Positions 1-64,000 of a stretch of DNA of 64,000 nucleotides are shown piece by piece. How positions within the stretch are numbered: the first letter of the stretch is position 1; each line of letters starts with the position of its first letter. A program made the position numbers and the translations under genes. The notes below the pieces were generated by a model, which worked only from the letters and a program-made list of their open reading frames with translations, did no database searches and was not told the DNA's origin. The stretch is from a virus, in IMG/VR virus record IMGVR_UViG_3300045988_163643, positions 128,001 to 192,000 of that record, one strand, 5' to 3'.

Positions 1-2
1 AA

Positions 3-434
3 GATGAAAAAATGGTTGAATTAATAGAAAGAGTTGAAGCTAAAACTGGACAAAAAGCTACTATATACGGAACTAAATCTGCTTTAGCTAAATTAAGAAC
101 TGGTGCAGATGGAGCATTCCAAGCTTACTTATCAGATAGTGACAAAGAAAACATAAGTAGAACTGGTAGAGTTGGAGATTACTATGGAACTCCTGTTGTT
201 GAAATACCTCAATCAGTTAACAGAAAAGACGAATTTATGTTAAATAATAAAATGCTTTATGTAATACCTAATGGAACTAAAATAATAAAATTATTATTTG
301 AAGGCGATGTAGATGTTATAGAAGTATCTGACCCAGCAGTAAGAAAAGATATGCAATTTGAATATATGTTCATGAGAAGAATACAATTAGGTGTTTGTAA
401 AGCTTCTGTTTATGGAATATACAAAATGAACTAA
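3..434 (+). CDS. C-terminal part of a probable major capsid protein (5' end upstream of window)
   Basis: Frame is open from the window edge to TAA 432-434. It is the last ORF before the connector/tail genes and is followed by a stem-loop. Function is assigned by synteny only. Confidence 0.4.
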   Translation, partial: DEKMVELIERVEAKTGQKATIYGTKSALAKLRTGADGAFQAYLSDSDKENISRTGRVGDYYGTPVVEIPQSVNRKDEFMLNNKMLYVIPNGTKIIKLLFEGDVDVIEVSDPAVRKDMQFEYMFMRRIQLGVCKASVYGIYKMN

Positions 435-451
435 TTTACAAATAGTAAAAA

Positions 452-472
452 AGGGAGGATATAATTCTCCCT
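452..472 (+). terminator. stem-loop AGGGAG/CTCCCT after capsid gene
   Basis: 6-bp inverted repeat directly after the stop codon; the T-tract is weak. Confidence 0.4.
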
Positions 473-499
473 CGTATAATTATTTAAAGGAGAGATAAT

Positions 500-1090
500 A
501 TGCGTGAAAGAAAAAAAGATAGATTAGATAAAAAAACAATCAGTGAAATGAAAAGAGATTTAAAGGATGCAGATATAACAATTAAAAATAATTCTATATT
601 TGAAGTTGTTCTTAGAAGTGATAAAAATGGTGGAAGCTATATATCTTTAAAACCAACCGAAGAAGAAGATATAACTTTTAGTGATTTACAAAGTATAGTA
701 AAAAAACAAAAAAGCTTATTTGAAGATTTTTCAGTTTTAATAGAAGATGTATATTGTCCAGATAATGATAATATTGGTATAGAAGAATTAGAACAAATAG
801 TAGGATTAGGAAGAATTAAAAAAGGCATGGAAGAAATCCCTGATGAAGAGTATTTTGATGATTTACTTTCAGCAGACTGTAGTACAGATGAGTTTTTCTA
901 TGAAGTGGATAAAATGAAGATTCAAGTAATTAATAGATTAATTGAAAGAGCTATTTATTTATATAAAGAAAAAGAATTTTCTAATAACTTTAAAATGTCT
1001 TATTTAGAGAAAAAACTTGGTGTACAAAATGTTTTTGATGATGTGGATAGAAGTATGAAGAAGATACAATCAGATGTAGATAGATTATAA
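500..1090 (+). CDS. hypothetical acidic protein (head-associated by position)
   Basis: 196-aa ORF with GGAG RBS (AAAGGAGAG) 7 nt upstream of the ATG. Confidence 0.6.
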   Translation: MRERKKDRLDKKTISEMKRDLKDADITIKNNSIFEVVLRSDKNGGSYISLKPTEEEDITFSDLQSIVKKQKSLFEDFSVLIEDVYCPDNDNIGIEELEQIVGLGRIKKGMEEIPDEEYFDDLLSADCSTDEFFYEVDKMKIQVINRLIERAIYLYKEKEFSNNFKMSYLEKKLGVQNVFDDVDRSMKKIQSDVDRL

Positions 1091-1106
1091 GAAGGAGGTG
1101 TTCATA

Positions 1107-1565
1107 ATGACACCTGTTTCAAACATATATGCAAGAATATCAGTTCTTATTGAGGATTCGAGATATTGCAAAATATCTGATGAAGAAATTGAGTTTATAT
1201 TTGAAAAATATATAGAAACTGCAATTGTTCTTTTTAAAGAGTTAAATAAAAAATATAAACCTAGAGTAGTAGAAGATGAATTTGGTGAAAAATTTATTAA
1301 GAAAACTATAAATTCTGATGATGAAGATTTAGACTTAGAAGAAGAAGTTATATTAGCTCATGGTATGATAATATCATGGCACAATAGTGTAGTTCTTAGA
1401 GATAGATTCTTAAAACAAAACCTTAATACAAGCGATTTCCAACAATTGTCTAATGCTACAATGTTAGCTAATAATGAAGTTTTACATGAAAGAATTCAAA
1501 AAGATTTCATTAAAATGAGGATAAGATACAGAAATAGAGATTGGTCAGGTGATGGATTTGAATAA
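1107..1565 (+). CDS. hypothetical protein (head-tail connector position)
   Basis: ATG 1107 is preceded by AAGGAGGTG (1092-1100). The track start 1098 (GTG) sits inside the RBS. Confidence 0.6.
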   Translation: MTPVSNIYARISVLIEDSRYCKISDEEIEFIFEKYIETAIVLFKELNKKYKPRVVEDEFGEKFIKKTINSDDEDLDLEEEVILAHGMIISWHNSVVLRDRFLKQNLNTSDFQQLSNATMLANNEVLHERIQKDFIKMRIRYRNRDWSGDGFE

Positions 1566-2529
1566 TAAAGATTACCTTCAAATATTTAGAAGAAGAATGT
1601 ATACTAATAGAGTTTGTAATCCATCAGAAGCAGGAACACTGGAAGCTAGAGAAACCTTCAATGATTTAATAGATAATAAACTTGCACCAACTGTACATAC
1701 AGTTCCTTATGTAAAAAGAGATAATGTTGGAAAAAGTACTAAAGATTATGAGATTAATGTTTTAGTTGAAGATACTTCTAAGAATGACCAAAAAACAAAT
1801 GATGAAAAATACTTTAGTTTTAAATGGGAAATGGATGTTAATAGTGGAGATATATTATTTTGGCATGGATTATGGTGGGTAATGTATCATGAAGAAAAGA
1901 AAGCAGTATTATCACATAAAACTTTTACAGCTAAAAAATGTAACTTTTCATATTCATTTGATTTTCATGGAAAAAGATATGTCATACCAATGTTAGTAAC
2001 AAACTTAACATTATATAGTGATGGTTTAAAAGACAAAGTCTATATGTCTAATGAAGACGGTAAGAGAAGATTAACTTTTACCGATAATGAATTAACAAAA
2101 TCAATTGATTGTGGTCTTAAAATAATGGTTAGTGGTAAAGTCTTTGAAATTACTCATATAGATGATTTCAGTAGACCAGGTGTAAAAGATTGTATTATCG
2201 GACAAATTTTTTCAACATCACTGGATGATAAAAAGAATAATCATGCCTATAATAAGGTAAATGATGAAATTGATGAAAGTGGAATTATAGGTCTTGATTA
2301 TATATATTTAGGTGGTAATGAAGTTTATACAACAAATGAAGAAGTTATCAGATGGGAAGTAGAAGCAAAAGATAACTGTGTTTACATAGATACTAAATAT
2401 GGTGGCAAAGGTTGTAGGATAATTTGTACGGATGATATTGATTATATAGGCACTAAAGTTAAATTAAAAATAATAAGAAGAAATCAAGAAGATATAATTA
2501 AAGAAATTTTAGTGAAGGGGATGTTTTAG
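1549..2529 (+). CDS. hypothetical structural protein
   Basis: 326-aa ORF overlapping the previous stop, suggesting translational coupling. Confidence 0.6.
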   Translation: MMDLNNKDYLQIFRRRMYTNRVCNPSEAGTLEARETFNDLIDNKLAPTVHTVPYVKRDNVGKSTKDYEINVLVEDTSKNDQKTNDEKYFSFKWEMDVNSGDILFWHGLWWVMYHEEKKAVLSHKTFTAKKCNFSYSFDFHGKRYVIPMLVTNLTLYSDGLKDKVYMSNEDGKRRLTFTDNELTKSIDCGLKIMVSGKVFEITHIDDFSRPGVKDCIIGQIFSTSLDDKKNNHAYNKVNDEIDESGIIGLDYIYLGGNEVYTTNEEVIRWEVEAKDNCVYIDTKYGGKGCRIICTDDIDYIGTKVKLKIIRRNQEDIIKEILVKGMF

Positions 2530-2532
2530 AAT

Positions 2533-3033
2533 ATGGCATTATATGGTTATACGAATAAAGTGTTAGCTGAGATTTATGCACATTTAATGAAACACCCAGA
2601 GCTAACAAAATTCTTATATTATACTGATAATGAATATAAAGAAAAAGATATACTAGAACAAGAAAAACCAACAGTTAGTAATATAGCAAATAAAAAAATA
2701 TTCATGTATAAAAGAGTAGAAGAAACAGTTAAAGATGCTGGTGCTTATATGTTTATAGATGTATATAGAATTACTCCTACAAAAATTGGGGGTAAGATTA
2801 GAGAAGTAACTTTTACAGTAGATATATTAGTTCATCAAGATTGTGTTGATACAATGAATGGTAATAGAGCAGTCTGTATATTATGTGCCCTAGAAGAATC
2901 GTTAGGTGAATATGTAAAAAAACATTCCATTGGTTCTATTGATTTAATTAGGGTTGCACCTATATTAGGTATAATTAAAGAATTTATTGGATATCAAATG
3001 CAATTCAAAGCATATGGATTCAATGGAGATTAA
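2533..3033 (+). CDS. hypothetical protein (head-tail joining position)
   Basis: 166-aa ORF tightly packed after the previous gene. Confidence 0.55.
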   Translation: MALYGYTNKVLAEIYAHLMKHPELTKFLYYTDNEYKEKDILEQEKPTVSNIANKKIFMYKRVEETVKDAGAYMFIDVYRITPTKIGGKIREVTFTVDILVHQDCVDTMNGNRAVCILCALEESLGEYVKKHSIGSIDLIRVAPILGIIKEFIGYQMQFKAYGFNGD

Positions 3034-3036
3034 TAT

Positions 3037-3861
3037 ATGAAAAAAGTAAAAGAAGAAAAATTATATTTTGGTATACCTATAAAGTTTAACAATGAAGTTA
3101 CTTTATATCAACCAACTTTAAAAGATATAATTTATAGTGATTTATCTTTTGAAGCTCTAGTAGAACCATTTATGTCTTTAGATAAAAGAAATTTTGAATC
3201 AGAAGAAGAAAATAATGAATTAAATAATTTTGATATGTTTTTTATTCAAATATTCACTTCTTATTTATCTGTGCTTAAAAATGGTGAAAATATCACTTTG
3301 CAAGAATGGTTAGATTCAGAAATCTCTAAAGGCTTAGTAATTAATAGGCTTGTAAAAGTTATTAAATTTTTGTTCAAGACTGATGATGTTCAAGTTTCAA
3401 TATGTGAAAATATCATTGATAAATTGGATGATAATTATATTTTAATCAATAAGTCTTATAAAATAAATAGAAACAACTATGAGGACTTTAAATGGATAAT
3501 CTGTGATATCTTTGATACAGATATGAAAGTAGAAAAAAAACGTCCTCAAACTGAAGAAGAAGATGAACTTGCTAAAAGATTCGCTAAGAAGAAAGCAAGT
3601 TATGAGAAACAATATGGTAGAGAAGCTAGAGAAGGTAGAAATAAAGACCATTTAACAATTTATACTCTAGTTAACTACATAGTAAATAATAAAAATTCTC
3701 AATACACTTATGAAAGTATACAAGATTTAACAATATATCAAATTAAAAATACTTTCAAATATTATCAAAATCAAGAAAGTTATGATATAGATATCAGATA
3801 TAGAACTAGTGGTAATTTTAAAATAGATAAAAAAAGTGAACATTGGTTCTTTGATAAATAA
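3037..3861 (+). CDS. hypothetical protein
   Basis: 274-aa ORF starting 4 nt after the previous stop. Confidence 0.55.
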   Translation: MKKVKEEKLYFGIPIKFNNEVTLYQPTLKDIIYSDLSFEALVEPFMSLDKRNFESEEENNELNNFDMFFIQIFTSYLSVLKNGENITLQEWLDSEISKGLVINRLVKVIKFLFKTDDVQVSICENIIDKLDDNYILINKSYKINRNNYEDFKWIICDIFDTDMKVEKKRPQTEEEDELAKRFAKKKASYEKQYGREAREGRNKDHLTIYTLVNYIVNNKNSQYTYESIQDLTIYQIKNTFKYYQNQESYDIDIRYRTSGNFKIDKKSEHWFFDK

Positions 3862-3907
3862 AATATAAAATAATAATATAAAATAATAAAAAGAAAGGTG
3901 ATTATAA

Positions 3908-4052
3908 ATGGCTACACTTTTTGCTATAAAAGATGCTATAGATTTAAAAATAACTAAAAAAGGTGAACAAACAGTTTTCACTACAATAGACTACTTAAAT
4001 GACTGTCAAATAGAAATGGACTCAGAACAAGTATATGCACTTAAAAAAGGAG
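3908..4052 (+). CDS. major tail (tube) protein, exon 1 of 3
   Basis: ATG 3908 follows the RBS AAAGGTGA. The ORF runs into the P1 helix of intron T1. Function is inferred from its position between connector genes and chaperone/TMP genes and from the strong terminator after exon 3. Confidence 0.55.
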
Positions 4053-4254
4053 TAATTTGCTCCCTATGTAAGTAAATTGCATAGCAAATCCTTTTAATTG
4101 CTGGAAACTCCTAAAGCTCAATTCACTACAACGTAAGGTTAAATCCTAAGCGTGAATGTTACGAAAGTAGAAAAAAGTAATTGAGATTACCCAAGGTTAA
4201 ATCCTAAAGGTGAATAAATGGACAATCAGCAGGTAAGATTTATATTTATTTTAC

Positions 4255-4283
4255 TTTACTTTTAATAATTAAATTTGTATAAT
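4255..4283 (+). promoter_or_regulatory. sigma-A-like promoter for the intron T1 endonuclease ORF (TTTACT-N17-TATAAT)
   Basis: Homologous to the consensus promoters in introns M1 and M4, with 17-nt spacing. Confidence 0.45.
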
Positions 4284-4307
4284 TTAAGTAAATGGAGGTG
4301 AAATTGA

Positions 4308-5249
4308 ATGGCTCAATATAATAAGAAATGGACTAAAGAAAGTATGATTAAATACATCGAAGATAATGGGTATAAATTTATTAGATTTGCTGAAGATTTT
4401 AGAGGATGCGAAACAAGAATCATTATATGGTGTAAAAATTCAAATCACAAACCTTATGAAGTTAGATTTCAACATTTTAAAAATAATAGACGATGTAAAC
4501 AATGTAGAAAAGAAGAAAAGGTAAAATGGACTAAAGAAAATATAATTAAACATGTTGAAAATAATGGATATAAATTTATTAATTTTATTGAATTTGATTA
4601 TTCTAAATCAATAATTGAAATTTGGTGTGGAAATCCTAATCACAAACATAAAATTTCTACATTTAACGATTTTCATCAAAATGGAAGATGTAGAGAATGT
4701 TCTAATGAAAATAAAATTGTATGGACTGAAGAATCTATAATAGACTATATAAAGAAAAATAATTATGAGTTTATAGAATTTATAAATTATAAAGGATATT
4801 TAAGCAGAATAAAAATAAGATGTAATAAACATAATTCTTATGAAGTTGATTTTGGAAATTTTAAAAATGGATTTAGATGCCCATATTGTAATATGGAAAA
4901 CATTGAATCAAAAGGTGAAAAAGAAGTTGAAAGAATATTAAATAAATTTCATATAGATTATAAAAAACAATATTCTTTTGAAGATTGTAAATATAAAAAA
5001 TATTTGCCATTTGATTTTTATTTACCTCAATATAATACATTGATTGAATATGATGGAGAATATCATTTTCAAATAATAGAACATTTTGGTGGATTTAATA
5101 AATTTGTTAACACAAAAATAAGAGATACTATTAAGAATATTTATTGTAAGAATAATAATATAAAACTTATAAGAATTCCTTATTGGGAATTTAATAATAT
5201 AGAAAATATATTAAACAAAGAGTTAAAAGTAAAAAATAAATATGAATAA
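4308..5249 (+). CDS. intron-encoded putative homing endonuclease: 3 zinc-ribbon modules + Vsr/DUF559-like PD-(D/E)XK nuclease domain
   Basis: RBS GGAGGTGA. Three repeats of the form ...WC-x4-H-x12-15-RC-x2-C. The C-terminus has FDFYLP..IEYDGEYH..LIRIPYWE. The stop overlaps the conserved core GAAUAAACUUCAACGAC. Confidence 0.7.
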   Translation: MAQYNKKWTKESMIKYIEDNGYKFIRFAEDFRGCETRIIIWCKNSNHKPYEVRFQHFKNNRRCKQCRKEEKVKWTKENIIKHVENNGYKFINFIEFDYSKSIIEIWCGNPNHKHKISTFNDFHQNGRCRECSNENKIVWTEESIIDYIKKNNYEFIEFINYKGYLSRIKIRCNKHNSYEVDFGNFKNGFRCPYCNMENIESKGEKEVERILNKFHIDYKKQYSFEDCKYKKYLPFDFYLPQYNTLIEYDGEYHFQIIEHFGGFNKFVNTKIRDTIKNIYCKNNNIKLIRIPYWEFNNIENILNKELKVKNKYE

Positions 5250-5418
5250 ACTTCAACGACTATTCCGTAAGGAAGTAAAGTCACAAGCTATCGGTGGAAG
5301 AAATGGAGGATACCTAGAAATAGGTAGTGATATAGTCTGTTCTCATGTGAAAGCATGAGCAGTTTATATTGAATGAGTATAAACGATGTATGTGTAGCGA
5401 ACATATATGAACACAAAG

Positions 5419-5566
5419 ATAACTATATATCATTCTCAAGTGGTAGAACAGGAACATTGACAATGAATTGTCAAGTAATGGACGATGACTTCTTATGTAT
5501 GATGCTTGGTGCTACTAAAGGTACAGATGGTAAAATATCTGTAACATCTTCAGTTCCAAATCAAAG
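5419..5566 (+). CDS. major tail protein, exon 2 of 3
   Basis: This is the only open frame in the segment. It joins exon 1 as GGA G|AT (..KKG-D-NYISF..). The alternative 3' end is 5572. Confidence 0.5.
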
Positions 5567-5983
5567 TAACATATTATAAATATAATATAAAGCTTCGTAT
5601 ATACAGAAATGTGTATAGGACACAACTTTAATTGCAGGTAATCCCTAAAGCCTTACACCAAAACGGAAGGTGAAAACCTAAACGGCAATGGTACGAAAGT
5701 AGAAAAAACGTAAGGATGACATATGGTTAAATCCTAAGTGTTATAAATGATAATTTATATTATTATTTAAAATGGGTGTTCATGCAGGTAAGATTCTAAG
5801 TGATAATTTATCATATGAATAAACTTCAACGACTAGATAGGAATATCGTACACTCAAGCGAGTGGAAGTGGGTTGCCCTTAACAGGTAATGCTGAAGGTG
5901 AAGAAATAGTCTACTCTCATGTGAAAGCATGAGCAGTTCATAAGAGAACGTACATAATGTAGCGAATTATGTAGAATATAAGG
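5567..5983 (+). mobile_element. group I intron T2 (ORF-less, td-like family)
   Basis: The core is AAUUGCAGG...CCUUAC/GUAAGG...CAACGACUA...GAAAUAGUC. The terminal GUAGCGA hairpin is followed by GAAUAUAAGG. The 5' boundary is ambiguous (5567 or 5573). Confidence 0.7.
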
Positions 5984-6242
5984 TTATACTGCAGAAGGTA
6001 CTTTTAGAACTACTTCATTAGCTGGAGACCAATACAAAAAAATAAAATTCTATAACTTAAAAGCACAAGTTTCAGCTGACTTAACTTTATCTGCTTCTGA
6101 TGTTTCTGAATTCTCATTAAAATTAGATATAATGGCAGATGATACTGGTAAAATATTAGATATAGAAAACACTGCTGGTGGTATATCTGCTGGATTTAAT
6201 GAACCAGAAGTTGTTTCTATAAAAACTAAAGCTGATAAATAA
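5984..6242 (+). CDS. major tail protein, exon 3 of 3
   Basis: Open frame to TAA 6240-6242. The three exons sum to 552 nt (183 aa). Confidence 0.55.
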
Positions 6243-6262
6243 TTAAATATATACTTGATAAA

Positions 6263-6299
6263 TGGTGAGAGATAACTATTATCTCTTACCATTTTTTTT
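6263..6299 (+). terminator. rho-independent terminator
   Basis: 12-bp stem TGGTGAGAGATA/TATCTCTTACCA followed by T8. Confidence 0.8.
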
Positions 6300-6345
6300 A
6301 TGCCCTAATAGTCTTATTTTAGATATGTAAAATAAAAAGAAGGAG

Positions 6346-6900
6346 ATGATTTTTGTGGATAGATTAGCATTCACAAGCGATTTAATCGCAGACGATATAA
6401 GATGTAAATTAAAAGTTATAAGTAAAGAGGATGGTGAACCTAGCTATATAACTGTATGGAATATAAAAGGAGAAAGAAGACAAGAAGTATTAAATGAATT
6501 AAATACTATTATGGAATTACATAATGAAGATGATGAAAAATTATTTAATATGTTTTATACTAACCTTATCTTAGAATTTACTGATTTAGTAATGGATACT
6601 GATGATGTATTATTTTTATTAAATGATAGCACATTAGCTGGAAAAATGTTAATGCAAGAATTTAGTGATATGATATATGAAATACAATATGAAATAGCTA
6701 TGGATAACTTACAACAAACTAGAAATTTAGCTATGGCTTTAATAACTCAAACTGCAATAGATGAAATGAATTATGCACAAGAAAGAGTAGACCGTGCTAA
6801 AGATAAAAGAGATAAAAATATTTTTATAGATTTAGAAAAAGAAAAAAGAGAAAAACATCTTGCCTGTAAAAGAAAAGGAAATAAAAAATATAAAAAATAG
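6346..6900 (+). CDS. hypothetical protein in tail-assembly-chaperone position
   Basis: RBS GAAGGAG upstream of the ATG. The ORF is 184 aa with a Lys-rich C-terminus and ends in TAG. Confidence 0.55.
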   Translation: MIFVDRLAFTSDLIADDIRCKLKVISKEDGEPSYITVWNIKGERRQEVLNELNTIMELHNEDDEKLFNMFYTNLILEFTDLVMDTDDVLFLLNDSTLAGKMLMQEFSDMIYEIQYEIAMDNLQQTRNLAMALITQTAIDEMNYAQERVDRAKDKRDKNIFIDLEKEKREKHLACKRKGNKKYKK

Positions 6901-6903
6901 GAT

Positions 6904-7329
6904 GTGATTGAATTGGTTTTTGATTCAATGGGACAACTAGAAGCATATGTATTAAGGGCAATGGATGATTGTGCTAAATTAAGTGCAGAAAAAATGTTAG
7001 ATATAATGACAGAAGAATTAGAAAATAGAGTTTATGATAATTATTTACCTAATATATATGTAAGAACAGGTGATTTGATGAATACACCTCAAATAATTTC
7101 TGCTAATTCAACTGGAATGCATACAGAATTTGTAGATAATGGTGGTTGGTTTAGTTTAGTAGGTGCAACAAAAGGGCAACATTTCTTTGCATTAGAAGGA
7201 TTAGAAGGTGGTCATTCTTGGGGAAGAGAAGCAACGAATGTTTACCCATTTGCTTACACTAGATGTCTTTCTGAGATACCAGATTATTATAGAAGTTGTT
7301 TAGTAGCATTTGGGATACCAATAGTTTAA
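6904..7329 (+). CDS. hypothetical protein (second chaperone-position ORF)
   Basis: 141-aa ORF in the same frame as the previous ORF, one codon after its TAG, with a poor RBS of its own. Confidence 0.5.
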   Translation: MIELVFDSMGQLEAYVLRAMDDCAKLSAEKMLDIMTEELENRVYDNYLPNIYVRTGDLMNTPQIISANSTGMHTEFVDNGGWFSLVGATKGQHFFALEGLEGGHSWGREATNVYPFAYTRCLSEIPDYYRSCLVAFGIPIV

Positions 7330-7363
7330 TCAATCTATTAATAAGAAAGAGTGGTGGTAATTA

Positions 7364-7972
7364 GTGAACGAGATTGAAAAAATATATAAATTATATGTTC
7401 ACATTTCCCCTAGTGGTAAAAGATATTATGGAATAACTTGTACTAAAGTTGAACAAAGATGGGGTTGTGATGGACAAAGATATAATAGACAACCATATTT
7501 TTGGAATGCTATACAAAAATATGGTTGGGATAATTTTGTTCATGAAGTTTTATTTGATGATTTAACAAAACATGAAGCTTGTATATTAGAACAATGTTAT
7601 ATTGCATTATATGATACTACTAATAGAGAAAAGGGATATAACTGTTCTATAGGAGGAATAGAACATTCACATACTAAAGAAACAAAAGAAAAAATTAAAA
7701 AATCTATAAGTGGTGAAAATAATGGTATGTATGGTAAACATCATTCAGATGGAGCTAAAGAAAAAATGAGACAAAAAAAGAAAGATATATATTTAGGAAA
7801 TAAAAATCCTAATGCTAAAAAAATAAGATGTATTGAATTAAACAAAGTATTTGATACTGTTAAAGATGCTTTAGAATTTATTAATAGAACACGTAGTTCT
7901 CTATGTGATGCGATGAAACGTAATGGTAAATGTGGTGGCTATCATTGGGAATACGTGGAGGAGGTGAATTAA
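7364..7972 (+). CDS. free-standing GIY-YIG homing endonuclease (I-TevI/Seg-like)
   Basis: N-terminus IYKLYVHISPSGKRYYGIT..R..E..N matches the GIY-YIG core. NUMOD3-like GENNGMYGKHHS and GNKNPNAKK follow. The C-terminus is a helix-turn-helix-like ..GGYHWEY. Confidence 0.8.
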   Translation: MNEIEKIYKLYVHISPSGKRYYGITCTKVEQRWGCDGQRYNRQPYFWNAIQKYGWDNFVHEVLFDDLTKHEACILEQCYIALYDTTNREKGYNCSIGGIEHSHTKETKEKIKKSISGENNGMYGKHHSDGAKEKMRQKKKDIYLGNKNPNAKKIRCIELNKVFDTVKDALEFINRTRSSLCDAMKRNGKCGGYHWEYVEEVN

Positions 7973-7973
7973 T

Positions 7974-10900
7974 TTGAGTCAATTTGATATAAGAATTGGT
8001 ACGCAACTAGATACTAGTAAAGCGTTACAAGAATTAATGGAATTTGTCAAAAAATATGACAATAAAGAAAAGATAAATATAGACATAGGTCAATCAAAAG
8101 GTGCTAATAATGTAAAGAATACAACTAAAGCTATGAAAGAAATGCAAAAAATAGCTAAGGCATTAGGAAATACAAAGATTGACGTAGGTAGTAACATAGG
8201 TAAAGCAACCAATGAAGCTACTAAATCATTAGAAAATAGCATAGACAAACAAGCAAAATCTATTGCTAAAATAACTAGTGGTGCACAAAGAGATTTAACT
8301 AAAGATGCTCAAAAGGGTATTGAAAATAGTCTTAAAGGTATTACTACAGAAATGAAAAATACCCAAAGAAATGTTGACAAGATGATTGGTACTCTTGAAC
8401 GAGCTAAGAAGGTTGAGTTAATAGACCAAAAAGGTTTAGATGAAGGATTAGCTAAATTAAAAGATATGAAAGCTAACCTTAGAATAGACAATGTTGGTGA
8501 TGTAGAGAAAAAATTAGGCGAAGTAGCAAATGACTATAAAAGATTAATGTCAGATGCAACTAAAGAAGCATTTAATAATGTTGAAGTATCAGGATTATTA
8601 GAGGATTTAAAAGTTGTTAGAGAAGCTATGTCAGCTAAAAACATGGACTTAACTGGTGTTGATACTTTAATTTCTAAAGCTAAACAACTTACTTCTTTAA
8701 GTGTTGACCAAATGTTAAAACAATACAAAGAGTTAAGACAAGTATTTAGTAAAGAATTAAAGATACCATTAGGTTTAAATGGTGTAATGAATGCTGAAAC
8801 TGCAATTAAAAATGTTTTAGATTATAAAAACAAATTAACTGCTAAAATTTCAGTTGAAACAAATTCAGAGCAAGTAGATATTTTAAGAGATAAAATAGTA
8901 AGATGTGATGAAGTTGTTAAACAACTTGAAGGAGACTTAAATTTAGTAGGTAGAAGTACAGCATTAAACTTAATGGAACAATCCAATGAAAGAGAATTAG
9001 ATACATTAAGTGCTAAGTTAAAGAGATGTAAGAATGATTATGCTAACTTAGAAAAAGAAAGACAAAGATTAAATAGAGATAGTAGATACATTGGAACAGA
9101 AGATTTAAGTAATATAGAAAAACAATCATTAGCTATAAAGAAAGCTCTTGATAGTTTAAATGTTGGAAATTTAAATACAGATAAAATAAATAAAGTTACT
9201 GGCGATATAAATAATTTAAGAAAAACAATAGAATTAACTGGTAATTCAGCTAAAAAATTAGATATAGAAGCGACAGTTAAAGTAGATATGAAAACTGCTC
9301 AAGACCAATTAAATGGTATGTATTCTGCTTTAATAAAATCTAATAAATCCACTGTAATGGTTAAAAAATATAAAGATGAATTAGAAGGATTGTTTGATTT
9401 ATCTAAGGCTAATCCAGGTATAGCATTAGACAAAATAAGTGGTTTTATAGAAAAAGTAAATAAAGAAGCAAGTAATAAAGGTTTAGGCAAAATAACTGGT
9501 GGATTAGACCAATATAAACAATATTTAAAAGATTATGAAACATTAGTTAAAAAAGCTAGTGGCACTACAGATATTGGTTTTGCAAAAGCTTACAAATCAG
9601 AAGTTACACAAATAGAAAAGGCATTAGACCAATTAGAAAGTGGATTTAACCAAACTCAAAAATCTATGGCTAAAGCCTTGAGATTAGAATCACTTAATAA
9701 GAACACTCAAGAGTTTACTAATCAAGTTGAAAAATCTATTAAGAAAACTCAAGAATATAAAAAAGAGTTACAAACTCTTAATAAAGATGTAAATTTTGAT
9801 GGTCTTACTTCTAAATTAGGTCAAAAAGTCAAAGAAGAATTTGACGGAATGATTAATAAAACTAATCAATTAGAAAAAAGACTTAATAATATGTTGTCAT
9901 CTGGTAATGTAAATACTACTGAATTATCTAAATTAAAATCAGAACTTGAAAGTACTTTTTCTGGACTTTCTAAACTTAAAGATACTAGTATAAAAATTAA
10001 AACTGATGAAACTATATCAGGACTTAATAAAATCAAAAAAGATTTAGAATCATTAGGTCAAGATACTAGTCAAATAGAAAGAGTTATTAATGCATTAAAA
10101 GAACTTAAAGCTAATTTCAATGGTGGTACAGCAGGTTATAAAGAATTAGCTAATGGAATAAAGGCTATTGGAAAAGATAATAACTTAGAAAAACTAAATA
10201 GTTCTTTAGAAAAATCAACTAAAAAATTTAATAACTTAGCTAAAGTTGTCGGAGAACTAAAAGTTAAAAATATAGGTAATATAGACCAAGGTGCTTTTCA
10301 ATCTTTAGATAGTCAAGTTGCACGAATACAATCTCATATAGAAGGTTTAAATAAAAACGACATATCTTTAATAGATGTTAAAAAAGTTGAAGCAGAAGTA
10401 AATGAATTAAGCAACTGTGTAGAAAAAATGAGTAGTGAATTGACTCAGTATAGCAGATACTTAGAAGAATATAAAAGATTATCTAGTCAAGCAGGTAAAA
10501 CAAACGATGTTAATTTAGCTACAAAATATCAACAAGAAGCAGAAGGTATAAAAGGTGTATTAACTCAATTAGAGAGTGAATTTACACAAGCTCAAAAATC
10601 TATTGCTCAAGGATTAAAAACCGATGCTTTCTCTAATGCTAATGAAAAAATGTCTTCTGAAATTAATAAAACAATTAATACAGTTGATGGTCTTAAAGAA
10701 AAACTTAATACATTAGATAAAGATGTACATTTTGAAAATATGACATCTGAATTAGGTAAAGAATTAAATAGTCAATTTAATACTTTAGCTAACAAAGGTG
10801 AAGAATTAAAAGATAAATTAAGTAAAATATTAGCATCTGATAATGTAGATATTTCTGCTTTAAGTAAAATTAAAAAAGAAATAAATGAGTTTGCAAGTGA

Positions 10901-13089
10901 AGTTAATAATTTAAAAAATTCTGCAATGGATAATGTTATTAGAGAATCTTTTGATAACATTAAAATACCTAATTTAAATAAACAACTAGAAGCAGTTAAA
11001 GATTTAATGTCACTTAAAAATATGGATACTAGTGGTATAGATGCCTTAATAGAAAGAACTAAAAAACTATCAAGCTTAAGCGTAGATAAAATAGGTCAAG
11101 AATTTAAGGAAATACAAAATGCACTTGGTAAAGAAATTAATTTACGTTTAGGTACTAGTGGTATTAAAGATATAGAATCTGCATTAAAAGTCATATTACA
11201 ATATAGAAATGAATTAAAAAATAAAATAGCAATTGAAACAGATTCATCAAAAGTAAAAGACCTTAATAGTCAATTAGAAAAAACTGAAAGCATAATAGAA
11301 AAACTTAAAGGTCAAACTAGTGGTGGACTTGGTGCAAGTTTAATTAGTGATGCCAACAATAATAACTTAAAACAATTAGAAGATACTGCTAATGGATTAA
11401 AGAAAACATTCTCTAATTTGGAAAGTGAAGTAAATAAATTAAACAACGAAGCATTGAATAAGGTTGATATAAGTCAATTAAGAGAAATGAATGAAGTTGT
11501 TAATGATGTAAAGAGAAATTTGGCATCTATCGGAGAAGGAAATGTTAATGTTGATTCAATAAATAAAACAGCACAAGACATAGAAAAATTAAAGAGATTA
11601 ATAGAAAATACTAAAAAAACAATTAGTGATATGAAATTAGAAGTTTCATTTAATATTAAATCAAATGAAGCAGAACAATATTTAGCAGGTTTTGAATCAG
11701 CTTTATTGAGGTTAGGTAAATCAACTAGTGGAATAAATGCTTTAAAGAGTGAATTTGAAAGTATAAAAAATTCAGCTAATGGAAATTTAAGTAGTGCCAT
11801 AAAAATGATTGATGACTTTATTAATAAATTGAAACAAATGGGTAGCAAACAAGGTTTAGGTAATATAAGTGGTACTATGTCTCAGTACAAACAATATACT
11901 AGAGAATTACAACAAGCCATGAGTGGGGCGTTAAAATCTAGTGGTTCTGATACGGCTAAAGGATTCGAACAACAAGCCGAACGAATAAAAAGTGCCATAA
12001 AACGTTTAGTTTCAAGTTTCAAAGAATCACAAAGAGAATCAGCTAATGCTTTTAATGGTAGTACATTTAGTAATTTCTCTTCTAAATATGAAGCTGAAAT
12101 AAACAAAGTTGAAAGAAGTATAAATAAATTTAAATCATCAATGCAAAACTTAGATAAAGCTGTAAACTTCAAAGGTTTTCAAACTGATTTAGGAAGAGGT
12201 TTATCTGAACAATTTGACCAAATAATGGCAAAAGCTGAACAATTAAGAGATAGACTAAAAAGTGCATTATCATCTGGTACTTTTGATATAAGTGAAATAA
12301 ATAAAATAAAAGATGAATTAAAACAAGTTGAGCAAGAGGCAGATTCATTAAAACAAAAATCTATAGTATTAAAATGTGCTGAAAGTATAACAGAATTAGA
12401 AAGACTTAGCAGTAAGATAAAAGATATAGGTGGAGACACATCAAAAATAGAAGAATTAAAAAATAAATTTGTTACACTTGGTACAGGTATAAGAGAAGGT
12501 ACTACTGGAATAGATGATGCAATTTCTAAAATGAAATCTTTATCTTCGGAAGCACAAAGAACTGCTAGTTCTTTTGAATCAACTGCTGGTAAAATAGGTT
12601 CTTTTGGTTCTAAAATACAAGGTTTCTTTAGTTCTATAAAGAATTCATTTAGTACTTTTACTATTGGTAATTTAATGGCTGATGGTATAAGCCGAGCTGT
12701 TTATGAAATAAAAGATACTATAACAGGTTTAGATGAAGCAATGTCTGATTTTAAAAGAGTTGCTCCTGATAACTTTAGTTTAAATACATCTAATTTACAA
12801 AGTGTTGCTAACGAAGCAAGAGAAATAGGTATTAGTGTTGGACAATCAGTAGAAGATGTTATTACTGGAATGAGTACTGCATTACAAGCAGGTGCAGGCG
12901 ATATTAAAACTGCTTCTGAAATAGCAAAAAGTTCTGCAATATTCCAAAATGTTACAGATATGTCAGCAAAAAGTGCTTCAAAAGCTGTTTCTTCAATGAT
13001 AAATCAATATTATGATATGGATTCAGCATTAAATCAAGTTGACCACGGTGTAGGTAAATCCGTAAAAGGATACAACAACTTAACAGAGG
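7974..13089 (+). CDS. tail tape measure protein, exon 1 of 5
   Basis: TTG start lies 7 nt after GGAGGTGA. The sequence is a long coiled-coil-type protein. Its last ~150 aa begin the TP901/PhageMin_Tail-type core (..VANEAREIGISVGQSVEDVITGMSTALQAG..). Confidence 0.8.
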
Positions 13090-13303
13090 TAACATACAGC
13101 CTCCTATATTAAGTAATTAGTATAGAAAATTTCTTTAATTGCTGGAAACTCCTAAAGCCTTACAAACTACAACGTAGAGTTAAAACTCAAGCGTGAATGT
13201 GGCGAAAGCAGAAAAAATTGTAAGGATTACCCAAGGTTAAATCCTAAAGGTGAATGAATGGACAATCAGCAGGTAAGATTCTAAATTAAATTATTTTAAA
13301 TAT

Positions 13304-13332
13304 TTGACTTTTAATAATAAAATGAGTATAAT
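13304..13332 (+). promoter_or_regulatory. near-consensus sigma-A promoter TTGACT-N17-TATAAT inside intron M1
   Basis: Hexamers are at 13304-13309 and 13327-13332, 23 nt upstream of the endonuclease ATG. Confidence 0.6.
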
Positions 13333-13355
13333 ATAAGTAAAGTGAGGTGATTAAA

Positions 13356-14252
13356 ATGGGAAGAAAATGGGATTATGAAAAAGTTAAAGAATATATAGAA
13401 AATTTTAAATATAAATTATTAAGTGAGGAATACAAAAATAATAAAATTAAATTATTAATTAAATGTGATAAAGGACATGTATTTAAATGTTCATTTCATA
13501 ATTTTAAAGATAGAGACTCTAGATGTCCGTATTGTAATGGTAAAAAAATAACATATGATATGGTCAAGTTTTACATTGAATCTTACAATTATAAATTATT
13601 AAATGAAGATTATGTTGATAATTCTACTAAATTGTTAATAGAATGCGATAAAGGGCATACGTTTAAAATGCGATGGAATAATTTTCAACAAGGGCAAAGA
13701 TGTCCTATATGTGATAAAAGTCATAAAAAGAATTATAAAGATGTAAAAATAGAATTAGAAAAAGAAGGTTATGAATTAATATCGAGCAAATATAAGAATA
13801 GTAAAGAAAAATTATTAATCATGTGTCCTAATGGTCATACATATGAAACAAGTTGGAATAATTTTCAAAGAGGAAGAAGATGTCCAATGTGTAATATAAC
13901 AAAAGGAGAAAAAAAGATAAAAGAAATATTAGATAATAATAAAATAGAATATATGTATAATAAAAAATACTTTAAAGATTTAAAAGGAATAAATGGAGGA
14001 TTATTAAGACCAGACTTTGTAATACCATCATTAAGAATATGGATTGAATATGATGGTATACAACATTTTGAACCTAAAGATTTTGCTGGTAAAGGTGAAG
14101 AATGGGCTAAAAAAGAATTCGTTTTAAGAAAAATGAAAGATAAAATAAAAGATGAGTATGCTAAAGAACATGATTGGAAATTAATAAGAATACCTTATTG
14201 GGAATATGATAATATAGAAAACATATTAATAAAAGAATTAAATTTAAAATAA
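13356..14252 (+). CDS. intron-encoded putative homing endonuclease (3 zinc-ribbon modules + Vsr/DUF559-like nuclease)
   Basis: ATG 13356 follows GAGGTGA. Modules have the form LLI(K/E/M)C..GH..-x10-15-RCP.C. The C-terminus has RPDFVIP..IEYDGIQH..LIRIPYWE. Confidence 0.7.
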   Translation: MGRKWDYEKVKEYIENFKYKLLSEEYKNNKIKLLIKCDKGHVFKCSFHNFKDRDSRCPYCNGKKITYDMVKFYIESYNYKLLNEDYVDNSTKLLIECDKGHTFKMRWNNFQQGQRCPICDKSHKKNYKDVKIELEKEGYELISSKYKNSKEKLLIMCPNGHTYETSWNNFQRGRRCPMCNITKGEKKIKEILDNNKIEYMYNKKYFKDLKGINGGLLRPDFVIPSLRIWIEYDGIQHFEPKDFAGKGEEWAKKEFVLRKMKDKIKDEYAKEHDWKLIRIPYWEYDNIENILIKELNLK

Positions 14253-14431
14253 TTTAACAAGAATAAACTTCAACGACTAGAACGCAAGTTCGTAGGGTGT
14301 AAGCGATTGACACTCGAAATGGGAAACAATCAAAAACGGGTTGATGATATAGTCTGCTCTCATGGGAAACCATGAGCAGTTTTCATATAAAGAAAACGGA
14401 TTAAGTGTAGCGAACTTAATTGAACAAGAGG

Positions 14432-14578
14432 CAATGGACTTGGTCAATTATGCAGGCAATAATTTTGCGATTTCATCTGATGGTGTAACAGAAGCATTAC
14501 AACGTGGTGGTTCTGTATTATCTAACTATGGAGTAGATTTAAAAGATTCTATCGCAATGATAACTGGGGCAAATGAGT
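14432..14578 (+). CDS. tape measure protein, exon 2 of 5
   Basis: Encodes (A)MDLVNYAGNNFAISSDGVTEALQRGGSVLSNYGVDLKDSIAMITGANE, the typical central block of the tape-measure core domain. Confidence 0.75.
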
Positions 14579-14914
14579 TAAATATGGCTCTTTTATATAG
14601 TAATATATAATTAAATTTTCTTGAATTGACAGGGACTCCCTTAGAGCTTTACACACTAACTTATGATAGAAATATACATAAGGGCATTGCTAACCACAAT
14701 GATATAGTAAAAGAGGTAAAGATTGGGAAATCTGCATCTAAGATTCTAAGTTGTGTAAACAATATGAATAAAGTTCAACGACTAAGTATCCTAGTAGTCT
14801 AGGTAGTGGGAAACCTCCTATTGAAGGAGGAAGATATAGTCTCAACGTTTAGTGAAAGCTAAAGAAGTTCATAAGAGAACTGCGTAAGAATAACGAACTT
14901 ATGTGAAGATATTG
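14579..14914 (+). mobile_element. group I intron M2 (ORF-less)
   Basis: P1 is GAGU|UAAAUAUGGCUC with a canonical U at -1. P7 is CAACGACUA...GAUAUAGUC. The terminal hairpin has an AUAACGA loop. The 3' end is G14914 by homology, or alternatively G14908; both preserve the frame. Confidence 0.75.
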
Positions 14915-17900
14915 CATTACAAGACCCCGCTCGTATAGGTAATGGGCTAAAATCTATAGCAATTAACCTTTCAGGTATTAAAACAAATGCCAAAACAGGT
15001 GCTCTTGAATTAAATAAAACAGCAAAAGCATTGCAAGAGACTGCTAAAATAGATATATTTACTGATAGTACTAAAACACAAGTTAAAGATATCGTTAGTA
15101 TAATGGATGAAGTAAAAGATAAATGGTCTTCTTTAACTGATGTTGAACAAAAAGGACTATCAGAAGCTATAGCTGGAAAAACCCAAGCCGGTGTATTCCA
15201 AGCATTAATGACAGGTTGGGAAAGAGTTCGTCAATATCAAAAAGAATACAATGAAGGTTGGATGATAGGTTCAGCTCAAAGAGAAAATGAAGTCTTTATG
15301 GACTCCATTGCTGGTAAATTTAATACTTTAAAAGAAAATCTTAAAGGATTATTAACTAGCAATGTTACAACAGATATGTTTAAAGGACTATTAGATGGTG
15401 CTAATAAAGTAGTAGAAGCAGTAGGAAAAATAAGTTCAAGCTTAGGTAGCATTGGTTCTGCTGGTGCATTAGTAGGTATTTCATCTTTCATAAAAACTTT
15501 ATCAAATTTAGATAAAGTTAAAACAATGGGAAGTGTATTTACTGGATTTGACAAAGTTTTAGGTGGGTTACAAGGTGCATCTGGTATTTCTGGTACAATT
15601 AGTACATTAACAGGTAGCTTTAAAGAATTAGGTGTTGGTGTAACTTTATCTAAAGTAGCATTAGGATTATTTAAAGGTGTACTAATGGGTATTGCATTTA
15701 CTGCTGTTGTTGCAGGAATAAGTGCTTGTGTAAAAGCATGGAACGATTATACTCATGCAACAGAAAACGCAGTAAAGGCTTCTAAAGAAAGACAAGATGG
15801 ATATAGAGATGAAGCACAAACTTTAAGTACTAAAAAATCAAGCCTACAAGAAATAGCTAAAGAATATGATAATTTAAATAATAAATCTGATAAAACTGCT
15901 GAAGATTTAACTAAATTAAATGAATTAAAACAACAAATAGGACAAATAGCTCCTGACCTTGTTAAAGGATATGATTCAGCAGGCAATCCAATATTAAACC
16001 TTACTACTAGTATGCAGGGTTATATAGCTGAATTAAATAAGGCAATTGCTAAACAACAAGAATTATATAACTATGAAACTAAAAAACAAGCACGAGAATA
16101 TATGAAGAAAAATGACACTAAAAATGGAGCTCAAGACCCAGAAAGAAATTCTTATGAAACTGAATTAAATAATCTTCAAAGTGCAAATGATAGAAAAACT
16201 AGAGAAGAAAAAAGATATACTGGTAGCTTAAAAAATATTATTAAAGATAGAAATAAATATAGAGAAGACCAAGAAAAAAGTATTAATGAAAGATTAGAAA
16301 GAATTAGAAATTCACAAACAGAAATTAATAATAGAGATGCTACACTTGAAGATAATTATGTTAATGAATTTAATAAGAAAACTAAATTAGCCGAAAAAGA
16401 ACAAAATAAATTTGCTACCTTTATGAAAGGGTTAAATTGGGGTACTTATGGTGAAGCAGAAGCCAATAGAATGGCTAATGGTTTACAAAAATTATCTGAA
16501 AAGACAGCATTTACAACTCAAGAGATGACAAAAGGATTATCAGGTAGCATGTCAAAAAAAGTTTCAGAAGAAATTTCTAAAGTAAATGCAGAATTCAAAA
16601 AAACAAATGCTATAAATGAATGGGGAAAAGGTTTAAGAAAAATAGCTAATGAAACAGGAAAATTTGATTTTTCAAATTGGAGTAATTACTTATCAGAAGT
16701 CCAAACTCGTTTTGAACAAGGAGTAAGTACTAATGAACAATATACACATTCATTAGGAATTATGGCTGATGCTATGGAAGATTTAACTGGTATAGATTCA
16801 GATGTATTCTTACCAGCTTTAAAAGGTGGAGCAGATTTAGAAGAAGCCTTTAAATCAGCAACTGAAGGTTTAAATGGTTTTATGAGTGCTTATGGTTCTT
16901 CTACTGCAAAATTACAACAAGGTGATTCATTTGCTAAAAAATTAGAATCTCAATTTAAAGAACTTCAAAATTTTGAAACTGAATTTGAAGGTCAATATGA
17001 GATGCAAGGTAAAGTTAGTGTAGATTGGTTAGTAGAACAAAAAGATAATGAAGATTTACCTAAACAATTAAGAACAATAATAGATGCAGTAACAAAAGAT
17101 GGAGAAGTAACAGAAGTAGAAGAAAAATTAGTATTAGCTTGTGAAACAGAAATAAAAGATAAAGGTAAATTACAACAAAGTACAATAGATGCAATAAATC
17201 AAGTAATGGACGGAACTTGGGATGTAAATAAAACTATTGAAATAGGTGGTATGGAATTTACATCATCTGAAATAAAAGAATTAATGTCATTAGCTGACCA
17301 ATTAGGTATATCTTTAGAAGGTTTAAATATTGGTGATACAGGATTAGACGGAGAAAACCAAAAAGCTCAAGCATTAAAAGATACAATAGATTCAATTACA
17401 GATAGAAATATAAAAGTAGCAATAGAAGCTGAAGGATTTGAAAATTCAGACCAAGTTAATAATATAATGTCAGTTGTTGACCAAATAGACGGAAAACAAG
17501 CTAAAGTTGATTTTATAGCAGATGCTTCTCAATATTTTAAGGAAAATGATAGTGTTGAATCAGCAATAAATGCTATGCCTGATGAGATAAAACTTAAATA
17601 TAATATTGGTGTTGAAGGTGATGAAAGACTAGAAGGAATACAAAGTAGACTTGAAAAATTACCAAAAGATATTAGAACTATGGTATATGCTCAAACATAT
17701 GGTGTTGAAAATGTTGAAATGCTAGAAAACATAGTAGATGCTTTTGGTGGAAAAACTGCAACAGCAATATTACAGTTAGATGGTATAGATGAAGCTCTTA
17801 GAAATGCTAGTACATTTGAAGAACAATTAAAAATAATTGGAGATTTTATATGTCAACCTGGAGTAGAAATAGAAGGTAAAGATGACATAATTAAAACAAT

Positions 17901-20900
17901 TGATGAAATATTAAAGAAGTTAAAAGAAACAGATGGGCAAGAAAGTAATCCTAAAATAAACGTAGAAGGAGATACTTCAGGTGCCGAGAAAGTAAAAAAA
18001 GAAGTAGATGAAGTAGGCAATAAAAAAGGGACAGCTAAAGCTGATGTAGATGGAGATACTTCAGGAGCTGAAAAAGTAGAAAAAGAAGTAGACAATGTAA
18101 ATGGAAAAAAAGGTACTGCTGAAGCAAATGTGGATGGCAATACTGAAGGTGCTGAAAAAGTAGAAAAAGAAGTAGACAATGTAAATGGGAAAAAAGGTAC
18201 TGCTAATGTAGATATTAAAGCAGATACCTCTGAAGCTGAAAAAGCTAAAAAAGAAGTAGATAATTTAGCAGTCAACAAAAATGGTACAGTTACTTTATTA
18301 GTAAATGGTCAAGAAAAAATAGCTGAAGCTAAAATTAATAAAGGTCAATTAGAAGTAAATGGTCAAGCAGTTACAACTATTTCTGTTAACGGTAAAGACC
18401 AATTACCAATAGCTATTAATGAAAAAGGTCAATTAGAAGTAAATGGTCAAGCTATAACTAATATAGATGTTAATGGTAAAGACCAATTAACTTTAGCTAG
18501 AAATGAAAAAGGTCAATTAGAAGTAAATGGTCAAGCTATAACTAATATAGATGTTAATGGTAAAGACCAATTAACTTTAGCTAGAAATGAAAAAGGTCAA
18601 TTAGAAGTAAATGGTCAAGCTATAACTAATATAGATGTTAATGGTAAAGAAAAAGTTTCTGAAGCAAAAAAAGAAGTTGATGATTTAACCAAAGATAATA
18701 AAAATGTTAGTATTAATATTGATGTTTCATTAAAAGAAACTGTTGGTGAAATATTATCAAGATTTGGATTAAATAAGAAAACAGAAAATGTTGAAATTAA
18801 TGTAACATGTAATGATAATGCAACTCCAGTATTAGAAAAAATAATGGCAAGACAAGATAAAACTATACAAATAAAAGTAGATTGTCAAGATAATGCAACT
18901 TCTAAAATAAACAATATAACTAAAATAGGAAATAAAACTGTAACAGTTACAATAAATTGTCAAGATAATGCAACTTCTAAAATAAATAGTATAGCTAGTA
19001 TGGGTAATAAATCTGTAACAGTTACTATAAATTGTCAAGACAACGCAAGTTCTACAATAAATAGAGTTACAAGTGCACCTTCTTCTAAAGCAATAAATGT
19101 TGTAGTAACTTGTACAAATGGTGGAGCAGTTCTTAATACTCTTTCTCAATTAGCTAGTAAAGTAATACCTAGTAAAAAATTTACTATAAATTGTACAGAT
19201 AGTGCTAGTAGTGTAGTAAGTAGAGTTAATGGTTTAAAAATATCTGATAAGAAATTTACTATAAATTGTACAGATAATGCAACTGCTAAAATAAATAAGG
19301 TTATTAGTAAAAAAATACCAAATAAATCATTTACTATAAGTTGTAATGATAATGCTAGTGGTAAATTAAGTAGTATTATAAGTAAAATAAGTAATATTCG
19401 TAGTAAATCAGTAACAATTACTACTAATCATGTAAGTACAGGTAAGAGTTCATCTATTGGTGAACCAACAGTTGTTGATTTACAACCTCAACCATTTAGT
19501 GCTCAAGCTTCTAATCCTCAAGTACAATCATTAGGAGAACAAGTTCAAGTATTAAATGATAGTGTGCAACAACAAACTGACAATAACAATGAAGTTAGTG
19601 TAATGGCTAAGAAGACATATAAAGCTAATATTGATACAGGTTTAACAGTAAGTGCAGTTAAATATAATATTGATTTATTAACTAACATGACTAATATGCT
19701 TAAAAAATTAGGAACTCAAGTTGATATATTAAAAGCTAAACAAGAAAGAACTTGGGGTACTGCAAGTGCTAAGTTACTTAGAAATCAAATTTCTTTACTA
19801 ACTAAACAACAAGATTTAACTAAAATAAATATTAAAAACATGGAAGGTATGGCTAAAAAACTTAAAGGTAGTTTACAAAAACAAGGATTTAAGTTTAAAG
19901 ATGACGGAACAATAAGTAATTACAATAGTAAACTTGTAAAAATGCAAAAAAATGTTGAAAGTTTAGAGAAAGCTGAAAAAGCACTAGAAGACCAAATAAG
20001 TAAAACTGAAAAACAAATTTCAAAATCTGAAAAGAAATCTTCAAGTAAGAAAAAATCAACTAGTAAGAAAAAGAAAAGTACTAGTAAGAAAAAGAGTACG
20101 AGCAAAAAGAAGAAAACTTCAAGTAAAAAGAAATCAACTAAGAAAAAGAGCACTAAGAAGAAAACTACTAAGAAGAAGAGTGCTAGTAGAAGCAATAGAA
20201 AAACTACATCAAGTAAAGCTAGTAAAAAGAAGACTACTAAGAAGAAAAAATCAACTAGTAAGAAAAAGAGTACATCAACTAAGAAGAAGAGTACTAAAAA
20301 GAGTACTAAAAAGAAAACTACTTCTAAGAAGAAATCAACCACTAAGAAGAAGAGTACATCTTCAAGCAAGAAATCAAAAGCAACTAAAGCATTAGAAAAG
20401 AAAAAGAGCGGATTAGAAAAGAAAAAGGATGCAATAAGCAAACAATTAGAAAAAGCACAAAAAGAATTATCAGAAACTCAAAGCAAATTAAATGAATATT
20501 ATAATTTACAATTTAGTGAAATTCCTGAAGCTCAACAACAATGGGAAGAATATGCTAATGCAATAGCTGAAGCTAAAGCAGAAATAATTAGATGTGAATT
20601 AGAAGCTAAAACATTCTTTAAGACAATTAAGATGGAAATGAAAGATGCTATGATTAGCAGAAATGAAACTTGGGCAGATACATTTATGTTGAAGGCTGAT
20701 TTAAGTAGTTGGTCTAAAGCAATAGGATATATTAAAGAAGCTAATAAATTATTAGCAAAAAATCAACAACATCAACAATCTAAATTAGAAACAGCTCAAG
20801 CAAGAGCGGAAGATAATAAAGCATTTTTAAAGAAACAAGGATTTAAATTTGATAAAAATGGATATGTAACAGGTGCTGAAAAAACTTTACAAAAACTTAA

Positions 20901-22402
20901 AAAGAAGAAATCATCACAAGAATACGATGCTATAAAAGAAGCATTTGATAGTTACGTTGATGATATGTATGAAAATATTCCTAAAGCTGAAAATGAATGG
21001 TGGAAATTAGAACAAGAAATAAAAGAAAATGAAAGACAAATAAAAGAAACTACTAAATCTATGAATGATTTAGTTAATTCAGCTAAAGTAGATAAATTAA
21101 CTAGACAATTTGATGTACTTTCAAATACTTTAGATATATTAGACCTTAAAATGGAACGTGCATATGGAGCTAATAAAATAGACTATATGAAACAACAACT
21201 TGATATATTATCTAATATGAAAAGTAAGAATCAAGAAATCATTAATCAAAATACTGAGTTATTAAATAATAGTAAGAAACAATTAGTTAAATATGGTGTT
21301 ACATTTGATGAAGATGGTAATATAGATAATCTATCAAAAGCATTGAAAAAATTAGATAATCTACAAGATATGGAAGATTTAAAAGATTTAGCTGATGAAT
21401 ATAATGATTACAAAGATTCAATAGATGATGCTAGTAAATCAATTGAAGAAGAAACTAATAAACAACTTGAATTAAAAGATTCAATGATGGAAATTAGAGA
21501 AGAAATGAGAAAACTTAGAGATGATGCATGGGTTAAAACTTATGAAAATGGTCTAAAAGTTATTCAAAATCGTATTGATACAATAGATTCTTTATTAGAT
21601 TTGGAAGATGAAAATCAATTTGGTTTACTAAATCAAAAAATTGAAGAATATAAGAATTTAACTAAAGCGACTGAGGATAGTTTGGCTTATCAAAAACATA
21701 GAAAAATCACTATGCAAAAAACATTGATTGATTATGGTTTCACTATTAATGATGATGGTACAATAGATGGAACTGCTAATAAATTAGAACAACTTAAAAA
21801 TACATTATCTGAAACTGAATTTGGTATAGTAAGTGATACATTAGAAGATTATTTTGATACTGCTTTAGATACAATTCCTGAATTAGAAAGAGAATTAATA
21901 AAATATCAAAAAGATTTAAAAGATATACAAAATACTAAACTAGAAAAGACTAAAACTATTGAAGAAAAAATTACTGAAATATATAATGATGAAATAGATA
22001 AAAGAACTAAAAAGATACAAGAAGAAGCAGAAACACAAACTAAAGCACTTAATAAAGCCAAAGAATCTTATCAGAGATGGAGAGACGAAGTTGACTATAA
22101 AGATGATTATAATAAACAATTAAAAACTGTTGAAGATTTACAAAAGAAAATAGAAATAGCAAAACGTGATGACAGCTTAACTGGACAAAAACGTTTAGCT
22201 GATTTGATGAAAGAATTAAAAGAAGAACAAGAAAATCTTGAAGATTTAGTTCAAGACAAAATAGATTCAGATATAAATAACATGTTTGATGACCAAATAG
22301 ATAAAATAGAAGAAAATTCTGATGAAGAAGTTAAGAATTTGGAAAAAACATGGTCAGAAAGCAAAATAGCTGAAATGGTTAAACAAGCACTTGATACTGG
22401 AG
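14915..22402 (+). CDS. tape measure protein, exon 3 of 5
   Basis: Continues the core (..LQDPARIGNGLKSIAINLSG..), then a TM-like Gly/Ala/Val segment, several repeat arrays and a long coiled coil. Confidence 0.8.
17968..18270 (+). repeat. in-frame tandem repeat, 84-nt (28-aa) unit, about 3.6 copies (GDTSGAEKVxKEVDxVxxKKGTAxAxVD)
   Basis: Units start at 17968, 18052, 18136 and 18220. Confidence 0.85.
18340..18650 (+). repeat. in-frame tandem repeat, 84-nt (28-aa) unit, about 3.7 copies (KGQLEVNGQAITNIDVNGKDQLTLARNE)
   Basis: 18421-18504 and 18505-18588 are identical. A third copy is identical until about 18648. The first copy has diverged. Confidence 0.9.
18808..19430 (+). repeat. eight ~25-aa in-frame repeats, each starting with a single Cys (C(Q/T/N)DNA(T/S)..I......K.(V/F)T(V/I)(T/N)(I)N)
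   Basis: Read directly from the translation of exon 3. Confidence 0.8.
20020..20425 (+). repeat. Lys/Ser/Thr low-complexity polybasic tract (~130 aa) inside the tape measure protein
   Basis: Translation reads KSEKKSSSKKKSTSKKKKSTSKKKSTSKKKKTSSKKKSTKKKSTKKKTT... Confidence 0.9.
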
Positions 22403-22749
22403 TAAATTAGCTCCTTTTACTAAGTAATTAGTATTAAAACTCATTGAATTGCTGGAACTTCCTAAAGCTAACTAAACTACAATATGGCTAGAAATGGCGA
22501 ATATGAATGTGGCGAAAGCAGAAAAAATTAGTTAGATATTCATATGGTTAAATCCTAAGTGAATGTAAATGGATAATCAGCAGGGAAGTCCCTTTAAAAT
22601 GGGAAACCTTCAACGACTATATATACTAGTAGTCTAGTTAGTGGTGAGCATCCTTATAGGATGATGATATAGTCTACTCTCATGTGAAAGCATGAGCAGT
22701 TCATAAGAGAACGGTATAAGGTTTAACGAACTTTATATGAATGTTAAGG
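22403..22749 (+). mobile_element. group I intron M3 (ORF-less)
   Basis: P1 is GGAG(U)AAAUUAGCUCC. Internal helix is CUAACUAA/UUAGUUAG. P7 is CAACGACUA...GAUAUAGUC. The hairpin with a UUAACGA loop is followed by GAAUGUUAAGG. Confidence 0.8.
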
Positions 22750-22840
22750 TGTTTACAGATATCGATGGGAATATAAAAACTCTTCAAACAGCATTAATGG
22801 ATTTTGCTAATGAAAGTTCTGATTATTTTGGAGTTATGGG
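22750..22840 (+). CDS. tape measure protein, exon 4 of 5 (91-nt micro-exon)
   Basis: This is the only open frame: (V)FTDIDGNIKTLQTALMDFANESSDYFGVM(G). It is flanked on both sides by introns. Confidence 0.7.
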
Positions 22841-23051
22841 TAATGTTGCCCTAGTCGTAGAGTAATTTGCGACTGAAAATAGATTTAATTGCAGGTAATT
22901 CCTAAAGCCTTACACCACAAGTATTCTGAAAAGAGATACTGAAGGTACGAAAGTAGAAAAAACGTAAGGATGAATATAAGGTTAAACCCTAAGTATTCGT
23001 AATAATGGATGTTCATGCAGGTAAGATTCTAAATTAAATTATTTTAAATAT

Positions 23052-23080
23052 TTGACTTTTAATAATAAAATGAGTATAAT
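23052..23080 (+). promoter_or_regulatory. near-consensus sigma-A promoter TTGACT-N17-TATAAT inside intron M4
   Basis: Hexamers are at 23052-23057 and 23075-23080. The segment is 83/84 identical to the M1 promoter segment. Confidence 0.6.
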
Positions 23081-23102
23081 ATAAGTAAAGCGAGGTGATT
23101 AA

Positions 23103-24431
23103 ATGGCAAAAAGAAAAAGATATACATATCAAGATGTTAAAAATATTGTTGAAAATGAAAATTATGAATTAATAAGTACAGAAAATGAAATTATTGATGA
23201 AAAGGGATTTGTTAAAACATCAACTAAAATAACAGTATGGTGTAAAAATGAAAATCATAATTATATAAAACCTCAATTAAGTAAGTTTCTCAAAGGGGGT
23301 AGATGTGGAAAGTGCAGAAATGATAATAAAAAACTTGATTATAAATATGTAAAAGAATATGTTGAATCATTTGGATATAAATTATTATCAAAAGAGTATA
23401 AAAATAATTCAACGGATTTGTTAATTGAATGTCCATTAGAACATAAGTTTAAAATGATTTTTAATAATTTTAAAAAAGGACAAAGATGTCCCAAATGTGG
23501 TGAAATAAAAAGAAGAGAAAAAAGAACGATATGGAATAAAGAAAAAATAATTAATTTTGTGAAAAATAGTAATTATGAATTTATCAAATTTGTTAAATTT
23601 GACAAATTAAACTCAAGAATATTAATAAAATGTAATAATAAAAAACATGAGTCATATGAAGTTACTTTTGCTAATTTTAAAAATGGAAAAAGATGTCCGT
23701 ACTGTTCTAATCATGTAAAATTTGATTATAAATATGTAAAAGAATATATTGAATCATTTGGATACAAGTTATTATCAAAAGAATATAAAAATACAAATGA
23801 ATATATTTTAATAAAATGCCCTGATGAAAATCATAAACCTTATTTAGTTAAATTTTCTTCTTTTAAAAATCAAGAAACTAGATGTCCTTATTGTCAAAAT
23901 AAAAAAAGAGGATTATATAGAAAGTTTGATTATAAATATGTAAAAGAATATGTTGAATCATTTGGATATAAATTGTTATCAAAAGAATATAAAAATTGTG
24001 ATGAAAAACTAAAAATAGAATGTAATAAAGGACATATTTATGAAGTATCTTTTTATTGTTTTAAAAATTTAAATACAAGATGTCCTATATGTAATGAGAG
24101 CAAGGGAGAAATAAAAATAAGAGAGATACTTAATAAATATGATATAAAATTTACTCCTCAAAAGAAATATAGTAAATTAATTGGAATTAAAGGCAGACAA
24201 TTGTCTTATGATTTTTATTTACCTTTATATAACACATTGATAGAATATCAAGGAGAATATCATGATGGTACGGGATATAATCAAACTAAAGAAAAATTTG
24301 AAACCCAAAAAGAACACGATAAAAGAAAAAGAAATTACGCTAAAGACAATAACATAAAATTATTAGAAATATGGTATTATGATTTTGATAATATAGAAAA
24401 TATATTAATAAAAGAATTGAATTTAAAATAA
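23103..24431 (+). CDS. intron-encoded putative homing endonuclease (5 zinc-ribbon modules + Vsr/DUF559-like nuclease)
   Basis: RBS GAGGTGA. Five ..C-x3-5-H-x12-17-C-x2-C modules. Three near-identical ~70-nt DNA repeats lie at 23337-23406, 23724-23792 and 23928-23996. The C-terminus has YDFYLP..IEYQGEYH..LLEIWYYDF. Confidence 0.7.
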   Translation: MAKRKRYTYQDVKNIVENENYELISTENEIIDEKGFVKTSTKITVWCKNENHNYIKPQLSKFLKGGRCGKCRNDNKKLDYKYVKEYVESFGYKLLSKEYKNNSTDLLIECPLEHKFKMIFNNFKKGQRCPKCGEIKRREKRTIWNKEKIINFVKNSNYEFIKFVKFDKLNSRILIKCNNKKHESYEVTFANFKNGKRCPYCSNHVKFDYKYVKEYIESFGYKLLSKEYKNTNEYILIKCPDENHKPYLVKFSSFKNQETRCPYCQNKKRGLYRKFDYKYVKEYVESFGYKLLSKEYKNCDEKLKIECNKGHIYEVSFYCFKNLNTRCPICNESKGEIKIREILNKYDIKFTPQKKYSKLIGIKGRQLSYDFYLPLYNTLIEYQGEYHDGTGYNQTKEKFETQKEHDKRKRNYAKDNNIKLLEIWYYDFDNIENILIKELNLK

Positions 24432-24607
24432 TTTAACAAGAATAAACTTCAACGACTAGAACGCAAGTTCGTAGGGTGTAAGCGATTGACACTCGAAAAG
24501 GTCTACCCTTAATATTAAGGTGAAGAAATAGTCTAGTCACTCTAGGAAACTAGGTGCTTAGAATTAACTAAGGTTTATAGTGTAGCGACTATAAATAAAT
24601 ATTAACG

Positions 24608-24917
24608 TGATAGCTTAAAGAAAGAATTATTAGACAATCTTAATGTAGCATTGGAAACTATGAAAGAACTTCAAAAAATGTCAGATAATTATACAGCTCC
24701 TAATATAGATTATAGTAATACGGTACTTCCAAAAGATAGTACTATTAATACTTCTCCACAAGTTTCTAGTAATGTTGAAACTAATAATATTACAATTGGA
24801 GATACAAATATTACAATTCAAGGTAGTGCAGATGATGTTACTTTAGGAAAAGTAGATGAAATGTTAAAAGATTACAAAGCAAGTATTTGTAAGGAAATTG
24901 TTAAAAATATGAAATAA
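24608..24917 (+). CDS. tape measure protein, exon 5 of 5
   Basis: Open frame to TAA 24915-24917. The five exons sum to 13,152 nt (4,383 aa with the chosen junctions). Confidence 0.7.
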
Positions 24918-24923
24918 ATTTAC

Positions 24924-24962
24924 GAAGGAAGGGTTAAAATATAACTCTTCCTTCTTATTTTA
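24924..24962 (+). terminator. stem-loop GAAGGAAG/CTTCCTTC after the tape measure gene
   Basis: 8-bp perfect stem followed by a T-rich tail. Confidence 0.5.
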
Positions 24963-24993
24963 TATATGTAAGATAAAAGAAAGGAGAAAGAAT

Positions 24994-25776
24994 ATGGCAA
25001 GTAGTTTTTGGAATGGGGAATTTTATTTTGATAATGTATATTCTGAAACTTTCAATGTTGTAATAATTGATTTTGATAGTTCGGATAGACTAAAACAAAT
25101 AGGAAGTACAATTAATATAGAATTAAATGAAGAAAATACACTTAATGGAAAAAAGAGTTATATTGAAGGAACTCGCACTTCTGAAAATATAATTTTACAA
25201 TTAATGAAAAAAAATGGTGATATATGGAGTGATGGAGATATAATCAATGTATATAATTGGTTATTCCAAAAAGATTTTAAAAAATTCCAAACAGTAGATT
25301 ATTCTAGTGGATATAATCTATGTTATTATTTAAAAGCAGTAAGTTTTTCAAAATTTTTAACTCCTGATTTTAGGGGTTATTTAGAAATAGAATTTATGAG
25401 TTATGCTCCTTATTGCTATTCTATACCAACAAACAGACTTAGTTTGAGTGCCAATGGTCAATCAGGTGTTTTATTTAATTATAGTAATCTATATGAAACA
25501 TATAAACCAAAAATTAAAATAACTGCTTCAAATAGTGATAATATTAAAATATTAAATAATACAAATGGTACTTTTGTAGAATTAAGTGGATTAAACAGTG
25601 GAGAAATAGTTACAGTAGATTGTGCTATGGGAACTGTAATAAACAGTGGTGGAGCTAATAGATTTGAAACATTAAAAAATTATAATTTATTAGAACTAGA
25701 TAAAGGAAATAATAATATAACACTTACTGGAAGTGCAAATATAGAATTTATTTGCGAATTTCCTGTAATTATATAG
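24994..25776 (+). CDS. distal tail protein (Dit-like, siphovirus tail family)
   Basis: 260-aa ORF immediately after the TMP, with RBS AAAGGAGA. Size and position are typical of Dit. Confidence 0.6.
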   Translation: MASSFWNGEFYFDNVYSETFNVVIIDFDSSDRLKQIGSTINIELNEENTLNGKKSYIEGTRTSENIILQLMKKNGDIWSDGDIINVYNWLFQKDFKKFQTVDYSSGYNLCYYLKAVSFSKFLTPDFRGYLEIEFMSYAPYCYSIPTNRLSLSANGQSGVLFNYSNLYETYKPKIKITASNSDNIKILNNTNGTFVELSGLNSGEIVTVDCAMGTVINSGGANRFETLKNYNLLELDKGNNNITLTGSANIEFICEFPVII

Positions 25777-25787
25777 TAGGTGATTAA

Positions 25788-27473
25788 ATGAAAATAAGAG
25801 GTGCTAAAGATTCATACAATCTAATATTAAGTAAAATGAATGGAAAAAAATTAGGTATCATACCTTGTTCTATTATAGAAAGTATGCAAAAGGGTGTTAA
25901 AACTGTTAGTGAATTTACATTTTCAGTTAATAAATATTATGGTGAAAATAATGAAATAAATCCTCTGTACGATGAACTTAAAACAGAAAGATTTATATTT
26001 TTAGATGAAGATGAATGTTATGTAATAAAAAATATAAGTGAAGAAAATGAGAAGAAAAAAACTATAACAGCTTATTCGAGAGAAAAAAAATTATTTAAAA
26101 ATATAGCAGAATTTGAGGATATTACACTAACATTAAAAACTCCATATGCTGATATAGAAGGTTGTTTTAGTTTAGATGAATTATTATATGATGCAACTGG
26201 TTGGCATGTTGGATATGTAAGTCCTAAAGTTTTATATAAATCAAAAGAAACAATATTGGATAATGTTACAGGGGAAATAATAGTAGAATTGACAAAGGAA
26301 GAAAAATTAAGATACCAAGAAAGCGTATCATCAAATTGGTATGATTTTATTAATGATGATATATCAGAACAATTTGAATGTTTTCCTGTATTTAACAGCT
26401 ATGATAAAACAGTTGATTTATATGATGATGAAGAATTAGGTAATGACCCTAATTTAATGTTGTCTTATGACAATTATCTTAAGAGTATGGAAAAAGAAGA
26501 TGATACAGAAGATATTACAACTGTATTAATATTATCAGGAAATGATGATTTAACTATAAGTGAAGTTAATCCTAGTGGTGATACTTATGTGGAAAATTTT
26601 TCATATTTTATGGAAAATGAAGAAATGAGTACTGAATTAATAAATGCATTAAATAAATATTATCAAATGGTAAATGTAAGAGCAGTAACATGGAATCAAT
26701 TGAGAACAGAAAAAGAAGAAAAAACTGCTACATTAACACAGAAGAAAAATAGATTATTAATAGTTTATGCACAAATGAAATCTATTGAATTTACTATGAA
26801 ACAAACTACTGATGAAAAGTTTAATGCTCAACAACAAGAAAGATTAGTAAAACTAAATGATGAAAAAGTATTATTAGAAAAAGAAGTAACGGAATTAGAT
26901 GAAAACATTAGAAATATAGATGCTTCAATAGAAAATATAAATAAATTATGTAAGAAAAAATATGCAACTGATGAAAATGGTGTATTGATATTTACCGAGA
27001 GTTTATTGAATGAATTAAAAGATTTTATATATCAGGATACTTATAGTAATGATTCTATTACAGATGGATTAACCTTAATGAGAATAGGTAAAAAACAATT
27101 AAAAGAAAGTTGTTATCCTACTAAAACTTGGACTATTGATTCTGTTAATTTTATTGAAAAATTAATTGATAATGGTTTTAGACAACATTGGAATGGAGAA
27201 TTAGGCTTAGGAGATATGATAGTATTAAAAGGTGAAGAAACGATTGAAGTTGTATATTTAATAAATTATACACAAAATTTTAAAGATAAAACAATCGAAT
27301 TACAATTATCTAATAAAAAAGATGAAAATACATTTTCACTATCAATAGGTGAGAGATTAACACAAGGTAAAGAGGCTTATGAAATAGCTAAAAAAAGTAG
27401 AAGTACTATTAATAGAGTAAATAAGAATAGAGTAGGACTTAATTATGACAAGATTAATAAAAAAATTTTATAG
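25788..27473 (+). CDS. tail-associated (Tal-like) baseplate hub / minor structural protein
   Basis: 561-aa ORF following Dit with a central coiled coil. It resembles the prophage-tail endopeptidase-family N-terminal region. Confidence 0.5.
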   Translation: MKIRGAKDSYNLILSKMNGKKLGIIPCSIIESMQKGVKTVSEFTFSVNKYYGENNEINPLYDELKTERFIFLDEDECYVIKNISEENEKKKTITAYSREKKLFKNIAEFEDITLTLKTPYADIEGCFSLDELLYDATGWHVGYVSPKVLYKSKETILDNVTGEIIVELTKEEKLRYQESVSSNWYDFINDDISEQFECFPVFNSYDKTVDLYDDEELGNDPNLMLSYDNYLKSMEKEDDTEDITTVLILSGNDDLTISEVNPSGDTYVENFSYFMENEEMSTELINALNKYYQMVNVRAVTWNQLRTEKEEKTATLTQKKNRLLIVYAQMKSIEFTMKQTTDEKFNAQQQERLVKLNDEKVLLEKEVTELDENIRNIDASIENINKLCKKKYATDENGVLIFTESLLNELKDFIYQDTYSNDSITDGLTLMRIGKKQLKESCYPTKTWTIDSVNFIEKLIDNGFRQHWNGELGLGDMIVLKGEETIEVVYLINYTQNFKDKTIELQLSNKKDENTFSLSIGERLTQGKEAYEIAKKSRSTINRVNKNRVGLNYDKINKKIL

Positions 27474-27488
27474 GAAGGAGTTGGTTTA

Positions 27489-30400
27489 ATGTTATTACCT
27501 AACATTCCTGCAACGACATATATATCTTGGACTGGATTAGTAATAATTGATAAATCAGATAATACACCATACATAGTAAATGATGGTAAATCTTGTATGA
27601 AGTATATATATTGGGATATGAATGATAATCCATATGTATTAAAAGAAAGTAATGAATGGATAAAAGAAACAGCAACTAAAAAAATGATATATATAAATGA
27701 AAATGGTATAGGAACACAAGTTCCCCATGATGATTATGATATTTATTATAATGATACTGGTAATGGAAGTTCTTCTCAATTAACAGGTGAAGCATTAGGT
27801 AAATATAATGAATTAAATGGAAAATATATGACAATAAAAGAAGATGTAGATGGGATTAAACAAGTATTAGGTTCTACTGAAAGTGGTTCAGGTTCTTTAG
27901 TTGAAAGGGTTAATAAAATAGAAAAAACTGCTGAAGAAACTAAAGAAACAATATCCACTGTTGAAAAAAACTTTAGTAATAACAAAGAGTTAGAAGAATT
28001 AAGAAATAATATAAACGTTTCAATGATAAATTTAGGTGAAACATTAGCTCAATATGAAGAATTGATAACAAAAGTATCAGAAGATATGGAGGTTTCATCT
28101 GATGAAAAAATAGATATATCAGCTATACAAAACCAATTACTAGATAATTATACTGTTATGTCACAATATCATCAAGTTTTAATTGAAAGATTAAAAAGTT
28201 CAGAGGAAGATAATACCGATACAATAAATAATTTAAATAAAAATTTAGATGCATTAAATACTTCTATTAATAATTTAAATTCATTAGTTAATGATTCTAT
28301 AAGTGATAATACAATAGTTCCTAGTGAAATTACTACTATGTTAAATGCAATAGCTAATGTGGCTGTAAAAAATACTCAATATAAAAATGCAGTATCAGAT
28401 GCAATATTATTAGGTATAGGTGGTAAATTAGTAGAAAGTATTTTAGACATAAGAAAAACTTCTAATAATTTTAGTCAAACAATATCTAAAATGGAAGAAG
28501 ATATTGATGGTGAAACTGGCTTAAAAGTTTTAGTTCAAAAAAATGCTACTGCAATTAAACAAACTGCTGATAACCTAATATTGAATTATGTTAAGTATAA
28601 TGAAACTACTTCTCAATTAACTATTGGAGATAATGTAATTAAATTAGATGCAGGTAAAGTATTAATGACAGGAACATTAACTTGGGATAGTTTGGACGAT
28701 TCAGCTAAAAAGAACTTAAAAGGTGAAGCAGGTTCTGCTCAATATGTAATGTTAGTTGGAGACCAAATATTTAAATACGATAAAGATGGAAATCCTAATG
28801 TTTCAGCAATAACTTTAAATGTTCAAGTATCCAATATACAAAATCCTGTATTCGACTGGTATTATAGAGATGCTAAAGTATCTAGTGAATGGACAAATAT
28901 ACCTAGCAATTCTAACTTAAGTTCATTTATATTAAAACATGATGACCCAATATGGGGAAATAATTCAAATTCTATCACTATAAAAGTGGTATGTGGTGAC
29001 TACACAGATGAAATGACTATTGTAAAATTACACGATGGTGTAATTGGTGAAGATGCTAAATCAGTATCAATTAATGGTAACCAATTATTTAGATACAAAG
29101 GTGGCTTTACAGAAACTCCAAATCCAACTTCAATTACTTTAACAGCCACTAGAAATAATATATCAGCTGATAAAACTTCAAGATGGTATTATAGGATTTC
29201 TGAAAGCGATGATTGGACTGAAATAACTTCATCAAAAAACGCAAATACTTTAATAGTAAATCATGATAGTTATTTTGGTGATTCAAAAATATTAATGATA
29301 AGATATGAAGTAGAAACTTATTATGATATTATGACATTAGCAAAAATCACTGATGGTGCAGATGGATATGCAGTATTGTTAACTAATGAAAATCATAGTG
29401 TTCCTTGTGATGAAAATGGTAATTATACATTTGAAGCTATAAGTACTGCTTATACCTATGTAAAAGTTTATAAAGGATTATCGGAAGTTACTTCATTTAA
29501 TTTAGAGAGAATAGATGATGGTTGTACTTCTGTTTATAGTAATGGAACAAGAAGATTAGATGTAACTTCATTATCTAAAAATATAGCTACTGTTACATTA
29601 AATATAACAGTAGATGGAAATACCTTCCAAAAAGTAATGACTATAACTAAATCAATTAAGGGAGAAAAAGGTGAAGAGGGTACAGGTGTTAATATAATTG
29701 GTAAACTAGAAAATAAAGACCAATTACCTGCAACTGGTAAACCTGGAGATGCTTATGTTATAGATGGTTTATTATATGTTTGGTTAGAAGAAAATAATGG
29801 TTGGTCAGATGGTGTACCTTTTAGAGGAGAACAAGGTATCCCAGGTAAAAATGGTACTGACGGAAGAACCACTTATTTACATATAAAATACAGTAATGAT
29901 GGTAAAACATTTACAAATAATAATGGAGAAGATACTGGAGATTGGATAGGGCAATATACTGATTACATTGAAACTGATTCAACTAATTTTGCTGATTATA
30001 AATGGAAAAAAATAAAAGGTGAAGATGGAGAAAAAGGTATAGTTGCAAATTTAACTAATGATACTCATATAGTACCTATTGAATCTGATGGTACTTTTGG
30101 AGAAGATTCTTTTAAAGGTTGTTCTACTAAGATAACTTTATCTTATGTTGGACAAGAATTAATCAATGGAGTTTCATATAGTGCTAAACCTAATAGCGAT
30201 ATAGAAGGTACTTTAGATACAAAAACAGGGACTTATACAGTTACAAATTGGACAGGAGAAGCGAAAGGTACTTATGTTGATTTAATAGCTATTTATGATG
30301 GAGTATCATATACAAAAAGATTTACAATTAACAGAGCAAAAAATCCTTTAGATGCGTATACTGTTGTATTAACAAATGAAGCACATATATTTCCTGGTGA

Positions 30401-33400
30401 TATTTCTAATGCTTTAGCAAGTTTTACTACTTGTGATGTCTTAGTATATAGAGGAGACCAATTAGTTAAGGCTACTATTGGAACAATAGAAAACATACCT
30501 AAAGGAATGACAATCACTATTGATAATAACAATACAATTACTCCTACTTTGAATATAAATGTTAATACTAACTTAACTGAAAACGGTGAATTAAGTATAC
30601 CTATTACAGTTGGATTATTAAAGTTTACTAAAACATTTACTTATTCAATATCTTTTAAAGGTATGCAAGGAATTCCAGGTACTCCTGGTAAAGATGGTAA
30701 AGATGGGAATTCAGTAAGAGTATTGGGAAGATATGATAGTAAAGAACAATTAGATTCTACTCATCCTACTGGAAACGAAAATGGTGACGGATATATAATT
30801 GACAAAGATTTATGGGTATGGACAGAAAATCAATTTATAAATGTTGGTCAATTCCAAGGTGAAGATGGTACATCTACATATGTACATATTAGATATTCTA
30901 ATGATGGAGTAACCTTTACTGGCAGTAATGGTGAAGAAGTTGGTACTTGGATGGGTATGTATGTAGATAATATTGAAGAAGATTCAACAGTATTTTCAAA
31001 ATATAAATGGAAAAAAATAGAAGGTTCGGATGCTAAATTATTATCATTATCTGCAAGTAGACAAACAATAGCTTTTAATAGTGATAATACATTAAAAGAT
31101 AATGCTGAAATAGTATTAACTGCTAATCAACAAAATTTTAATGATGTTATAACATGGTCTACAAGTCCTAATGTAGAATTAGGTAGTAGTGGTAATAATA
31201 GAACATTGAATCCAACAATATTTACAAATAATAATCAAATAAAGATAACAGTAACTGGTGGAGGTTTAACTGATAGTATTACAATAGTAAAAGTATTAGA
31301 TGGACAAAAAGGTTCAGATGGTACTTCAGTTAAAATATTAGATTCTTATAATAGTAAAGAAGAATTAGACCAAGCTCATCCTGATGGAAATGAAAATGGT
31401 GACGGATATATAATTGATAAAGATTTATGGGTGTGGAATGGTAATGAATTCATAAACGTTGGTCAAATAAAAGGAAATGATGGACAAAACGGTCAAGATG
31501 GTCTAAACGGTACTTCAGCTTATATACATATAAAATATTCTAATGATGGTGGTGTAACATTTACTAATAATAATGGTGAAGATGCTGGAGATTATATGGG
31601 TGTATATACAGATGAGATTAAAGCAGATAGTACAAATCCTTCTGATTACACTTGGAGTTTGACTAAAGGTAATGATGGTTGGGATGCTTATACTGTCTTG
31701 CTAACAAATGAATCTCATACATTTGCAGGTAATTCATCAACTGCCCTAGTTGGTTCTGCAAACTGTGGTATTATAGGTTATAAAGGTGGTACTCAAGTAG
31801 CTACAACAATAGGCAATATTACAGGAATGCCAAAAGGTATGAGCGTATCAATAACAAATAATAGTACGACAAATGCTTATTTTATAGTTACAGTATCCAA
31901 CAGTATGTCAACAAAAAATGGTACATTAACAATTCCTATTACAATTGATGGGATAACATTTACAAAAAAATTCACTTATGCTTTATCATTAAAAGGTGAA
32001 GATGGTACAGATGGTACTAATGGTTCAGATGCTAAATTATTATCATTATCAGCAAATAGACAAGCAATAGCATTTGATAAAAATAACTCTCCTAAAGATT
32101 CAACTGTTATAACCTTAACTGCTAATCAACAAAATTTTAATGATGTTATAACATGGTCTACAAGTCCTAATGTTACTTTAAATGGTGAAGGAAACACAAG
32201 AACCTTATCAGTTAATAACTTTACTAATAATTTAAAAATATCCATTACTATTAAAGCAGGTGACTTAAGTGATACTATAACATTAGTTAAAGTAATTGAT
32301 GGTGTAGATGGAATAGATGGTTCTGATGGAACTGATGGTGTAGATGGATGTACTATTAACTTAACTAATGATAATCATAGTTTCGTAGCGAATGCAGAAG
32401 GACAAATTGAAATGCAACAAGCTGTTACTACAACAGTTATAGCTTATAAAGGTAGTGAGATTGTAACACCTAGTTTTGGTACAATGCCAACTGTTAATGG
32501 TTTAAAAATCACAAGAGATGGATTAACTATAACAATAGTTGCTTTAGTTGGAAGTACACTTGCTTCAAATGGCTCATTTAATATTCCTGTAATAATTGAT
32601 GGAATAACTTTTAATAAAGCATTTAGTTATAGTAAAGTAAAATGTGGTGATGACGGAGCAGATGGATATACTATAATATTAACTAATGAGAATCATACAT
32701 TTCCTTGTGAAAATAATGGAACTATAGAAACAGCCATTACTACAACAACACAAGTAAAAGTTTATCAAGGTACTAAAGAAATAACGCCTACTATTGGTAC
32801 TTTACCTACTGTAGATGGATTAACATTAAGTAAAAGTGGAACAACTATAACTATTACTGCTACAACAGGTAATAAATTGGCTTCATCTGGTAACTTTAGT
32901 GTTCCGATTATAATTAATGATGTTACTTATTATAAAGTATTTAGTTGGGCGAAAGCATTTAAAGGTAATGCAGGACAAGATGGTAAGGCAGATTTACCAA
33001 CTTGGATTACTGAATGGGATACTGGTAAGACAACAATCAATGGTTCAACTGTATTAACTCCTAAAATCTTTGCAGGTACAGTTAGTAATGGATTGCCAAC
33101 TGGTGTTGCTATGGGTAAAAATGTATTTGGAACTAGTGGTAGTTATAGTGGTGTTAATGGTATAGTTGGATATAAGAGCGGTACTAAAACTTATGAATTC
33201 AACACTAATGGAGAAGTATTGATAGGTAATAAAAATGCTTCACATATTAGTTGGGATGGTAGCAATTTAGAGATAGTAAGTGGTAGTAGTCCAGTTGCCA
33301 GTAAAGCTGATGTTGACAAAGTAAATCAAAAGATTAATGAAATAAAAGAAAATGTAGATGATTATACAATAGTTATAACTAAAGATACAATAGTAACTAA

Positions 33401-33431
33401 ATGTGATATAAATGGAAATATAATAGATTAA
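27489..33431 (+). CDS. giant tail fiber / host-recognition protein (1,980 aa) with collagen-like G-X-Y stretches and repeated Ig-like modules
   Basis: Three copies of a GxxGxxG + ..GDxYxxxxxLWVW.. + Y(L/V/I)HI(K/R)YSNDG..FT..NGE..G module. Duplicated LSLSAxRQxIAF..LTANQQNFNDVITWSTSPNV segments are also present. Confidence 0.6.
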   Translation: MLLPNIPATTYISWTGLVIIDKSDNTPYIVNDGKSCMKYIYWDMNDNPYVLKESNEWIKETATKKMIYINENGIGTQVPHDDYDIYYNDTGNGSSSQLTGEALGKYNELNGKYMTIKEDVDGIKQVLGSTESGSGSLVERVNKIEKTAEETKETISTVEKNFSNNKELEELRNNINVSMINLGETLAQYEELITKVSEDMEVSSDEKIDISAIQNQLLDNYTVMSQYHQVLIERLKSSEEDNTDTINNLNKNLDALNTSINNLNSLVNDSISDNTIVPSEITTMLNAIANVAVKNTQYKNAVSDAILLGIGGKLVESILDIRKTSNNFSQTISKMEEDIDGETGLKVLVQKNATAIKQTADNLILNYVKYNETTSQLTIGDNVIKLDAGKVLMTGTLTWDSLDDSAKKNLKGEAGSAQYVMLVGDQIFKYDKDGNPNVSAITLNVQVSNIQNPVFDWYYRDAKVSSEWTNIPSNSNLSSFILKHDDPIWGNNSNSITIKVVCGDYTDEMTIVKLHDGVIGEDAKSVSINGNQLFRYKGGFTETPNPTSITLTATRNNISADKTSRWYYRISESDDWTEITSSKNANTLIVNHDSYFGDSKILMIRYEVETYYDIMTLAKITDGADGYAVLLTNENHSVPCDENGNYTFEAISTAYTYVKVYKGLSEVTSFNLERIDDGCTSVYSNGTRRLDVTSLSKNIATVTLNITVDGNTFQKVMTITKSIKGEKGEEGTGVNIIGKLENKDQLPATGKPGDAYVIDGLLYVWLEENNGWSDGVPFRGEQGIPGKNGTDGRTTYLHIKYSNDGKTFTNNNGEDTGDWIGQYTDYIETDSTNFADYKWKKIKGEDGEKGIVANLTNDTHIVPIESDGTFGEDSFKGCSTKITLSYVGQELINGVSYSAKPNSDIEGTLDTKTGTYTVTNWTGEAKGTYVDLIAIYDGVSYTKRFTINRAKNPLDAYTVVLTNEAHIFPGDISNALASFTTCDVLVYRGDQLVKATIGTIENIPKGMTITIDNNNTITPTLNINVNTNLTENGELSIPITVGLLKFTKTFTYSISFKGMQGIPGTPGKDGKDGNSVRVLGRYDSKEQLDSTHPTGNENGDGYIIDKDLWVWTENQFINVGQFQGEDGTSTYVHIRYSNDGVTFTGSNGEEVGTWMGMYVDNIEEDSTVFSKYKWKKIEGSDAKLLSLSASRQTIAFNSDNTLKDNAEIVLTANQQNFNDVITWSTSPNVELGSSGNNRTLNPTIFTNNNQIKITVTGGGLTDSITIVKVLDGQKGSDGTSVKILDSYNSKEELDQAHPDGNENGDGYIIDKDLWVWNGNEFINVGQIKGNDGQNGQDGLNGTSAYIHIKYSNDGGVTFTNNNGEDAGDYMGVYTDEIKADSTNPSDYTWSLTKGNDGWDAYTVLLTNESHTFAGNSSTALVGSANCGIIGYKGGTQVATTIGNITGMPKGMSVSITNNSTTNAYFIVTVSNSMSTKNGTLTIPITIDGITFTKKFTYALSLKGEDGTDGTNGSDAKLLSLSANRQAIAFDKNNSPKDSTVITLTANQQNFNDVITWSTSPNVTLNGEGNTRTLSVNNFTNNLKISITIKAGDLSDTITLVKVIDGVDGIDGSDGTDGVDGCTINLTNDNHSFVANAEGQIEMQQAVTTTVIAYKGSEIVTPSFGTMPTVNGLKITRDGLTITIVALVGSTLASNGSFNIPVIIDGITFNKAFSYSKVKCGDDGADGYTIILTNENHTFPCENNGTIETAITTTTQVKVYQGTKEITPTIGTLPTVDGLTLSKSGTTITITATTGNKLASSGNFSVPIIINDVTYYKVFSWAKAFKGNAGQDGKADLPTWITEWDTGKTTINGSTVLTPKIFAGTVSNGLPTGVAMGKNVFGTSGSYSGVNGIVGYKSGTKTYEFNTNGEVLIGNKNASHISWDGSNLEIVSGSSPVASKADVDKVNQKINEIKENVDDYTIVITKDTIVTKCDINGNIID

Positions 33432-33441
33432 GGAAGGTGAT

Positions 33442-35772
33442 ATGATGGCAAATCTTTCAATTATTGGTAGTCCTTCGACTACCAATAATAACCTTATAGT
33501 TAATTATAGTACGGATATTTCAGATATTACTAATATAGAAATTAGTAATAATGGAAGCAATTATATAAGTGCAACAACTTTTTCAAACAGTTCTGCAATT
33601 TTTGACGTATCTAGTTGGAAAAATGGTACTTATAATTCATGTACTTTAAGAGTCACATATGGTAAAACTGGAGAAGAAACACAATTACTTATTAATAATA
33701 TAGGAAACATAACACAAACAGTAGGAAATTCATTTTATATAAAATATTCTACAAATAAAGCAGTAACAAAACATGAAGTTTCATGGGATGGTGGAAGTAC
33801 GTTCTATGATAAAACTAGTGATGTAACTTCTAGTGGCAATAATTATTCTTTTCACCATGATGATAAAAGTAGTGTTGGAACTTATAGAATGGCTATAAGA
33901 GTTACTACTTTAAGTGGAGAAACCGTAACAAGTAATATATTTACATTAACTATAAATTCAGGAATGTCAGTAGATACCTATTATACTGTTAATTATCACT
34001 TACATAACGCTACTAGTTCTAATACAGCCACTTCAATTAAAAAAGGTTCTAGTTACTCTACTACCGTTGCTCCTGAAAGTGGTTATAGAATAACTAAAAT
34101 ATACTGTGTGATGAATGGAGACGATATAAGTGATTCAACAGTTAATGGTAACAATGTTCACATAAATAATGTTACCGGTGAGGTTCATGTTACTGTATAT
34201 ACAGAAGCAATTTCAGGTGGAGATACCGATACTTATTATGCAGTTAAATATCGTTTAAATAATGCTACTAGTTCTAACTCAAATACATCTGTTAAAAAAG
34301 GTTCTAGTTACTCTACTATTATTTCTCCTGAAAATGGTTACACAGTAACTGAAATTTATTGTGTAATGAACGGTATTAATGTAAGCAAGTCAGTTATTAG
34401 TGGTAATAATATTAATATACCTAACGTTACTGGTGAAATTGTTATTTCGGTATATACAAAAACAACTGGTGGAAGTACAGATACTTATTATCCTGTAACT
34501 TATACTCTATTTGAATCAACAAGTACTAATTCAGCTACTTCTATTAAAAAAGGTTCTAGCTATTCTACTACTGTTGCTCCTAAGAGTGGTTATAGAATAA
34601 CTAAAATTTATTGTGTAATGGGTGGTACTGATATAAGTAGTTCAACTGTTAATGGTAATAATATTAGCATACCTAATGTTACAGGTGAAGTTTATATTAC
34701 TGTATATACAGAAGCAATTTCAGGCACTAAGATTTATACAATAACTAGAAATGTAACTAATTGTACATCAACAGGAAGTGATACTTTAGATACTTCAATA
34801 ACTACAACATTCCAAAGTGTAGTTGCACCTAATGATGGATGTGTATTAAAAACTTTAACTGTAAGTATGGGTGGAGTTGACTATACTAATGGTCTTGATG
34901 TTATAACAGATATGGAATGGAATGGAAAACCTGCTAAACTAATAACTATTAAAAACGTAAATGGTAATATAGTTATTAATGCAGTTGCCGAAAAAGAAAC
35001 TAGTAAACCTGACATACCTGATACACCAATTGTAGATGATACTTTAGAAATATTACCTTCATGCACATATATTGATATTGCTGAAGGTGGAAGTAAAACA
35101 ATATACTTTAAATTATCAAATAAACCTATATCAAGTACAACTATAAATATTTCTTCATCATCTTCTTATTTAACACTTTCTACAAGTCAATTAACTTTTA
35201 CTGCTGATAATTATCATATTGCTCAATCTGTAAATGTAACTTCTATTAGTGATAATAATAAAACTGATGACATGTATAATATAACCGTATCAGCAAATGG
35301 CTTAACAAGTAAAACAATAACAGTAGATGTTATAGATAGTGCTAATAGTAATTTTGAAGTGATTTATGACAATGGTACTTTAATTGATGGAGCTTCATTC
35401 TCATTAAGTAATGCAGTCAACAATGGAACTTATATAAGTACTAATCAAAACCAAGATGTTAGTGTTGGTATAAGCAATCATCCATTAAGTTTTAATAAAA
35501 ATGATAAAGTACATGTAGTTTTAGGATTAGGAACAAGTGACCCATCATCAATTTATTCTTTACGTAGTTTAGTTTTAGGCGATGGTTCAGCTAATAATAT
35601 AAGTAATTCTAACATGATTAATGAAGTGCAAATAAATGAAGCGTTATCAAGTGATGGTAAAGTAGATACTTACTGGACAATAGCTGGTAATTTATCAAAT
35701 ATAACTTTAACATTCACATGTTATTTCGCACGAGTTAATATTTATAAAATTTATATAGAAAGAGGGAAATAA
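33442..35772 (+). CDS. tail fiber-like protein built from repeated cassettes (776 aa)
   Basis: Contains three ~80-aa TYY.V.Y.L...(T/S)S(S/T)N...S(I/V)KKGSSYST...P..GY.(I/V)T.IYCVM(N/G)G modules and one module shared with the next gene. Confidence 0.55.
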   Translation: MMANLSIIGSPSTTNNNLIVNYSTDISDITNIEISNNGSNYISATTFSNSSAIFDVSSWKNGTYNSCTLRVTYGKTGEETQLLINNIGNITQTVGNSFYIKYSTNKAVTKHEVSWDGGSTFYDKTSDVTSSGNNYSFHHDDKSSVGTYRMAIRVTTLSGETVTSNIFTLTINSGMSVDTYYTVNYHLHNATSSNTATSIKKGSSYSTTVAPESGYRITKIYCVMNGDDISDSTVNGNNVHINNVTGEVHVTVYTEAISGGDTDTYYAVKYRLNNATSSNSNTSVKKGSSYSTIISPENGYTVTEIYCVMNGINVSKSVISGNNINIPNVTGEIVISVYTKTTGGSTDTYYPVTYTLFESTSTNSATSIKKGSSYSTTVAPKSGYRITKIYCVMGGTDISSSTVNGNNISIPNVTGEVYITVYTEAISGTKIYTITRNVTNCTSTGSDTLDTSITTTFQSVVAPNDGCVLKTLTVSMGGVDYTNGLDVITDMEWNGKPAKLITIKNVNGNIVINAVAEKETSKPDIPDTPIVDDTLEILPSCTYIDIAEGGSKTIYFKLSNKPISSTTINISSSSSYLTLSTSQLTFTADNYHIAQSVNVTSISDNNKTDDMYNITVSANGLTSKTITVDVIDSANSNFEVIYDNGTLIDGASFSLSNAVNNGTYISTNQNQDVSVGISNHPLSFNKNDKVHVVLGLGTSDPSSIYSLRSLVLGDGSANNISNSNMINEVQINEALSSDGKVDTYWTIAGNLSNITLTFTCYFARVNIYKIYIERGK

Positions 35773-35774
35773 GT

Positions 35775-38700
35775 ATGGCGAATACAATAAATTCTACTAA
35801 TAATCTCACATCCACAAAAATACCTGAATTATATATTAGATATTTCAATCCTAAACAAAAAGTTAATGAGACGATAAGTATTAAATATTATGTATCTGAT
35901 AGTACTCAAGCTGAATATTTAAATAAAGATGATAGTAAAACTTTTACAACTATTGTTAAAATAAAAGATAAAACATATAATAAAACTACTAAAGCTGGAG
36001 AATATTCAATAGATATAGGTTCGATTGCTAATACTGGAGAAACTTATTTTAGTATTTATACTATAGATGACAATGGAGTAGCAAGTATTGAACAATTTTT
36101 TGATATACTAATAGTTAATGATTCATACAATCAAGTGAACAATTATAATATGACAACTGCTGATTTATCTACATATAATATTACTGTTGGTGAAACTGCT
36201 AGTATATCACAAGCTAAAGCGAATAATACAGGGTTGAATAACTTATTTAAAGCAGTTAAAAATAATGGTCATAATAAGATTACTATGCTAAATAAAGTTT
36301 ATATGTTAGATTATCATTCTGATAAAGTAGTTTTACCTGACCATTTTACATTAGATATGAATGGAGCAACATTTAAAGCAACTCAATGTAATGATATTAA
36401 CGTATCAAATTTAGTAGATTTAAGAGATTGTTTTGATTCTCATGTTAAAAATGGTAAGTTAATTGGTAACTATGATGGATTTGATTTTGAAGCAACAAAG
36501 ACTAATACAAATTACAATATACCTGGTGAAGGTCTTGCAGTTGCTGAAATCAATGGAGCTAAATATTCTTCATTTGAAAATATGGAAATGGGATATTCAG
36601 TTGGATACAATTTAGGTGTGTTCGGTGGTAAACGAGCTGGATATGTAGGAACTCCTGGTAAATTAGCTTTTCCAAACGCATATTATATAAATGACCAAGG
36701 TAACACAGTTAGTAGTACTACTATGAGTACAACAGAATCAATTGATATTTCAACATTATTAGATAGAGGTGAAATACAATGTAATGTGTACCTAGGTTAT
36801 GGTGGATTGGCTTTAAATAAGGCAGAATTGTTTTTCCATTTTTATGATAGTCAATCTGCATATAAAACAACAATAAAATCAAGACAATATCAAGTAGTTA
36901 AAATACCAAGTGGTACAAAATATTTGAGAATTACTGGTTTTACTTCAACTACAACATCATCAGGTATGACAATATGTCATACAGGTGGTGCTACAAATTG
37001 TGAGTTAATTAATATAAAATCATATAATACAAGAACATGTGCTATGCACCCTGGTATATACAATCATCTATTGATTAAAAATTGTTCATTTAATTATGTT
37101 GCTGATGAGAACGAATACAAAGTAACAAAATTAGCCTTGGATTTTGAAGATGGATATGAGAACGGTAAAAATTTATTTTTCATAAATAATGAAGTTTATA
37201 ACGGAACATCTGCCCTAACAATTCAAAGAGCTTTCAATAGTAATGTTATTAATTGTAGAAACTTTGGATTAGACATTAGAGGGCATATAAAAGGTGGTCT
37301 TTTTAAAAATAATTTCTTTAATGATGGAAGTATTTATACAACTAGTTTTGAATCTCAATCACATATTAAGTTACACAATAATACATTTTTAAAAGTATTG
37401 AAATTTTTAAAATGGGATGATAAGGGAGATTATAGTACAATAGGTTTAACTAAGTTAGACTGTAAACAAAGTTATCAAAATAATTCTAATATCAATGTAA
37501 TAATTGATAAAGCAGTTGAAAGTAGTAATGGAGGAGGAACTACTCCAACTACATTAACTATAAGCAATATTTCAAATATTACACAAACTGCTAACACAGA
37601 ATTCTATATTCAATATTCAACAAATAAAGCAGTAACAAAACATGAGGTATCATGGGATGGTGGAAGCGTGTTTTATGATAAAACTAGTGATGTAACTTCT
37701 AGTGGAACAAGTTATAAGTTTAAACATGATAACTCAGGTAATGCAGGAACTTATAGAATGGCTATAAGAGTTACTACTTCAAGTGGAGAAACCGTAACAA
37801 GTAATGTGTTTACTGTTACTTTAACAGATAATACATCTACTATTTATACAATAACTAATAATTTAACATATTGTACTACAAGTAATAGAGCTCAACATAT
37901 AGATGCCAATACTAAATATTCTGCCACAATAACTGCTAACTCAGGATATACGTTAAGTACAATTACTGTAATTATGGGTGGCTCAGATGTAACAAGTAGT
38001 GTTGTTAATAATAATACTATAACTATAAATTCTGTTACAGGAAACGTAGTTATCACTGCTAAAGCTACTGAACAAAGTACTCCTTCTCAAACCATAGGGA
38101 ATATGACTAATGGAAAAGGCGTAAATCAAAGTACTTATATTATAAATGATAATGCAGATTGTTGGGCGACAATTAATCCAGTAACAGTAGAACAAGGTGC
38201 TACTTACACATTACAAATGGATGCAACATGGGTTTGGTGTTATGCTTATGATGATAATGATAAATTTGTTAAAGAGTTATTCACTAGTACAGGTAACAAT
38301 GATTATAAATATACATTTACTGCACCAACTACTAAAATAAGATATGGCTGTTATGACCCTAATAAGTATTTAACATATTGTAATTTAACTAAAACAAGTA
38401 GTGGAAGTTCAGATACTTACTATACAATTAGATATTATTTACATGATTCTATTAGTTCTAACACAAGTACTTCTATCAAAAAGGGTTCTAGTTATTCTAC
38501 AACTATCACTCCTAAAAATGGTTATAGAGTAAATTCGATATCTTGTATGATGGGTGGTAATGATGTAAGTAATTCAGTTGTTAGTGGTACTGCTGTTAAT
38601 ATACCTAATGTTACAGGTGATGTTTCTATTCTTGCAGATACAGAAGCAATTGGTGATACAAATACTTACTATACAGTTCATTATCATTTATCTGATTCTA

Positions 38701-41700
38701 GTAGCACTAACTTAACTACATCTGTTAAAGAAGGTTCTAGTTATTCTACTACTATTACTCCTAATAATGGTTATAGAATAAAAACAATATACTGTGTAAT
38801 GGGTGGTACAGATATAAGTAGTTCAACTGTTAGTGGTAATAATATTAATATACCTAATGTTACTGGTGAAATTTATATTACTGTTATAACGGAAGCGATT
38901 TCTACACCTGAAACTGGTACTATAGGAAATATGACATATGGAAAAGGTATAAACCAAAGTACCCATGTTATAACTGATAATGCTGAATGTTGGGCAACAG
39001 TTAAGGCAGTAACAGTTGAAAAGGGTGCGACTTACACATTACAAATGGATGGTACTTGGGTATGGGGTTACGCTTTTGATGATAGTGATAATTATGTTAG
39101 TGAATTGTTTACAAGTAATGGTAATAACAACTACACTTATACATTTACTGCACCTACAACTAAGATAAGATATGGATGTTATGACCCAGGTAAATATTTA
39201 ACATATTGTAATTTAACTAAAACTTCAGGTGGTACTGAAACATTAACTATTAGCAATATTTCAAATATTACACAAACTGCTCAAACAGAATTTTATATTG
39301 AATATAGTACTAATATAGCAGTAGCAAAACATGAAGTATCATGGGATGGAGGAAATACATTCTACGATAAAACTAGTGATGTAACTGCTACTGGAACATC
39401 ATATAAATTTAAGCATGACAATAAAGCTAGTGCTGGAACTTATAGAATGGCTATAAGAGTTACAACTTCATCAGGTGTTACTAAAACAAGTAATGTATTT
39501 ACAGTTACTCTTACAAGCACATCTACTCCTACACCAGTATACGAATTAGCTGATACAGTATTTGATGGTTCTTCTAAATATGTAGACACTGGAGTAAAAC
39601 CATTCAAGACTGCAAGTGATTACACTATATTCATTGACTTTGATGATTATGGAGCCAGTCAAGGGCAACTGCCATATTTATTCCACTGTGCATATGAGAA
39701 TGCCGACGGTGACGGATTAAAAGTATATTATAATAACGAAGATAATCACTACTATATAATAGGAAATAGACAAAACACTAGCGATGGTACTTATGAATCT
39801 AGTTGGACATTAGTTGGTGGTAAAAATAATAAAATTGCTATAGCAATCTCTAAAGGTGTGGTTAGCCAGATAGTAATAAATGGCTCAGCTGTTGCAGTTA
39901 CTAAGAATGCATACGACATGAACGACTATTCATTAATACTAGGAGCTTATCAGGATGTAGAATGCAATAAGAGCAAATATTGGAAAGGTACAATACATAC
40001 TTTCAAAGTATGGAATTCAGCTTTCACAGTAGCTCAACTAAAAGAACTATGTAACTCATCTAGTGGCGGTGGTAGTAACCCAGGCGGTGGCGATAGTGGT
40101 TCAAGTGATGCTTATAGACCAGGTAGAACTCTAATATGGGAAGATGATTTTACTGGCACAACTTTAAATACTGCTAACTGGGATTATGAAAACAACTATA
40201 GTAGACCAAATGAAGTTCAAAATTATGTGGCAGGAACAAATAACGTATGGGTAGAAAATAGTAATCTTGTTATAAAAGCTAAAAGAGAAAGTTCTAATGG
40301 TAAAGAATGGTCAAGTGGTTGTATCCATACAGATAACAAACGAGAATTCATGTATGGTAGATTTGAAGCTAAAATTAAGATACCACAAACAATAGGTTCA
40401 TTCCCAGCATTTTGGACATTAGGAGGTAACTACGAAGAAGGCAATGGTATTACCTGGCCATACTGTGGTGAGATAGATATCATGGAACACAAACAAGGAT
40501 ATGCTTGGACTACAGCAGGAGCATTATATAGAACAGACCTAGTATGGGACAACTGGGATGCGAAAGATTTAGGTAGGGTTGATTCAGGAAACATAGGAAG
40601 CTTCGATGATTACCATATCTATGCTATGGAATGGACTCATGACAAACTAGACTACTATGTAGACGATAGACTTATAGGACACTCAGACATAAGTGATGAT
40701 AACACATGGTTCATGTTCCACCAACCACATTATATACTACTAAATCAAGCTTTAGGTGCCGCCGGTGGTAGTGTTCCTAGCAATATGACTGAATATACTA
40801 TGTATGTAGACTGGGTTAGAGTTTATGCACCAGAAGAGGCACCGAGTGGTGGAGGTACTTCTAACCAAATTTGGTTTGAGGACACAAGTGCTAGACATAT
40901 GGATAAATGGAGTAAGCTTGGCTTAATTCTTAAATTCAATGAAAGTTGGACTAATAAAGTAGTTACATGGAAATCTAGTAATACAGACATAGCTACTGTA
41001 TGTGGCGGTAGAGTGGACTCTAAAGGAGTTGACGGAAGTTGTATTATAACTGCAACAACACTAGAAGGTAATTCAGCTAGCATAACTGTTAATGTAGGTT
41101 CTGGAGGAAGTAGTTCTGATAGTACTGAATATGCTACATCATGTACATCAGCTTATATCTTAGATAAAATGTATCCGATGCCACAAAATCACGAAGCACT
41201 ACCTAGTGGTGTAAATGATACTTGGGCAACTCAATCTCGTTGGGAAAACCAACAAAGACCTACTGCAATAGCACATAATTGTGGTCAAGCAAATTGTCCA
41301 GGTGCAGTAGCATTTAGGGCACTTGGTGCTTGGGCTAATGTTTATAGAGTTAAAAATTCAGGATTTAGTTCAAATACTGGAGTTGAGATGAGAAACATAA
41401 AAGTTTATGGTTGGTATAATGGTCAATGGGAAAAAGTACAAGATTTAGCAGTTCCTAATGGAAACTTCTACGCTGAAAGTTTCTCAGGTGATAGTAATAC
41501 ATATTTTAGTGATAGTATAAAAACAACTAGTACTAGTAAAACTATAATCCTAAGAGAAGCTAATAAGGTTAATGGTGAGAACTGTATGTATCATCCATTT
41601 AGTAATATTAAAAACTTTGACACAAAATATCAATATGTATATACTTGTATAGACTTAAGAAAAGTAAAATGGAATGAAAGTGGTACAGATGATAGAGATA

Positions 41701-41882
41701 GTTCACATTACTGTGCAAGTTGTGGTGGCGACTGGTGGCTAGCAGAAGGGTTAACTTTCGATAGCAGTTGGCAACACAACAAAGGTATAGCTCAACCTAA
41801 AATAATAGAAATTACAAAAGAGTGGAGAAGATTCAGTATGACTACTGTTCCACAAAATTGGACAAATGGATTCCCACAATAG
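35775..41882 (+). CDS. multidomain virion protein (2,035 aa): beta-helix-like N-terminal region, shared fiber cassettes, LamG/concanavalin-like domain, GH16 glycoside hydrolase, Big_2-like domain, unknown C-terminal domain
   Basis: The GH16 signature GEIDIMEH (ExDxxE) with flanking ..FWTLG.. and ..DWVRVY.. lies at about 40115-40830. A LamG-like ..KYWKGTIHTFKVWN.. lies at about 39535-40060. A Big_2-like VVTWKSSNTDIATV is also present. Confidence 0.65.
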   Translation: MANTINSTNNLTSTKIPELYIRYFNPKQKVNETISIKYYVSDSTQAEYLNKDDSKTFTTIVKIKDKTYNKTTKAGEYSIDIGSIANTGETYFSIYTIDDNGVASIEQFFDILIVNDSYNQVNNYNMTTADLSTYNITVGETASISQAKANNTGLNNLFKAVKNNGHNKITMLNKVYMLDYHSDKVVLPDHFTLDMNGATFKATQCNDINVSNLVDLRDCFDSHVKNGKLIGNYDGFDFEATKTNTNYNIPGEGLAVAEINGAKYSSFENMEMGYSVGYNLGVFGGKRAGYVGTPGKLAFPNAYYINDQGNTVSSTTMSTTESIDISTLLDRGEIQCNVYLGYGGLALNKAELFFHFYDSQSAYKTTIKSRQYQVVKIPSGTKYLRITGFTSTTTSSGMTICHTGGATNCELINIKSYNTRTCAMHPGIYNHLLIKNCSFNYVADENEYKVTKLALDFEDGYENGKNLFFINNEVYNGTSALTIQRAFNSNVINCRNFGLDIRGHIKGGLFKNNFFNDGSIYTTSFESQSHIKLHNNTFLKVLKFLKWDDKGDYSTIGLTKLDCKQSYQNNSNINVIIDKAVESSNGGGTTPTTLTISNISNITQTANTEFYIQYSTNKAVTKHEVSWDGGSVFYDKTSDVTSSGTSYKFKHDNSGNAGTYRMAIRVTTSSGETVTSNVFTVTLTDNTSTIYTITNNLTYCTTSNRAQHIDANTKYSATITANSGYTLSTITVIMGGSDVTSSVVNNNTITINSVTGNVVITAKATEQSTPSQTIGNMTNGKGVNQSTYIINDNADCWATINPVTVEQGATYTLQMDATWVWCYAYDDNDKFVKELFTSTGNNDYKYTFTAPTTKIRYGCYDPNKYLTYCNLTKTSSGSSDTYYTIRYYLHDSISSNTSTSIKKGSSYSTTITPKNGYRVNSISCMMGGNDVSNSVVSGTAVNIPNVTGDVSILADTEAIGDTNTYYTVHYHLSDSSSTNLTTSVKEGSSYSTTITPNNGYRIKTIYCVMGGTDISSSTVSGNNINIPNVTGEIYITVITEAISTPETGTIGNMTYGKGINQSTHVITDNAECWATVKAVTVEKGATYTLQMDGTWVWGYAFDDSDNYVSELFTSNGNNNYTYTFTAPTTKIRYGCYDPGKYLTYCNLTKTSGGTETLTISNISNITQTAQTEFYIEYSTNIAVAKHEVSWDGGNTFYDKTSDVTATGTSYKFKHDNKASAGTYRMAIRVTTSSGVTKTSNVFTVTLTSTSTPTPVYELADTVFDGSSKYVDTGVKPFKTASDYTIFIDFDDYGASQGQLPYLFHCAYENADGDGLKVYYNNEDNHYYIIGNRQNTSDGTYESSWTLVGGKNNKIAIAISKGVVSQIVINGSAVAVTKNAYDMNDYSLILGAYQDVECNKSKYWKGTIHTFKVWNSAFTVAQLKELCNSSSGGGSNPGGGDSGSSDAYRPGRTLIWEDDFTGTTLNTANWDYENNYSRPNEVQNYVAGTNNVWVENSNLVIKAKRESSNGKEWSSGCIHTDNKREFMYGRFEAKIKIPQTIGSFPAFWTLGGNYEEGNGITWPYCGEIDIMEHKQGYAWTTAGALYRTDLVWDNWDAKDLGRVDSGNIGSFDDYHIYAMEWTHDKLDYYVDDRLIGHSDISDDNTWFMFHQPHYILLNQALGAAGGSVPSNMTEYTMYVDWVRVYAPEEAPSGGGTSNQIWFEDTSARHMDKWSKLGLILKFNESWTNKVVTWKSSNTDIATVCGGRVDSKGVDGSCIITATTLEGNSASITVNVGSGGSSSDSTEYATSCTSAYILDKMYPMPQNHEALPSGVNDTWATQSRWENQQRPTAIAHNCGQANCPGAVAFRALGAWANVYRVKNSGFSSNTGVEMRNIKVYGWYNGQWEKVQDLAVPNGNFYAESFSGDSNTYFSDSIKTTSTSKTIILREANKVNGENCMYHPFSNIKNFDTKYQYVYTCIDLRKVKWNESGTDDRDSSHYCASCGGDWWLAEGLTFDSSWQHNKGIAQPKIIEITKEWRRFSMTTVPQNWTNGFPQ

Positions 41883-41897
41883 GAGAGTGATAAAACA

Positions 41898-43736
41898 ATG
41901 AGTAGTTATATAAGTAATTCGTTTTCAGTATCGGTCAATAGACCGACTACTGGAACAATTGAACCCGTATCAACCGTTAATATATACAAAAATGAAAAAA
42001 TGTTACAAGCTGTAAGTGGTACACCAGGAGACGGAGAGTATAAAGTTACAATAACAAATACAACAAATTGTAGTGCTAGTATAAAATCTGATAATAAAAC
42101 TATATTATTAAATTCTGTAACAGGAAATAATGGTACAATAGAAATATCAGTAAATATTGAAAATAAAAAAACATATAGTAAAACTATTTCTGTTGCTAAT
42201 GTTAATGATACATCTGTTTTAAGTAGTAATTTTAGTAGAATTGAACAAACTGCTAATAAAATAAGTTGGCTAGTAAAAAGTGGTACTAGTTCAAGTAATA
42301 TGACATTAACAGATGAAGCACTGGATATTATTTCAAAAAATATTAATATTACAGGTACAGTTACTTTTTCTAGTTTAGATAGTTATACTCAAAATAGAAT
42401 AAATAGTTCATATAATTTGACTTCAGATTGGTCATATGGAGGAACAACTACAATTAATGGTGCTAAAATACAAACAGGTACAATAACTGCTGACCAAATA
42501 AGTGCTAATGCAATTACTGGTAAAAATATTACAGGTGGTACAATAAATATAGGTAGCGGTACATTTGTAGTTAATAAAAATGGTCAAATCATTGCAAGAA
42601 CAGAACCTAACTCAAAAGGTCAATATTTGGAAATGAATAGTTCAAGTTATAAAATTTATAATGGTTCTAAAACTGTTGCTATGACTTTAGGTTTTAGAGA
42701 TGTTACATTTGAGAATGGTAATACTTCTACATCAACACCTTGTATATATTTAGGGGCAGATGGTATAAATAATCAAGGTGGTAGTAGTTATACTGCTGGA
42801 ACAGGTAGATATTTTGGTAGAATAATGGCTACTGATAGTCATACTTCAATGTCAAATACTCACGTTGGTGTTCCTTTGATGGAAATAAATTTCAACAGTA
42901 GATATACAGATTCTGATACAGGAAATGCAATTGCAAGTCAGTTGAGATTTTTTGGTGATGGTGATATGATAATAGCTCCAGTTTGTGACCTTCAAATAAG
43001 AACCCATCAAAAAGATAATACGGTATCGAAAGGCGGTTCAGAATATGAAGTAGCTTACTTTGCTTCAAGTTCATCTGAATGGTATTCTGGATTTATGAGA
43101 ACTTATGCTGTGACAAATAATTTTAATAGTAAAGGTTTGTTCTTAGGAGATTATTATATGAGTTCTTCTGGTAATGGTTATAATTCTAGTCTAGGTGATT
43201 TTGTTAGTGCAGTTCTTGTAAAAGCAGGTAAAACAAGTTCAGGAGACAAAATGAGAACATTTAGACCACATACCGACAATGTTGCCTTATTAGGTACTGG
43301 TGGTTATAGATGGGCAAAACTTTATTGTGGCAATAGTTCAATAAATACTTCAGATAGAAGATGTAAAACAAACATAAATTATCTTACTTCAGATAATGTA
43401 AAGGTTGCAAGTAAACCATTATTTAATGAAGATGAAATATGGAATTTTGTAAAAGATATTGATTTTGCAACATATAACTTTATAGATAATGAAACAGGAG
43501 GAGCTAAAGAAGATAATCAAATAGGATTTATTTTGCAAGATTTGATTCAAGCTTATCCTGATTTAACCAATTCTTTATTATTGGATAAAGGTAGTTATGA
43601 TGTAGAAGAGGGTGAAGATGACACAATAGTTCCTATGTTAGGATACAATAGTGGAAACTATGTTAATTTATTAGGTTGTGCTTTAAAACAAGCATTACAA
43701 AGAATAGAGAAATTAGAAGAACAAATAAATAAATAG
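41898..43736 (+). CDS. tail fiber with C-terminal intramolecular chaperone (peptidase S74-like) domain
   Basis: The C-terminus has ..NTSDRRCKTNI..FATYNF..IGFILQDLIQAYPD.. and a terminal coiled coil, typical of the auto-cleaving chaperone domain. Confidence 0.65.
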   Translation: MSSYISNSFSVSVNRPTTGTIEPVSTVNIYKNEKMLQAVSGTPGDGEYKVTITNTTNCSASIKSDNKTILLNSVTGNNGTIEISVNIENKKTYSKTISVANVNDTSVLSSNFSRIEQTANKISWLVKSGTSSSNMTLTDEALDIISKNINITGTVTFSSLDSYTQNRINSSYNLTSDWSYGGTTTINGAKIQTGTITADQISANAITGKNITGGTINIGSGTFVVNKNGQIIARTEPNSKGQYLEMNSSSYKIYNGSKTVAMTLGFRDVTFENGNTSTSTPCIYLGADGINNQGGSSYTAGTGRYFGRIMATDSHTSMSNTHVGVPLMEINFNSRYTDSDTGNAIASQLRFFGDGDMIIAPVCDLQIRTHQKDNTVSKGGSEYEVAYFASSSSEWYSGFMRTYAVTNNFNSKGLFLGDYYMSSSGNGYNSSLGDFVSAVLVKAGKTSSGDKMRTFRPHTDNVALLGTGGYRWAKLYCGNSSINTSDRRCKTNINYLTSDNVKVASKPLFNEDEIWNFVKDIDFATYNFIDNETGGAKEDNQIGFILQDLIQAYPDLTNSLLLDKGSYDVEEGEDDTIVPMLGYNSGNYVNLLGCALKQALQRIEKLEEQINK

Positions 43737-43786
43737 ATTAAAGTCTTATAAATATAATGTAAAATAAAAATAAAGGAGAGATATTA

Positions 43787-43948
43787 ATGGATATAAAACT
43801 TGAAATTGCTTTTCAACAAGCAATGGAAGAAATAGCAAATTTAAATCAAAGAGTGATTCTTGAAAAAAGTTTAAGAATACAAGTAGAAGAAGAAAATAAA
43901 GAATTAAAAGAAAAAATAGCAAAATTAGAAAAAGATAATCCTCAATAA
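43787..43948 (+). CDS. small coiled-coil protein (53 aa)
   Basis: Not in the supplied track. ATG 43787 lies 7 nt after AAAGGAGAG; stop is TAA 43946-43948. Confidence 0.5.
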   Translation: MDIKLEIAFQQAMEEIANLNQRVILEKSLRIQVEEENKELKEKIAKLEKDNPQ

Positions 43949-43972
43949 ATATAAATAAAAGAAGGTGATAGA

Positions 43973-44452
43973 ATGAGTGATAACTTAATAAAAAAACCTT
44001 TAACTATTACTATTAATGAAAACACTGCTAGTTTAAATGAACCTATGTATTTTTATCAAGAGGATAGATGGATAGATTTTGAATTCACTATAGCAGATGT
44101 AAAGTATAAATTTAATGAATACAGTGGTAATATATTAATTGAATCTAGTGCTTCTTATGCAGTAATTAAAGTATTAAAACCAAATGGTGATAAATTTATG
44201 ACTGATAAATTACCAATACAAAATAATAAAGTTATACTTTCTATAACAGATGAATTCGCTGATGAATGCGAAGAATGTGGAATTCACACAATGCAAATAC
44301 ATTTATATGATGATGAAAGAAATGATTCAACAGGAAAAAAAATACAAGGTAGAGTTACTATTCCACCTGTAAATTTTGAAGTATATGAACCTATATTCCA
44401 TGATGATAAAAGTATAGCAACTGTTTCTTGTGTAAGAGCAGATGATGAATAA
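43973..44452 (+). CDS. BppU-N-like baseplate protein (short paralog)
   Basis: The N-terminus LTITINENTASLNEPMYFYQEDRWIDFEFTI parallels the next ORF. The stop overlaps the next start (TAATG). Confidence 0.5.
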   Translation: MSDNLIKKPLTITINENTASLNEPMYFYQEDRWIDFEFTIADVKYKFNEYSGNILIESSASYAVIKVLKPNGDKFMTDKLPIQNNKVILSITDEFADECEECGIHTMQIHLYDDERNDSTGKKIQGRVTIPPVNFEVYEPIFHDDKSIATVSCVRADDE

Positions 44453-45855
44453 TGGCTGAAAATTATATTACAAAAAATATTATTGTTACTATAAATGGAA
44501 CTACTGCACAATTAGATGAACCACTATATTTATATCAGCGTGATAAAAATATAGATATATATTTTTTAATAAGGAATTTTAAATATGACTTTGTAAAAGG
44601 TACTCAAGAAATAATTAATATTGTTGAAAAAACAAATGCTAGTTATGCAACAATAAGAGTATTAAAACCTGAAATTTATGCAACAAAAATTGGAGAAGAC
44701 GGTAAACCTCTTGGAGAAAATGGTAGAAAATTTATTAGTGACGAACCAATACCGGTTGTAGATGGAAAAGTTTTATTTACTATTACAGAAAGTTTTATAG
44801 ATGAAGTAGAAGAAATAGGAAATTATCAACTTCAAATTTCTTTATGGGATGAAAATCGAGGTGGTAAAATTACAATACCACCTATTCCTTTTGAAGTTTT
44901 AAAACCTATATTTCCAGATGAATATGCTGAAAAATTTATACCAGGACAAATAGATATAACTAAAATAGGAATGTCAAGAATAGTTAATGATGATTATGTT
45001 ATTAGTGGTAATAAAGGTAATGAAATTAGTGCTATGGCTTTACGAGAAGACAGTGGTTTAGAAGAATGGAAATATGGACAAATAATTTCAGCTACAAGAA
45101 TGAATGCTATAACATCTAATTTAAATGATATATGGACTGAATTAAAAGAATTAGGCAAATCTATCGATATAAATGCTTCTAATGTAAAATACGATAATGC
45201 TTTATATCCAACTGTATCAAAAGCTTTAGATAAATTACTGTATATAAATTTAGCAATATCTAATTTTTCAGTAAAATTAGATGAAGCTTATTCTAATAAT
45301 ATCATTTGGGAATTAGGAAAAACTTTTAGTTTACCAATAATTATTAATTGGAGTTATAATAAAACAATGGAAGAAATAACAAATCAAACTCTAACACTTC
45401 CAAAAAGTGGAGTAATTAGCAATCTTGAAAAATCTTTAACATATACTTGCAACGATACAATAAATGGAAATGATAATTGTTCTTTTAAAATAACGGCTAC
45501 CGATGGTAAAGAAACTATAAGTAGAACAATAACACTTACTTATTGTAATAAAATTTATTGGGGTACTTCAAGTAATACAACTTTTAACAATGATTTTATT
45601 TCTACTTTAAAAAACAGTACATTAAGCAATAATATAAAACGAACTATAAATGTTAATGCCACATCTGATGAATATATTTACTATGCTTTTCCCACAAGAT
45701 TAGGAACTCCTGTATTTAAAGTTGGAGGATTTGAAGGTGGATTTAATAAAGTTAGCACAATCTACTTTACTAATTCTTATAATTATGTTGAAAAATATGA
45801 TATTTATAAAAGTACAAATGCAGGATTGGGAAATACGACGGTAGATATATCTTAG
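44452..45855 (+). CDS. BppU-like baseplate upper protein (long paralog)
   Basis: The N-terminal ~150 aa is paralogous to the previous ORF (IIVTINGTTAQLDEPLYLYQRDKNIDIYFLI .. ITIPPIPFEVLKPIF). Confidence 0.5.
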   Translation: MAENYITKNIIVTINGTTAQLDEPLYLYQRDKNIDIYFLIRNFKYDFVKGTQEIINIVEKTNASYATIRVLKPEIYATKIGEDGKPLGENGRKFISDEPIPVVDGKVLFTITESFIDEVEEIGNYQLQISLWDENRGGKITIPPIPFEVLKPIFPDEYAEKFIPGQIDITKIGMSRIVNDDYVISGNKGNEISAMALREDSGLEEWKYGQIISATRMNAITSNLNDIWTELKELGKSIDINASNVKYDNALYPTVSKALDKLLYINLAISNFSVKLDEAYSNNIIWELGKTFSLPIIINWSYNKTMEEITNQTLTLPKSGVISNLEKSLTYTCNDTINGNDNCSFKITATDGKETISRTITLTYCNKIYWGTSSNTTFNNDFISTLKNSTLSNNIKRTINVNATSDEYIYYAFPTRLGTPVFKVGGFEGGFNKVSTIYFTNSYNYVEKYDIYKSTNAGLGNTTVDIS

Positions 45856-45871
45856 TAAAGGTGGTGATTTT

Positions 45872-46543
45872 ATGGCTATAGAAATTATAGATACCTTAAA
45901 ACAGAAGAATAATGGTACTTTTGGTTTAGTAGATAGCAATGATATTATCGGTGGGTTTTATCAAACAGATAATATAACTGAAAGAAATTCCATACCTTTA
46001 AATAGAAGAAAGGAAGGTATGTTTTGTTGGGTTAAAGAAGAAAAAAAGGTTTTTCAACTAGTAGATGGATTAACTAATGAATGTTGGATTGAGTTTAAAT
46101 CAGGTAGCTCAAATGGTGGAGGTACTATAATAGATGGATATGCACATATATGGATAGGCGATAAACCACCAGAAGATAAAAATATGTTATGGTTAGATAC
46201 TAATTCAGATGGAATATTAGAAGATGAAACTGATATAGAAACAGTAAAAAAATTACTTAATAAAATATCTGATTTAGAAATAAAAATATCACTATTGACA
46301 AAAAGAGTTGCTTATTTAGAAAAACATGGAGTCGTCAATCCTGATAAACCTGACACACCTGATACACCAATAAGTATCGGTTTATTATTAGAAGATGGAA
46401 CACCTTTGTTACTTGAAGATGGAACGCCTTTATTACTTGAAGAAGAAAAAAGTGAAGGTAGTAGTAATGTAATAAATGGAATATTATTAGAAGATAAAAC
46501 AAATATATTATTAGAAGATAAGACTCCATTATTATTAGAATAA
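45872..46543 (+). CDS. hypothetical tail-associated protein with C-terminal LLLEDGTPLLLE repeats
   Basis: 223-aa ORF with RBS AAAGGTGGTGA. A PDKPDTPDTP linker is followed by tandem LLEDxTxLLLE units. Confidence 0.55.
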   Translation: MAIEIIDTLKQKNNGTFGLVDSNDIIGGFYQTDNITERNSIPLNRRKEGMFCWVKEEKKVFQLVDGLTNECWIEFKSGSSNGGGTIIDGYAHIWIGDKPPEDKNMLWLDTNSDGILEDETDIETVKKLLNKISDLEIKISLLTKRVAYLEKHGVVNPDKPDTPDTPISIGLLLEDGTPLLLEDGTPLLLEEEKSEGSSNVINGILLEDKTNILLEDKTPLLLE

Positions 46544-46563
46544 ATAGAGGAGATGATAAATAA

Positions 46564-47946
46564 ATGGCTACAGAAGGTAAAAAAATAAGTCAACTAACAG
46601 AAGTGTTAAGTGTTGACAAAGAAAATGACTATATAATTGTACAACGTGGAGCAGATAATAAAAAGTTAAAATTAGCCAATGTAATGACAACAGATAATAT
46701 GGGTGACAATTATGTTGATTTAAAATCATATGAAGATAAAAGTGAATTTAGATTAATTATAAATGATGATGGAAAAGTTCAAGTATTTCCAAAGGAATGT
46801 GTTGAGGGTCATACTTATGCTGAAAATGATAATTTACAAATGCCTTTAAAATTAGCTAGTTATATAGGTAATTCTCAAACTGCATTATCTACTGTTAATA
46901 ATGGAGGTATTGTTATTAATCAAATTTATGGTGGTGGAGATTTAGTACCAACATCAACTTTACAAGCACCTAGCGTTAGTCATAGTTTTGTTGAATTATA
47001 CAATCGTAATGTTGTAGATATTAATTTAAAAGGATTATATTTACATTATAAAGGTAATGATGAAACTGTTTGGAAAACATTAGCGTTAAGAGGACTTTTA
47101 CCAGCACACACTGCTTTTTTAATTAGAGGTAAACAACATGGAGATTTAATGAGTGATTTAGTAAGATGTAAAATATACGATTATGACCAAGAATGGATAG
47201 ATTCTGATAAAAATGAACCTATTGCATTTAGTAGAAATGGTATGTCAATGTTTTTATCAACTAACTCAACTCCGCCTAATGCTAATGAAAACCCTAATAG
47301 ATATCTTATAACAACTGATACTTCAGGTGTATCAACATTATCATATGTCAATGGATATTATGTAGATTTATTAGGTGTGGGTAGTGCTGATGGAACAAAA
47401 AACCCAGTTGCTTATGAAAAATTCTATTGGACTTGTATGGATAAAGATACTGCAATAAGAAGAATAGATTTTTATAATAATAAAAATAACAAATATGATA
47501 CAAAAGCTATAAATTATAAAACTTGTAATATAGAACATTATAGACCAAGAAGTTTAAGAGATGGAATTTGGGATAACTATTGTGATAAAGCAACTATAAA
47601 TGAAAACATACCTAATCTTATAGATATAACTTTTGGTGAACAACCTACAACAAGACTTTTTACATGGCAATCTGTTTTAACAGATAATGGTTGTGTAAAA
47701 CTTAGAAGAATAAAAGATAAAAGTGGAGTAGCAGTAACTGAAAATTGGAAAAAATATGAAAGTGAACGTGAAATAGTTAATAATCATGGTACATTTATGA
47801 CAATACATAGAACTAAAATAACCAATATAACACCTGGTTTATACGAATATCAATGTGGAGAAGAAGGTTATTGGTCAGATGTACAAATGATAGAAATGAG
47901 AGAATATACAGATAGTAGTACTATTAAAATGCTTTGGACTACGGAT
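46564..47946 (+). CDS. LTD + metallophosphoesterase protein, exon 1 of 4
   Basis: Lamin-tail-like VELYNRNVVDINLKGLYLHY. The exon ends ..KMLWTTD (phosphoesterase motif I Asp) directly before an in-frame UAA that opens the intron. Confidence 0.7.
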
Positions 47947-48270
47947 TAAATATTAGTCCCTATGTAAAGTGATTTATATAGCAAACCTCTTGAATTGCTG
48001 GGAAACCCTTAGAGCCTTAATACCACAATATAAGAGAAATCATTATATGAAGGTTTGAAAAGTTTAAGGATTGGGTAATCAGCAGGTAAGATTCTAAGTT
48101 GTATAAACAATATGAATAAACTTCAACGAACAAGTATCCTAGTAGTCTAGGTAGTGGGAGGGGTCTCGAAAGAGATTGTGATATGCTCTACTCTCATGTG
48201 AAAGCATGAGCAGTTTTCTTTGAGTAAGAAAACGGGTAGAATAGTAACGATATTCTATTGAATATAAAGG
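47947..48270 (+). mobile_element. group I intron Met-1 (ORF-less; variant P7)
   Basis: P1 is GGAU|UAAAUAUUAGUCC with a canonical U at -1. The core is GAAUUGCUGG... The P7 strands are changed to GAACA / UGCUC. The GUAACGA hairpin is followed by GAAUAUAAAGG. Confidence 0.7.
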
Positions 48271-48394
48271 CAACAAGGTTTCACTCAACCTGAGTATGAA
48301 GCATGGAGAACTTGTGTTAAAGCTATGCAAACTAGAACTGATTTTTATAATAATTATGGCTTACCTGTATTTGATTTTCATTTGAACACTGGAG
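48271..48394 (+). CDS. metallophosphoesterase, exon 2 of 4
   Basis: Encodes QQGFTQPEYEAWRTCVKAMQTRTDFYNNYGLPVFDFHLNTG(D). Confidence 0.7.
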
Positions 48395-48759
48395 TAACAA
48401 ATTAAGCTCCCTATGTAAATAAATTGCATAGCAAACCCTTTGAATTGCTTGTAATCCCTAAAGTCAACTAAACTACAACGTGATTGGAAACGATGAGCGT
48501 GAATGTGGCGAAAGCAGAAAAAATTAGTTGAATTGTATATGGTTAAATCCTAAGTACTATAAACAATGGGTGTCTAGCAGGTAAGATTCTAAGTTACTAT
48601 AAGTAATATGAATAAACTTCAACGACTATATATACTAGTAGTCTAGTTAGTGGAGGGCATCTCTTTATGGGATGATGATATAGTCTACTCTCATATGAAA
48701 GTATGAGCAGTTCATAAGAGAACGGTATAAAGTATAACGAACTTTATATGAATATTAGG
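48395..48759 (+). mobile_element. group I intron Met-2 (ORF-less)
   Basis: P1 is GGAG(U)AACAAAUUAAGCUCC. P2 is CUAUG..CAUAG. Internal helix is UCAACUAA/UUAGUUGA. P7 is CAACGACUA...GAUAUAGUC. The AUAACGA hairpin is followed by GAAUAUUAGG. Confidence 0.8.
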
Positions 48760-48857
48760 ATATTTCACAAAATGCATCTAATTTATTTGAATGGTTGTAT
48801 TACACTGATTATGGTGAAGAATTTTGTAGAAACATTCCTCACTTAACTGCATGTGGT
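48760..48857 (+). CDS. metallophosphoesterase, exon 3 of 4
   Basis: Encodes (D)ISQNASNLFEWLYYTDYGEEFCRNIPHLTACG, which completes motif II (GD) and starts motif III. Confidence 0.7.
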
Positions 48858-49171
48858 AAATGTTAGCCACCTTTACATAGTGATATGTAATGAAAAACTC
48901 ATTGAATTGCTGGAAAGTCCTAACGTAAAGACGAGGATAATCAGCAGGGAAGTCCCTTTAAAATGGGAAACCTTCAACGACTATCCCTTAGATGTTGAAA
49001 TACATCAATAGGAGTACGGCTCAAGTGATTGGAGTGGGTGAAAATCCCTTAAATGGAAGTGGTGAGCATCTCAATAGAGATGAAGATATAGTCTACTCTC
49101 ATGTGAAAGCATGAGCAGTTTTCATGTAAAGAAAACGGATTAAGTGTAGCGAACTTAATTGAATATAAAGG
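48858..49171 (+). mobile_element. group I intron Met-3 (ORF-less, shortened 5' half)
   Basis: P1 is GUGGU|AAAUGUUAGCCAC. P7 is CAACGACUA...GAUAUAGUC. The GUAGCGA hairpin is followed by GAAUAUAAAGG. A junction shifted by -1 at both ends gives the same protein. Confidence 0.75.
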
Positions 49172-50185
49172 AATAATGACCTCGTTGATAAAAAATATGG
49201 TTTTGCTTATGAACATTATGCTACATATGAAAATGTACCTAAATTAAATGATTATCATAAAGAAGTTCAAGCAACAACAGATTTTCCTATGGTATCTACA
49301 TATTCTTTTGATTTAGGATTTACTCATTTTATATGTATAAATTCAAATCAAGAACAAATGTATAATGATTATGGTATAAATCAAACAGAATTTTTATTAA
49401 AACAAGCTTACTTCCTAGATAGAGATTTATGGAAGGTTAGTAAAAGAACTACAAAACCTAAATGGGTAATTGTATATGCACATTTAAGTCCTTTTACTGT
49501 AACAAGAGCAAAAAGATTACAACATTGGATACCTATACTTGAAAAATATAATGTAGATTTATTCTTATGTGGTCATAACCATACATATTCAAGAAGTATA
49601 CCAATAAAATGTGGATATGAAAAATCTGCATATGCAGATATGATAAATGAAAAAAATTATAATACCTATGTACCAAAAAGTGGTAAAAATTACACTTTAG
49701 TAAATGAAACAAAATTAAGTGGTAGTGAGATAACTAGAAGTGCTAACATATCTCAAGGTGTTTATTATGTGATGTTCCAAGCAGGTGGTGCTAAACAAAG
49801 TGGTAAAGAAAAAGCTATTGATTTAAGTACTATGACATTCTTAAATAGCACTGGTGGAACAGTAACAAGTGGTACTGAATATACTAAACATTTCCATAGT
49901 GGAACAAATAGACCTTGGTGGTATGAATATACTAGCTCTTTACCAGTACAACCTTGTTTTGCAACTTTAGATATTTCACCAACATCAATAAAAATGAGTA
50001 TGAATTATGTTAAAGAAGTAGAAGCTATAGATAAAGAAACTGGCGTAATGACTGTAGATAAATACGACCCAAATAAACATACAATTGTTAACTTTGATAA
50101 TTTAACAATAAATTATTCAGATAGAAATCCAGCTTATAGAACTGGAGTATCTGCTCCTTATTATGACGAGAATAAAAATTATTAA
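49172..50185 (+). CDS. metallophosphoesterase, exon 4 of 4
   Basis: Starts NNDLV (motif III reads G-N-N-D across the junction). Later motifs are VIVYAHLSP (motif IV) and LFLCGHNHTYSRS (GHxH, motif V). Stop is at 50183-50185. Confidence 0.75.
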   Translation, partial: NNDLVDKKYGFAYEHYATYENVPKLNDYHKEVQATTDFPMVSTYSFDLGFTHFICINSNQEQMYNDYGINQTEFLLKQAYFLDRDLWKVSKRTTKPKWVIVYAHLSPFTVTRAKRLQHWIPILEKYNVDLFLCGHNHTYSRSIPIKCGYEKSAYADMINEKNYNTYVPKSGKNYTLVNETKLSGSEITRSANISQGVYYVMFQAGGAKQSGKEKAIDLSTMTFLNSTGGTVTSGTEYTKHFHSGTNRPWWYEYTSSLPVQPCFATLDISPTSIKMSMNYVKEVEAIDKETGVMTVDKYDPNKHTIVNFDNLTINYSDRNPAYRTGVSAPYYDENKNY

Positions 50186-50198
50186 AGGAGATGATTAA

Positions 50199-52911
50199 AT
50201 GTCTATTAAAAGATGTATTGTTAAAGACGGAAAAGAACAATGGATAGAAGTTGCTGGAGGAAGTAGCACTATAAATACAGGTGAAGCGATAAACGTTAGT
50301 ATAAAAGATAATAACGATTTATTTGAAAGTACAAACGTCGAAGGAGCCTTAAGTGAGTTAGGAACTGATTTGCAAAATGTTAGCAATAAATTAACAAATC
50401 ACGTAAACAATTCTTCTATACATGGTGGAGGTGGAGGTGGTGGTAGTATGCCTACCATCACTTCTGATTTTACTATAAATAAATCAGATGGTATAAGCGA
50501 AATAGAAATACCAATATTTTTTAATTCACCTAACTTAGGTGAAGGTTTAGCTTATATATTAGTTAGTAATGTTGAAGTAGGTACACAAACTGTTCAACAA
50601 GGTAACAATACGATTATAGTTCCTCCTTTGGGAGCTGGTAAAAATATAATTATATCAATATATGTAAAAGATAGAGCAGGTTTAATATCTAACCAAATAA
50701 ACTGGACAGTAACAAGTGGTGGTATAACATTAACAATGCTTACTGACACAAGTGCAGATTATGGTGTTACAAGTAGAATAGTTTTATCATATACAATATC
50801 TTCTATGACTGGTGAAGATATTAAAGTTTATTTTGATGTAGATGGCACAACATATGAAACAAAAGGTACTAATGGATATAACACTTATGAAATTACAGGA
50901 TTAGATATAGGTGTACATACTATAACTTATTGGGCGACATCAGCAGAATATGAAACAAAACATAGTACATTTACACTAATAGTAGTAAGTAAAGACCAAA
51001 TAATATTATCAACTCAATTTGATTCAACAATTGAATATGAAAGTGGTATACCAATTAGTATACCATATAGATTATCAGTAGATAGAGATGATGATTTTAT
51101 TGTAAATTTATATATAAATAATGTTTTAGATAAAACCATAGTAACTAGACCAACTTCATTGTATTGGACTATATCATCATTAGACCCTGGTGATTATACT
51201 TTAAAAATAGAAGCAAAAAATGAATCTTTAGGAATGAATAATCATATAGAATTTGAATGTAAAGTTATTCAAAGTGAATATACTAGAATACAACCAGTAA
51301 TAGATAGTTCTTTAATAGCTTGGTTTGATGCAACAAATAGAACTAACAATGATAGCGATAGGGATGTTTGGACTGATAAAATAAAAGGCAATAAAGGTTA
51401 TCTTTATAATTTTAACTATGGTTCTAATGGATGGTTAAAACAAAGTGGTAAGGAAATTAGTGAACTTGTTATGAATGGTACTGCTTATGTTGAAATAGAC
51501 ATGACACCTTTTGCTGATAACTTTAAAAATGGTGGTGTAATCGAATTAGTATTTAAAACTAGAGATGTTGGTAATAGTAATGCTAGAGTTTTAGATATAA
51601 CAGATACACTATCACCATATAAAGGTGTTTATATTGATACAAGAGAAGCATATTTATCTACTTCATCACAATCTATAAATGGTTCTATAGGTGAAGATGA
51701 ATATATACAAGTGTTATATAATATAGATAGAATTAACAAATATTGTCATATAGTTGTTAATGGAGTAATAATAAAATCTTGTAAATTAGCTGATAGTGGT
51801 AGTGGTACTTCTGCTATATTAGAATCATTAGCTCATTCTAAAAAGATTTATTTAAATTCCCAAAAAGGAACTAATAATTTTGGCTCTTGTGAAATAGCAC
51901 ATTTGAGAATATATGATAGAAACTTTACTTTTGATGAAATATTGCAAAACTTTTTATCAAATTACGATGATTTAAAAGTACAAAAAAGTAAATCGGATTT
52001 TAATAATCCATTAAAGAATATAATGCCTATCATGAATATAACTGCTGACCAAAAACGTTTAGATGATATGACAGATACAAATAGAGTTGAAGTTGCTATG
52101 ACATATACATCTCCTAATGCAGATTTATATGGACAAACTTTAACTAACGCTAGTAACTGTTTAATGTATTGGCAAGGTACATCTTCTATAGCATATAATA
52201 TTAAAAACTTTAATATATTACTTAGAGATGAAAATAGACAACCAATAATGTATAGTCCTTTTAAAAATTGTATACCACAAGATTTATTTTGTCTAAAAGC
52301 AAACTTAATGGAATCTACTAATGCTCATAACGTAGGTATAGCTGAATATGTTCATGATTACTTATATACAACTTTGAATCCTGCACAAAAAATAGATAGT
52401 AGAGCTAGTAGAACAGTACAAGGTTTCCCTATATTACTTTATATAAATGGTGAATTACAAGGTGTATATGACTTCAACTTAGATAGATATTCAACAAAAG
52501 CGTTTGGATATGAATTAGATGAATATAAAGATACTTGTAGAGCATATGAAATTTCAGCAAATACTAATAAAACTGCTGGTGCATTTATTCCTTGGACTAA
52601 GGAAACTGGTGTAGATGAATGGACATGGTATAAAAATGACTTTGTAGGTATATATCCTGAACGTATACAAAATTCAATTAATGATGATTTCTCTGCATTA
52701 AAAACATTAATATCATTTGTGCATGATTCTACTGATGAAGTTTTTACTACAAATTTCGCTACATATTTTGATAAAGAATCAGTAATAAGATATTACATTT
52801 TAGTTCTAGTACTTGGTTTAGTGGATAGTTTAGGAAAAAATATGAAGCTAGTAACATTTGATGGTGTTAAATGGGAAATACAAGTATATGATGCTGATAC
52901 GGCTTTTGGGT
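50199..52911 (+). CDS. LamG + CotH-kinase-like + LRR giant virion protein, exon 1 of 3
   Basis: The N-terminus has a fiber-type ..NVEGALSEL.. motif followed by a Gly7 linker and Ig-like repeats. A LamG-like ..AHLRIYDRNFTFDEI.. follows. The CotH-like block ends ..GKNMKLVTFDGVKWEIQVYDADTAFG(L). Confidence 0.65.
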
Positions 52912-52989
52912 TAATAATAGCTCAAATAAAACCTTTTCTGATATACGGCGAAACTCCTGGAGAGGACAACGCCTTCCAACTATTATTTA

Positions 52990-53018
52990 TTGACAAATTA
53001 TAAAAATATATGTATAAT
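52990..53018 (+). promoter_or_regulatory. perfect consensus sigma-A promoter TTGACA-N17-TATAAT inside intron L0
   Basis: Hexamers are at 52990-52995 and 53013-53018, upstream of the endonuclease RBS. Confidence 0.65.
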
Positions 53019-53054
53019 ATAAATATAAAGAGAATATATATAGGAGGTGATTAT

Positions 53055-53912
53055 GTGTGTAAGAAAGAGAATAGTTTTGCACAATGGTTTATAAATGAAT
53101 TTGGATTAGAAAAATTTAACACTGTCATAAATCATGAAAAAAATAAATCATTAGGCATAGATATTTGGAACGTATCAAAGAGAAGTGGTTGTAAAATTTG
53201 GTTTAAATGTGAAAATAAAGATTATCACGAATATCAACTTACAGCCGATAAATATTTTATTGGTAATAGATGTAAATATTGTGGCAGAACAAAATATGTT
53301 CATCCAAGAGATTCGTTAGGTCAATATATAATTGATAACTTTGGAGAAGATTTTTTAAATAGAATATGGTCAACAAAAAATAAAAAATCGCCTTTTGAAT
53401 ATACTATTGGAACTGAGAAGAAAGTTTGGTTTAATTGTATCAATGGTATTCATGAACCAAAATTAAGACAAATAAAAAATTCTGTTGCTAACGACTTTAA
53501 ATGCCCATTTTGTTTAAAAAATTGCCATATTTCAAAATTAGAAAAGAAAGTGTTTTTATATTTAAAAAGCATTTTTAAAAACATAAATAGAGAAAGCAAT
53601 TGTAATTTAATACCCAAAAATCCTAAAACTAATAAAATAATGCCTTATGATAATGAGATAGTGGACATAAAATTAATAATAGAAGTACATGGAAAACAGC
53701 ATTATGAATTATCAGTAGATACAAGTGCATGGTTACATGGATTATCACCAGAAGAATATCTTCATAAAAGAAAATTGTATGATAGGTATAAAAGAATGTA
53801 CGCAAAGTCCAATGGTTATTATTATTTAGAAATACCTTATTGGGCTGATGATTTAGAGGAAACTTGGAAAATTATGATTGATGATAAAATAAAAGAAATA
53901 TTAAGTCAATAA
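53055..53912 (+). CDS. intron-encoded putative homing endonuclease (2 zinc-ribbon modules + Vsr/DUF559-like nuclease)
   Basis: GTG 53055 lies 7 nt after AGGAGG (the track start 53010 lacks an RBS). Modules are WFKC..H..-RCKYC and WFNC..H..-KCPFC. The C-terminus has ..IIEVHGKQH..YLEIPYW. Confidence 0.65.
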   Translation: MCKKENSFAQWFINEFGLEKFNTVINHEKNKSLGIDIWNVSKRSGCKIWFKCENKDYHEYQLTADKYFIGNRCKYCGRTKYVHPRDSLGQYIIDNFGEDFLNRIWSTKNKKSPFEYTIGTEKKVWFNCINGIHEPKLRQIKNSVANDFKCPFCLKNCHISKLEKKVFLYLKSIFKNINRESNCNLIPKNPKTNKIMPYDNEIVDIKLIIEVHGKQHYELSVDTSAWLHGLSPEEYLHKRKLYDRYKRMYAKSNGYYYLEIPYWADDLEETWKIMIDDKIKEILSQ

Positions 53913-54104
53913 ATAATAGGGGAACAACGACTGAGCGAAAAGGACTTACTATAAAGTAAGTATGCAACAGTCTGAACTCACACTATAACTCAAAATATTA
54001 AGAAATGTGAGAAGGAAAGTCATCAGTAACCAGACTGATTAAAGAAGAACTTTCCTCGCCAACTTAGGTTGGTCGGTAGCCTTTATGGTGAAAGTAACAG
54101 AATG

Positions 54105-54556
54105 TAGATAATACAGGAGCATTGAAATATGATGTAGATATAGAAGTTGACCCTGAACATTTCAATACTGCCGATTCAGTATTATGGACTAGAATTAGAG
54201 AATTATTCTATAACGATATAGTTGCTGAATATAATAATATGAGAAATCAAAACTTAACACCTGAAAAAATATATGAAAGTGTATTTACAAATCAAATAGA
54301 AAAAATACCTGAAAGTCAATATAATCTTAGTACACAAAAGAAATATCTTGATACAGGTGAAAATATTATGATGTCTAATGGTAACAGATATTATAATTTG
54401 AAACGTTGGATAAAAGAAAGATTTATATATTGTGATACTTTATTTGATTACACTCCTACAACTGCTAAGTATGTAACTGTACGTTCAGGAGTAGAAGGTA
54501 AGGCTTATTTGGATATAGAAACTTATTATCCTATGTATATAACTATAGAATGGAGG
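54105..54556 (+). CDS. CotH-like/LRR protein, exon 2 of 3
   Basis: Joins exon 1 as GGG T|TA GAT (..TAFG-L-DNTGALKYDVDIEV..). The alternative 3' end is 54576. Confidence 0.6.
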
Positions 54557-55018
54557 AAACAATATTCCTCGTACATAGAGAAATCTGTGTAGGACACAAC
54601 TTTAATTGCAGGTAATGGGTAAAGCTCTACACCACAATATATCTGAAAAGAATATATGAAGGTACGAAAGTAGAAACAACGTAGAGATTCTCATACGGTT
54701 AAATCCTAAGTGAGAAGTGATTAGATTCACACAATCCCTGTTCATGCAAGGAAGTTCCTAAGTGATAATCTTGTATCATATGGAAAACCTTCAACGACTA
54801 TCCTGGAAAGATAAGTGAAATCCTTATCAATAGGAGTACGGCTCAAGCGATTGGAGTGGGTGAAAATCCCTTAAATGGAAGTGGGTTGCCCTTAACAGGT
54901 AATGCTGAAGGTGAAGAAATAGTCTACTCTCATGTGAAAGCATGAGCAGTTCTTTATTAAATTTTTAACATTTAATAAAGAACGATATGTATGTAGCGAA
55001 TACATATGAATACAAAGG
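54557..55018 (+). mobile_element. group I intron L1 (ORF-less, td-like family, closest to T2)
   Basis: The core is AAUUGCAGG...CUCUAC/GUAGAG...CAACGACUA...GAAAUAGUC. The GUAGCGA hairpin is followed by GAAUACAAAGG. An alternative boundary pair 54577/55017 also preserves the frame. Confidence 0.7.
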
Positions 55019-58000
55019 AATCAGGCTGATGGAAGTGGTCGCCAAACATTAAAAATAGGTAGAAATAAAAAAGTAAGATTTAATGGTGAAGTTCAAGCAA
55101 AAGACCAAGAAGTTCTTATTTATGGTGCTCCACATTTAAAAACAATAAGTGGAATGGATGGTATAAAACCACGACATTTATTATTAAATAATGCTCATAA
55201 ATTAACTGCCGTTGAATGTCCAAATAATACAGAACTAATAAATATTCAAATTGATAACTGTTCTTATTTACAAAGATTGGACTTAAGAGGTTGTAGTTCT
55301 TTAGGTAATTTAACATCTTCGCAAGTACTTATAGTTGATGGGTGTAACAATTTAAGATATTTAAATGCATACGGTACAATAATTACATCAATAAGAACCA
55401 ACCAAGAAGGTGGAAACTTAGTTGAATTATATGTACCACAAACTTTACAAACATTATCATTAAGAAATCAATATAGTTTAACAACTATAGGAATACCTAA
55501 TGCTAATGTTCATGGAAATAGTAGATTATTTGAACTTAGAAATAAAGCTAGTAAAATAGCAACATTTTCATTAATAAATTGTCCTCTAGTCAATAGATTG
55601 ACTTATAATTCATCATATAATGTTAATCATAATTTCTTTGATATACATGGAAATGAAAGAACTTCAAGTGAAATATCTTCTTTAACTTATGTTGAAAAAT
55701 GGAGAAGATTAATGGATTGGGGAAATGGATTAGCTAATGCTAGTGAAATTCATATAGAAAATAGTTGTCTTGATATTGAAGAAATGTCATTTAGAGGTAG
55801 TAGTAAATTAGAAAATTTAACATTAAGAAATTTACCTAATTTAAAGACATTAATGATAGGAGGAAATTGTTCGGGTTATAGATGGAACTCACAAAATAAT
55901 AATTATGAATCAGATAGATATGATACTTATGGTGAATTTGATTGGTCAGGATTAGTTATAAGAGATTGTCCTAATATAGAAGATTTTAGATTTCAAGAAT
56001 TATTCCCATTTAATTGGAATGGTGGTTGGGATGGTAACTTAAGTTATCTTACATTCAAAGAAGGTACTAATTCAATAAATCTTGGTGAAAAATTTCCTAA
56101 CTTAAAAACATTCTTCTGTAATTTACCTACTCAAAATATACATCAAATAATTTTACCTCAATCGTTAACTTGTTTAAATACAAGTGCATGGCAAACAAAA
56201 CATGATGAAGGTTATCCTCACGAAGTTAAATTAGAAAAATTTAATATAGATAGTATTTATTTTGAAGGAGAACATACAGATGATTATGTAGGAGTTGATT
56301 TAGGGAATCATTTAATGCATGATGTTAGAATAGTAGCACCTTATTCAACTGAACTAGTAGGATTAAATATTAAAAATGAATGGGTTAATCCTATATTTCA
56401 AACATTTAAAGAAGATGGTCATGAAGCAAGACCTTCATTAACACCTCAAGGTAAAATTGATTTATCTGAATTTAAATGGAAAAGGATATCAAATTGGTTT
56501 CAATATATCGACTTTACTAAAGGAACTTGTGAAGTGGTACAACCTACTAATTGGGATAGTTTCTTGAAAAATATTGAAAGAGCTGGTGGTATGTTCTATC
56601 GTTGTAAGAATCCTAATTTCACTTGGGAATTTGCAATGAAATTCTTTGGTAAAATGGCTGATACAAGTGATAAAAATACAATGTATAAATATGCACAATT
56701 GAAAGAACAAACTAGTTTTGAAGAAGATGCAGTAGATATGATTTCTAGTAAAAATGCATTTTATTATGATTATCAAGCTAGACCATTTCAAGGAACTAAT
56801 TTAAAATATGTTAAATCTATACAATTAACAGGAACTGATGGATGTTATGGTTTATTTTATGATTGTGAAAGTATTATAAAAGTTGGAAACATAAGTATGA
56901 CTGGAAATAATAATAACTGGTATGGTAATGGTGATATGTTTAATGGAGCTATAAATCTTGAAGAAGTAGGAAATATTTATTCAACAAGAAATAAAGAAAA
57001 TGGAACTGCAATTAATGGCAGTTGGTATTTTCAAAATTGTAAAAAATTAAGAAAAATAGGTAGAATTGACATGTCGTTAAATAATGGCAATTATATGTTT
57101 GATGGATGCATTTCTTTAGTAGATGGAAGTATAGAACAATTGCCATATACTGGGGATATGACAACTGCTTATTCCATGTTTAGAAATACTAGATTTACAA
57201 CAATTGAGTTAGAAAACTTATCTAGCTTAGAAAATGCAGATAATATGTTTTCTGCTAATCCTAATTTAAAAACAATTCATTTACCAAATATAGGCAGAAC
57301 AAGTCCTTTAAATAATTTAACAAATACATTTAATAGTGATAGTTCTTTAACAAAAATAACAATTGAAGGAGATACTTTGCCAATTGGATTAAAAAGTATG
57401 GCTGGTACTTTTAATGGTTGTATTTCATTGACTTCATTACCACCAATTCCTCAAGATTTTACTTATGATATAAATATGCAATATTGTTGTTATAATTGTG
57501 ATTCTTTAACTGATGATACAATTTATAAGGTAATACCATATAGATGTACACATACTCAATACATGTACTCTCATTGTGATGGATTAATTAATCCAGTAGT
57601 AGAAGTTAAATCAGATAATGTTTACGCTAGACAAATGTTTGAACGTTGTAAAAATATTAAAACATTAACAGTTAATTTTACAGGTAGATTGTTAAGAGAA
57701 AGTATGTATTTTGCTCAATATTGTACAAATATGACAGAATTTAACATGAAGTTTCCAGATTCTTTATATATGCATGATTACTATGAAACAGGTGTCGGTC
57801 ATTATAATATGTTAGAGTATTGTGAAAATTTATCTATTGTAAATTTAGATATGAGTAGTTTATCAAAAACTAACACTAGAAGTGATTTTGGTGCTATGTT
57901 TTATCAAGATAAACATATTACAGAAATACATGGATTAGATTTAACATATTTAAAGAAATTTACACATCCATTAACTAATGGTGGGCAAAATCATTATGAT

Positions 58001-58282
58001 TGGCATAATGATTCTATCACATATGGTGGTTCATATGATGACTTAAGGGTATTTGAATTAACTGGTAAATTAAATACAAGTTATAACTTTAGAAATATAA
58101 CTACAATAACACATACTAAAGAAATATTAAAACATCTTGATGTTGTTACTAATGAAACTTTAGGTTTGACTTATAATATTATGGATGCTATTGATGATGA
58201 ATTAAATGAATATGTTGACCCTGAATTAAAACAATTAGCTCTTACTGCAAGAGATAATGGATGGACTTTTGTAGTTGTATAG
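55019..58282 (+). CDS. CotH-like/LRR protein, exon 3 of 3 (BspA-type leucine-rich repeats)
   Basis: The frame is open from 55010 upstream of the track ATG. It contains repeated ..L..L.L..C..L..L.. units and BspA-like ..F..C..L..I.. units. Confidence 0.65.
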   Translation, partial: NQADGSGRQTLKIGRNKKVRFNGEVQAKDQEVLIYGAPHLKTISGMDGIKPRHLLLNNAHKLTAVECPNNTELINIQIDNCSYLQRLDLRGCSSLGNLTSSQVLIVDGCNNLRYLNAYGTIITSIRTNQEGGNLVELYVPQTLQTLSLRNQYSLTTIGIPNANVHGNSRLFELRNKASKIATFSLINCPLVNRLTYNSSYNVNHNFFDIHGNERTSSEISSLTYVEKWRRLMDWGNGLANASEIHIENSCLDIEEMSFRGSSKLENLTLRNLPNLKTLMIGGNCSGYRWNSQNNNYESDRYDTYGEFDWSGLVIRDCPNIEDFRFQELFPFNWNGGWDGNLSYLTFKEGTNSINLGEKFPNLKTFFCNLPTQNIHQIILPQSLTCLNTSAWQTKHDEGYPHEVKLEKFNIDSIYFEGEHTDDYVGVDLGNHLMHDVRIVAPYSTELVGLNIKNEWVNPIFQTFKEDGHEARPSLTPQGKIDLSEFKWKRISNWFQYIDFTKGTCEVVQPTNWDSFLKNIERAGGMFYRCKNPNFTWEFAMKFFGKMADTSDKNTMYKYAQLKEQTSFEEDAVDMISSKNAFYYDYQARPFQGTNLKYVKSIQLTGTDGCYGLFYDCESIIKVGNISMTGNNNNWYGNGDMFNGAINLEEVGNIYSTRNKENGTAINGSWYFQNCKKLRKIGRIDMSLNNGNYMFDGCISLVDGSIEQLPYTGDMTTAYSMFRNTRFTTIELENLSSLENADNMFSANPNLKTIHLPNIGRTSPLNNLTNTFNSDSSLTKITIEGDTLPIGLKSMAGTFNGCISLTSLPPIPQDFTYDINMQYCCYNCDSLTDDTIYKVIPYRCTHTQYMYSHCDGLINPVVEVKSDNVYARQMFERCKNIKTLTVNFTGRLLRESMYFAQYCTNMTEFNMKFPDSLYMHDYYETGVGHYNMLEYCENLSIVNLDMSSLSKTNTRSDFGAMFYQDKHITEIHGLDLTYLKKFTHPLTNGGQNHYDWHNDSITYGGSYDDLRVFELTGKLNTSYNFRNITTITHTKEILKHLDVVTNETLGLTYNIMDAIDDELNEYVDPELKQLALTARDNGWTFVVV

Positions 58283-58294
58283 GAGAGTGATAAA

Positions 58295-58867
58295 ATGAAA
58301 ATTTATGTAAATAATTTAGGAATAACTTGTGTTGAACCTGATGAAGGATATCTTCTTAAAAAAGGAGATATGATATGTAAAAAAGCATACCTAGGTATCA
58401 ATGATAGAGCTGAATTATATGAACAAATAGTTGATGAAAATTATGTTTATAAAGAAAAAGATGAAAAAGAAGAAGTAACGGAAACTTCTTCTTTAGATTC
58501 TATTAAGACTGAATTAATTAAATTAAGTAAATCAAAGTTATCTACTTACTTAGAAGAACATCCTTTATTTTCTAAAGCTAAATATGAAGATGGTAGATAT
58601 TATAATGTAGATAGCGACCATCAATCAAGAATTGCTTCACAATTATTATTATATCAAGGTAATATGTCTTTAGGTTTAGAGTATCAATTAACATGGAATG
58701 ATACAGGTAGTGTATGTGAAAATTGGACTTTTGAAGAATTGTTTAGATTATCCAATGAAATAAATGCTTATATAAAACCGATAATAAAAAAACAACAAGA
58801 AATAGAAGTAGATATAAGAAATACTAAAACTAAAGAAGAATTAGATAAAATAGAAATAAAATATTAA
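58295..58867 (+). CDS. hypothetical protein (possible fiber assembly/accessory)
   Basis: 190-aa ORF. The RBS context TAGGAGAGTGATAAAA is identical to that of the gene at 41898. Confidence 0.55.
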   Translation: MKIYVNNLGITCVEPDEGYLLKKGDMICKKAYLGINDRAELYEQIVDENYVYKEKDEKEEVTETSSLDSIKTELIKLSKSKLSTYLEEHPLFSKAKYEDGRYYNVDSDHQSRIASQLLLYQGNMSLGLEYQLTWNDTGSVCENWTFEELFRLSNEINAYIKPIIKKQQEIEVDIRNTKTKEELDKIEIKY

Positions 58868-58887
58868 CAAGTGTAAAAGTCTTATTA

Positions 58888-58923
58888 TACCTATGAGAGT
58901 AAATACTTTCATAGGTATTTTTT
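58888..58923 (+). terminator. rho-independent terminator
   Basis: 9-bp stem TACCTATGA/TCATAGGTA followed by T6. Confidence 0.75.
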
Positions 58924-58991
58924 ATTTGAAAAAAAATAAAAAATAGATGAGAACTTCCGGCTCATTTATTTAAAGAAATTTGGTGATAATA

Positions 58992-59384
58992 ATGAAAAAT
59001 AATACAATTAAAGACATAATATTATTTGTAATATTTGGTTTATTATATTGTGGACTTGAAATATTATGGAGAGGATATACACATCCATCTATGTTTGTAG
59101 TAGGTGGCATATGTTGTTTACTAGTTGGATTGATTAATGAAATAACTCCTAATATGCCTATGTGGTTACAATGTTTATTAAGTGCTATTATCATAACAAT
59201 AATAGAATTTTTAAGTGGATGTATTCTTAATTTATGGTTAAATTTAAGTGTATGGAATTATACAAATATGCCATTGAATCTATTAGGGCAAGTATGTTTA
59301 CCTTTTTCAGTAGCATGGTTTTTCTTATCATATATAGCTATAAAACTAGATGATTGGCTAAGAAGAATATTATTTCATGAATAA
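58992..59384 (+). CDS. small multi-pass membrane protein (DUF1113-like; holin candidate)
   Basis: ATG 58992 follows GGTGA. It has four hydrophobic segments and the motifs ..GLEILWRG.. and ..WNYTNMPLN... Confidence 0.5.
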   Translation: MKNNTIKDIILFVIFGLLYCGLEILWRGYTHPSMFVVGGICCLLVGLINEITPNMPMWLQCLLSAIIITIIEFLSGCILNLWLNLSVWNYTNMPLNLLGQVCLPFSVAWFFLSYIAIKLDDWLRRILFHE

Positions 59385-59410
59385 GTAACTATTAATAAAA
59401 GTCTTATTAT

Positions 59411-59448
59411 ACTCATGTAAAGAGTTATTTCTTTACATGAGTTTTTTT
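59411..59448 (+). terminator. rho-independent terminator
   Basis: 12-bp stem ACTCATGTAAAG/CTTTACATGAGT followed by T7. Confidence 0.8.
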
Positions 59449-59472
59449 ATTTAAAATTAAGGAGATGATAAA

Positions 59473-59859
59473 ATGAGAGTAAATTTAACAATAGATAATA
59501 AAGATAAAATTATTGAATTTCATTATAAGAAGGTGAAAGGAAATATTACAATTAAATTCATTGACGATGATACTGGTGAAGTTATAAAAACAAAAATATT
59601 ATCTGATTTAGAACTTGGTACACATAATATAAAACCTACAGAAATAGAAGGGTACAAATTCGTAGGGGAAGAGATTGTTGAAGAAATAGAAGAAGACGAA
59701 GAAGATTATGATGAAGAATACGATGAAGATGAAATAGATGATGATGAATATGACGAAGAGATAGAAGAAGATGATGATGAAATAGAAGAATTAGAAGACG
59801 ACGAATTAGATTCTATTAAAAAATTTGTAGATGGATTAAGTGGAAAGGATGGGAAATAA
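59473..59859 (+). CDS. MucBP-like domain protein with a poly-acidic C-terminal tail
   Basis: ..GNITIKFIDDDTGEVIKT...IEGYKFVGEE.. is followed by about 50 aa that are almost entirely Asp/Glu. Confidence 0.5.
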   Translation: MRVNLTIDNKDKIIEFHYKKVKGNITIKFIDDDTGEVIKTKILSDLELGTHNIKPTEIEGYKFVGEEIVEEIEEDEEDYDEEYDEDEIDDDEYDEEIEEDDDEIEELEDDELDSIKKFVDGLSGKDGK

Positions 59860-60243
59860 ATGGATAATAAAGAATTATTAGAACAATTAAAAAAATGTCT
59901 TAGCATATGTGATAGTTTAAAAGCTGAGAAAGAAGAATTAATACGACAATTAGAAGAAGAAAAACAAACAAATGAACAATTATCTAAAACTTTAGTTGAA
60001 GCAAACAATGCAGTCGTTGAAACAATAGATGTCTTAGGTAAAACAAATAATTCTATTATGGAATTTAAAGAAGGCGTTTTAAATTATCAAGCTTATGTAA
60101 CGGTTTCATTAGATAATATGTATAAAAAGGTTAATAGTATCATAGAAAATGAAGAAGTAAGAAAAGAAGATTTAAGTAAATTTAAAGACGAAGTAGAAAA
60201 TGTAATAAAAGAATTAGAAGAATTAAATAAAGAATTAAGCTGA
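59860..60243 (+). CDS. coiled-coil protein
   Basis: 127-aa ORF whose ATG directly abuts the previous stop. Confidence 0.55.
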   Translation: MDNKELLEQLKKCLSICDSLKAEKEELIRQLEEEKQTNEQLSKTLVEANNAVVETIDVLGKTNNSIMEFKEGVLNYQAYVTVSLDNMYKKVNSIIENEEVRKEDLSKFKDEVENVIKELEELNKELS

Positions 60244-60253
60244 GGTGAATTCA

Positions 60254-61198
60254 ATGGATAAAAAAGAAAAAGAAGATGATAAAAAAGTAGATGTGCTTAG
60301 CAGTTCTTTATCAACAACAGTTAAGAAAAATTACGCAATGGAACAAAGTAAAATTAAATTATTTTGGAATAAAGGAATCACTGGAGAAGGAATAAAAGTT
60401 GGAATAGTTGACACAGGTTTACAATTAGACCATCCTATGTATAATGGAAAAATATTATGTGGTAAAAATTTCTCTAATGATGGTAATTCTGAAGATAATT
60501 TATCTAGTAATCATTATCATGGAACTGCCGTAACATCTTTAGTATGTGGCGATTATATGAATTATCAAGCTTATGGTATAGCACCTGATTGTAAAATTGT
60601 AATAGGTAAAGCTATGAATGATAAAGGTGTAGGTAATGCTACTAATATAGCCAATGCAATAACATATTGTGTACAACAAGGAGTAGATATAATAAATTGT
60701 TCTTTGGGGTGTGTAGATGATACACAAGTATTAAGAAATGCTGTAAATTTAGCAGTTTCAAATGGTATATCAATAGTTTGTGCTAGTGGTAATGATGGGC
60801 ATAATGATACAGATGGAAGTGTTAGAGAAGTAAGATACCCAGGTGCTTATGGTGAAAGTATTTGTGTAGGTGCAATAGATATAAATTTTAAGGTAACTGA
60901 TTTTAGTAATTCAAATGAATTTGTTGATGTTGTAGCACCAGGACAAGATATATTATGTGCCTATCCTGGTGATAAATATGCCATAATAAGTGGAACTTCA
61001 TTTGCTACACCTATAATAAGTGGAATATTAGCATTACTTAAACAAAAATTTAGAATAGACTTTAAAAGAGACCCAGTTGAATCAGAATTATATGGTATGT
61101 TATTAAAATATACCAGAGAGATTAAAGGAGTTCCAAGAAGTATGCAAGGGAACGGTTACATAGATTGTTCAATACGTAGGGAAAAAATTATAAAATAA
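60254..61198 (+). CDS. subtilisin-like serine protease (peptidase S8)
   Basis: Catalytic triad motifs are VGIVDTG (Asp), HYHGTAV (His) and SGTSFATP (Ser). ATG 60254 follows GAGGTGA. Confidence 0.8.
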   Translation: MDKKEKEDDKKVDVLSSSLSTTVKKNYAMEQSKIKLFWNKGITGEGIKVGIVDTGLQLDHPMYNGKILCGKNFSNDGNSEDNLSSNHYHGTAVTSLVCGDYMNYQAYGIAPDCKIVIGKAMNDKGVGNATNIANAITYCVQQGVDIINCSLGCVDDTQVLRNAVNLAVSNGISIVCASGNDGHNDTDGSVREVRYPGAYGESICVGAIDINFKVTDFSNSNEFVDVVAPGQDILCAYPGDKYAIISGTSFATPIISGILALLKQKFRIDFKRDPVESELYGMLLKYTREIKGVPRSMQGNGYIDCSIRREKIIK

Positions 61199-61216
61199 AT
61201 AGAAAGGAGAAATAAA

Positions 61217-62395
61217 ATGTTTGATAAGGATAATAAATTTGGATTTATTAGTAATAATGAAAATTCAAATAATAACATAGAAGGATTAGATAAAATTAAG
61301 ACAGATATAAATAATATTAAAAGTGATTTAGGTGATGAAGAATTAACTACTGTTAATAAAGATGTTAAAGGTGCGATAAATGAAGTTAATGCACAATATA
61401 AAGATATTGCGAAAAATAAACAAATATTGTTAGTAACTCAAGAACAATATGAAAATCTTATCTCTGGTAAAGACGTTACTATTGATGGTGTCAAATATAC
61501 TTATGATGAAAACATTATATATGGAATAACAGACGATATTGCTTCTAATAATATACTAACTAGCCCTAATGGGACAGAATATATTCTCAAAGTCGACGAC
61601 AATGGTAATCTATCTACCGAAATAAAACCAATAATTTGTACTTCTGTATCACTAAATAAATCCAACTTGACTTTTAATTCGAAGTCTGAACAGACATTAA
61701 CTGCCACATTTACTCCAGTTAATACTTCTGAAGGTAAAGTTTGGAGTTCAAGTAATGAGTCTGTAGCAAAAGTAGCAAATGGTATTGTGACTCCTGTTTC
61801 TAATGGTCAATGCACTATAAAAATAACTTGTGGAACAAAAAGTGCTACTTGTTCAGTAGTTATAAATATGCCTGTAGAAATTAAAGACTTTACAAATTAT
61901 GCTTATAATACAGATACTTTTACAAATCCTACTTCAACTAATCTACAAAATAACAAGACTTATTATACGATATATAATTTGAACAAAACTATAAATGATG
62001 GAGTAATGACATTAACAAAAAAAGATAACTTAACATCAAACGATAACGCTTATTTATTAATAAAATTAGGAATTGCTGATAATAATACTTATTATTGTAG
62101 AGCTAAAATTAAAACTAATGGTAGTCAGCTTACAGCCGGAAATAATCAAAAACAAGATAAAGATAGTGTCCTTAATGATGGAGAATGGCATTTAGTAAGT
62201 TATATTTTTAAAGATAGTAATGCTAATATGAATAGTTTTACTATTGAATGTGCAACTTTAAATAGTGGAGAATCTGTTCAAATCAAAGAACTTATGAAAA
62301 TTAATTTAACTGAGATATATGGAATTAACGATGAGCCGACGAAGGAAGTTTGTGATACTATATTTACTACTTATAAAACTGGATTAATAGGGTAG
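61217..62395 (+). CDS. Big_2 (bacterial Ig-like) domain protein with fiber-type N-terminus
   Basis: Contains ..VKGAINEV.. and a Big_2-like SVSLNKSNLTF..TLTATFTPVNTSEGKVWSSSNESVAKV.. Confidence 0.55.
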   Translation: MFDKDNKFGFISNNENSNNNIEGLDKIKTDINNIKSDLGDEELTTVNKDVKGAINEVNAQYKDIAKNKQILLVTQEQYENLISGKDVTIDGVKYTYDENIIYGITDDIASNNILTSPNGTEYILKVDDNGNLSTEIKPIICTSVSLNKSNLTFNSKSEQTLTATFTPVNTSEGKVWSSSNESVAKVANGIVTPVSNGQCTIKITCGTKSATCSVVINMPVEIKDFTNYAYNTDTFTNPTSTNLQNNKTYYTIYNLNKTINDGVMTLTKKDNLTSNDNAYLLIKLGIADNNTYYCRAKIKTNGSQLTAGNNQKQDKDSVLNDGEWHLVSYIFKDSNANMNSFTIECATLNSGESVQIKELMKINLTEIYGINDEPTKEVCDTIFTTYKTGLIG

Positions 62396-62403
62396 GTGAG
62401 AAT

Positions 62404-64000
62404 ATGTTGTACAAAAATAGAAATAAAATATCTAAATTTATATATAGGGGTAATCCTATAAAATTAATACTTCCTAATAAAAATACTCATATCCCCCCTA
62501 TTAGTCCAACAGAATATTGGGAAGCACCAATACAAGAAGCATCAACATATAAACCTTGGAGTTATTCAGAGTTGATTTCTAAATATGATGAACTTGTAGC
62601 ACAATCACCTAATTATATAACAAAATATAGATATGAAAAAAATGGAGTTCCAGTATTAACAAAAAATGGCAATTTCGAAATGTTTCATTATGTTCTAGAA
62701 CCTGAAAAATATACCAAAACATTCTTTATACAAGCTGGTATACATGGCAATGAAATGGATGCGAAACAACAACTTCTAAAAGTGGTTAATATACTTGTAA
62801 ATAAAGTTAATGAACCTGGATACGAGAATTGGAAAAATATTAGAAATAATGTAAGGCTGGTTATAATACCCTGTGTCTCACCTTATGGTCACGAAACTAG
62901 TACTATGAATATACCTTATAATGATGCTCAAGGAGGCATAAATCCAAATAGGAACTACGATTTTAACCATCAATATGCAATACCAGGTACCGGTGTAGGT
63001 GGAAGTATTGTTATGGAGTTAGAAGAATGTCAACACACTTTTGATGTTATGAATAAAATAGGAGTTGAAAATATAGATTATGCCATGGATTGGCATGATG
63101 GAGGAGCTATTCAGAAGCACTTTTGGATTAATTACAGTGTAGATGGATATAATAGAAATATGGTTAATAATTTAGTGGCTCATTTTATTGATAAATTTAA
63201 TATAGAAAGCCCAATTATACCAGATTGTAAAGATGGAGCTACAACAGGTATTGCGTCAATGTTTTTCGCTAAATCTTTAGGATTAAATGGTAGCGTTGTT
63301 GAATGGTTAGGTGGATTACTAGGTTATGATTTCCAAAGTGACCAAATGACAAAAAGTTTAGAATTAAGAGGTAATATGATATTACAAGCTTACAAATTAA
63401 ATAAAAAGGGTTGGGAAATATATGAAGAACCATCGCAACAATATTTTAAATTTGATTATCCTAAAGCGTTTACAGTAGATAGTCTTAGAAAAGATGAAGC
63501 AGAAGATGTAACTAAAGTTACAGATGATAAAATTTATTCAAGATGGGATAAATTACAAATTAAATACCCTTCATTAATAACTAAATCAGCTAAACTTGGT
63601 TTAAGTTCGGCTGGTCAACCTATATATACTTATACATTTGGTACTGGTAGTCAAAAAGTATTATATATTGGTGGAGTAATGAGATATGGAGGGACACATA
63701 AAATCGATGAATTTGCAATATATGAACTTATAGAATATTTATGCAATGACTATATCGTTAAACAATCAAGATTTTTGCGAGATTTGAAAGATAATTATAA
63801 GATTATAGTACTCCCTTGCATTGATAATGTTGCCACAAATAATTCAGAACAAGGAAAAAATGGAATTAATAATATGATATTAAATAGAGATAAATGGGAA
63901 ATTGTAAATGGAAAATGTCAACCTACAGCATATGCGTTAAGTGTCCATGATGTACCTATTGTAAAGAATATAATAGATAGTAACAAAGATTTAAAAGTTA
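62404..64000 (+). CDS. M14-family zinc carboxypeptidase-like protein (two M14-like halves; cell-wall peptidase/endolysin candidate), 3' end outside window
   Basis: ATG 62404 follows AGGTGA, and the frame is open to the window end. Motifs are IHGNEMD (HxxE), NPNRNYDF and DWHDGG. The ORF is absent from the track because no stop lies within the window. Confidence 0.6.
   Translation, partial: MLYKNRNKISKFIYRGNPIKLILPNKNTHIPPISPTEYWEAPIQEASTYKPWSYSELISKYDELVAQSPNYITKYRYEKNGVPVLTKNGNFEMFHYVLEPEKYTKTFFIQAGIHGNEMDAKQQLLKVVNILVNKVNEPGYENWKNIRNNVRLVIIPCVSPYGHETSTMNIPYNDAQGGINPNRNYDFNHQYAIPGTGVGGSIVMELEECQHTFDVMNKIGVENIDYAMDWHDGGAIQKHFWINYSVDGYNRNMVNNLVAHFIDKFNIESPIIPDCKDGATTGIASMFFAKSLGLNGSVVEWLGGLLGYDFQSDQMTKSLELRGNMILQAYKLNKKGWEIYEEPSQQYFKFDYPKAFTVDSLRKDEAEDVTKVTDDKIYSRWDKLQIKYPSLITKSAKLGLSSAGQPIYTYTFGTGSQKVLYIGGVMRYGGTHKIDEFAIYELIEYLCNDYIVKQSRFLRDLKDNYKIIVLPCIDNVATNNSEQGKNGINNMILNRDKWEIVNGKCQPTAYALSVHDVPIVKNIIDSNKDLKV

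What the first reader, a model, noticed from the sequence alone, without database searches (positions are those of the whole stretch)
46564..50185. Virion-module metallophosphoesterase with a lamin-tail domain, whose three introns sit exactly on catalytic motifs I, II and III
The spliced product (872 aa) carries the full calcineurin/purple-acid-phosphatase-type motif series: ..LWTTD|QQG (motif I), ..HLNTG|DISQN (motif II, GD), ..LTACG|NNDL (motif III, reading GNND instead of GNHD/E), VIVYAHLSP (motif IV) and LFLCGHNH (motif V). The vertical bars mark the three intron positions. Insertion at the most conserved codons fits the known preference of homing introns for invariant active-site sequence, yet none of these three introns retains an endonuclease ORF. 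The N-terminal half contains a lamin-tail-like segment (VELYNRNVVDINLKGLYLHY). The presence of a phosphoesterase among baseplate and fiber genes is itself unexplained.
Basis: partly seen in the sequence, partly recalled or inferred. Interest (0 to 1): 0.65.

Follow-up and report, generated by a model that had tools for sequence, protein, structure and literature searches.

The report
Intron-split phage tail phosphoesterase gene
A phage tail-module gene for a purple-acid-phosphatase-like enzyme is cut by three self-splicing group I introns, each placed at a codon for a metal-binding residue; this is a clear, well-documented example of known mobile-intron behaviour, not a new kind of element.

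Summary
Rfam finds three group I introns above the family threshold at 47947-48270, 48395-48759 and 48858-49171. Removing them gives an 872-aa protein that matches Pfam Pur_ac_phosph_N and Metallophos above their cut-offs. An AlphaFold model matches plant purple acid phosphatases, PhoD and the lamin Ig fold. Uninterrupted homologues (gut-metagenome phages, Bacillus phage G gp352, crAss-like "phosphatase") read TDQQG, GDISQN and GNNDL straight across the three junctions.

Related contigs show a presence/absence mosaic of these introns plus a fourth at G669|H670 (motif V). Introns 2, 3 and 4 also occur with an HNH-type endonuclease ORF. Homologues only 33-43% identical carry introns at sites 1, 3 and 4. 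Exons downstream of intron 2 have dN/dS of about 0.1, so they are translated in frame.

One refinement: intron 2 must splice after a G, with the U·G pair one base inside the intron. RT-PCR has shown exactly this for "group B" IStron ribozymes, and those are intron 2's closest full-length relatives among sequenced phages.

The enzyme's role is inferred: probably a tail-tip phosphodiesterase acting on envelope polymers.

The parts
46564..47946 (+). Exon 1 (residues 1-461). Contains a variable N-terminal segment, the lamin-tail-like Ig domain, the PAP N-terminal domain and motif I, ending ...LWTTD. D461 is codon 47944-47946.
   Evidence: ORF. Junction fixed by uninterrupted homologues. P1 pairing is GGAU/GUCC with U·G at the last exon base.
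46897..47136 (+). Lamin-tail-domain-like segment (residues 112-191, including SHSFVELYN).
   Evidence: Pfam LTD 26.1 bits, below the 34.3 cut-off. 22 of 38 family members match LTD. Foldseek hits lamin B1 3umn and lamin A/C 6rpr with probability 1.0.
47611..47883 (+). Purple-acid-phosphatase N-terminal (FN3-like) domain, residues 350-440.
   Evidence: Pfam PF16656, 33 bits against a cut-off of 30. 28 of 38 family members match.
47947..48270 (+). Intron 1: group I, 324 nt, no ORF. The intron begins with an in-frame stop (TAA). It lies between D461 and Q462.
   Evidence: Rfam RF00028 62.5 bits, E 1.8e-13. Absent from 96%-identical alleles L004, L005 and L007. Present in L019 and L109, and at the same site in the 37-41%-identical L149.
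48271..48394 (+). Exon 2 (residues 462-502 plus the first base of the D503 codon): QQGFTQ...FHLNTG + G.
   Evidence: Relatives lacking intron 1 read straight through (P0030).
48395..48759 (+). Intron 2: group I, 365 nt, no ORF. It starts with U and ends AGG. The 5' splice site follows G48394, and the P1 U·G pair (GGAGU/GCUCC) is displaced one base into the intron.
   Evidence: Rfam 65.1 bits. P1 fold. The junction is forced by homologues and frame. It is 96% identical in L004. An HNH-ORF version occurs in L109 and L008. Closest full-length relatives among sequenced phages are the IStrons of C. botulinum phages c-st and D-1873 and of B. cereus phage LY2. Splicing after G is documented for group B IStrons in PMC4227781.
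48760..48857 (+). Exon 3 (rest of the D503 codon to G535): (D)ISQNASNLFEWLYY...HLTACG. Motif II is at its start, and the G of motif III is at its end.
   Evidence: dN/dS is 0.09-0.13 for exons 3-4 among alleles that carry intron 2.
48858..49171 (+). Intron 3: group I, 314 nt, no ORF. It lies between G535 and N536. At the nucleotide level the junction is ambiguous by one base, with the same protein either way.
   Evidence: Rfam 100.5 bits, E 7.7e-25. L004, L006 and L007 carry the same intron with a 287-aa HNH ORF inserted between its nt 95 and 112. Its 3' portion is 81% identical to an intron in the PBS1/AR9 virion protein gene.
49172..50185 (+). Exon 4 (residues 536-872 plus the stop codon). 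Contains NNDL (motif III), AH639LSP (motif IV), GH670NH672 (motif V) and a C-terminal beta-rich domain.
   Evidence: Relatives L005, L007, L011, L019, L109 and L146 have a fourth intron at G669|H670, which is absent here.
52912..54104 (+). Context, not part of the finding: a 1193-nt insertion in the neighbouring CotH-domain gene, carrying the HNH-type ORF 53010-53912. It is probably a fourth, ORF-bearing group I intron in this window.
   Evidence: The intronless relative L013 reads TAFGLDNTGAL across the break. ORF matches: Pfam DUF4379 and phrog_559. A P1 with canonical U·G is seen by eye. Not detected by the Rfam model.

Best explanation
The locus is one gene of the distal-tail (host-contact) module of a large, low-GC gut phage. 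It encodes an 872-aa protein with four parts: a variable N-terminal segment, a lamin-tail-like Ig domain, a purple-acid-phosphatase N-domain, and a binuclear metallophosphoesterase domain with a C-terminal beta domain.

The gene is interrupted by three group IA2-type self-splicing introns. After transcription each intron folds, excises itself and ligates the exons, restoring the codons of the metal ligands D461, D503 and N536. An in-frame stop codon at or within four codons of each intron start halts ribosomes on unspliced RNA.

The introns are mobile elements, or recent derivatives of them. They spread by HNH-type homing endonucleases that cut intron-less alleles at the highly conserved DNA encoding the catalytic motifs. 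The three copies here have no endonuclease ORF and persist as passengers.

Intron 2 belongs to a ribozyme lineage that splices after a G, with its U·G pair one base inside the intron. This is what allows it to sit inside a GAU (Asp) codon.

What is shown: the introns, the junctions, the domain family, the intron polymorphism, the endonuclease-bearing relatives, and purifying selection on the downstream exons.

What is inferred: actual splicing, virion location, and enzyme role. My best guess for the role (about 0.4) is a tail-tip phosphodiesterase that cuts phosphodiester-linked envelope polymers such as teichoic-acid-type or phosphoglycan chains.
For: Introns:
- Three RF00028 hits lie above the gathering score, with P1/P2 hairpins at each 5' end.

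Junctions:
- Uninterrupted homologues at 27-75% identity read through all three.

Frame use:
- dN/dS is 0.08 upstream and 0.09-0.13 downstream of intron 2 among alleles that carry intron 2.

Mobility:
- Allele mosaic: window has I1+I2+I3; L004 has I2+I3(HEG); L005 has I2+I3+I4(HEG); L011 has I4(HEG) only; L019 and L109 have all four; L013, L015, L136 and L137 have none.
- The intron ORFs match phrog_559 'HNH endonuclease' with E 5e-76 to 1e-79, plus the CapR and DUF4379 zinc-finger domains.
- Introns sit at sites 1, 3 and 4 in 33-43%-identical homologues L149, L147 and L146, and at a fifth nearby site in L145.
- Many cluster representatives end at query residues 457-464, 502-505 or 535.
- Insertion sites lie in the 90-96th percentile of nucleotide conservation. 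The 20-nt windows coding TGDISQNA, NNDLVDK and CGHNHTY are among the ten most conserved.

Intron 2 splice site:
- GGAG|U with IGS GCUCC is conserved in the window, L004, L005, L007, L008 and L009.
- Group B IStrons show the same geometry, and RT-PCR proved splicing after G (PMC4227781).
- Intron 2's best full-length phage-database matches are those IStrons.

Protein:
- Pfam hits.
- AlphaFold model with pLDDT 84.9 and pTM 0.78.
- Foldseek hits: PPD1 3zk4 (E 3e-20), wheat purple acid phytase, kidney-bean and sweet-potato PAPs, and PhoD 2yeq (E 3e-11).
- D461, Q463, D503, N507, N536, N537, D538, H639, H670 and H672 are invariant in 38-40 sequences.

Context:
- Tape measure, Dit, tail proteins, a GH16 giant protein and a Peptidase_S74 fibre lie upstream, and a CotH/LRR gene lies downstream.
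- The same gene order is seen in relatives.
- The MPE plus CotH/LRR pair is also found in phage G gp352-gp353.
Against:
- The intron 2 5' splice site is non-canonical. It rests on homology, frame, selection and a literature precedent, not on data from this intron.
- The catalytic His of GNH(D/E) is Asn in the whole family, and the PAP tyrosine ligand is Gln, so activity and substrate could differ from known PAPs.
- PHROGs has no family for the protein, and no virion proteomics was found for any homologue.
- In phage G the homologue lies outside the main tail module.
- No endonuclease ORF is present in the three window introns, so current mobility here would need an endonuclease supplied in trans.
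Confidence: 0.8

Rival explanations
1. The gene is decaying. The interruptions are degenerate, non-splicing intron remnants, at least intron 2 with its missing U at -1. Only the N-terminal 461- to 505-aa fragment (LTD plus PAP-N domain) would then be made.
For: Intron 2 lacks the canonical U at the last exon position. Cleavage after the U·G pair would shift the frame and stop after 8 codons; my enumeration finds no in-frame canonical alternative. None of the three introns carries an endonuclease ORF. Gene callers already report the 505-aa product as a protein (P0030, 360 cluster members).
Against: All three ribozyme cores score above the Rfam threshold. Exons 3-4 have no stop codons and dN/dS of 0.09-0.13 between intron-2-bearing alleles, with dS about 0.24. 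Intron 2 is 96% conserved between those alleles. A ribozyme lineage with exactly this P1 geometry has been shown experimentally to splice after G.
Confidence: 0.05
2. The protein is a structural or binding tail component that keeps a phosphatase fold but is not an enzyme (a pseudo-enzyme).
For: GNND replaces GNH(D/E), and Gln replaces the PAP tyrosine ligand, in every family member. The Metallophos score is modest at 32.7 bits. Tail fibres often recycle enzyme folds as binding modules (general knowledge).
Against: Six of the seven canonical metal-ligand positions (D461, D503, N536, H639, H670, H672), plus D538 and Q463/N507, are invariant down to 27% identity. That pattern is expected for a maintained metal centre. 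Variation at the His of motif III occurs in active family members (from memory, not tested here).
Confidence: 0.15
3. The enzyme is a nuclease or nucleotide phosphodiesterase, not an envelope-polymer phosphodiesterase. It might degrade extracellular DNA/RNA in biofilm matrix, or nucleotides or second messengers at the cell surface.
For: The best structural match, PPD1 (3zk4), is a diphosphonucleotide phosphatase/phosphodiesterase. Metallophosphoesterases include ssDNA endonucleases (PMC7826289, listed). Bacterial LTD domains are often fused to extracellular nucleases (from memory).
Against: No nuclease-specific motif or DNA-binding domain was found. The gene sits among glycan-directed tail genes (GH16, S74 fibre, CotH/LRR). 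PhoD also matches; from memory, it acts on teichoic acid.
Confidence: 0.2
4. The placement of introns on every catalytic motif is functional for the phage. Under this view splicing gates production of the active enzyme, or failed splicing deliberately yields truncated LTD-only isoforms, rather than the placement being a by-product of endonuclease target choice.
For: Early in-frame stops in each intron would give defined 461-, 505- and 537-aa products. Intron-bearing alleles are abundant in gut metagenomes.
Against: Fully intron-less alleles are common in close relatives with the same gene order. Any combination of introns occurs. Endonuclease-bearing versions and conserved-DNA targeting explain the placement without any benefit to the phage.
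Confidence: 0.05

Closest known systems
Group B IStron ribozymes (BcISt1 of Bacillus cereus; CbISt3/CbISt4 of Clostridium botulinum phages c-st and D-1873), Tourasse et al. 2014, PMC4227781
   Same: IA2-type core. The last exon base is G and the first intron base is U. The U·G pair is shifted one base from the splice site and closes the P1 stem next to a loop. The intron ends in GG or AG. The c-st and D-1873 elements are the best full-length matches to intron 2 (69% identity over 82% of the query).
   Different: IStrons carry IS607/IS605-type transposase ORFs at their 3' end and insert by transposition at GG sites. Intron 2 has no ORF here and carries an HNH-type homing endonuclease ORF in relatives L109 and L008. 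No transposase is present.
Staphylococcus phage Twort orf142, one gene with three group I introns (Landthaler and Shub 1999; cited from memory)
   Same: A single phage gene with three self-splicing group I introns of one family, in a Firmicutes phage.
   Different: A different gene. Here the insertion sites are mapped to metal-ligand codons, a fourth and a fifth site exist in relatives, and population polymorphism is documented from metagenomes.
Bacillus phages AR9/PBS1 virion protein gene g205 (CDS annotated as joined from three pieces)
   Same: Group I introns inside a virion protein gene next to the tape measure. One intron is 81% identical to about 160 nt of the 3' part of window intron 3.
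   Different: The host gene is not homologous to the phosphoesterase.
Phage T4 td/nrdB/nrdD introns and the general rule that homing introns and inteins sit in conserved active-site sequence (established knowledge, from memory)
   Same: IA2 introns, endonuclease-driven homing, ORF-less derivatives, and insertion at the most conserved coding DNA.
   Different: Those targets are nucleotide-metabolism genes. The endonucleases here belong to a zinc-finger/CapR-domain family annotated as HNH (phrog_559).
Plant purple acid phosphatases, PPD1 (3zk4) and Bacillus subtilis PhoD (2yeq)
   Same: An FN3-like N-domain followed by a binuclear metallophosphoesterase fold (Foldseek E 3e-20 to 3e-11). Motif order is D / GD / GN.D / H / GH.H.
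   Different: 12-15% sequence identity. The Tyr ligand is replaced by Gln, and GNH(D/E) by GNND. The phage protein adds an N-terminal lamin-tail domain and a C-terminal beta domain, and sits in a phage tail context.
Bacillus phage G gp352, crAss-like phage 'phosphatase' (e.g. crAss002 gp19), and homologues in Bacteroides DAC/SJC and Lak phages
   Same: True homologues (24-31% identity over 46-83% of the protein) with the same domain order and the same invariant motifs. In phage G the gene is followed by a CotH/LRR giant protein, as it is here.
   Different: All of these copies are uninterrupted. Their N-terminal extensions differ. No function has been tested for any of them.

Membership tests
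Group I intron (Rfam RF00028) | Covariance-model score at or above the curated gathering score (50 bits) | tested here: met
   62.5, 65.1 and 100.5 bits for introns 1, 2 and 3.
Group I intron (Rfam RF00028) | Last 5'-exon base is U, forming a U·G pair with the internal guide sequence in P1 | tested here: inconclusive
   Met for intron 1 (GGAU/GUCC) and compatible for intron 3 (GUGGU/GCCAC). Not met for intron 2: the exon ends in G, and the U·G pair involves the first intron base. This is the documented exception seen in group B IStron ribozymes.
Group I intron (Rfam RF00028) | Terminal G (omega G) at the 3' splice site | tested here: met
   All three introns end ...A(A)GG immediately before the homology-defined exon start.
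Group I intron (Rfam RF00028) | Self-splicing with exon ligation | not testable with these tools
Indirect support only: dN/dS of about 0.1 in the downstream exons.
Mobile (homing) group I intron | Intron-encoded homing endonuclease | tested here: not met
   The three window introns have no ORF longer than 52 aa. Homologous introns in relatives do carry 248- to 362-aa ORFs matching phrog_559 'HNH endonuclease'.
Mobile (homing) group I intron | Presence/absence polymorphism at a fixed site among closely related alleles | tested here: met
   Eight different intron combinations occur across the loci examined, including 96%-identical alleles with and without intron 1.
IStron | IS200/IS605- or IS607-type transposase ORF within the intron | tested here: not met
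   No ORF in intron 2. The ORFs in relatives are of the HNH/zinc-finger type, not transposases.
Calcineurin-like metallophosphoesterase superfamily (Pfam PF00149) | HMM score above the gathering cut-off on the spliced protein | tested here: met
   32.7 bits against 21.5. 38 of 38 family members match.
Calcineurin-like metallophosphoesterase superfamily (Pfam PF00149) | Five-motif metal-binding signature: D.. / GD / GNH(D/E) / H / GH.H | tested here: inconclusive
   D461, G502-D503, G535-N536, H639 and G669-H670-x-H672 are all invariant. The His of motif III is Asn (N537) in every member.
Purple acid phosphatase subfamily | N-terminal FN3-like domain (PF16656) preceding the catalytic domain | tested here: met
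   33 bits against 30. The top Foldseek hits are PAPs.
Purple acid phosphatase subfamily | Tyrosine ligand in motif II (GDxxY), which gives the Fe(III)-tyrosinate chromophore | tested here: not met
   Motif II reads GDISQ, with Q506 nearly invariant. I therefore call the protein PAP-like, not a PAP.
Lamin tail domain (PF00932) | HMM score above the gathering cut-off | tested here: not met
   26.1 bits against 34.3 for the window protein. 22 of 38 relatives match at E<=1e-3.
Lamin tail domain (PF00932) | Lamin-type Ig fold | tested here: met
   Foldseek hits 3umn (lamin B1) and 6rpr (lamin A/C Ig fold) with probability 1.0 on the AlphaFold model.
Virion (tail) protein | Detected in purified particles | not testable with these tools
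   Only positional evidence: the gene lies between an S74-chaperone fibre gene and a CotH/LRR gene, downstream of the tape measure, Dit and tail proteins.

The most novel reading that the evidence does not exclude
'Splice-after-G' group I ribozymes have been documented only as the RNA half of IS607-type IStrons. The comparative data here suggest they also circulate in gut phages as ordinary homing introns (HNH-carrying or ORF-less).

Because they do not need a U at the end of the exon, they can colonise codon positions closed to canonical introns. GGAG|U, GAAG|U and GGG|U junctions are seen at three different sites of this gene family.

Together with the canonical introns, they make this tail phosphoesterase a population-wide intron sink: four of its metal-ligand codons (D461, D503, N536, H670) are targeted somewhere in the family.
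Probability: 0.4. Interest if true: 0.5.

Novelty: new member of a known kind. Interest (0 to 1): 0.38.

Why it matters
- **Annotation.** Gene callers split this gene into two to five 'hypothetical proteins'. One fragment cluster alone, the 505-aa one, has 360 members. The tail phosphoesterase family is therefore systematically mis-annotated in gut phage catalogues.
- **Intron biology.** The locus offers a natural series for homing, ORF-loss and co-conversion studies. It includes 0 to 4 introns per allele, versions with and without endonuclease ORFs, and shared sites in homologues down to about 35% identity.
- **Splice-site rules.** The locus extends the rare splice-after-G P1 geometry beyond IStrons.
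- **Phage-host biology.** A conserved LTD-PAP phosphoesterase, paired with a CotH/LRR giant protein in the window's relatives and in Bacillus phage G, is an untested candidate host-envelope enzyme. Homologues of the phosphoesterase also occur in phages of Bacteroidota.

Tried and rejected
- **Canonical splicing of intron 2.** I enumerated every combination of cleavage after U48395 with a nearby terminal G. All give a frameshift or hit the in-frame TAG at 48756-48758. The alternatives that keep the frame replace D503 by Val. I rejected these in favour of GGAG|AU.
- **Frameshifting rescue.** Programmed ribosomal frameshifting to rescue a canonical splice cannot regenerate the Asp codon, so I rejected it.
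- **Rfam P1 for intron 2.** The Rfam alignment of P1 for intron 2 is placed on upstream exon sequence and is not meaningful. I replaced it with the fold and the comparative sequences.
- **Protein family libraries.** PHROGs has no family for the phosphoesterase. A plain sequence search of the PDB gives only marginal PAP hits (E about 0.01).
- **Other introns in the window.** Permissive Rfam scans of 1-27000 and 52800-55300 found no further group I matches. The model does not tolerate the ~0.9-kb ORF insertions, so the CotH insertion and the endonuclease ORFs around the tape-measure pieces remain unconfirmed as introns.
- **Pattern scan.** A 15-mer scan of viral contigs returned mostly chance hits; 16 had group I hallmarks.
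- **Literature.** Searches for phage G gp352, for crAss002 'phosphatase' function and for introns in phage metallophosphoesterases found nothing specific.
- **Codon adaptation at site 1.** GAU at D461 is not exclusive to intron-1-bearing alleles. It is also present in some distant intron-less homologues, so I make only a weak claim there.

Full report
**What is at the coordinates**

The window is about 28% GC, and all long ORFs are on the + strand. Between 46564 and 50185 there is a 461-aa ORF and a 298-aa ORF separated by 1.3 kb. Rfam finds three full-length group I introns in that gap:
- 47937-48210, 62.5 bits
- 48363-48707, 65.1 bits
- 48847-49115, 100.5 bits

The gathering score is 50 bits.

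From the sequence and the script, the gene structure is:
- exon 1: 46564-47946
- intron 1: 47947-48270 (324 nt)
- exon 2: 48271-48394
- intron 2: 48395-48759 (365 nt)
- exon 3: 48760-48857
- intron 3: 48858-49171 (314 nt)
- exon 4: 49172-50185

All three introns end with ...GAAUAU(A)A(A)GG. An in-frame stop lies at the very start of intron 1 and within four codons of the start of introns 2 and 3.

**Are the junctions right?**

tblastn against sequenced phages finds uninterrupted homologues:
- Bacillus phage G gp352 (31% identity over 81% of the protein)
- the 'phosphatase' of crAss002 and other crAss-like phages
- homologues in Bacteroides DAC/SJC phages and Lak phages

The three-way alignment reads W(V/T)TDQQG, INTGD(I/M).QN and VGNNDL without a break, exactly where the window has its introns.

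The large protein search returns 268 relatives at E<=1e-10. These include 47 full-length uninterrupted proteins at 52-75% identity.

In 38- and 40-sequence alignments, these residues are invariant: D461, Q463, G502, D503, N507, G535, N536, N537, D538, H639, G669, H670 and H672. The junctions therefore sit at D461|Q462, G502|D503 and G535|N536, each next to a predicted metal ligand. GNND is a family trait, not a lesion.

**What the protein is**

Pfam results on the spliced protein:
- Pur_ac_phosph_N at residues 350-440: 33 bits, cut-off 30
- Metallophos at 495-674: 32.7 bits, cut-off 21.5
- LTD at 112-191: 26.1 bits, below its 34.3 cut-off

Across the family, Metallophos matches 38 of 38 members, the PAP N-domain 28 of 38, and LTD 22 of 38.

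An AlphaFold model built on 38 sequences has mean pLDDT 84.9 and pTM 0.78. Its best PDB matches are:
- lupin PPD1, 3zk4 (E 3e-20)
- wheat purple acid phytase
- sweet-potato and kidney-bean purple acid phosphatases
- B. subtilis PhoD, 2yeq (E 3e-11)
- for the N-terminal Ig-like domain, lamin B1 and lamin A/C tails (probability 1.0)

Among predicted viral structures, the top hits are phage G gp352 and crAss-like phosphatases.

The PAP tyrosine ligand (GDxxY) is Gln here, and the His of GNH(D/E) is Asn. I therefore call the protein PAP-like, not a PAP.

A search of 1.84 billion cluster representatives finds 86 at E<=1e-30. The conserved core (about residues 114-680) is embedded in proteins of 800-1400 aa with differing N-termini.

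**Genomic context**

Upstream genes:
- tape-measure-like ORFs (7974-13112, 15031-22410)
- Dit (24994-25776)
- minor tail and tail proteins (25788-33431)
- a 2035-aa protein with a GH16 domain
- a 612-aa protein with the Peptidase_S74 fibre chaperone domain

Downstream is a CotH-domain gene followed by an LRR ORF.

The same gene order is found in relatives from human and pig gut metagenomes, on contigs of up to about 200-280 kb. Related contigs are binned with Bacilli and Clostridium MAGs, so a Firmicutes host is likely. This host assignment is an inference.

The pairing of the phosphoesterase with a CotH/LRR giant protein recurs in phage G gp352-gp353. A review of Crassvirales lists phosphatase domains among tail-spike subunits (PMC10136315). 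A phosphoesterase in a host-contact module is therefore recurrent, though untested.

**The introns are, or were, mobile**

I mapped the spliced protein and the three introns onto related contigs. This gives a mosaic:

| Locus | Intron 1 | Intron 2 | Intron 3 | Intron 4 |
|---|---|---|---|---|
| window | yes | yes | yes | no |
| L004, L006 | no | yes | yes, with 287-aa ORF | no |
| L005 | no | yes | yes, no ORF | yes, with ORF |
| L007, L074, L128 | no | yes | yes, with ORF | yes, with ORF |
| L019 | yes | yes | yes | yes, with ORF |
| L109 | yes | yes, with 248-aa ORF | yes | yes, ORF-less (373 nt) |
| L011, L012 | no | no | no | yes, with ORF |
| L013-L016, L136, L137 | no | no | no | no |

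Intron 4 lies at G669|H670, inside motif V (GHNH).

The intron ORFs match phrog_559 'HNH endonuclease' (E 5e-76 to 1e-79). They also match the Pfam CapR and DUF4379 zinc-finger domains.

Homologues only 33-43% identical to the window protein carry introns at the same sites: L149 at site 1, L147 at site 3 and L146 at site 4. L145 has one at a fifth site eight codons after D503.

Many cluster representatives in the unbiased search stop at query residues 457-464, 502-505 or 535, or start at 465 or 530-533. This is what intron-split genes look like to a gene caller.

In a codon alignment of 14 homologues, sites 1-4 fall in the 90-96th percentile of nucleotide conservation. The 20-nt windows coding TGDISQNA, NNDLVDK and CGHNHTY are among the ten most conserved.

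This fits the standard explanation that homing endonucleases select invariant coding DNA. Equally conserved segments in the LTD and PAP-N domains carry no intron in the sample examined.

**The one real anomaly, and its resolution**

Homology and reading frame require exon 2 to end ...ACUGGAG and exon 3 to begin AUAUUU. The equivalent split one base to the left is GGA|GAU. Either way, the last exon base is not U.

The P1 stem GGAGU/GCUCC places the U·G pair on the first intron base. This stem is conserved in the window, L004, L005, L007, L008 and L009.

Cleavage after that U gives a frameshift whichever nearby terminal G is used. The same geometry occurs in the L011/L146 version of intron 4 (GGG|U...GCCC), and it is compatible with L145 (GAAG|U...GCUUC).

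Exons 3-4 are nevertheless under purifying selection among intron-2-bearing alleles. dN/dS is 0.09-0.13 with dS of about 0.24, against 0.08 for exons 1-2.

The literature supplies the precedent. Tourasse et al. 2014 (PMC4227781) describe 'group B' IStrons with four matching features:
- the 5' exon ends in G
- a U is the first intron base
- the U-G pair is shifted by one base pair and abuts a loop
- sequenced RT-PCR products show that BcISt1 splices after the G

Intron 2's best full-length matches among 50,697 phage records are the IStrons of C. botulinum phages c-st and D-1873 and of B. cereus phage LY2. The c-st junction reads GAGG|UAAC...GCCUCC.

Intron 2 is therefore a transposase-less relative of that ribozyme lineage. 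Its odd splice site is a known, experimentally supported exception.

**Mechanism, with shown and inferred steps marked**

Shown:
- three group I ribozyme cores
- precise in-frame junctions
- the PAP-like metallophosphoesterase and lamin-tail domain architecture
- intron presence/absence polymorphism
- endonuclease-bearing sister introns
- selection on all exons

Inferred:
- self-splicing in vivo
- spread by HNH-endonuclease homing followed by ORF loss
- incorporation of the protein in the tail
- a phosphodiesterase activity on envelope polymers

The envelope-polymer guess rests on three things: the PhoD/PAP fold, the glycan-directed neighbouring genes, and a probable Gram-positive host. I give it about 0.4. 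Nuclease (0.2) and pseudo-enzyme (0.15) are the alternatives.

**Comparison with known systems, and verdict**

Multi-intron phage genes are known (Twort orf142, from memory). So are introns in virion genes; in AR9/PBS1 g205, one intron is 81% identical to part of intron 3 here. Insertion at conserved active-site codons, ORF-less derivatives and the splice-after-G ribozyme type are all known too.

What is new:
- the host gene
- the completeness of the pattern: five sites, four of them at metal-ligand codons, shared across deep divergence
- the occurrence of the group-B-type P1 in HNH-associated or ORF-less phage introns

I class the finding as a new member of a known kind, of moderate interest (0.38).

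Noticed in passing
window 50199-54592, insertion at 52912-54104: The neighbouring CotH-domain gene is itself split by a 1193-nt insertion carrying a 300-aa HNH-type ORF (53010-53912; DUF4379, phrog_559). The intron-less relative L013 reads TAFGLDNTGAL across the break. The 5' end forms a canonical P1 (UUGGGU/GCUCAA), and the insertion ends AAUG. The Rfam model does not detect it.
   Followed up: partly
window 4308-5249, 7364-7972, 13347-14252, 23103-24431: Four more homing-endonuclease-like ORFs lie next to or between the two tape-measure-like ORFs (7974-13112 and 15031-22410) and before Dit. Three match phrog_559 (HNH) and one matches phrog_314 (GIY-YIG-like). The tape-measure gene may also be split by ORF-bearing introns. 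No covariance-model hit was obtained.
   Followed up: partly
window 54592-55154: A gap of about 560 nt separates the second CotH exon ORF from the 1042-aa LRR ORF (55154-58282). Relative L015 encodes one continuous 2112-aa CotH protein, so there may be another intron here.
   Followed up: no
L001 (Bacillus phage G) 7410-16180; window 46564-58282: The gene pair of an LTD-PAP phosphoesterase followed by a giant ConA-like/CotH/LRR protein is conserved between this phage and Bacillus phage G (gp352-gp353). This suggests the two proteins work together.
   Followed up: partly
L005 10014-10016, L011 5362-5364 and other relatives with intron 4: Intron 4 ends ...AAUG, and that AUG is in frame with the downstream exon. 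Gene callers therefore start a 204- or 205-aa ORF exactly at the 3' splice site.
   Followed up: no
window 48856-48858 and 49170-49172: The intron 3 junction is ambiguous by one nucleotide. It can be read as GGU|...AAAGG|AAU (canonical) or as GG|U...AAAG|GAAU (group-B-like). Both give Cys-Gly-Asn-Asn.
   Followed up: yes
window 47941-47946 versus L004, L005, L007, L008, L009, L011, L013, L015: Intron-1-bearing alleles read (A/U)CG GAU at T460-D461, which makes the P1 pairing GGAU/GUCC. The eight closest intron-1-less alleles compared read ACA/ACU GAC. This suggests co-conversion or adaptation of the exon to the guide sequence. However, GAU also occurs in some distant intron-less homologues.
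   Followed up: partly
protein clusters P0030 (505 aa, 360 members), P0048, P0049, P0011: Public protein catalogues hold the intron-truncated fragments of this gene as separate 'hypothetical proteins' ending in read-through residues such as ...HLNTGVTN.
   Followed up: yes

What the first reader, a model, noticed from the sequence alone, without database searches (positions are those of the whole stretch)
48388..48762. Frame and motif continuity place the 5' splice site one nt upstream of the conserved U-G wobble in at least five introns
In ten related introns, the 3' end can be fixed by homology as the G lying 10-11 nt after the last hairpin. With that omega-G, introns T1 (4053), M1 (13090), M3 (22403), M4 (22841) and Met-2 (48395) keep the reading frame only if the exon ends at the G before the wobble U. 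The junctions are GGAG|UAAUUUGCUCC, GAGG|UAACAUACAGCCUC, GGAG|UAAAUUAGCUCC, GGG|UAAUGUUGCCC and GGAG|UAACAAAUUAAGCUCC. The strongest case is Met-2. GGA G + AT ATT recreates Gly-Asp-Ile, the invariant GD of metallophosphoesterase motif II. The canonical U(-1) junction joined to the same omega-G instead reads GGA GTA TAT TTC ACA AAA TGC ATC TAA, which ends in a stop. For T1 the canonical choice gives GGA GTA TAA. Introns M2, Met-1 and L0 fit the canonical U(-1). So either these ribozymes cleave next to a G-C pair with the wobble U as intron nucleotide +1 (all then start with UAA, as td does), or splice-site choice is unusual in some other way.
Basis: partly seen in the sequence, partly recalled or inferred. 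Interest (0 to 1): 0.7.

Follow-up and report, generated by a model that had tools for sequence, protein, structure and literature searches.

The report
Phage introns spliced before wobble U
At least seven of the ten self-splicing group I introns in this phage's structural genes are cut one base earlier than the textbook rule (after a G, not after the U of the U·G pair), a rare exception so far reported only for a related class of transposon-borne introns (IStrons).

Summary
The window is an AT-rich phage structural region with ten related group I (IA2-like) introns. For Met-2 the spliced message must read GGA GAU AUU. Uninterrupted homologues all have NTGDI(S/A/T)QN, and no pairing of U(-1) with a terminal G restores it. 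Intron-less alleles in close relatives give the ligated-exon sequence for T1, T2 and M4, and the ligated-exon protein sequence for M1 and L0. In each case the wobble U is missing from the exon. Met-1 and M2 are canonical. Met-3 cannot be resolved.

This is not new in kind. Tourasse et al. 2014 showed by RT-PCR that group B (IS607-type) IStrons splice after a G, with the U of the U·G pair as the first intron base. The window's ribozymes are about 72% identical to the Clostridium phage c-st IStron and share its P1.

What is new:
- The shift occurs in ordinary endonuclease-bearing or ORF-less phage introns.
- Position -1 is A in two relatives outside the window.
- L0 has no wobble pair next to the splice site.
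- Canonical and shifted introns sit within one gene.

The likely rule is cleavage about four base pairs above the P1 base.

The parts
46564..47946 (+). Metallophosphoesterase gene, exon 1. It ends ...ACG GAU.
   Evidence: ORF list. The spliced ORF is open. The TDQQG motif is continuous with exon 2 in homologues.
47947..48270 (+). Intron Met-1, canonical. P1 is GGAU|UAAAUAUUAGUCC, with U(-1)·G and U(+1)-A.
   Evidence: Rfam 62.5 bits. Intron-less alleles L038, L021 and L007 read ...GAC|CAACAG. The boundaries cannot be slid.
48271..48394 (+). Exon 2 (124 nt). It ends GGA G.
   Evidence: Frame. Alignment with phage G gp352, crAss002, IAS virus and DAC22.
48395..48759 (+). Intron Met-2, the finding. 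It starts UAAC with the wobble U48395 as nucleotide +1 and ends at terminal G48759.
   Evidence: Rfam RF00028 hit 48363-48707, 65.1 bits. The junction GGAG|AUAUU restores the conserved NTGDISQN. No in-frame combination uses the wobble U as -1 with any terminal G between 48739 and 48789 (manual frame check; the shown rows list none).
48391..48410 (+). P1 of Met-2. GGAG plus U (48391-48395) pairs with the internal guide GCUCC (48406-48410). That is four Watson-Crick exon pairs followed by U(+1)·G.
   Evidence: Minimum-free-energy fold. The same P1 design occurs in T1, M1, M3 and in the c-st IStron.
48760..48857 (+). Exon 3 (98 nt). It begins AU AUU.
48858..49171 (+). Intron Met-3. The junction is ambiguous: 48858-49171 if canonical, 48857-49170 if shifted. 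Both give C-G-N-N-D.
   Evidence: Rfam 100.5 bits. GNNDL motif. Enumeration of junctions.
49172..50185 (+). Exon 4 of the metallophosphoesterase gene.
   Evidence: Pfam Metallophos on the spliced product.
4053..5418 (+). Intron T1 in a tail-tube-like gene, shifted: GGAG|UAAUUUGCUCC ... CACAAAG|AUAAC. It carries an endonuclease-like ORF at 4308-5249.
   Evidence: Intron-less allele L056 reads AAAAAAGGAGATAACTATATA. There is only one G at the 3' end.
5567..5983 (+). Intron T2, shifted: AAAG|UAAC ... UAAGG|UUAUAC.
   Evidence: Intron-less alleles L046 and L028 read CAAAGTTATAC. Rfam 41 bits.
13090..14431 (+). Intron M1 in the tape measure gene, shifted: GAGG|UAACAUACAGCCUCC. It carries an ORF at 13347-14252.
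   Evidence: Intron-less allele L059 encodes LTEAMDLV. Pfam PhageMin_Tail is continuous across M1 and M2.
14579..14914 (+). Intron M2, canonical: GAGU|UAAAUAUGGCUC, with U(-1)·G and U(+1)·G.
   Evidence: Only the junction at U14578 keeps the frame with terminal G14914.
22403..22749 (+). Intron M3, shifted: GGAG|UAAAUUAGCUCC ... UUAAGG|UGUUUAC.
   Evidence: Rfam 91 bits. Frame. The junction Val codon is G|UG, G|UC or G|UA in relatives. 72% identity to the c-st IStron.
22841..24607 (+). Intron M4, shifted: GGG|UAAUGUUGCCC ... UUAACG|UGAUAGC. It carries an ORF at 23103-24431.
   Evidence: Intron-less alleles L044, L025, L012 and L033 read ATGGGTGAT. There is a single G at the 3' end.
54557..55018 (+). 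Intron L0: GGAGG|AAACAAUAUUCCUC ... CAAAGG|AAUCAG. Position -1 is G, paired with C. No U·G pair lies at -1 or +1.
   Evidence: Intron-less alleles L069 and L070 read GAA TGG CGT AAT CAA (EWR|NQA). Rfam 38.6 bits. P1 fold.

Best explanation
These are functional group I (IA2-like) self-splicing introns of the same ribozyme lineage as the group B (IS607-type) IStrons. In this lineage the 5' splice site need not follow the U of a U·G pair.

Shown here:
- In seven of the ten window introns the exon ends in a G that is Watson-Crick paired with a C of the internal guide. These are T1, T2, M1, M3, M4, Met-2 and L0.
- In six of those seven the wobble U is intron nucleotide +1. In L0 it is absent.
- Each of these introns ends in a normal terminal G.

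Inferred:
- Guanosine attacks the phosphate 5' of that U, and the G-terminated exon is then ligated after the terminal G.
- The site is set by helix geometry. It lies after the third or fourth exon-guide base pair, counted from the P1/P2 junction, and one base pair below the loop-proximal U(+1).
- A G·U pair next to the scissile phosphate, on either side, probably helps but is not essential.
For: - Met-2: four uninterrupted homologues have NTGDI(S/A/T)QN exactly where GGA G|AU AUU is joined. No in-frame combination joins the wobble U to a terminal G near the 3' end (manual frame check; shown rows).
- Intron-less alleles in close relatives give the ligated exons directly: T1 GGAG+ATAAC, T2 AAAG+TTATAC and M4 GGG+TGAT, M1 TEAMD, L0 EWR|NQA.
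- Intron T1b, found in a relative, has boundaries that cannot be slid. Its -1 is A and its +1 is U·G.
- Across 15 insertion sites of the family, the -1 pair is G-C ten times, A-U twice and U·G three times, and it is always a standard pair. There are three or four exon pairs in every case.
- Exon flanks are synonymously recoded to fit the guide: CGT to AGG, GAA GCG to GAG GCA, and ACT GAC to ACG GAT.
- The M3 query is 72% identical over about 307 nt to the Clostridium phage c-st IStron. That IStron's P1 is AGAGG|UAAC...CAGCCUCC, and its host ORF stays open only if it is spliced after the G.
- Published experiments: RT-PCR of BcISt1 shows splicing after G, with the U as first intron base (PMC4227781). 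RNA-seq and library data show IS607 IStrons splicing precisely at the TGGG boundary.
Against: - There are no RNA data for this phage. Every junction is inferred from DNA and protein comparison.
- For introns ending in GG (Met-2, T2, M1, M3, L0), a junction one base to the left, with the first G as terminal G, gives the same mRNA.
- The ruler rule is a correlation among related introns. A more distant family member (L014) has seven exon pairs.
- The association between a purine at -1 and U(+1)·G (11 of 12, against 1 of 5 canonical introns) is not corrected for shared ancestry.
- Work on the Tetrahymena ribozyme (from memory) indicates that replacing the G·U pair lowers docking and chemistry, so efficient cleavage at a G-C pair needs an explanation that is still missing.
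Confidence: 0.82

Rival explanations
1. The 5' splice site is canonical (after the wobble U) and exon ligation takes place one nucleotide downstream of the aligned G, so the intron ends in a base other than G.
For: For T2, M3 and M4 the first 3' exon base is U, so this reading gives exactly the same mRNA as the shifted model.
Against: The terminal base would be A, U, C, U, U and A in the six introns, with no common identity. For Met-2 the invariant metal-binding Asp of NTGDI would become Val. For T1 and M1 the products GVN and TEVMD differ from the intron-less alleles GDN and TEAMD. The related BcISt1 ligated exons lack the U.
Confidence: 0.03
2. In the introns that end in GG, the first G is the terminal G and the exon ends one base earlier. 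For Met-2 that is A48393|G48394 ... G48758|G48759, so cleavage falls two pairs below the wobble.
For: It gives the same mRNA for Met-2, T2, M1, M3 and L0. One relative (L020) seems to use the first G of a GG pair.
Against: It is impossible for T1, M4 and T1b, which have one G or boundaries that cannot be slid. It leaves only two or three exon pairs in P1. Homology with BcISt1 and the c-st IStron favours G|U.
Confidence: 0.08
3. A specialised docking mode: the U(+1)·G pair occupies the ribozyme's wobble receptor and the active site has shifted to the phosphate 5' of that U. The wobble would then still define the site, rather than a helix-length ruler.
For: U(+1)·G is present in 11 of 12 introns with a purine at -1, but in only 1 of 5 canonical relatives (AR9 intron; L014). 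Tourasse et al. raised the same question.
Against: L0 and its relative in L020 have fully Watson-Crick P1 helices with no wobble at -1 or +1, yet are conserved in intact genes. Canonical Met-1 and shifted Met-2 show no obvious class-specific differences in the J4/5 segment (my own reading).
Confidence: 0.3
4. The shifted introns are decayed, so the genes are broken or are not translated across the junctions.
For: None beyond the rule violation itself.
Against: All five or more exons of each gene stay open when joined. The hosts are tail tube, tape measure and virion phosphoesterase genes. The same introns and junctions are conserved in at least five related contigs, with synonymous change only. 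The catalytic motifs of the phosphoesterase are split across exons yet intact.
Confidence: 0.02

Closest known systems
Group B (IS607-type) IStron ribozymes: BcISt1 of Bacillus cereus, and CbISt3/4 of Clostridium botulinum phages c-st and D-1873 (Tourasse, Stabell and Kolstø 2014, PMC4227781)
   Same: An IA2-type core about 72% identical to M3. P1 is GAGG|UAAC...GCCUC. The exon ends in G. The U of the U·G pair is the first intron base and lies next to the P1 loop. The intron ends in a terminal G. Splicing after G was shown by RT-PCR.
   Different: The window introns have no IS607 tnpA/tnpB and no long AU-rich inverted-repeat stem (the latter from my reading of the sequence; no repeat scan was run). 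Three carry zinc-finger endonuclease-like ORFs and seven are ORF-less. The 3' end is an A/U-rich tail ending in G or GG rather than CGG. Targets are not restricted to GG. In relatives -1 can be A, and L0 has no wobble.
Phage T4 td intron (IA2)
   Same: From memory: it starts with UAA, has a U(+1)·G pair just above the splice site, a short P1, and a P7.1/7.2 and P9.1/9.2 architecture. M2 and Met-1 have this canonical design.
   Different: td has the canonical U(-1)·G. In seven window introns that pair is replaced by G-C.
Bacillus phage AR9/PBS1 virion-protein introns (gene g205, annotated as a three-piece join)
   Same: 81% identical to Met-3 over about 160 nt. There are several introns in one structural gene. 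The intron starts UAA, with U(+1)-A.
   Different: By reading frame both AR9 introns use U(-1)·G, and the tail before the terminal G is much shorter (GAAG).
Staphylococcus phage Twort ORF142, three group I introns in one gene (Landthaler and Shub 1999, from memory)
   Same: Several self-splicing introns in one phage structural gene. Twort-like staphylococcal phages give many distant matches to M3.
   Different: Canonical U·G at the splice site, as far as I recall. I did not test this here.
Fungal mitochondrial introns with C·G at the 5' splice site (Hur and Waring 1995, from memory)
   Same: A natural Watson-Crick pair at the cleavage site.
   Different: A pyrimidine (C) at -1 and no displaced wobble. 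Unrelated subgroup.

Membership tests
Group I intron (Rfam RF00028) | Conserved P3-P9 catalytic core recognised by the covariance model | tested here: met
   Met-1 62.5, Met-2 65.1, Met-3 100.5 and M3 91 bits, against a gathering score of 50. T2 41 and L0 38.6 bits, E about 1e-9 and 1e-8. The others share the same core motifs but are interrupted by ORFs.
Group I intron (Rfam RF00028) | Terminal G at the 3' end of the intron | tested here: met
   All ten junctions are satisfied with a terminal G. T1, M4 and T1b allow no other choice.
Group I intron (Rfam RF00028) | 5' exon ends in U, which forms a U·G pair with the internal guide | tested here: not met
   Met in Met-1 and M2. Not met in T1, T2, M1, M3, M4, Met-2 and L0, where -1 is G paired with C. 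The literature treats this as an exception within group I, not as grounds for exclusion.
Group I intron (Rfam RF00028) | Self-splicing started by exogenous guanosine | not testable with these tools
   This needs in-vitro transcription and GTP labelling.
Group B IStron | Ribozyme of the BcISt1/CbISt lineage that splices after G, with the U·G pair shifted by one | tested here: met
   72% identity to the c-st IStron. Same P1. Shifted junctions. The c-st host ORF is open only with the shifted junction.
Group B IStron | IS607-type transposon (serine recombinase TnpA and/or TnpB) embedded at the 3' end of the intron | tested here: not met
   The intron ORFs hit only the CapR and treble-clef zinc-finger domains and sit in the P6 region. 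Seven introns have no ORF. These are therefore not IStrons.
Group B IStron | Insertion after GG-ending targets and a terminal CGG | tested here: not met
   M1, M4 and L0 end in GG. T1, T2, M3 and Met-2 end in AG. Relatives outside the window end in AA or GA. The 3' ends read AAG, AGG, ACG or UUG.

The most novel reading that the evidence does not exclude
This ribozyme lineage does not need a wobble pair at the reaction site at all. It picks the phosphate by measuring about four base pairs from the P1/P2 junction, so it can cleave after G-C, A-U or U·G. L0 has no wobble on either side. That tolerance would have let the same ribozyme colonise many new phage gene sites. It would also have let IS607 elements, which insert at GG, recruit it to form the group B IStrons. 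On this view the IStron ribozyme descends from ordinary endonuclease-bearing phage introns.
Probability: 0.35. Interest if true: 0.65.

Novelty: new member of a known kind. Interest (0 to 1): 0.5.

Why it matters
- **Annotation.** Tools and curators that place the 5' splice site after the wobble U will frameshift these genes by one base. Here that would break a tail tube gene, a 4,383-codon tape measure gene, a virion phosphoesterase gene and the gene interrupted by L0.
- **Generality.** The shifted site was thought to be peculiar to IS607-associated IStrons and possibly linked to their GG target. Finding it in ordinary phage introns, with A as well as G at -1, makes it a property of the ribozyme.
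- **Experimental material.** One gene carries near-identical ribozymes with a canonical site (Met-1) and a shifted site (Met-2). L0 has no wobble at all. Together they form a natural mutant series for the question Tourasse et al. left open: how is the site chosen?

Tried and rejected
- A whole-window Rfam scan found only three of the ten introns. The rest needed motif searches and sub-window scans.
- A megablast of the phosphoesterase region against phage records found only a 160-nt intron match to PBS1/AR9. The phage itself is not in that collection.
- A tblastn of the tail-tube-like protein against phages found nothing, and Pfam found no family for it.
- I considered a P1 redrawn so that the U of ACACU is -1 for Met-2. 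The downstream sequence is the P2 hairpin and does not pair, so I rejected it.
- I looked for 3' sites deeper in the exon that would rescue a canonical U(-1). They exist for T1 and L0 but delete residues that are present in the intron-less alleles.
- I looked for P10 pairing that could discriminate between the models. In these AU-rich loops the matches were weak and offset, so I did not use them.
- A look at a staphylococcal tail-tube intron was abandoned as too tangled to help.
- Literature searches for other reports of a purine at -1 returned only the 2014 IStron paper.

Full report
**What the window is.** The window has 25-36% G+C, and every gene examined lies on the + strand. It is a phage structural region. 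It contains a tail-tube-like gene at 3908, a tape measure gene (7974-24917) with a Pfam PhageMin_Tail domain, and a virion metallophosphoesterase gene (46564-50185). The phage itself is not in the phage collection. Only a 160-nt stretch of intron Met-3 matches Bacillus phages PBS1 and AR9, at 81%.

**The ten introns.** Rfam finds three group I introns inside the phosphoesterase gene. Core motifs (TTCAACGACTA, GATATAGTCT, CTCTCATGTGAAAGCATGAGCAG) mark ten related introns in all.

| Intron | Coordinates |
|---|---|
| T1 | 4053-5418 |
| T2 | 5567-5983 |
| M1 | 13090-14431 |
| M2 | 14579-14914 |
| M3 | 22403-22749 |
| M4 | 22841-24607 |
| Met-1 | 47947-48270 |
| Met-2 | 48395-48759 |
| Met-3 | 48858-49171 |
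| L0 | 54557-55018 |

Scanned alone, M3 scores 91 bits, T2 41 bits and L0 39 bits. T1, M1 and M4 are long because each holds an ORF.

**Checking the observation at Met-2.** After the last hairpin comes GAAUAUUAGG, ending at G48759.
- Joining G48394 to A48760 gives GGA GAU AUU.
- I aligned the spliced protein with four uninterrupted homologues: phage G gp352, crAss002, IAS virus and DAC22 phosphatases. The three junctions fall in TDQQG (Met-1), NTGDI(S/A/T)QN (Met-2) and GNNDL (Met-3), with no residue missing or added.
- Joining the wobble U to the same G gives GGA GUA UAU UUC ... UAA.
- My manual frame check found no G from 48750 to 48774 that restores the frame with U(-1), and the rows that were shown list no such combination.
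- So the Met-2 message cannot contain the wobble U.

**Direct evidence from intron-less alleles.** An exact-pattern scan of IMG/VR with the P7-P9 core returned 45 loci. They include five close relatives of this phage. Relatives that lack a given intron show the ligated exons.

| Intron | Intron-less allele | Loci |
|---|---|---|
| T2 | CAAAG-TTATAC | L046, L028 |
| M4 | ATGGG-TGAT | L044, L025, L012, L033 |
| Met-1 | ACTGAC-CAACAG | L038, L021, L007 |
| T1 | AAAAAAGGAG-ATAACTATATA | L056 |
| M1 | ACT GAA GCG ATG GAT (TEAMD) | L059 |
| L0 | GAA TGG CGT AAT CAA (EWR\|NQA) | L069, L070 |

T1 and M4 have a single G at the 3' end. For them, the only junction with a terminal G places the exon end at the G before the wobble U. 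M3 rests on reading frame and on a junction Val codon that reads GUG, GUC or GUA in different relatives.

T2 is also shifted. L0 is not canonical: its exon ends AGG and the intron starts AAAC. Met-3 gives C-G-N-N-D under either GGU|...GG|AAU or GG|U...G|GAAU, so sequence cannot decide it.

**The wider family.** L056 and L053 carry a different intron (T1b) 36 nt downstream of the T1 site, and the window itself is empty at that site. The boundaries ACAGGAA|UAAC...UAAGG|CAUUAAC cannot be slid, so -1 is A (paired with U), +1 is U\u00b7G, and the intron ends in G. Frame analysis of further sites gives:
- G(-1) in three more (L010, L026, L016);
- A(-1) in one more (L019);
- U(-1) in L014 and L042;
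- two ambiguous cases (L011, L020).

The tabulated result covers 15 sites. The -1 pair is G-C ten times, A-U twice and U\u00b7G three times, and it is always a standard pair. There are three or four exon-guide pairs in every case. The +1 pair is U\u00b7G in 11 of the 12 introns with a purine at -1. It is U-A in most canonical ones, including AR9 g205 intron 2. Exon flanks differ synonymously between filled and empty alleles in the direction that pairs with the guide.

**What it is, compared with what is known.** A sensitive search places M3 closest to the group I part of the Clostridium botulinum phage c-st and D-1873 elements: 72% identity over about 307 nt, E = 3e-27.
- The c-st element is followed by an IS OrfB transposase gene.
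- Its ends read AGAGG|UAACUAACAG...CAGCCUCC and ...GCAACGG|UAAAG.
- Its host ORF stays open only when spliced after the G.
- M1 has almost the same P1.

Tourasse, Stabell and Kolst\u00f8 (2014, PMC4227781) describe these as group B IStrons.
- They note that the last exon base is G, whereas it is "virtually always a U (or exceptionally a C)" in thousands of group I introns.
- They report that the U\u00b7G pair is shifted by one pair relative to the splice site and lies next to a loop.
- By RT-PCR of BcISt1 they show the U is absent from ligated exons and present in full-length intron circles.

Later work on IS607 IStrons confirms precise splicing at the TGGG boundary. I found no other report of a purine at -1.

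**Membership.** The window introns are group I introns. They are not IStrons. Their ORFs hit only CapR and treble-clef zinc-finger domains and sit in the P6 region, seven have no ORF, and the targets and 3' ends do not follow the GG/CGG rule. They belong to, or are sisters of, the ribozyme lineage that the group B IStrons use.

**How it most likely works.**
- Shown: the exon ends at a Watson-Crick-paired G, the wobble U is intron base +1, and the intron ends in G.
- Inferred: guanosine attacks 5' of that U. The site is fixed by P1 geometry, three to four pairs above the P1/P2 junction, rather than by a wobble at -1.
- The complementary pattern of wobble at -1 or at +1 suggests that a G\u00b7U pair next to the scissile phosphate helps (Fisher about 0.01, not corrected for ancestry).
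- L0 and a relative in L020 have fully Watson-Crick P1 helices in conserved, intact genes, so a wobble is probably not essential.

**Rivals.**
- A canonical 5' site with a non-G 3' end is excluded by Met-2, T1 and M1.
- A junction one base to the left remains possible for the introns ending in GG.
- Gene decay is excluded by conservation.

**Verdict.** It is a new occurrence of a rare, published and experimentally confirmed exception, not a new kind of ribozyme behaviour. Its value lies in extending the exception to ordinary phage introns, in adding A(-1) and a wobble-less case, and in providing natural canonical/shifted pairs for experiment.

Noticed in passing
window 4308-5249, 13347-14252, 23103-24431: The ORFs inside introns T1, M1 and M4 consist of repeated treble-clef zinc-finger/CapR modules. 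They share a C-terminal ...EYDGxxH...IRIPYWE... segment that looks like a nuclease. All three are inserted at the same point, after CAGCAGGTAAGATT, each with its own Shine-Dalgarno-like GGAGGTGA. They are probably homing endonucleases of a poorly described type.
   Followed up: partly
window 54545-54572 versus L069/L070; 13083-13089 versus L059; 47940-47946 versus L038: Exon codons next to filled insertion sites are synonymously recoded relative to empty alleles, so that they pair with the intron's guide sequence. Arg changes from CGT to AGG at L0, GAA GCG changes to GAG GCA at M1, and ACT GAC changes to ACG GAT at Met-1. This is either co-conversion during homing or selection for P1 pairing.
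   Followed up: partly
L056 2640-2758 and L053 850-940; the empty site in the window is near 5455: Relatives from another sample lack T1 but carry a different intron of the same family 36 nt downstream. It has A at -1. The tail-tube-like gene therefore has alternative insertion sites in different phages.
   Followed up: partly
L025, L044 (M3 site) and L007/L021/L038 (Met-3 site), L031 (Met-2 site): Introns that are ORF-less in the window are about 0.8-1.2 kb longer in some relatives, presumably because they carry an endonuclease ORF (distances). This shows ORF gain or loss within otherwise near-identical introns.
   Followed up: no
window 7974-24917: The tape measure gene is 4,383 codons in five exons and holds four introns. 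It contains a long Lys/Ser/Thr-rich low-complexity stretch (about 19900-20450) and repeated (V/I)DGxTxGAEKV and NGQ..V units.
   Followed up: no
window 46564-50185: The metallophosphoesterase has Q and N in place of the usual His residues in two motifs (TDQQG, GNND). Homologues in phage G and crAss-like phages share these substitutions. It sits among tail genes, which suggests a virion-associated enzyme.
   Followed up: partly
window 58884-58922: A weak Rfam match to S. aureus sRNA TEG147 (29 bits, below the gathering score). It is a GC-poor hairpin followed by a run of U, most likely just an intrinsic terminator.
   Followed up: no
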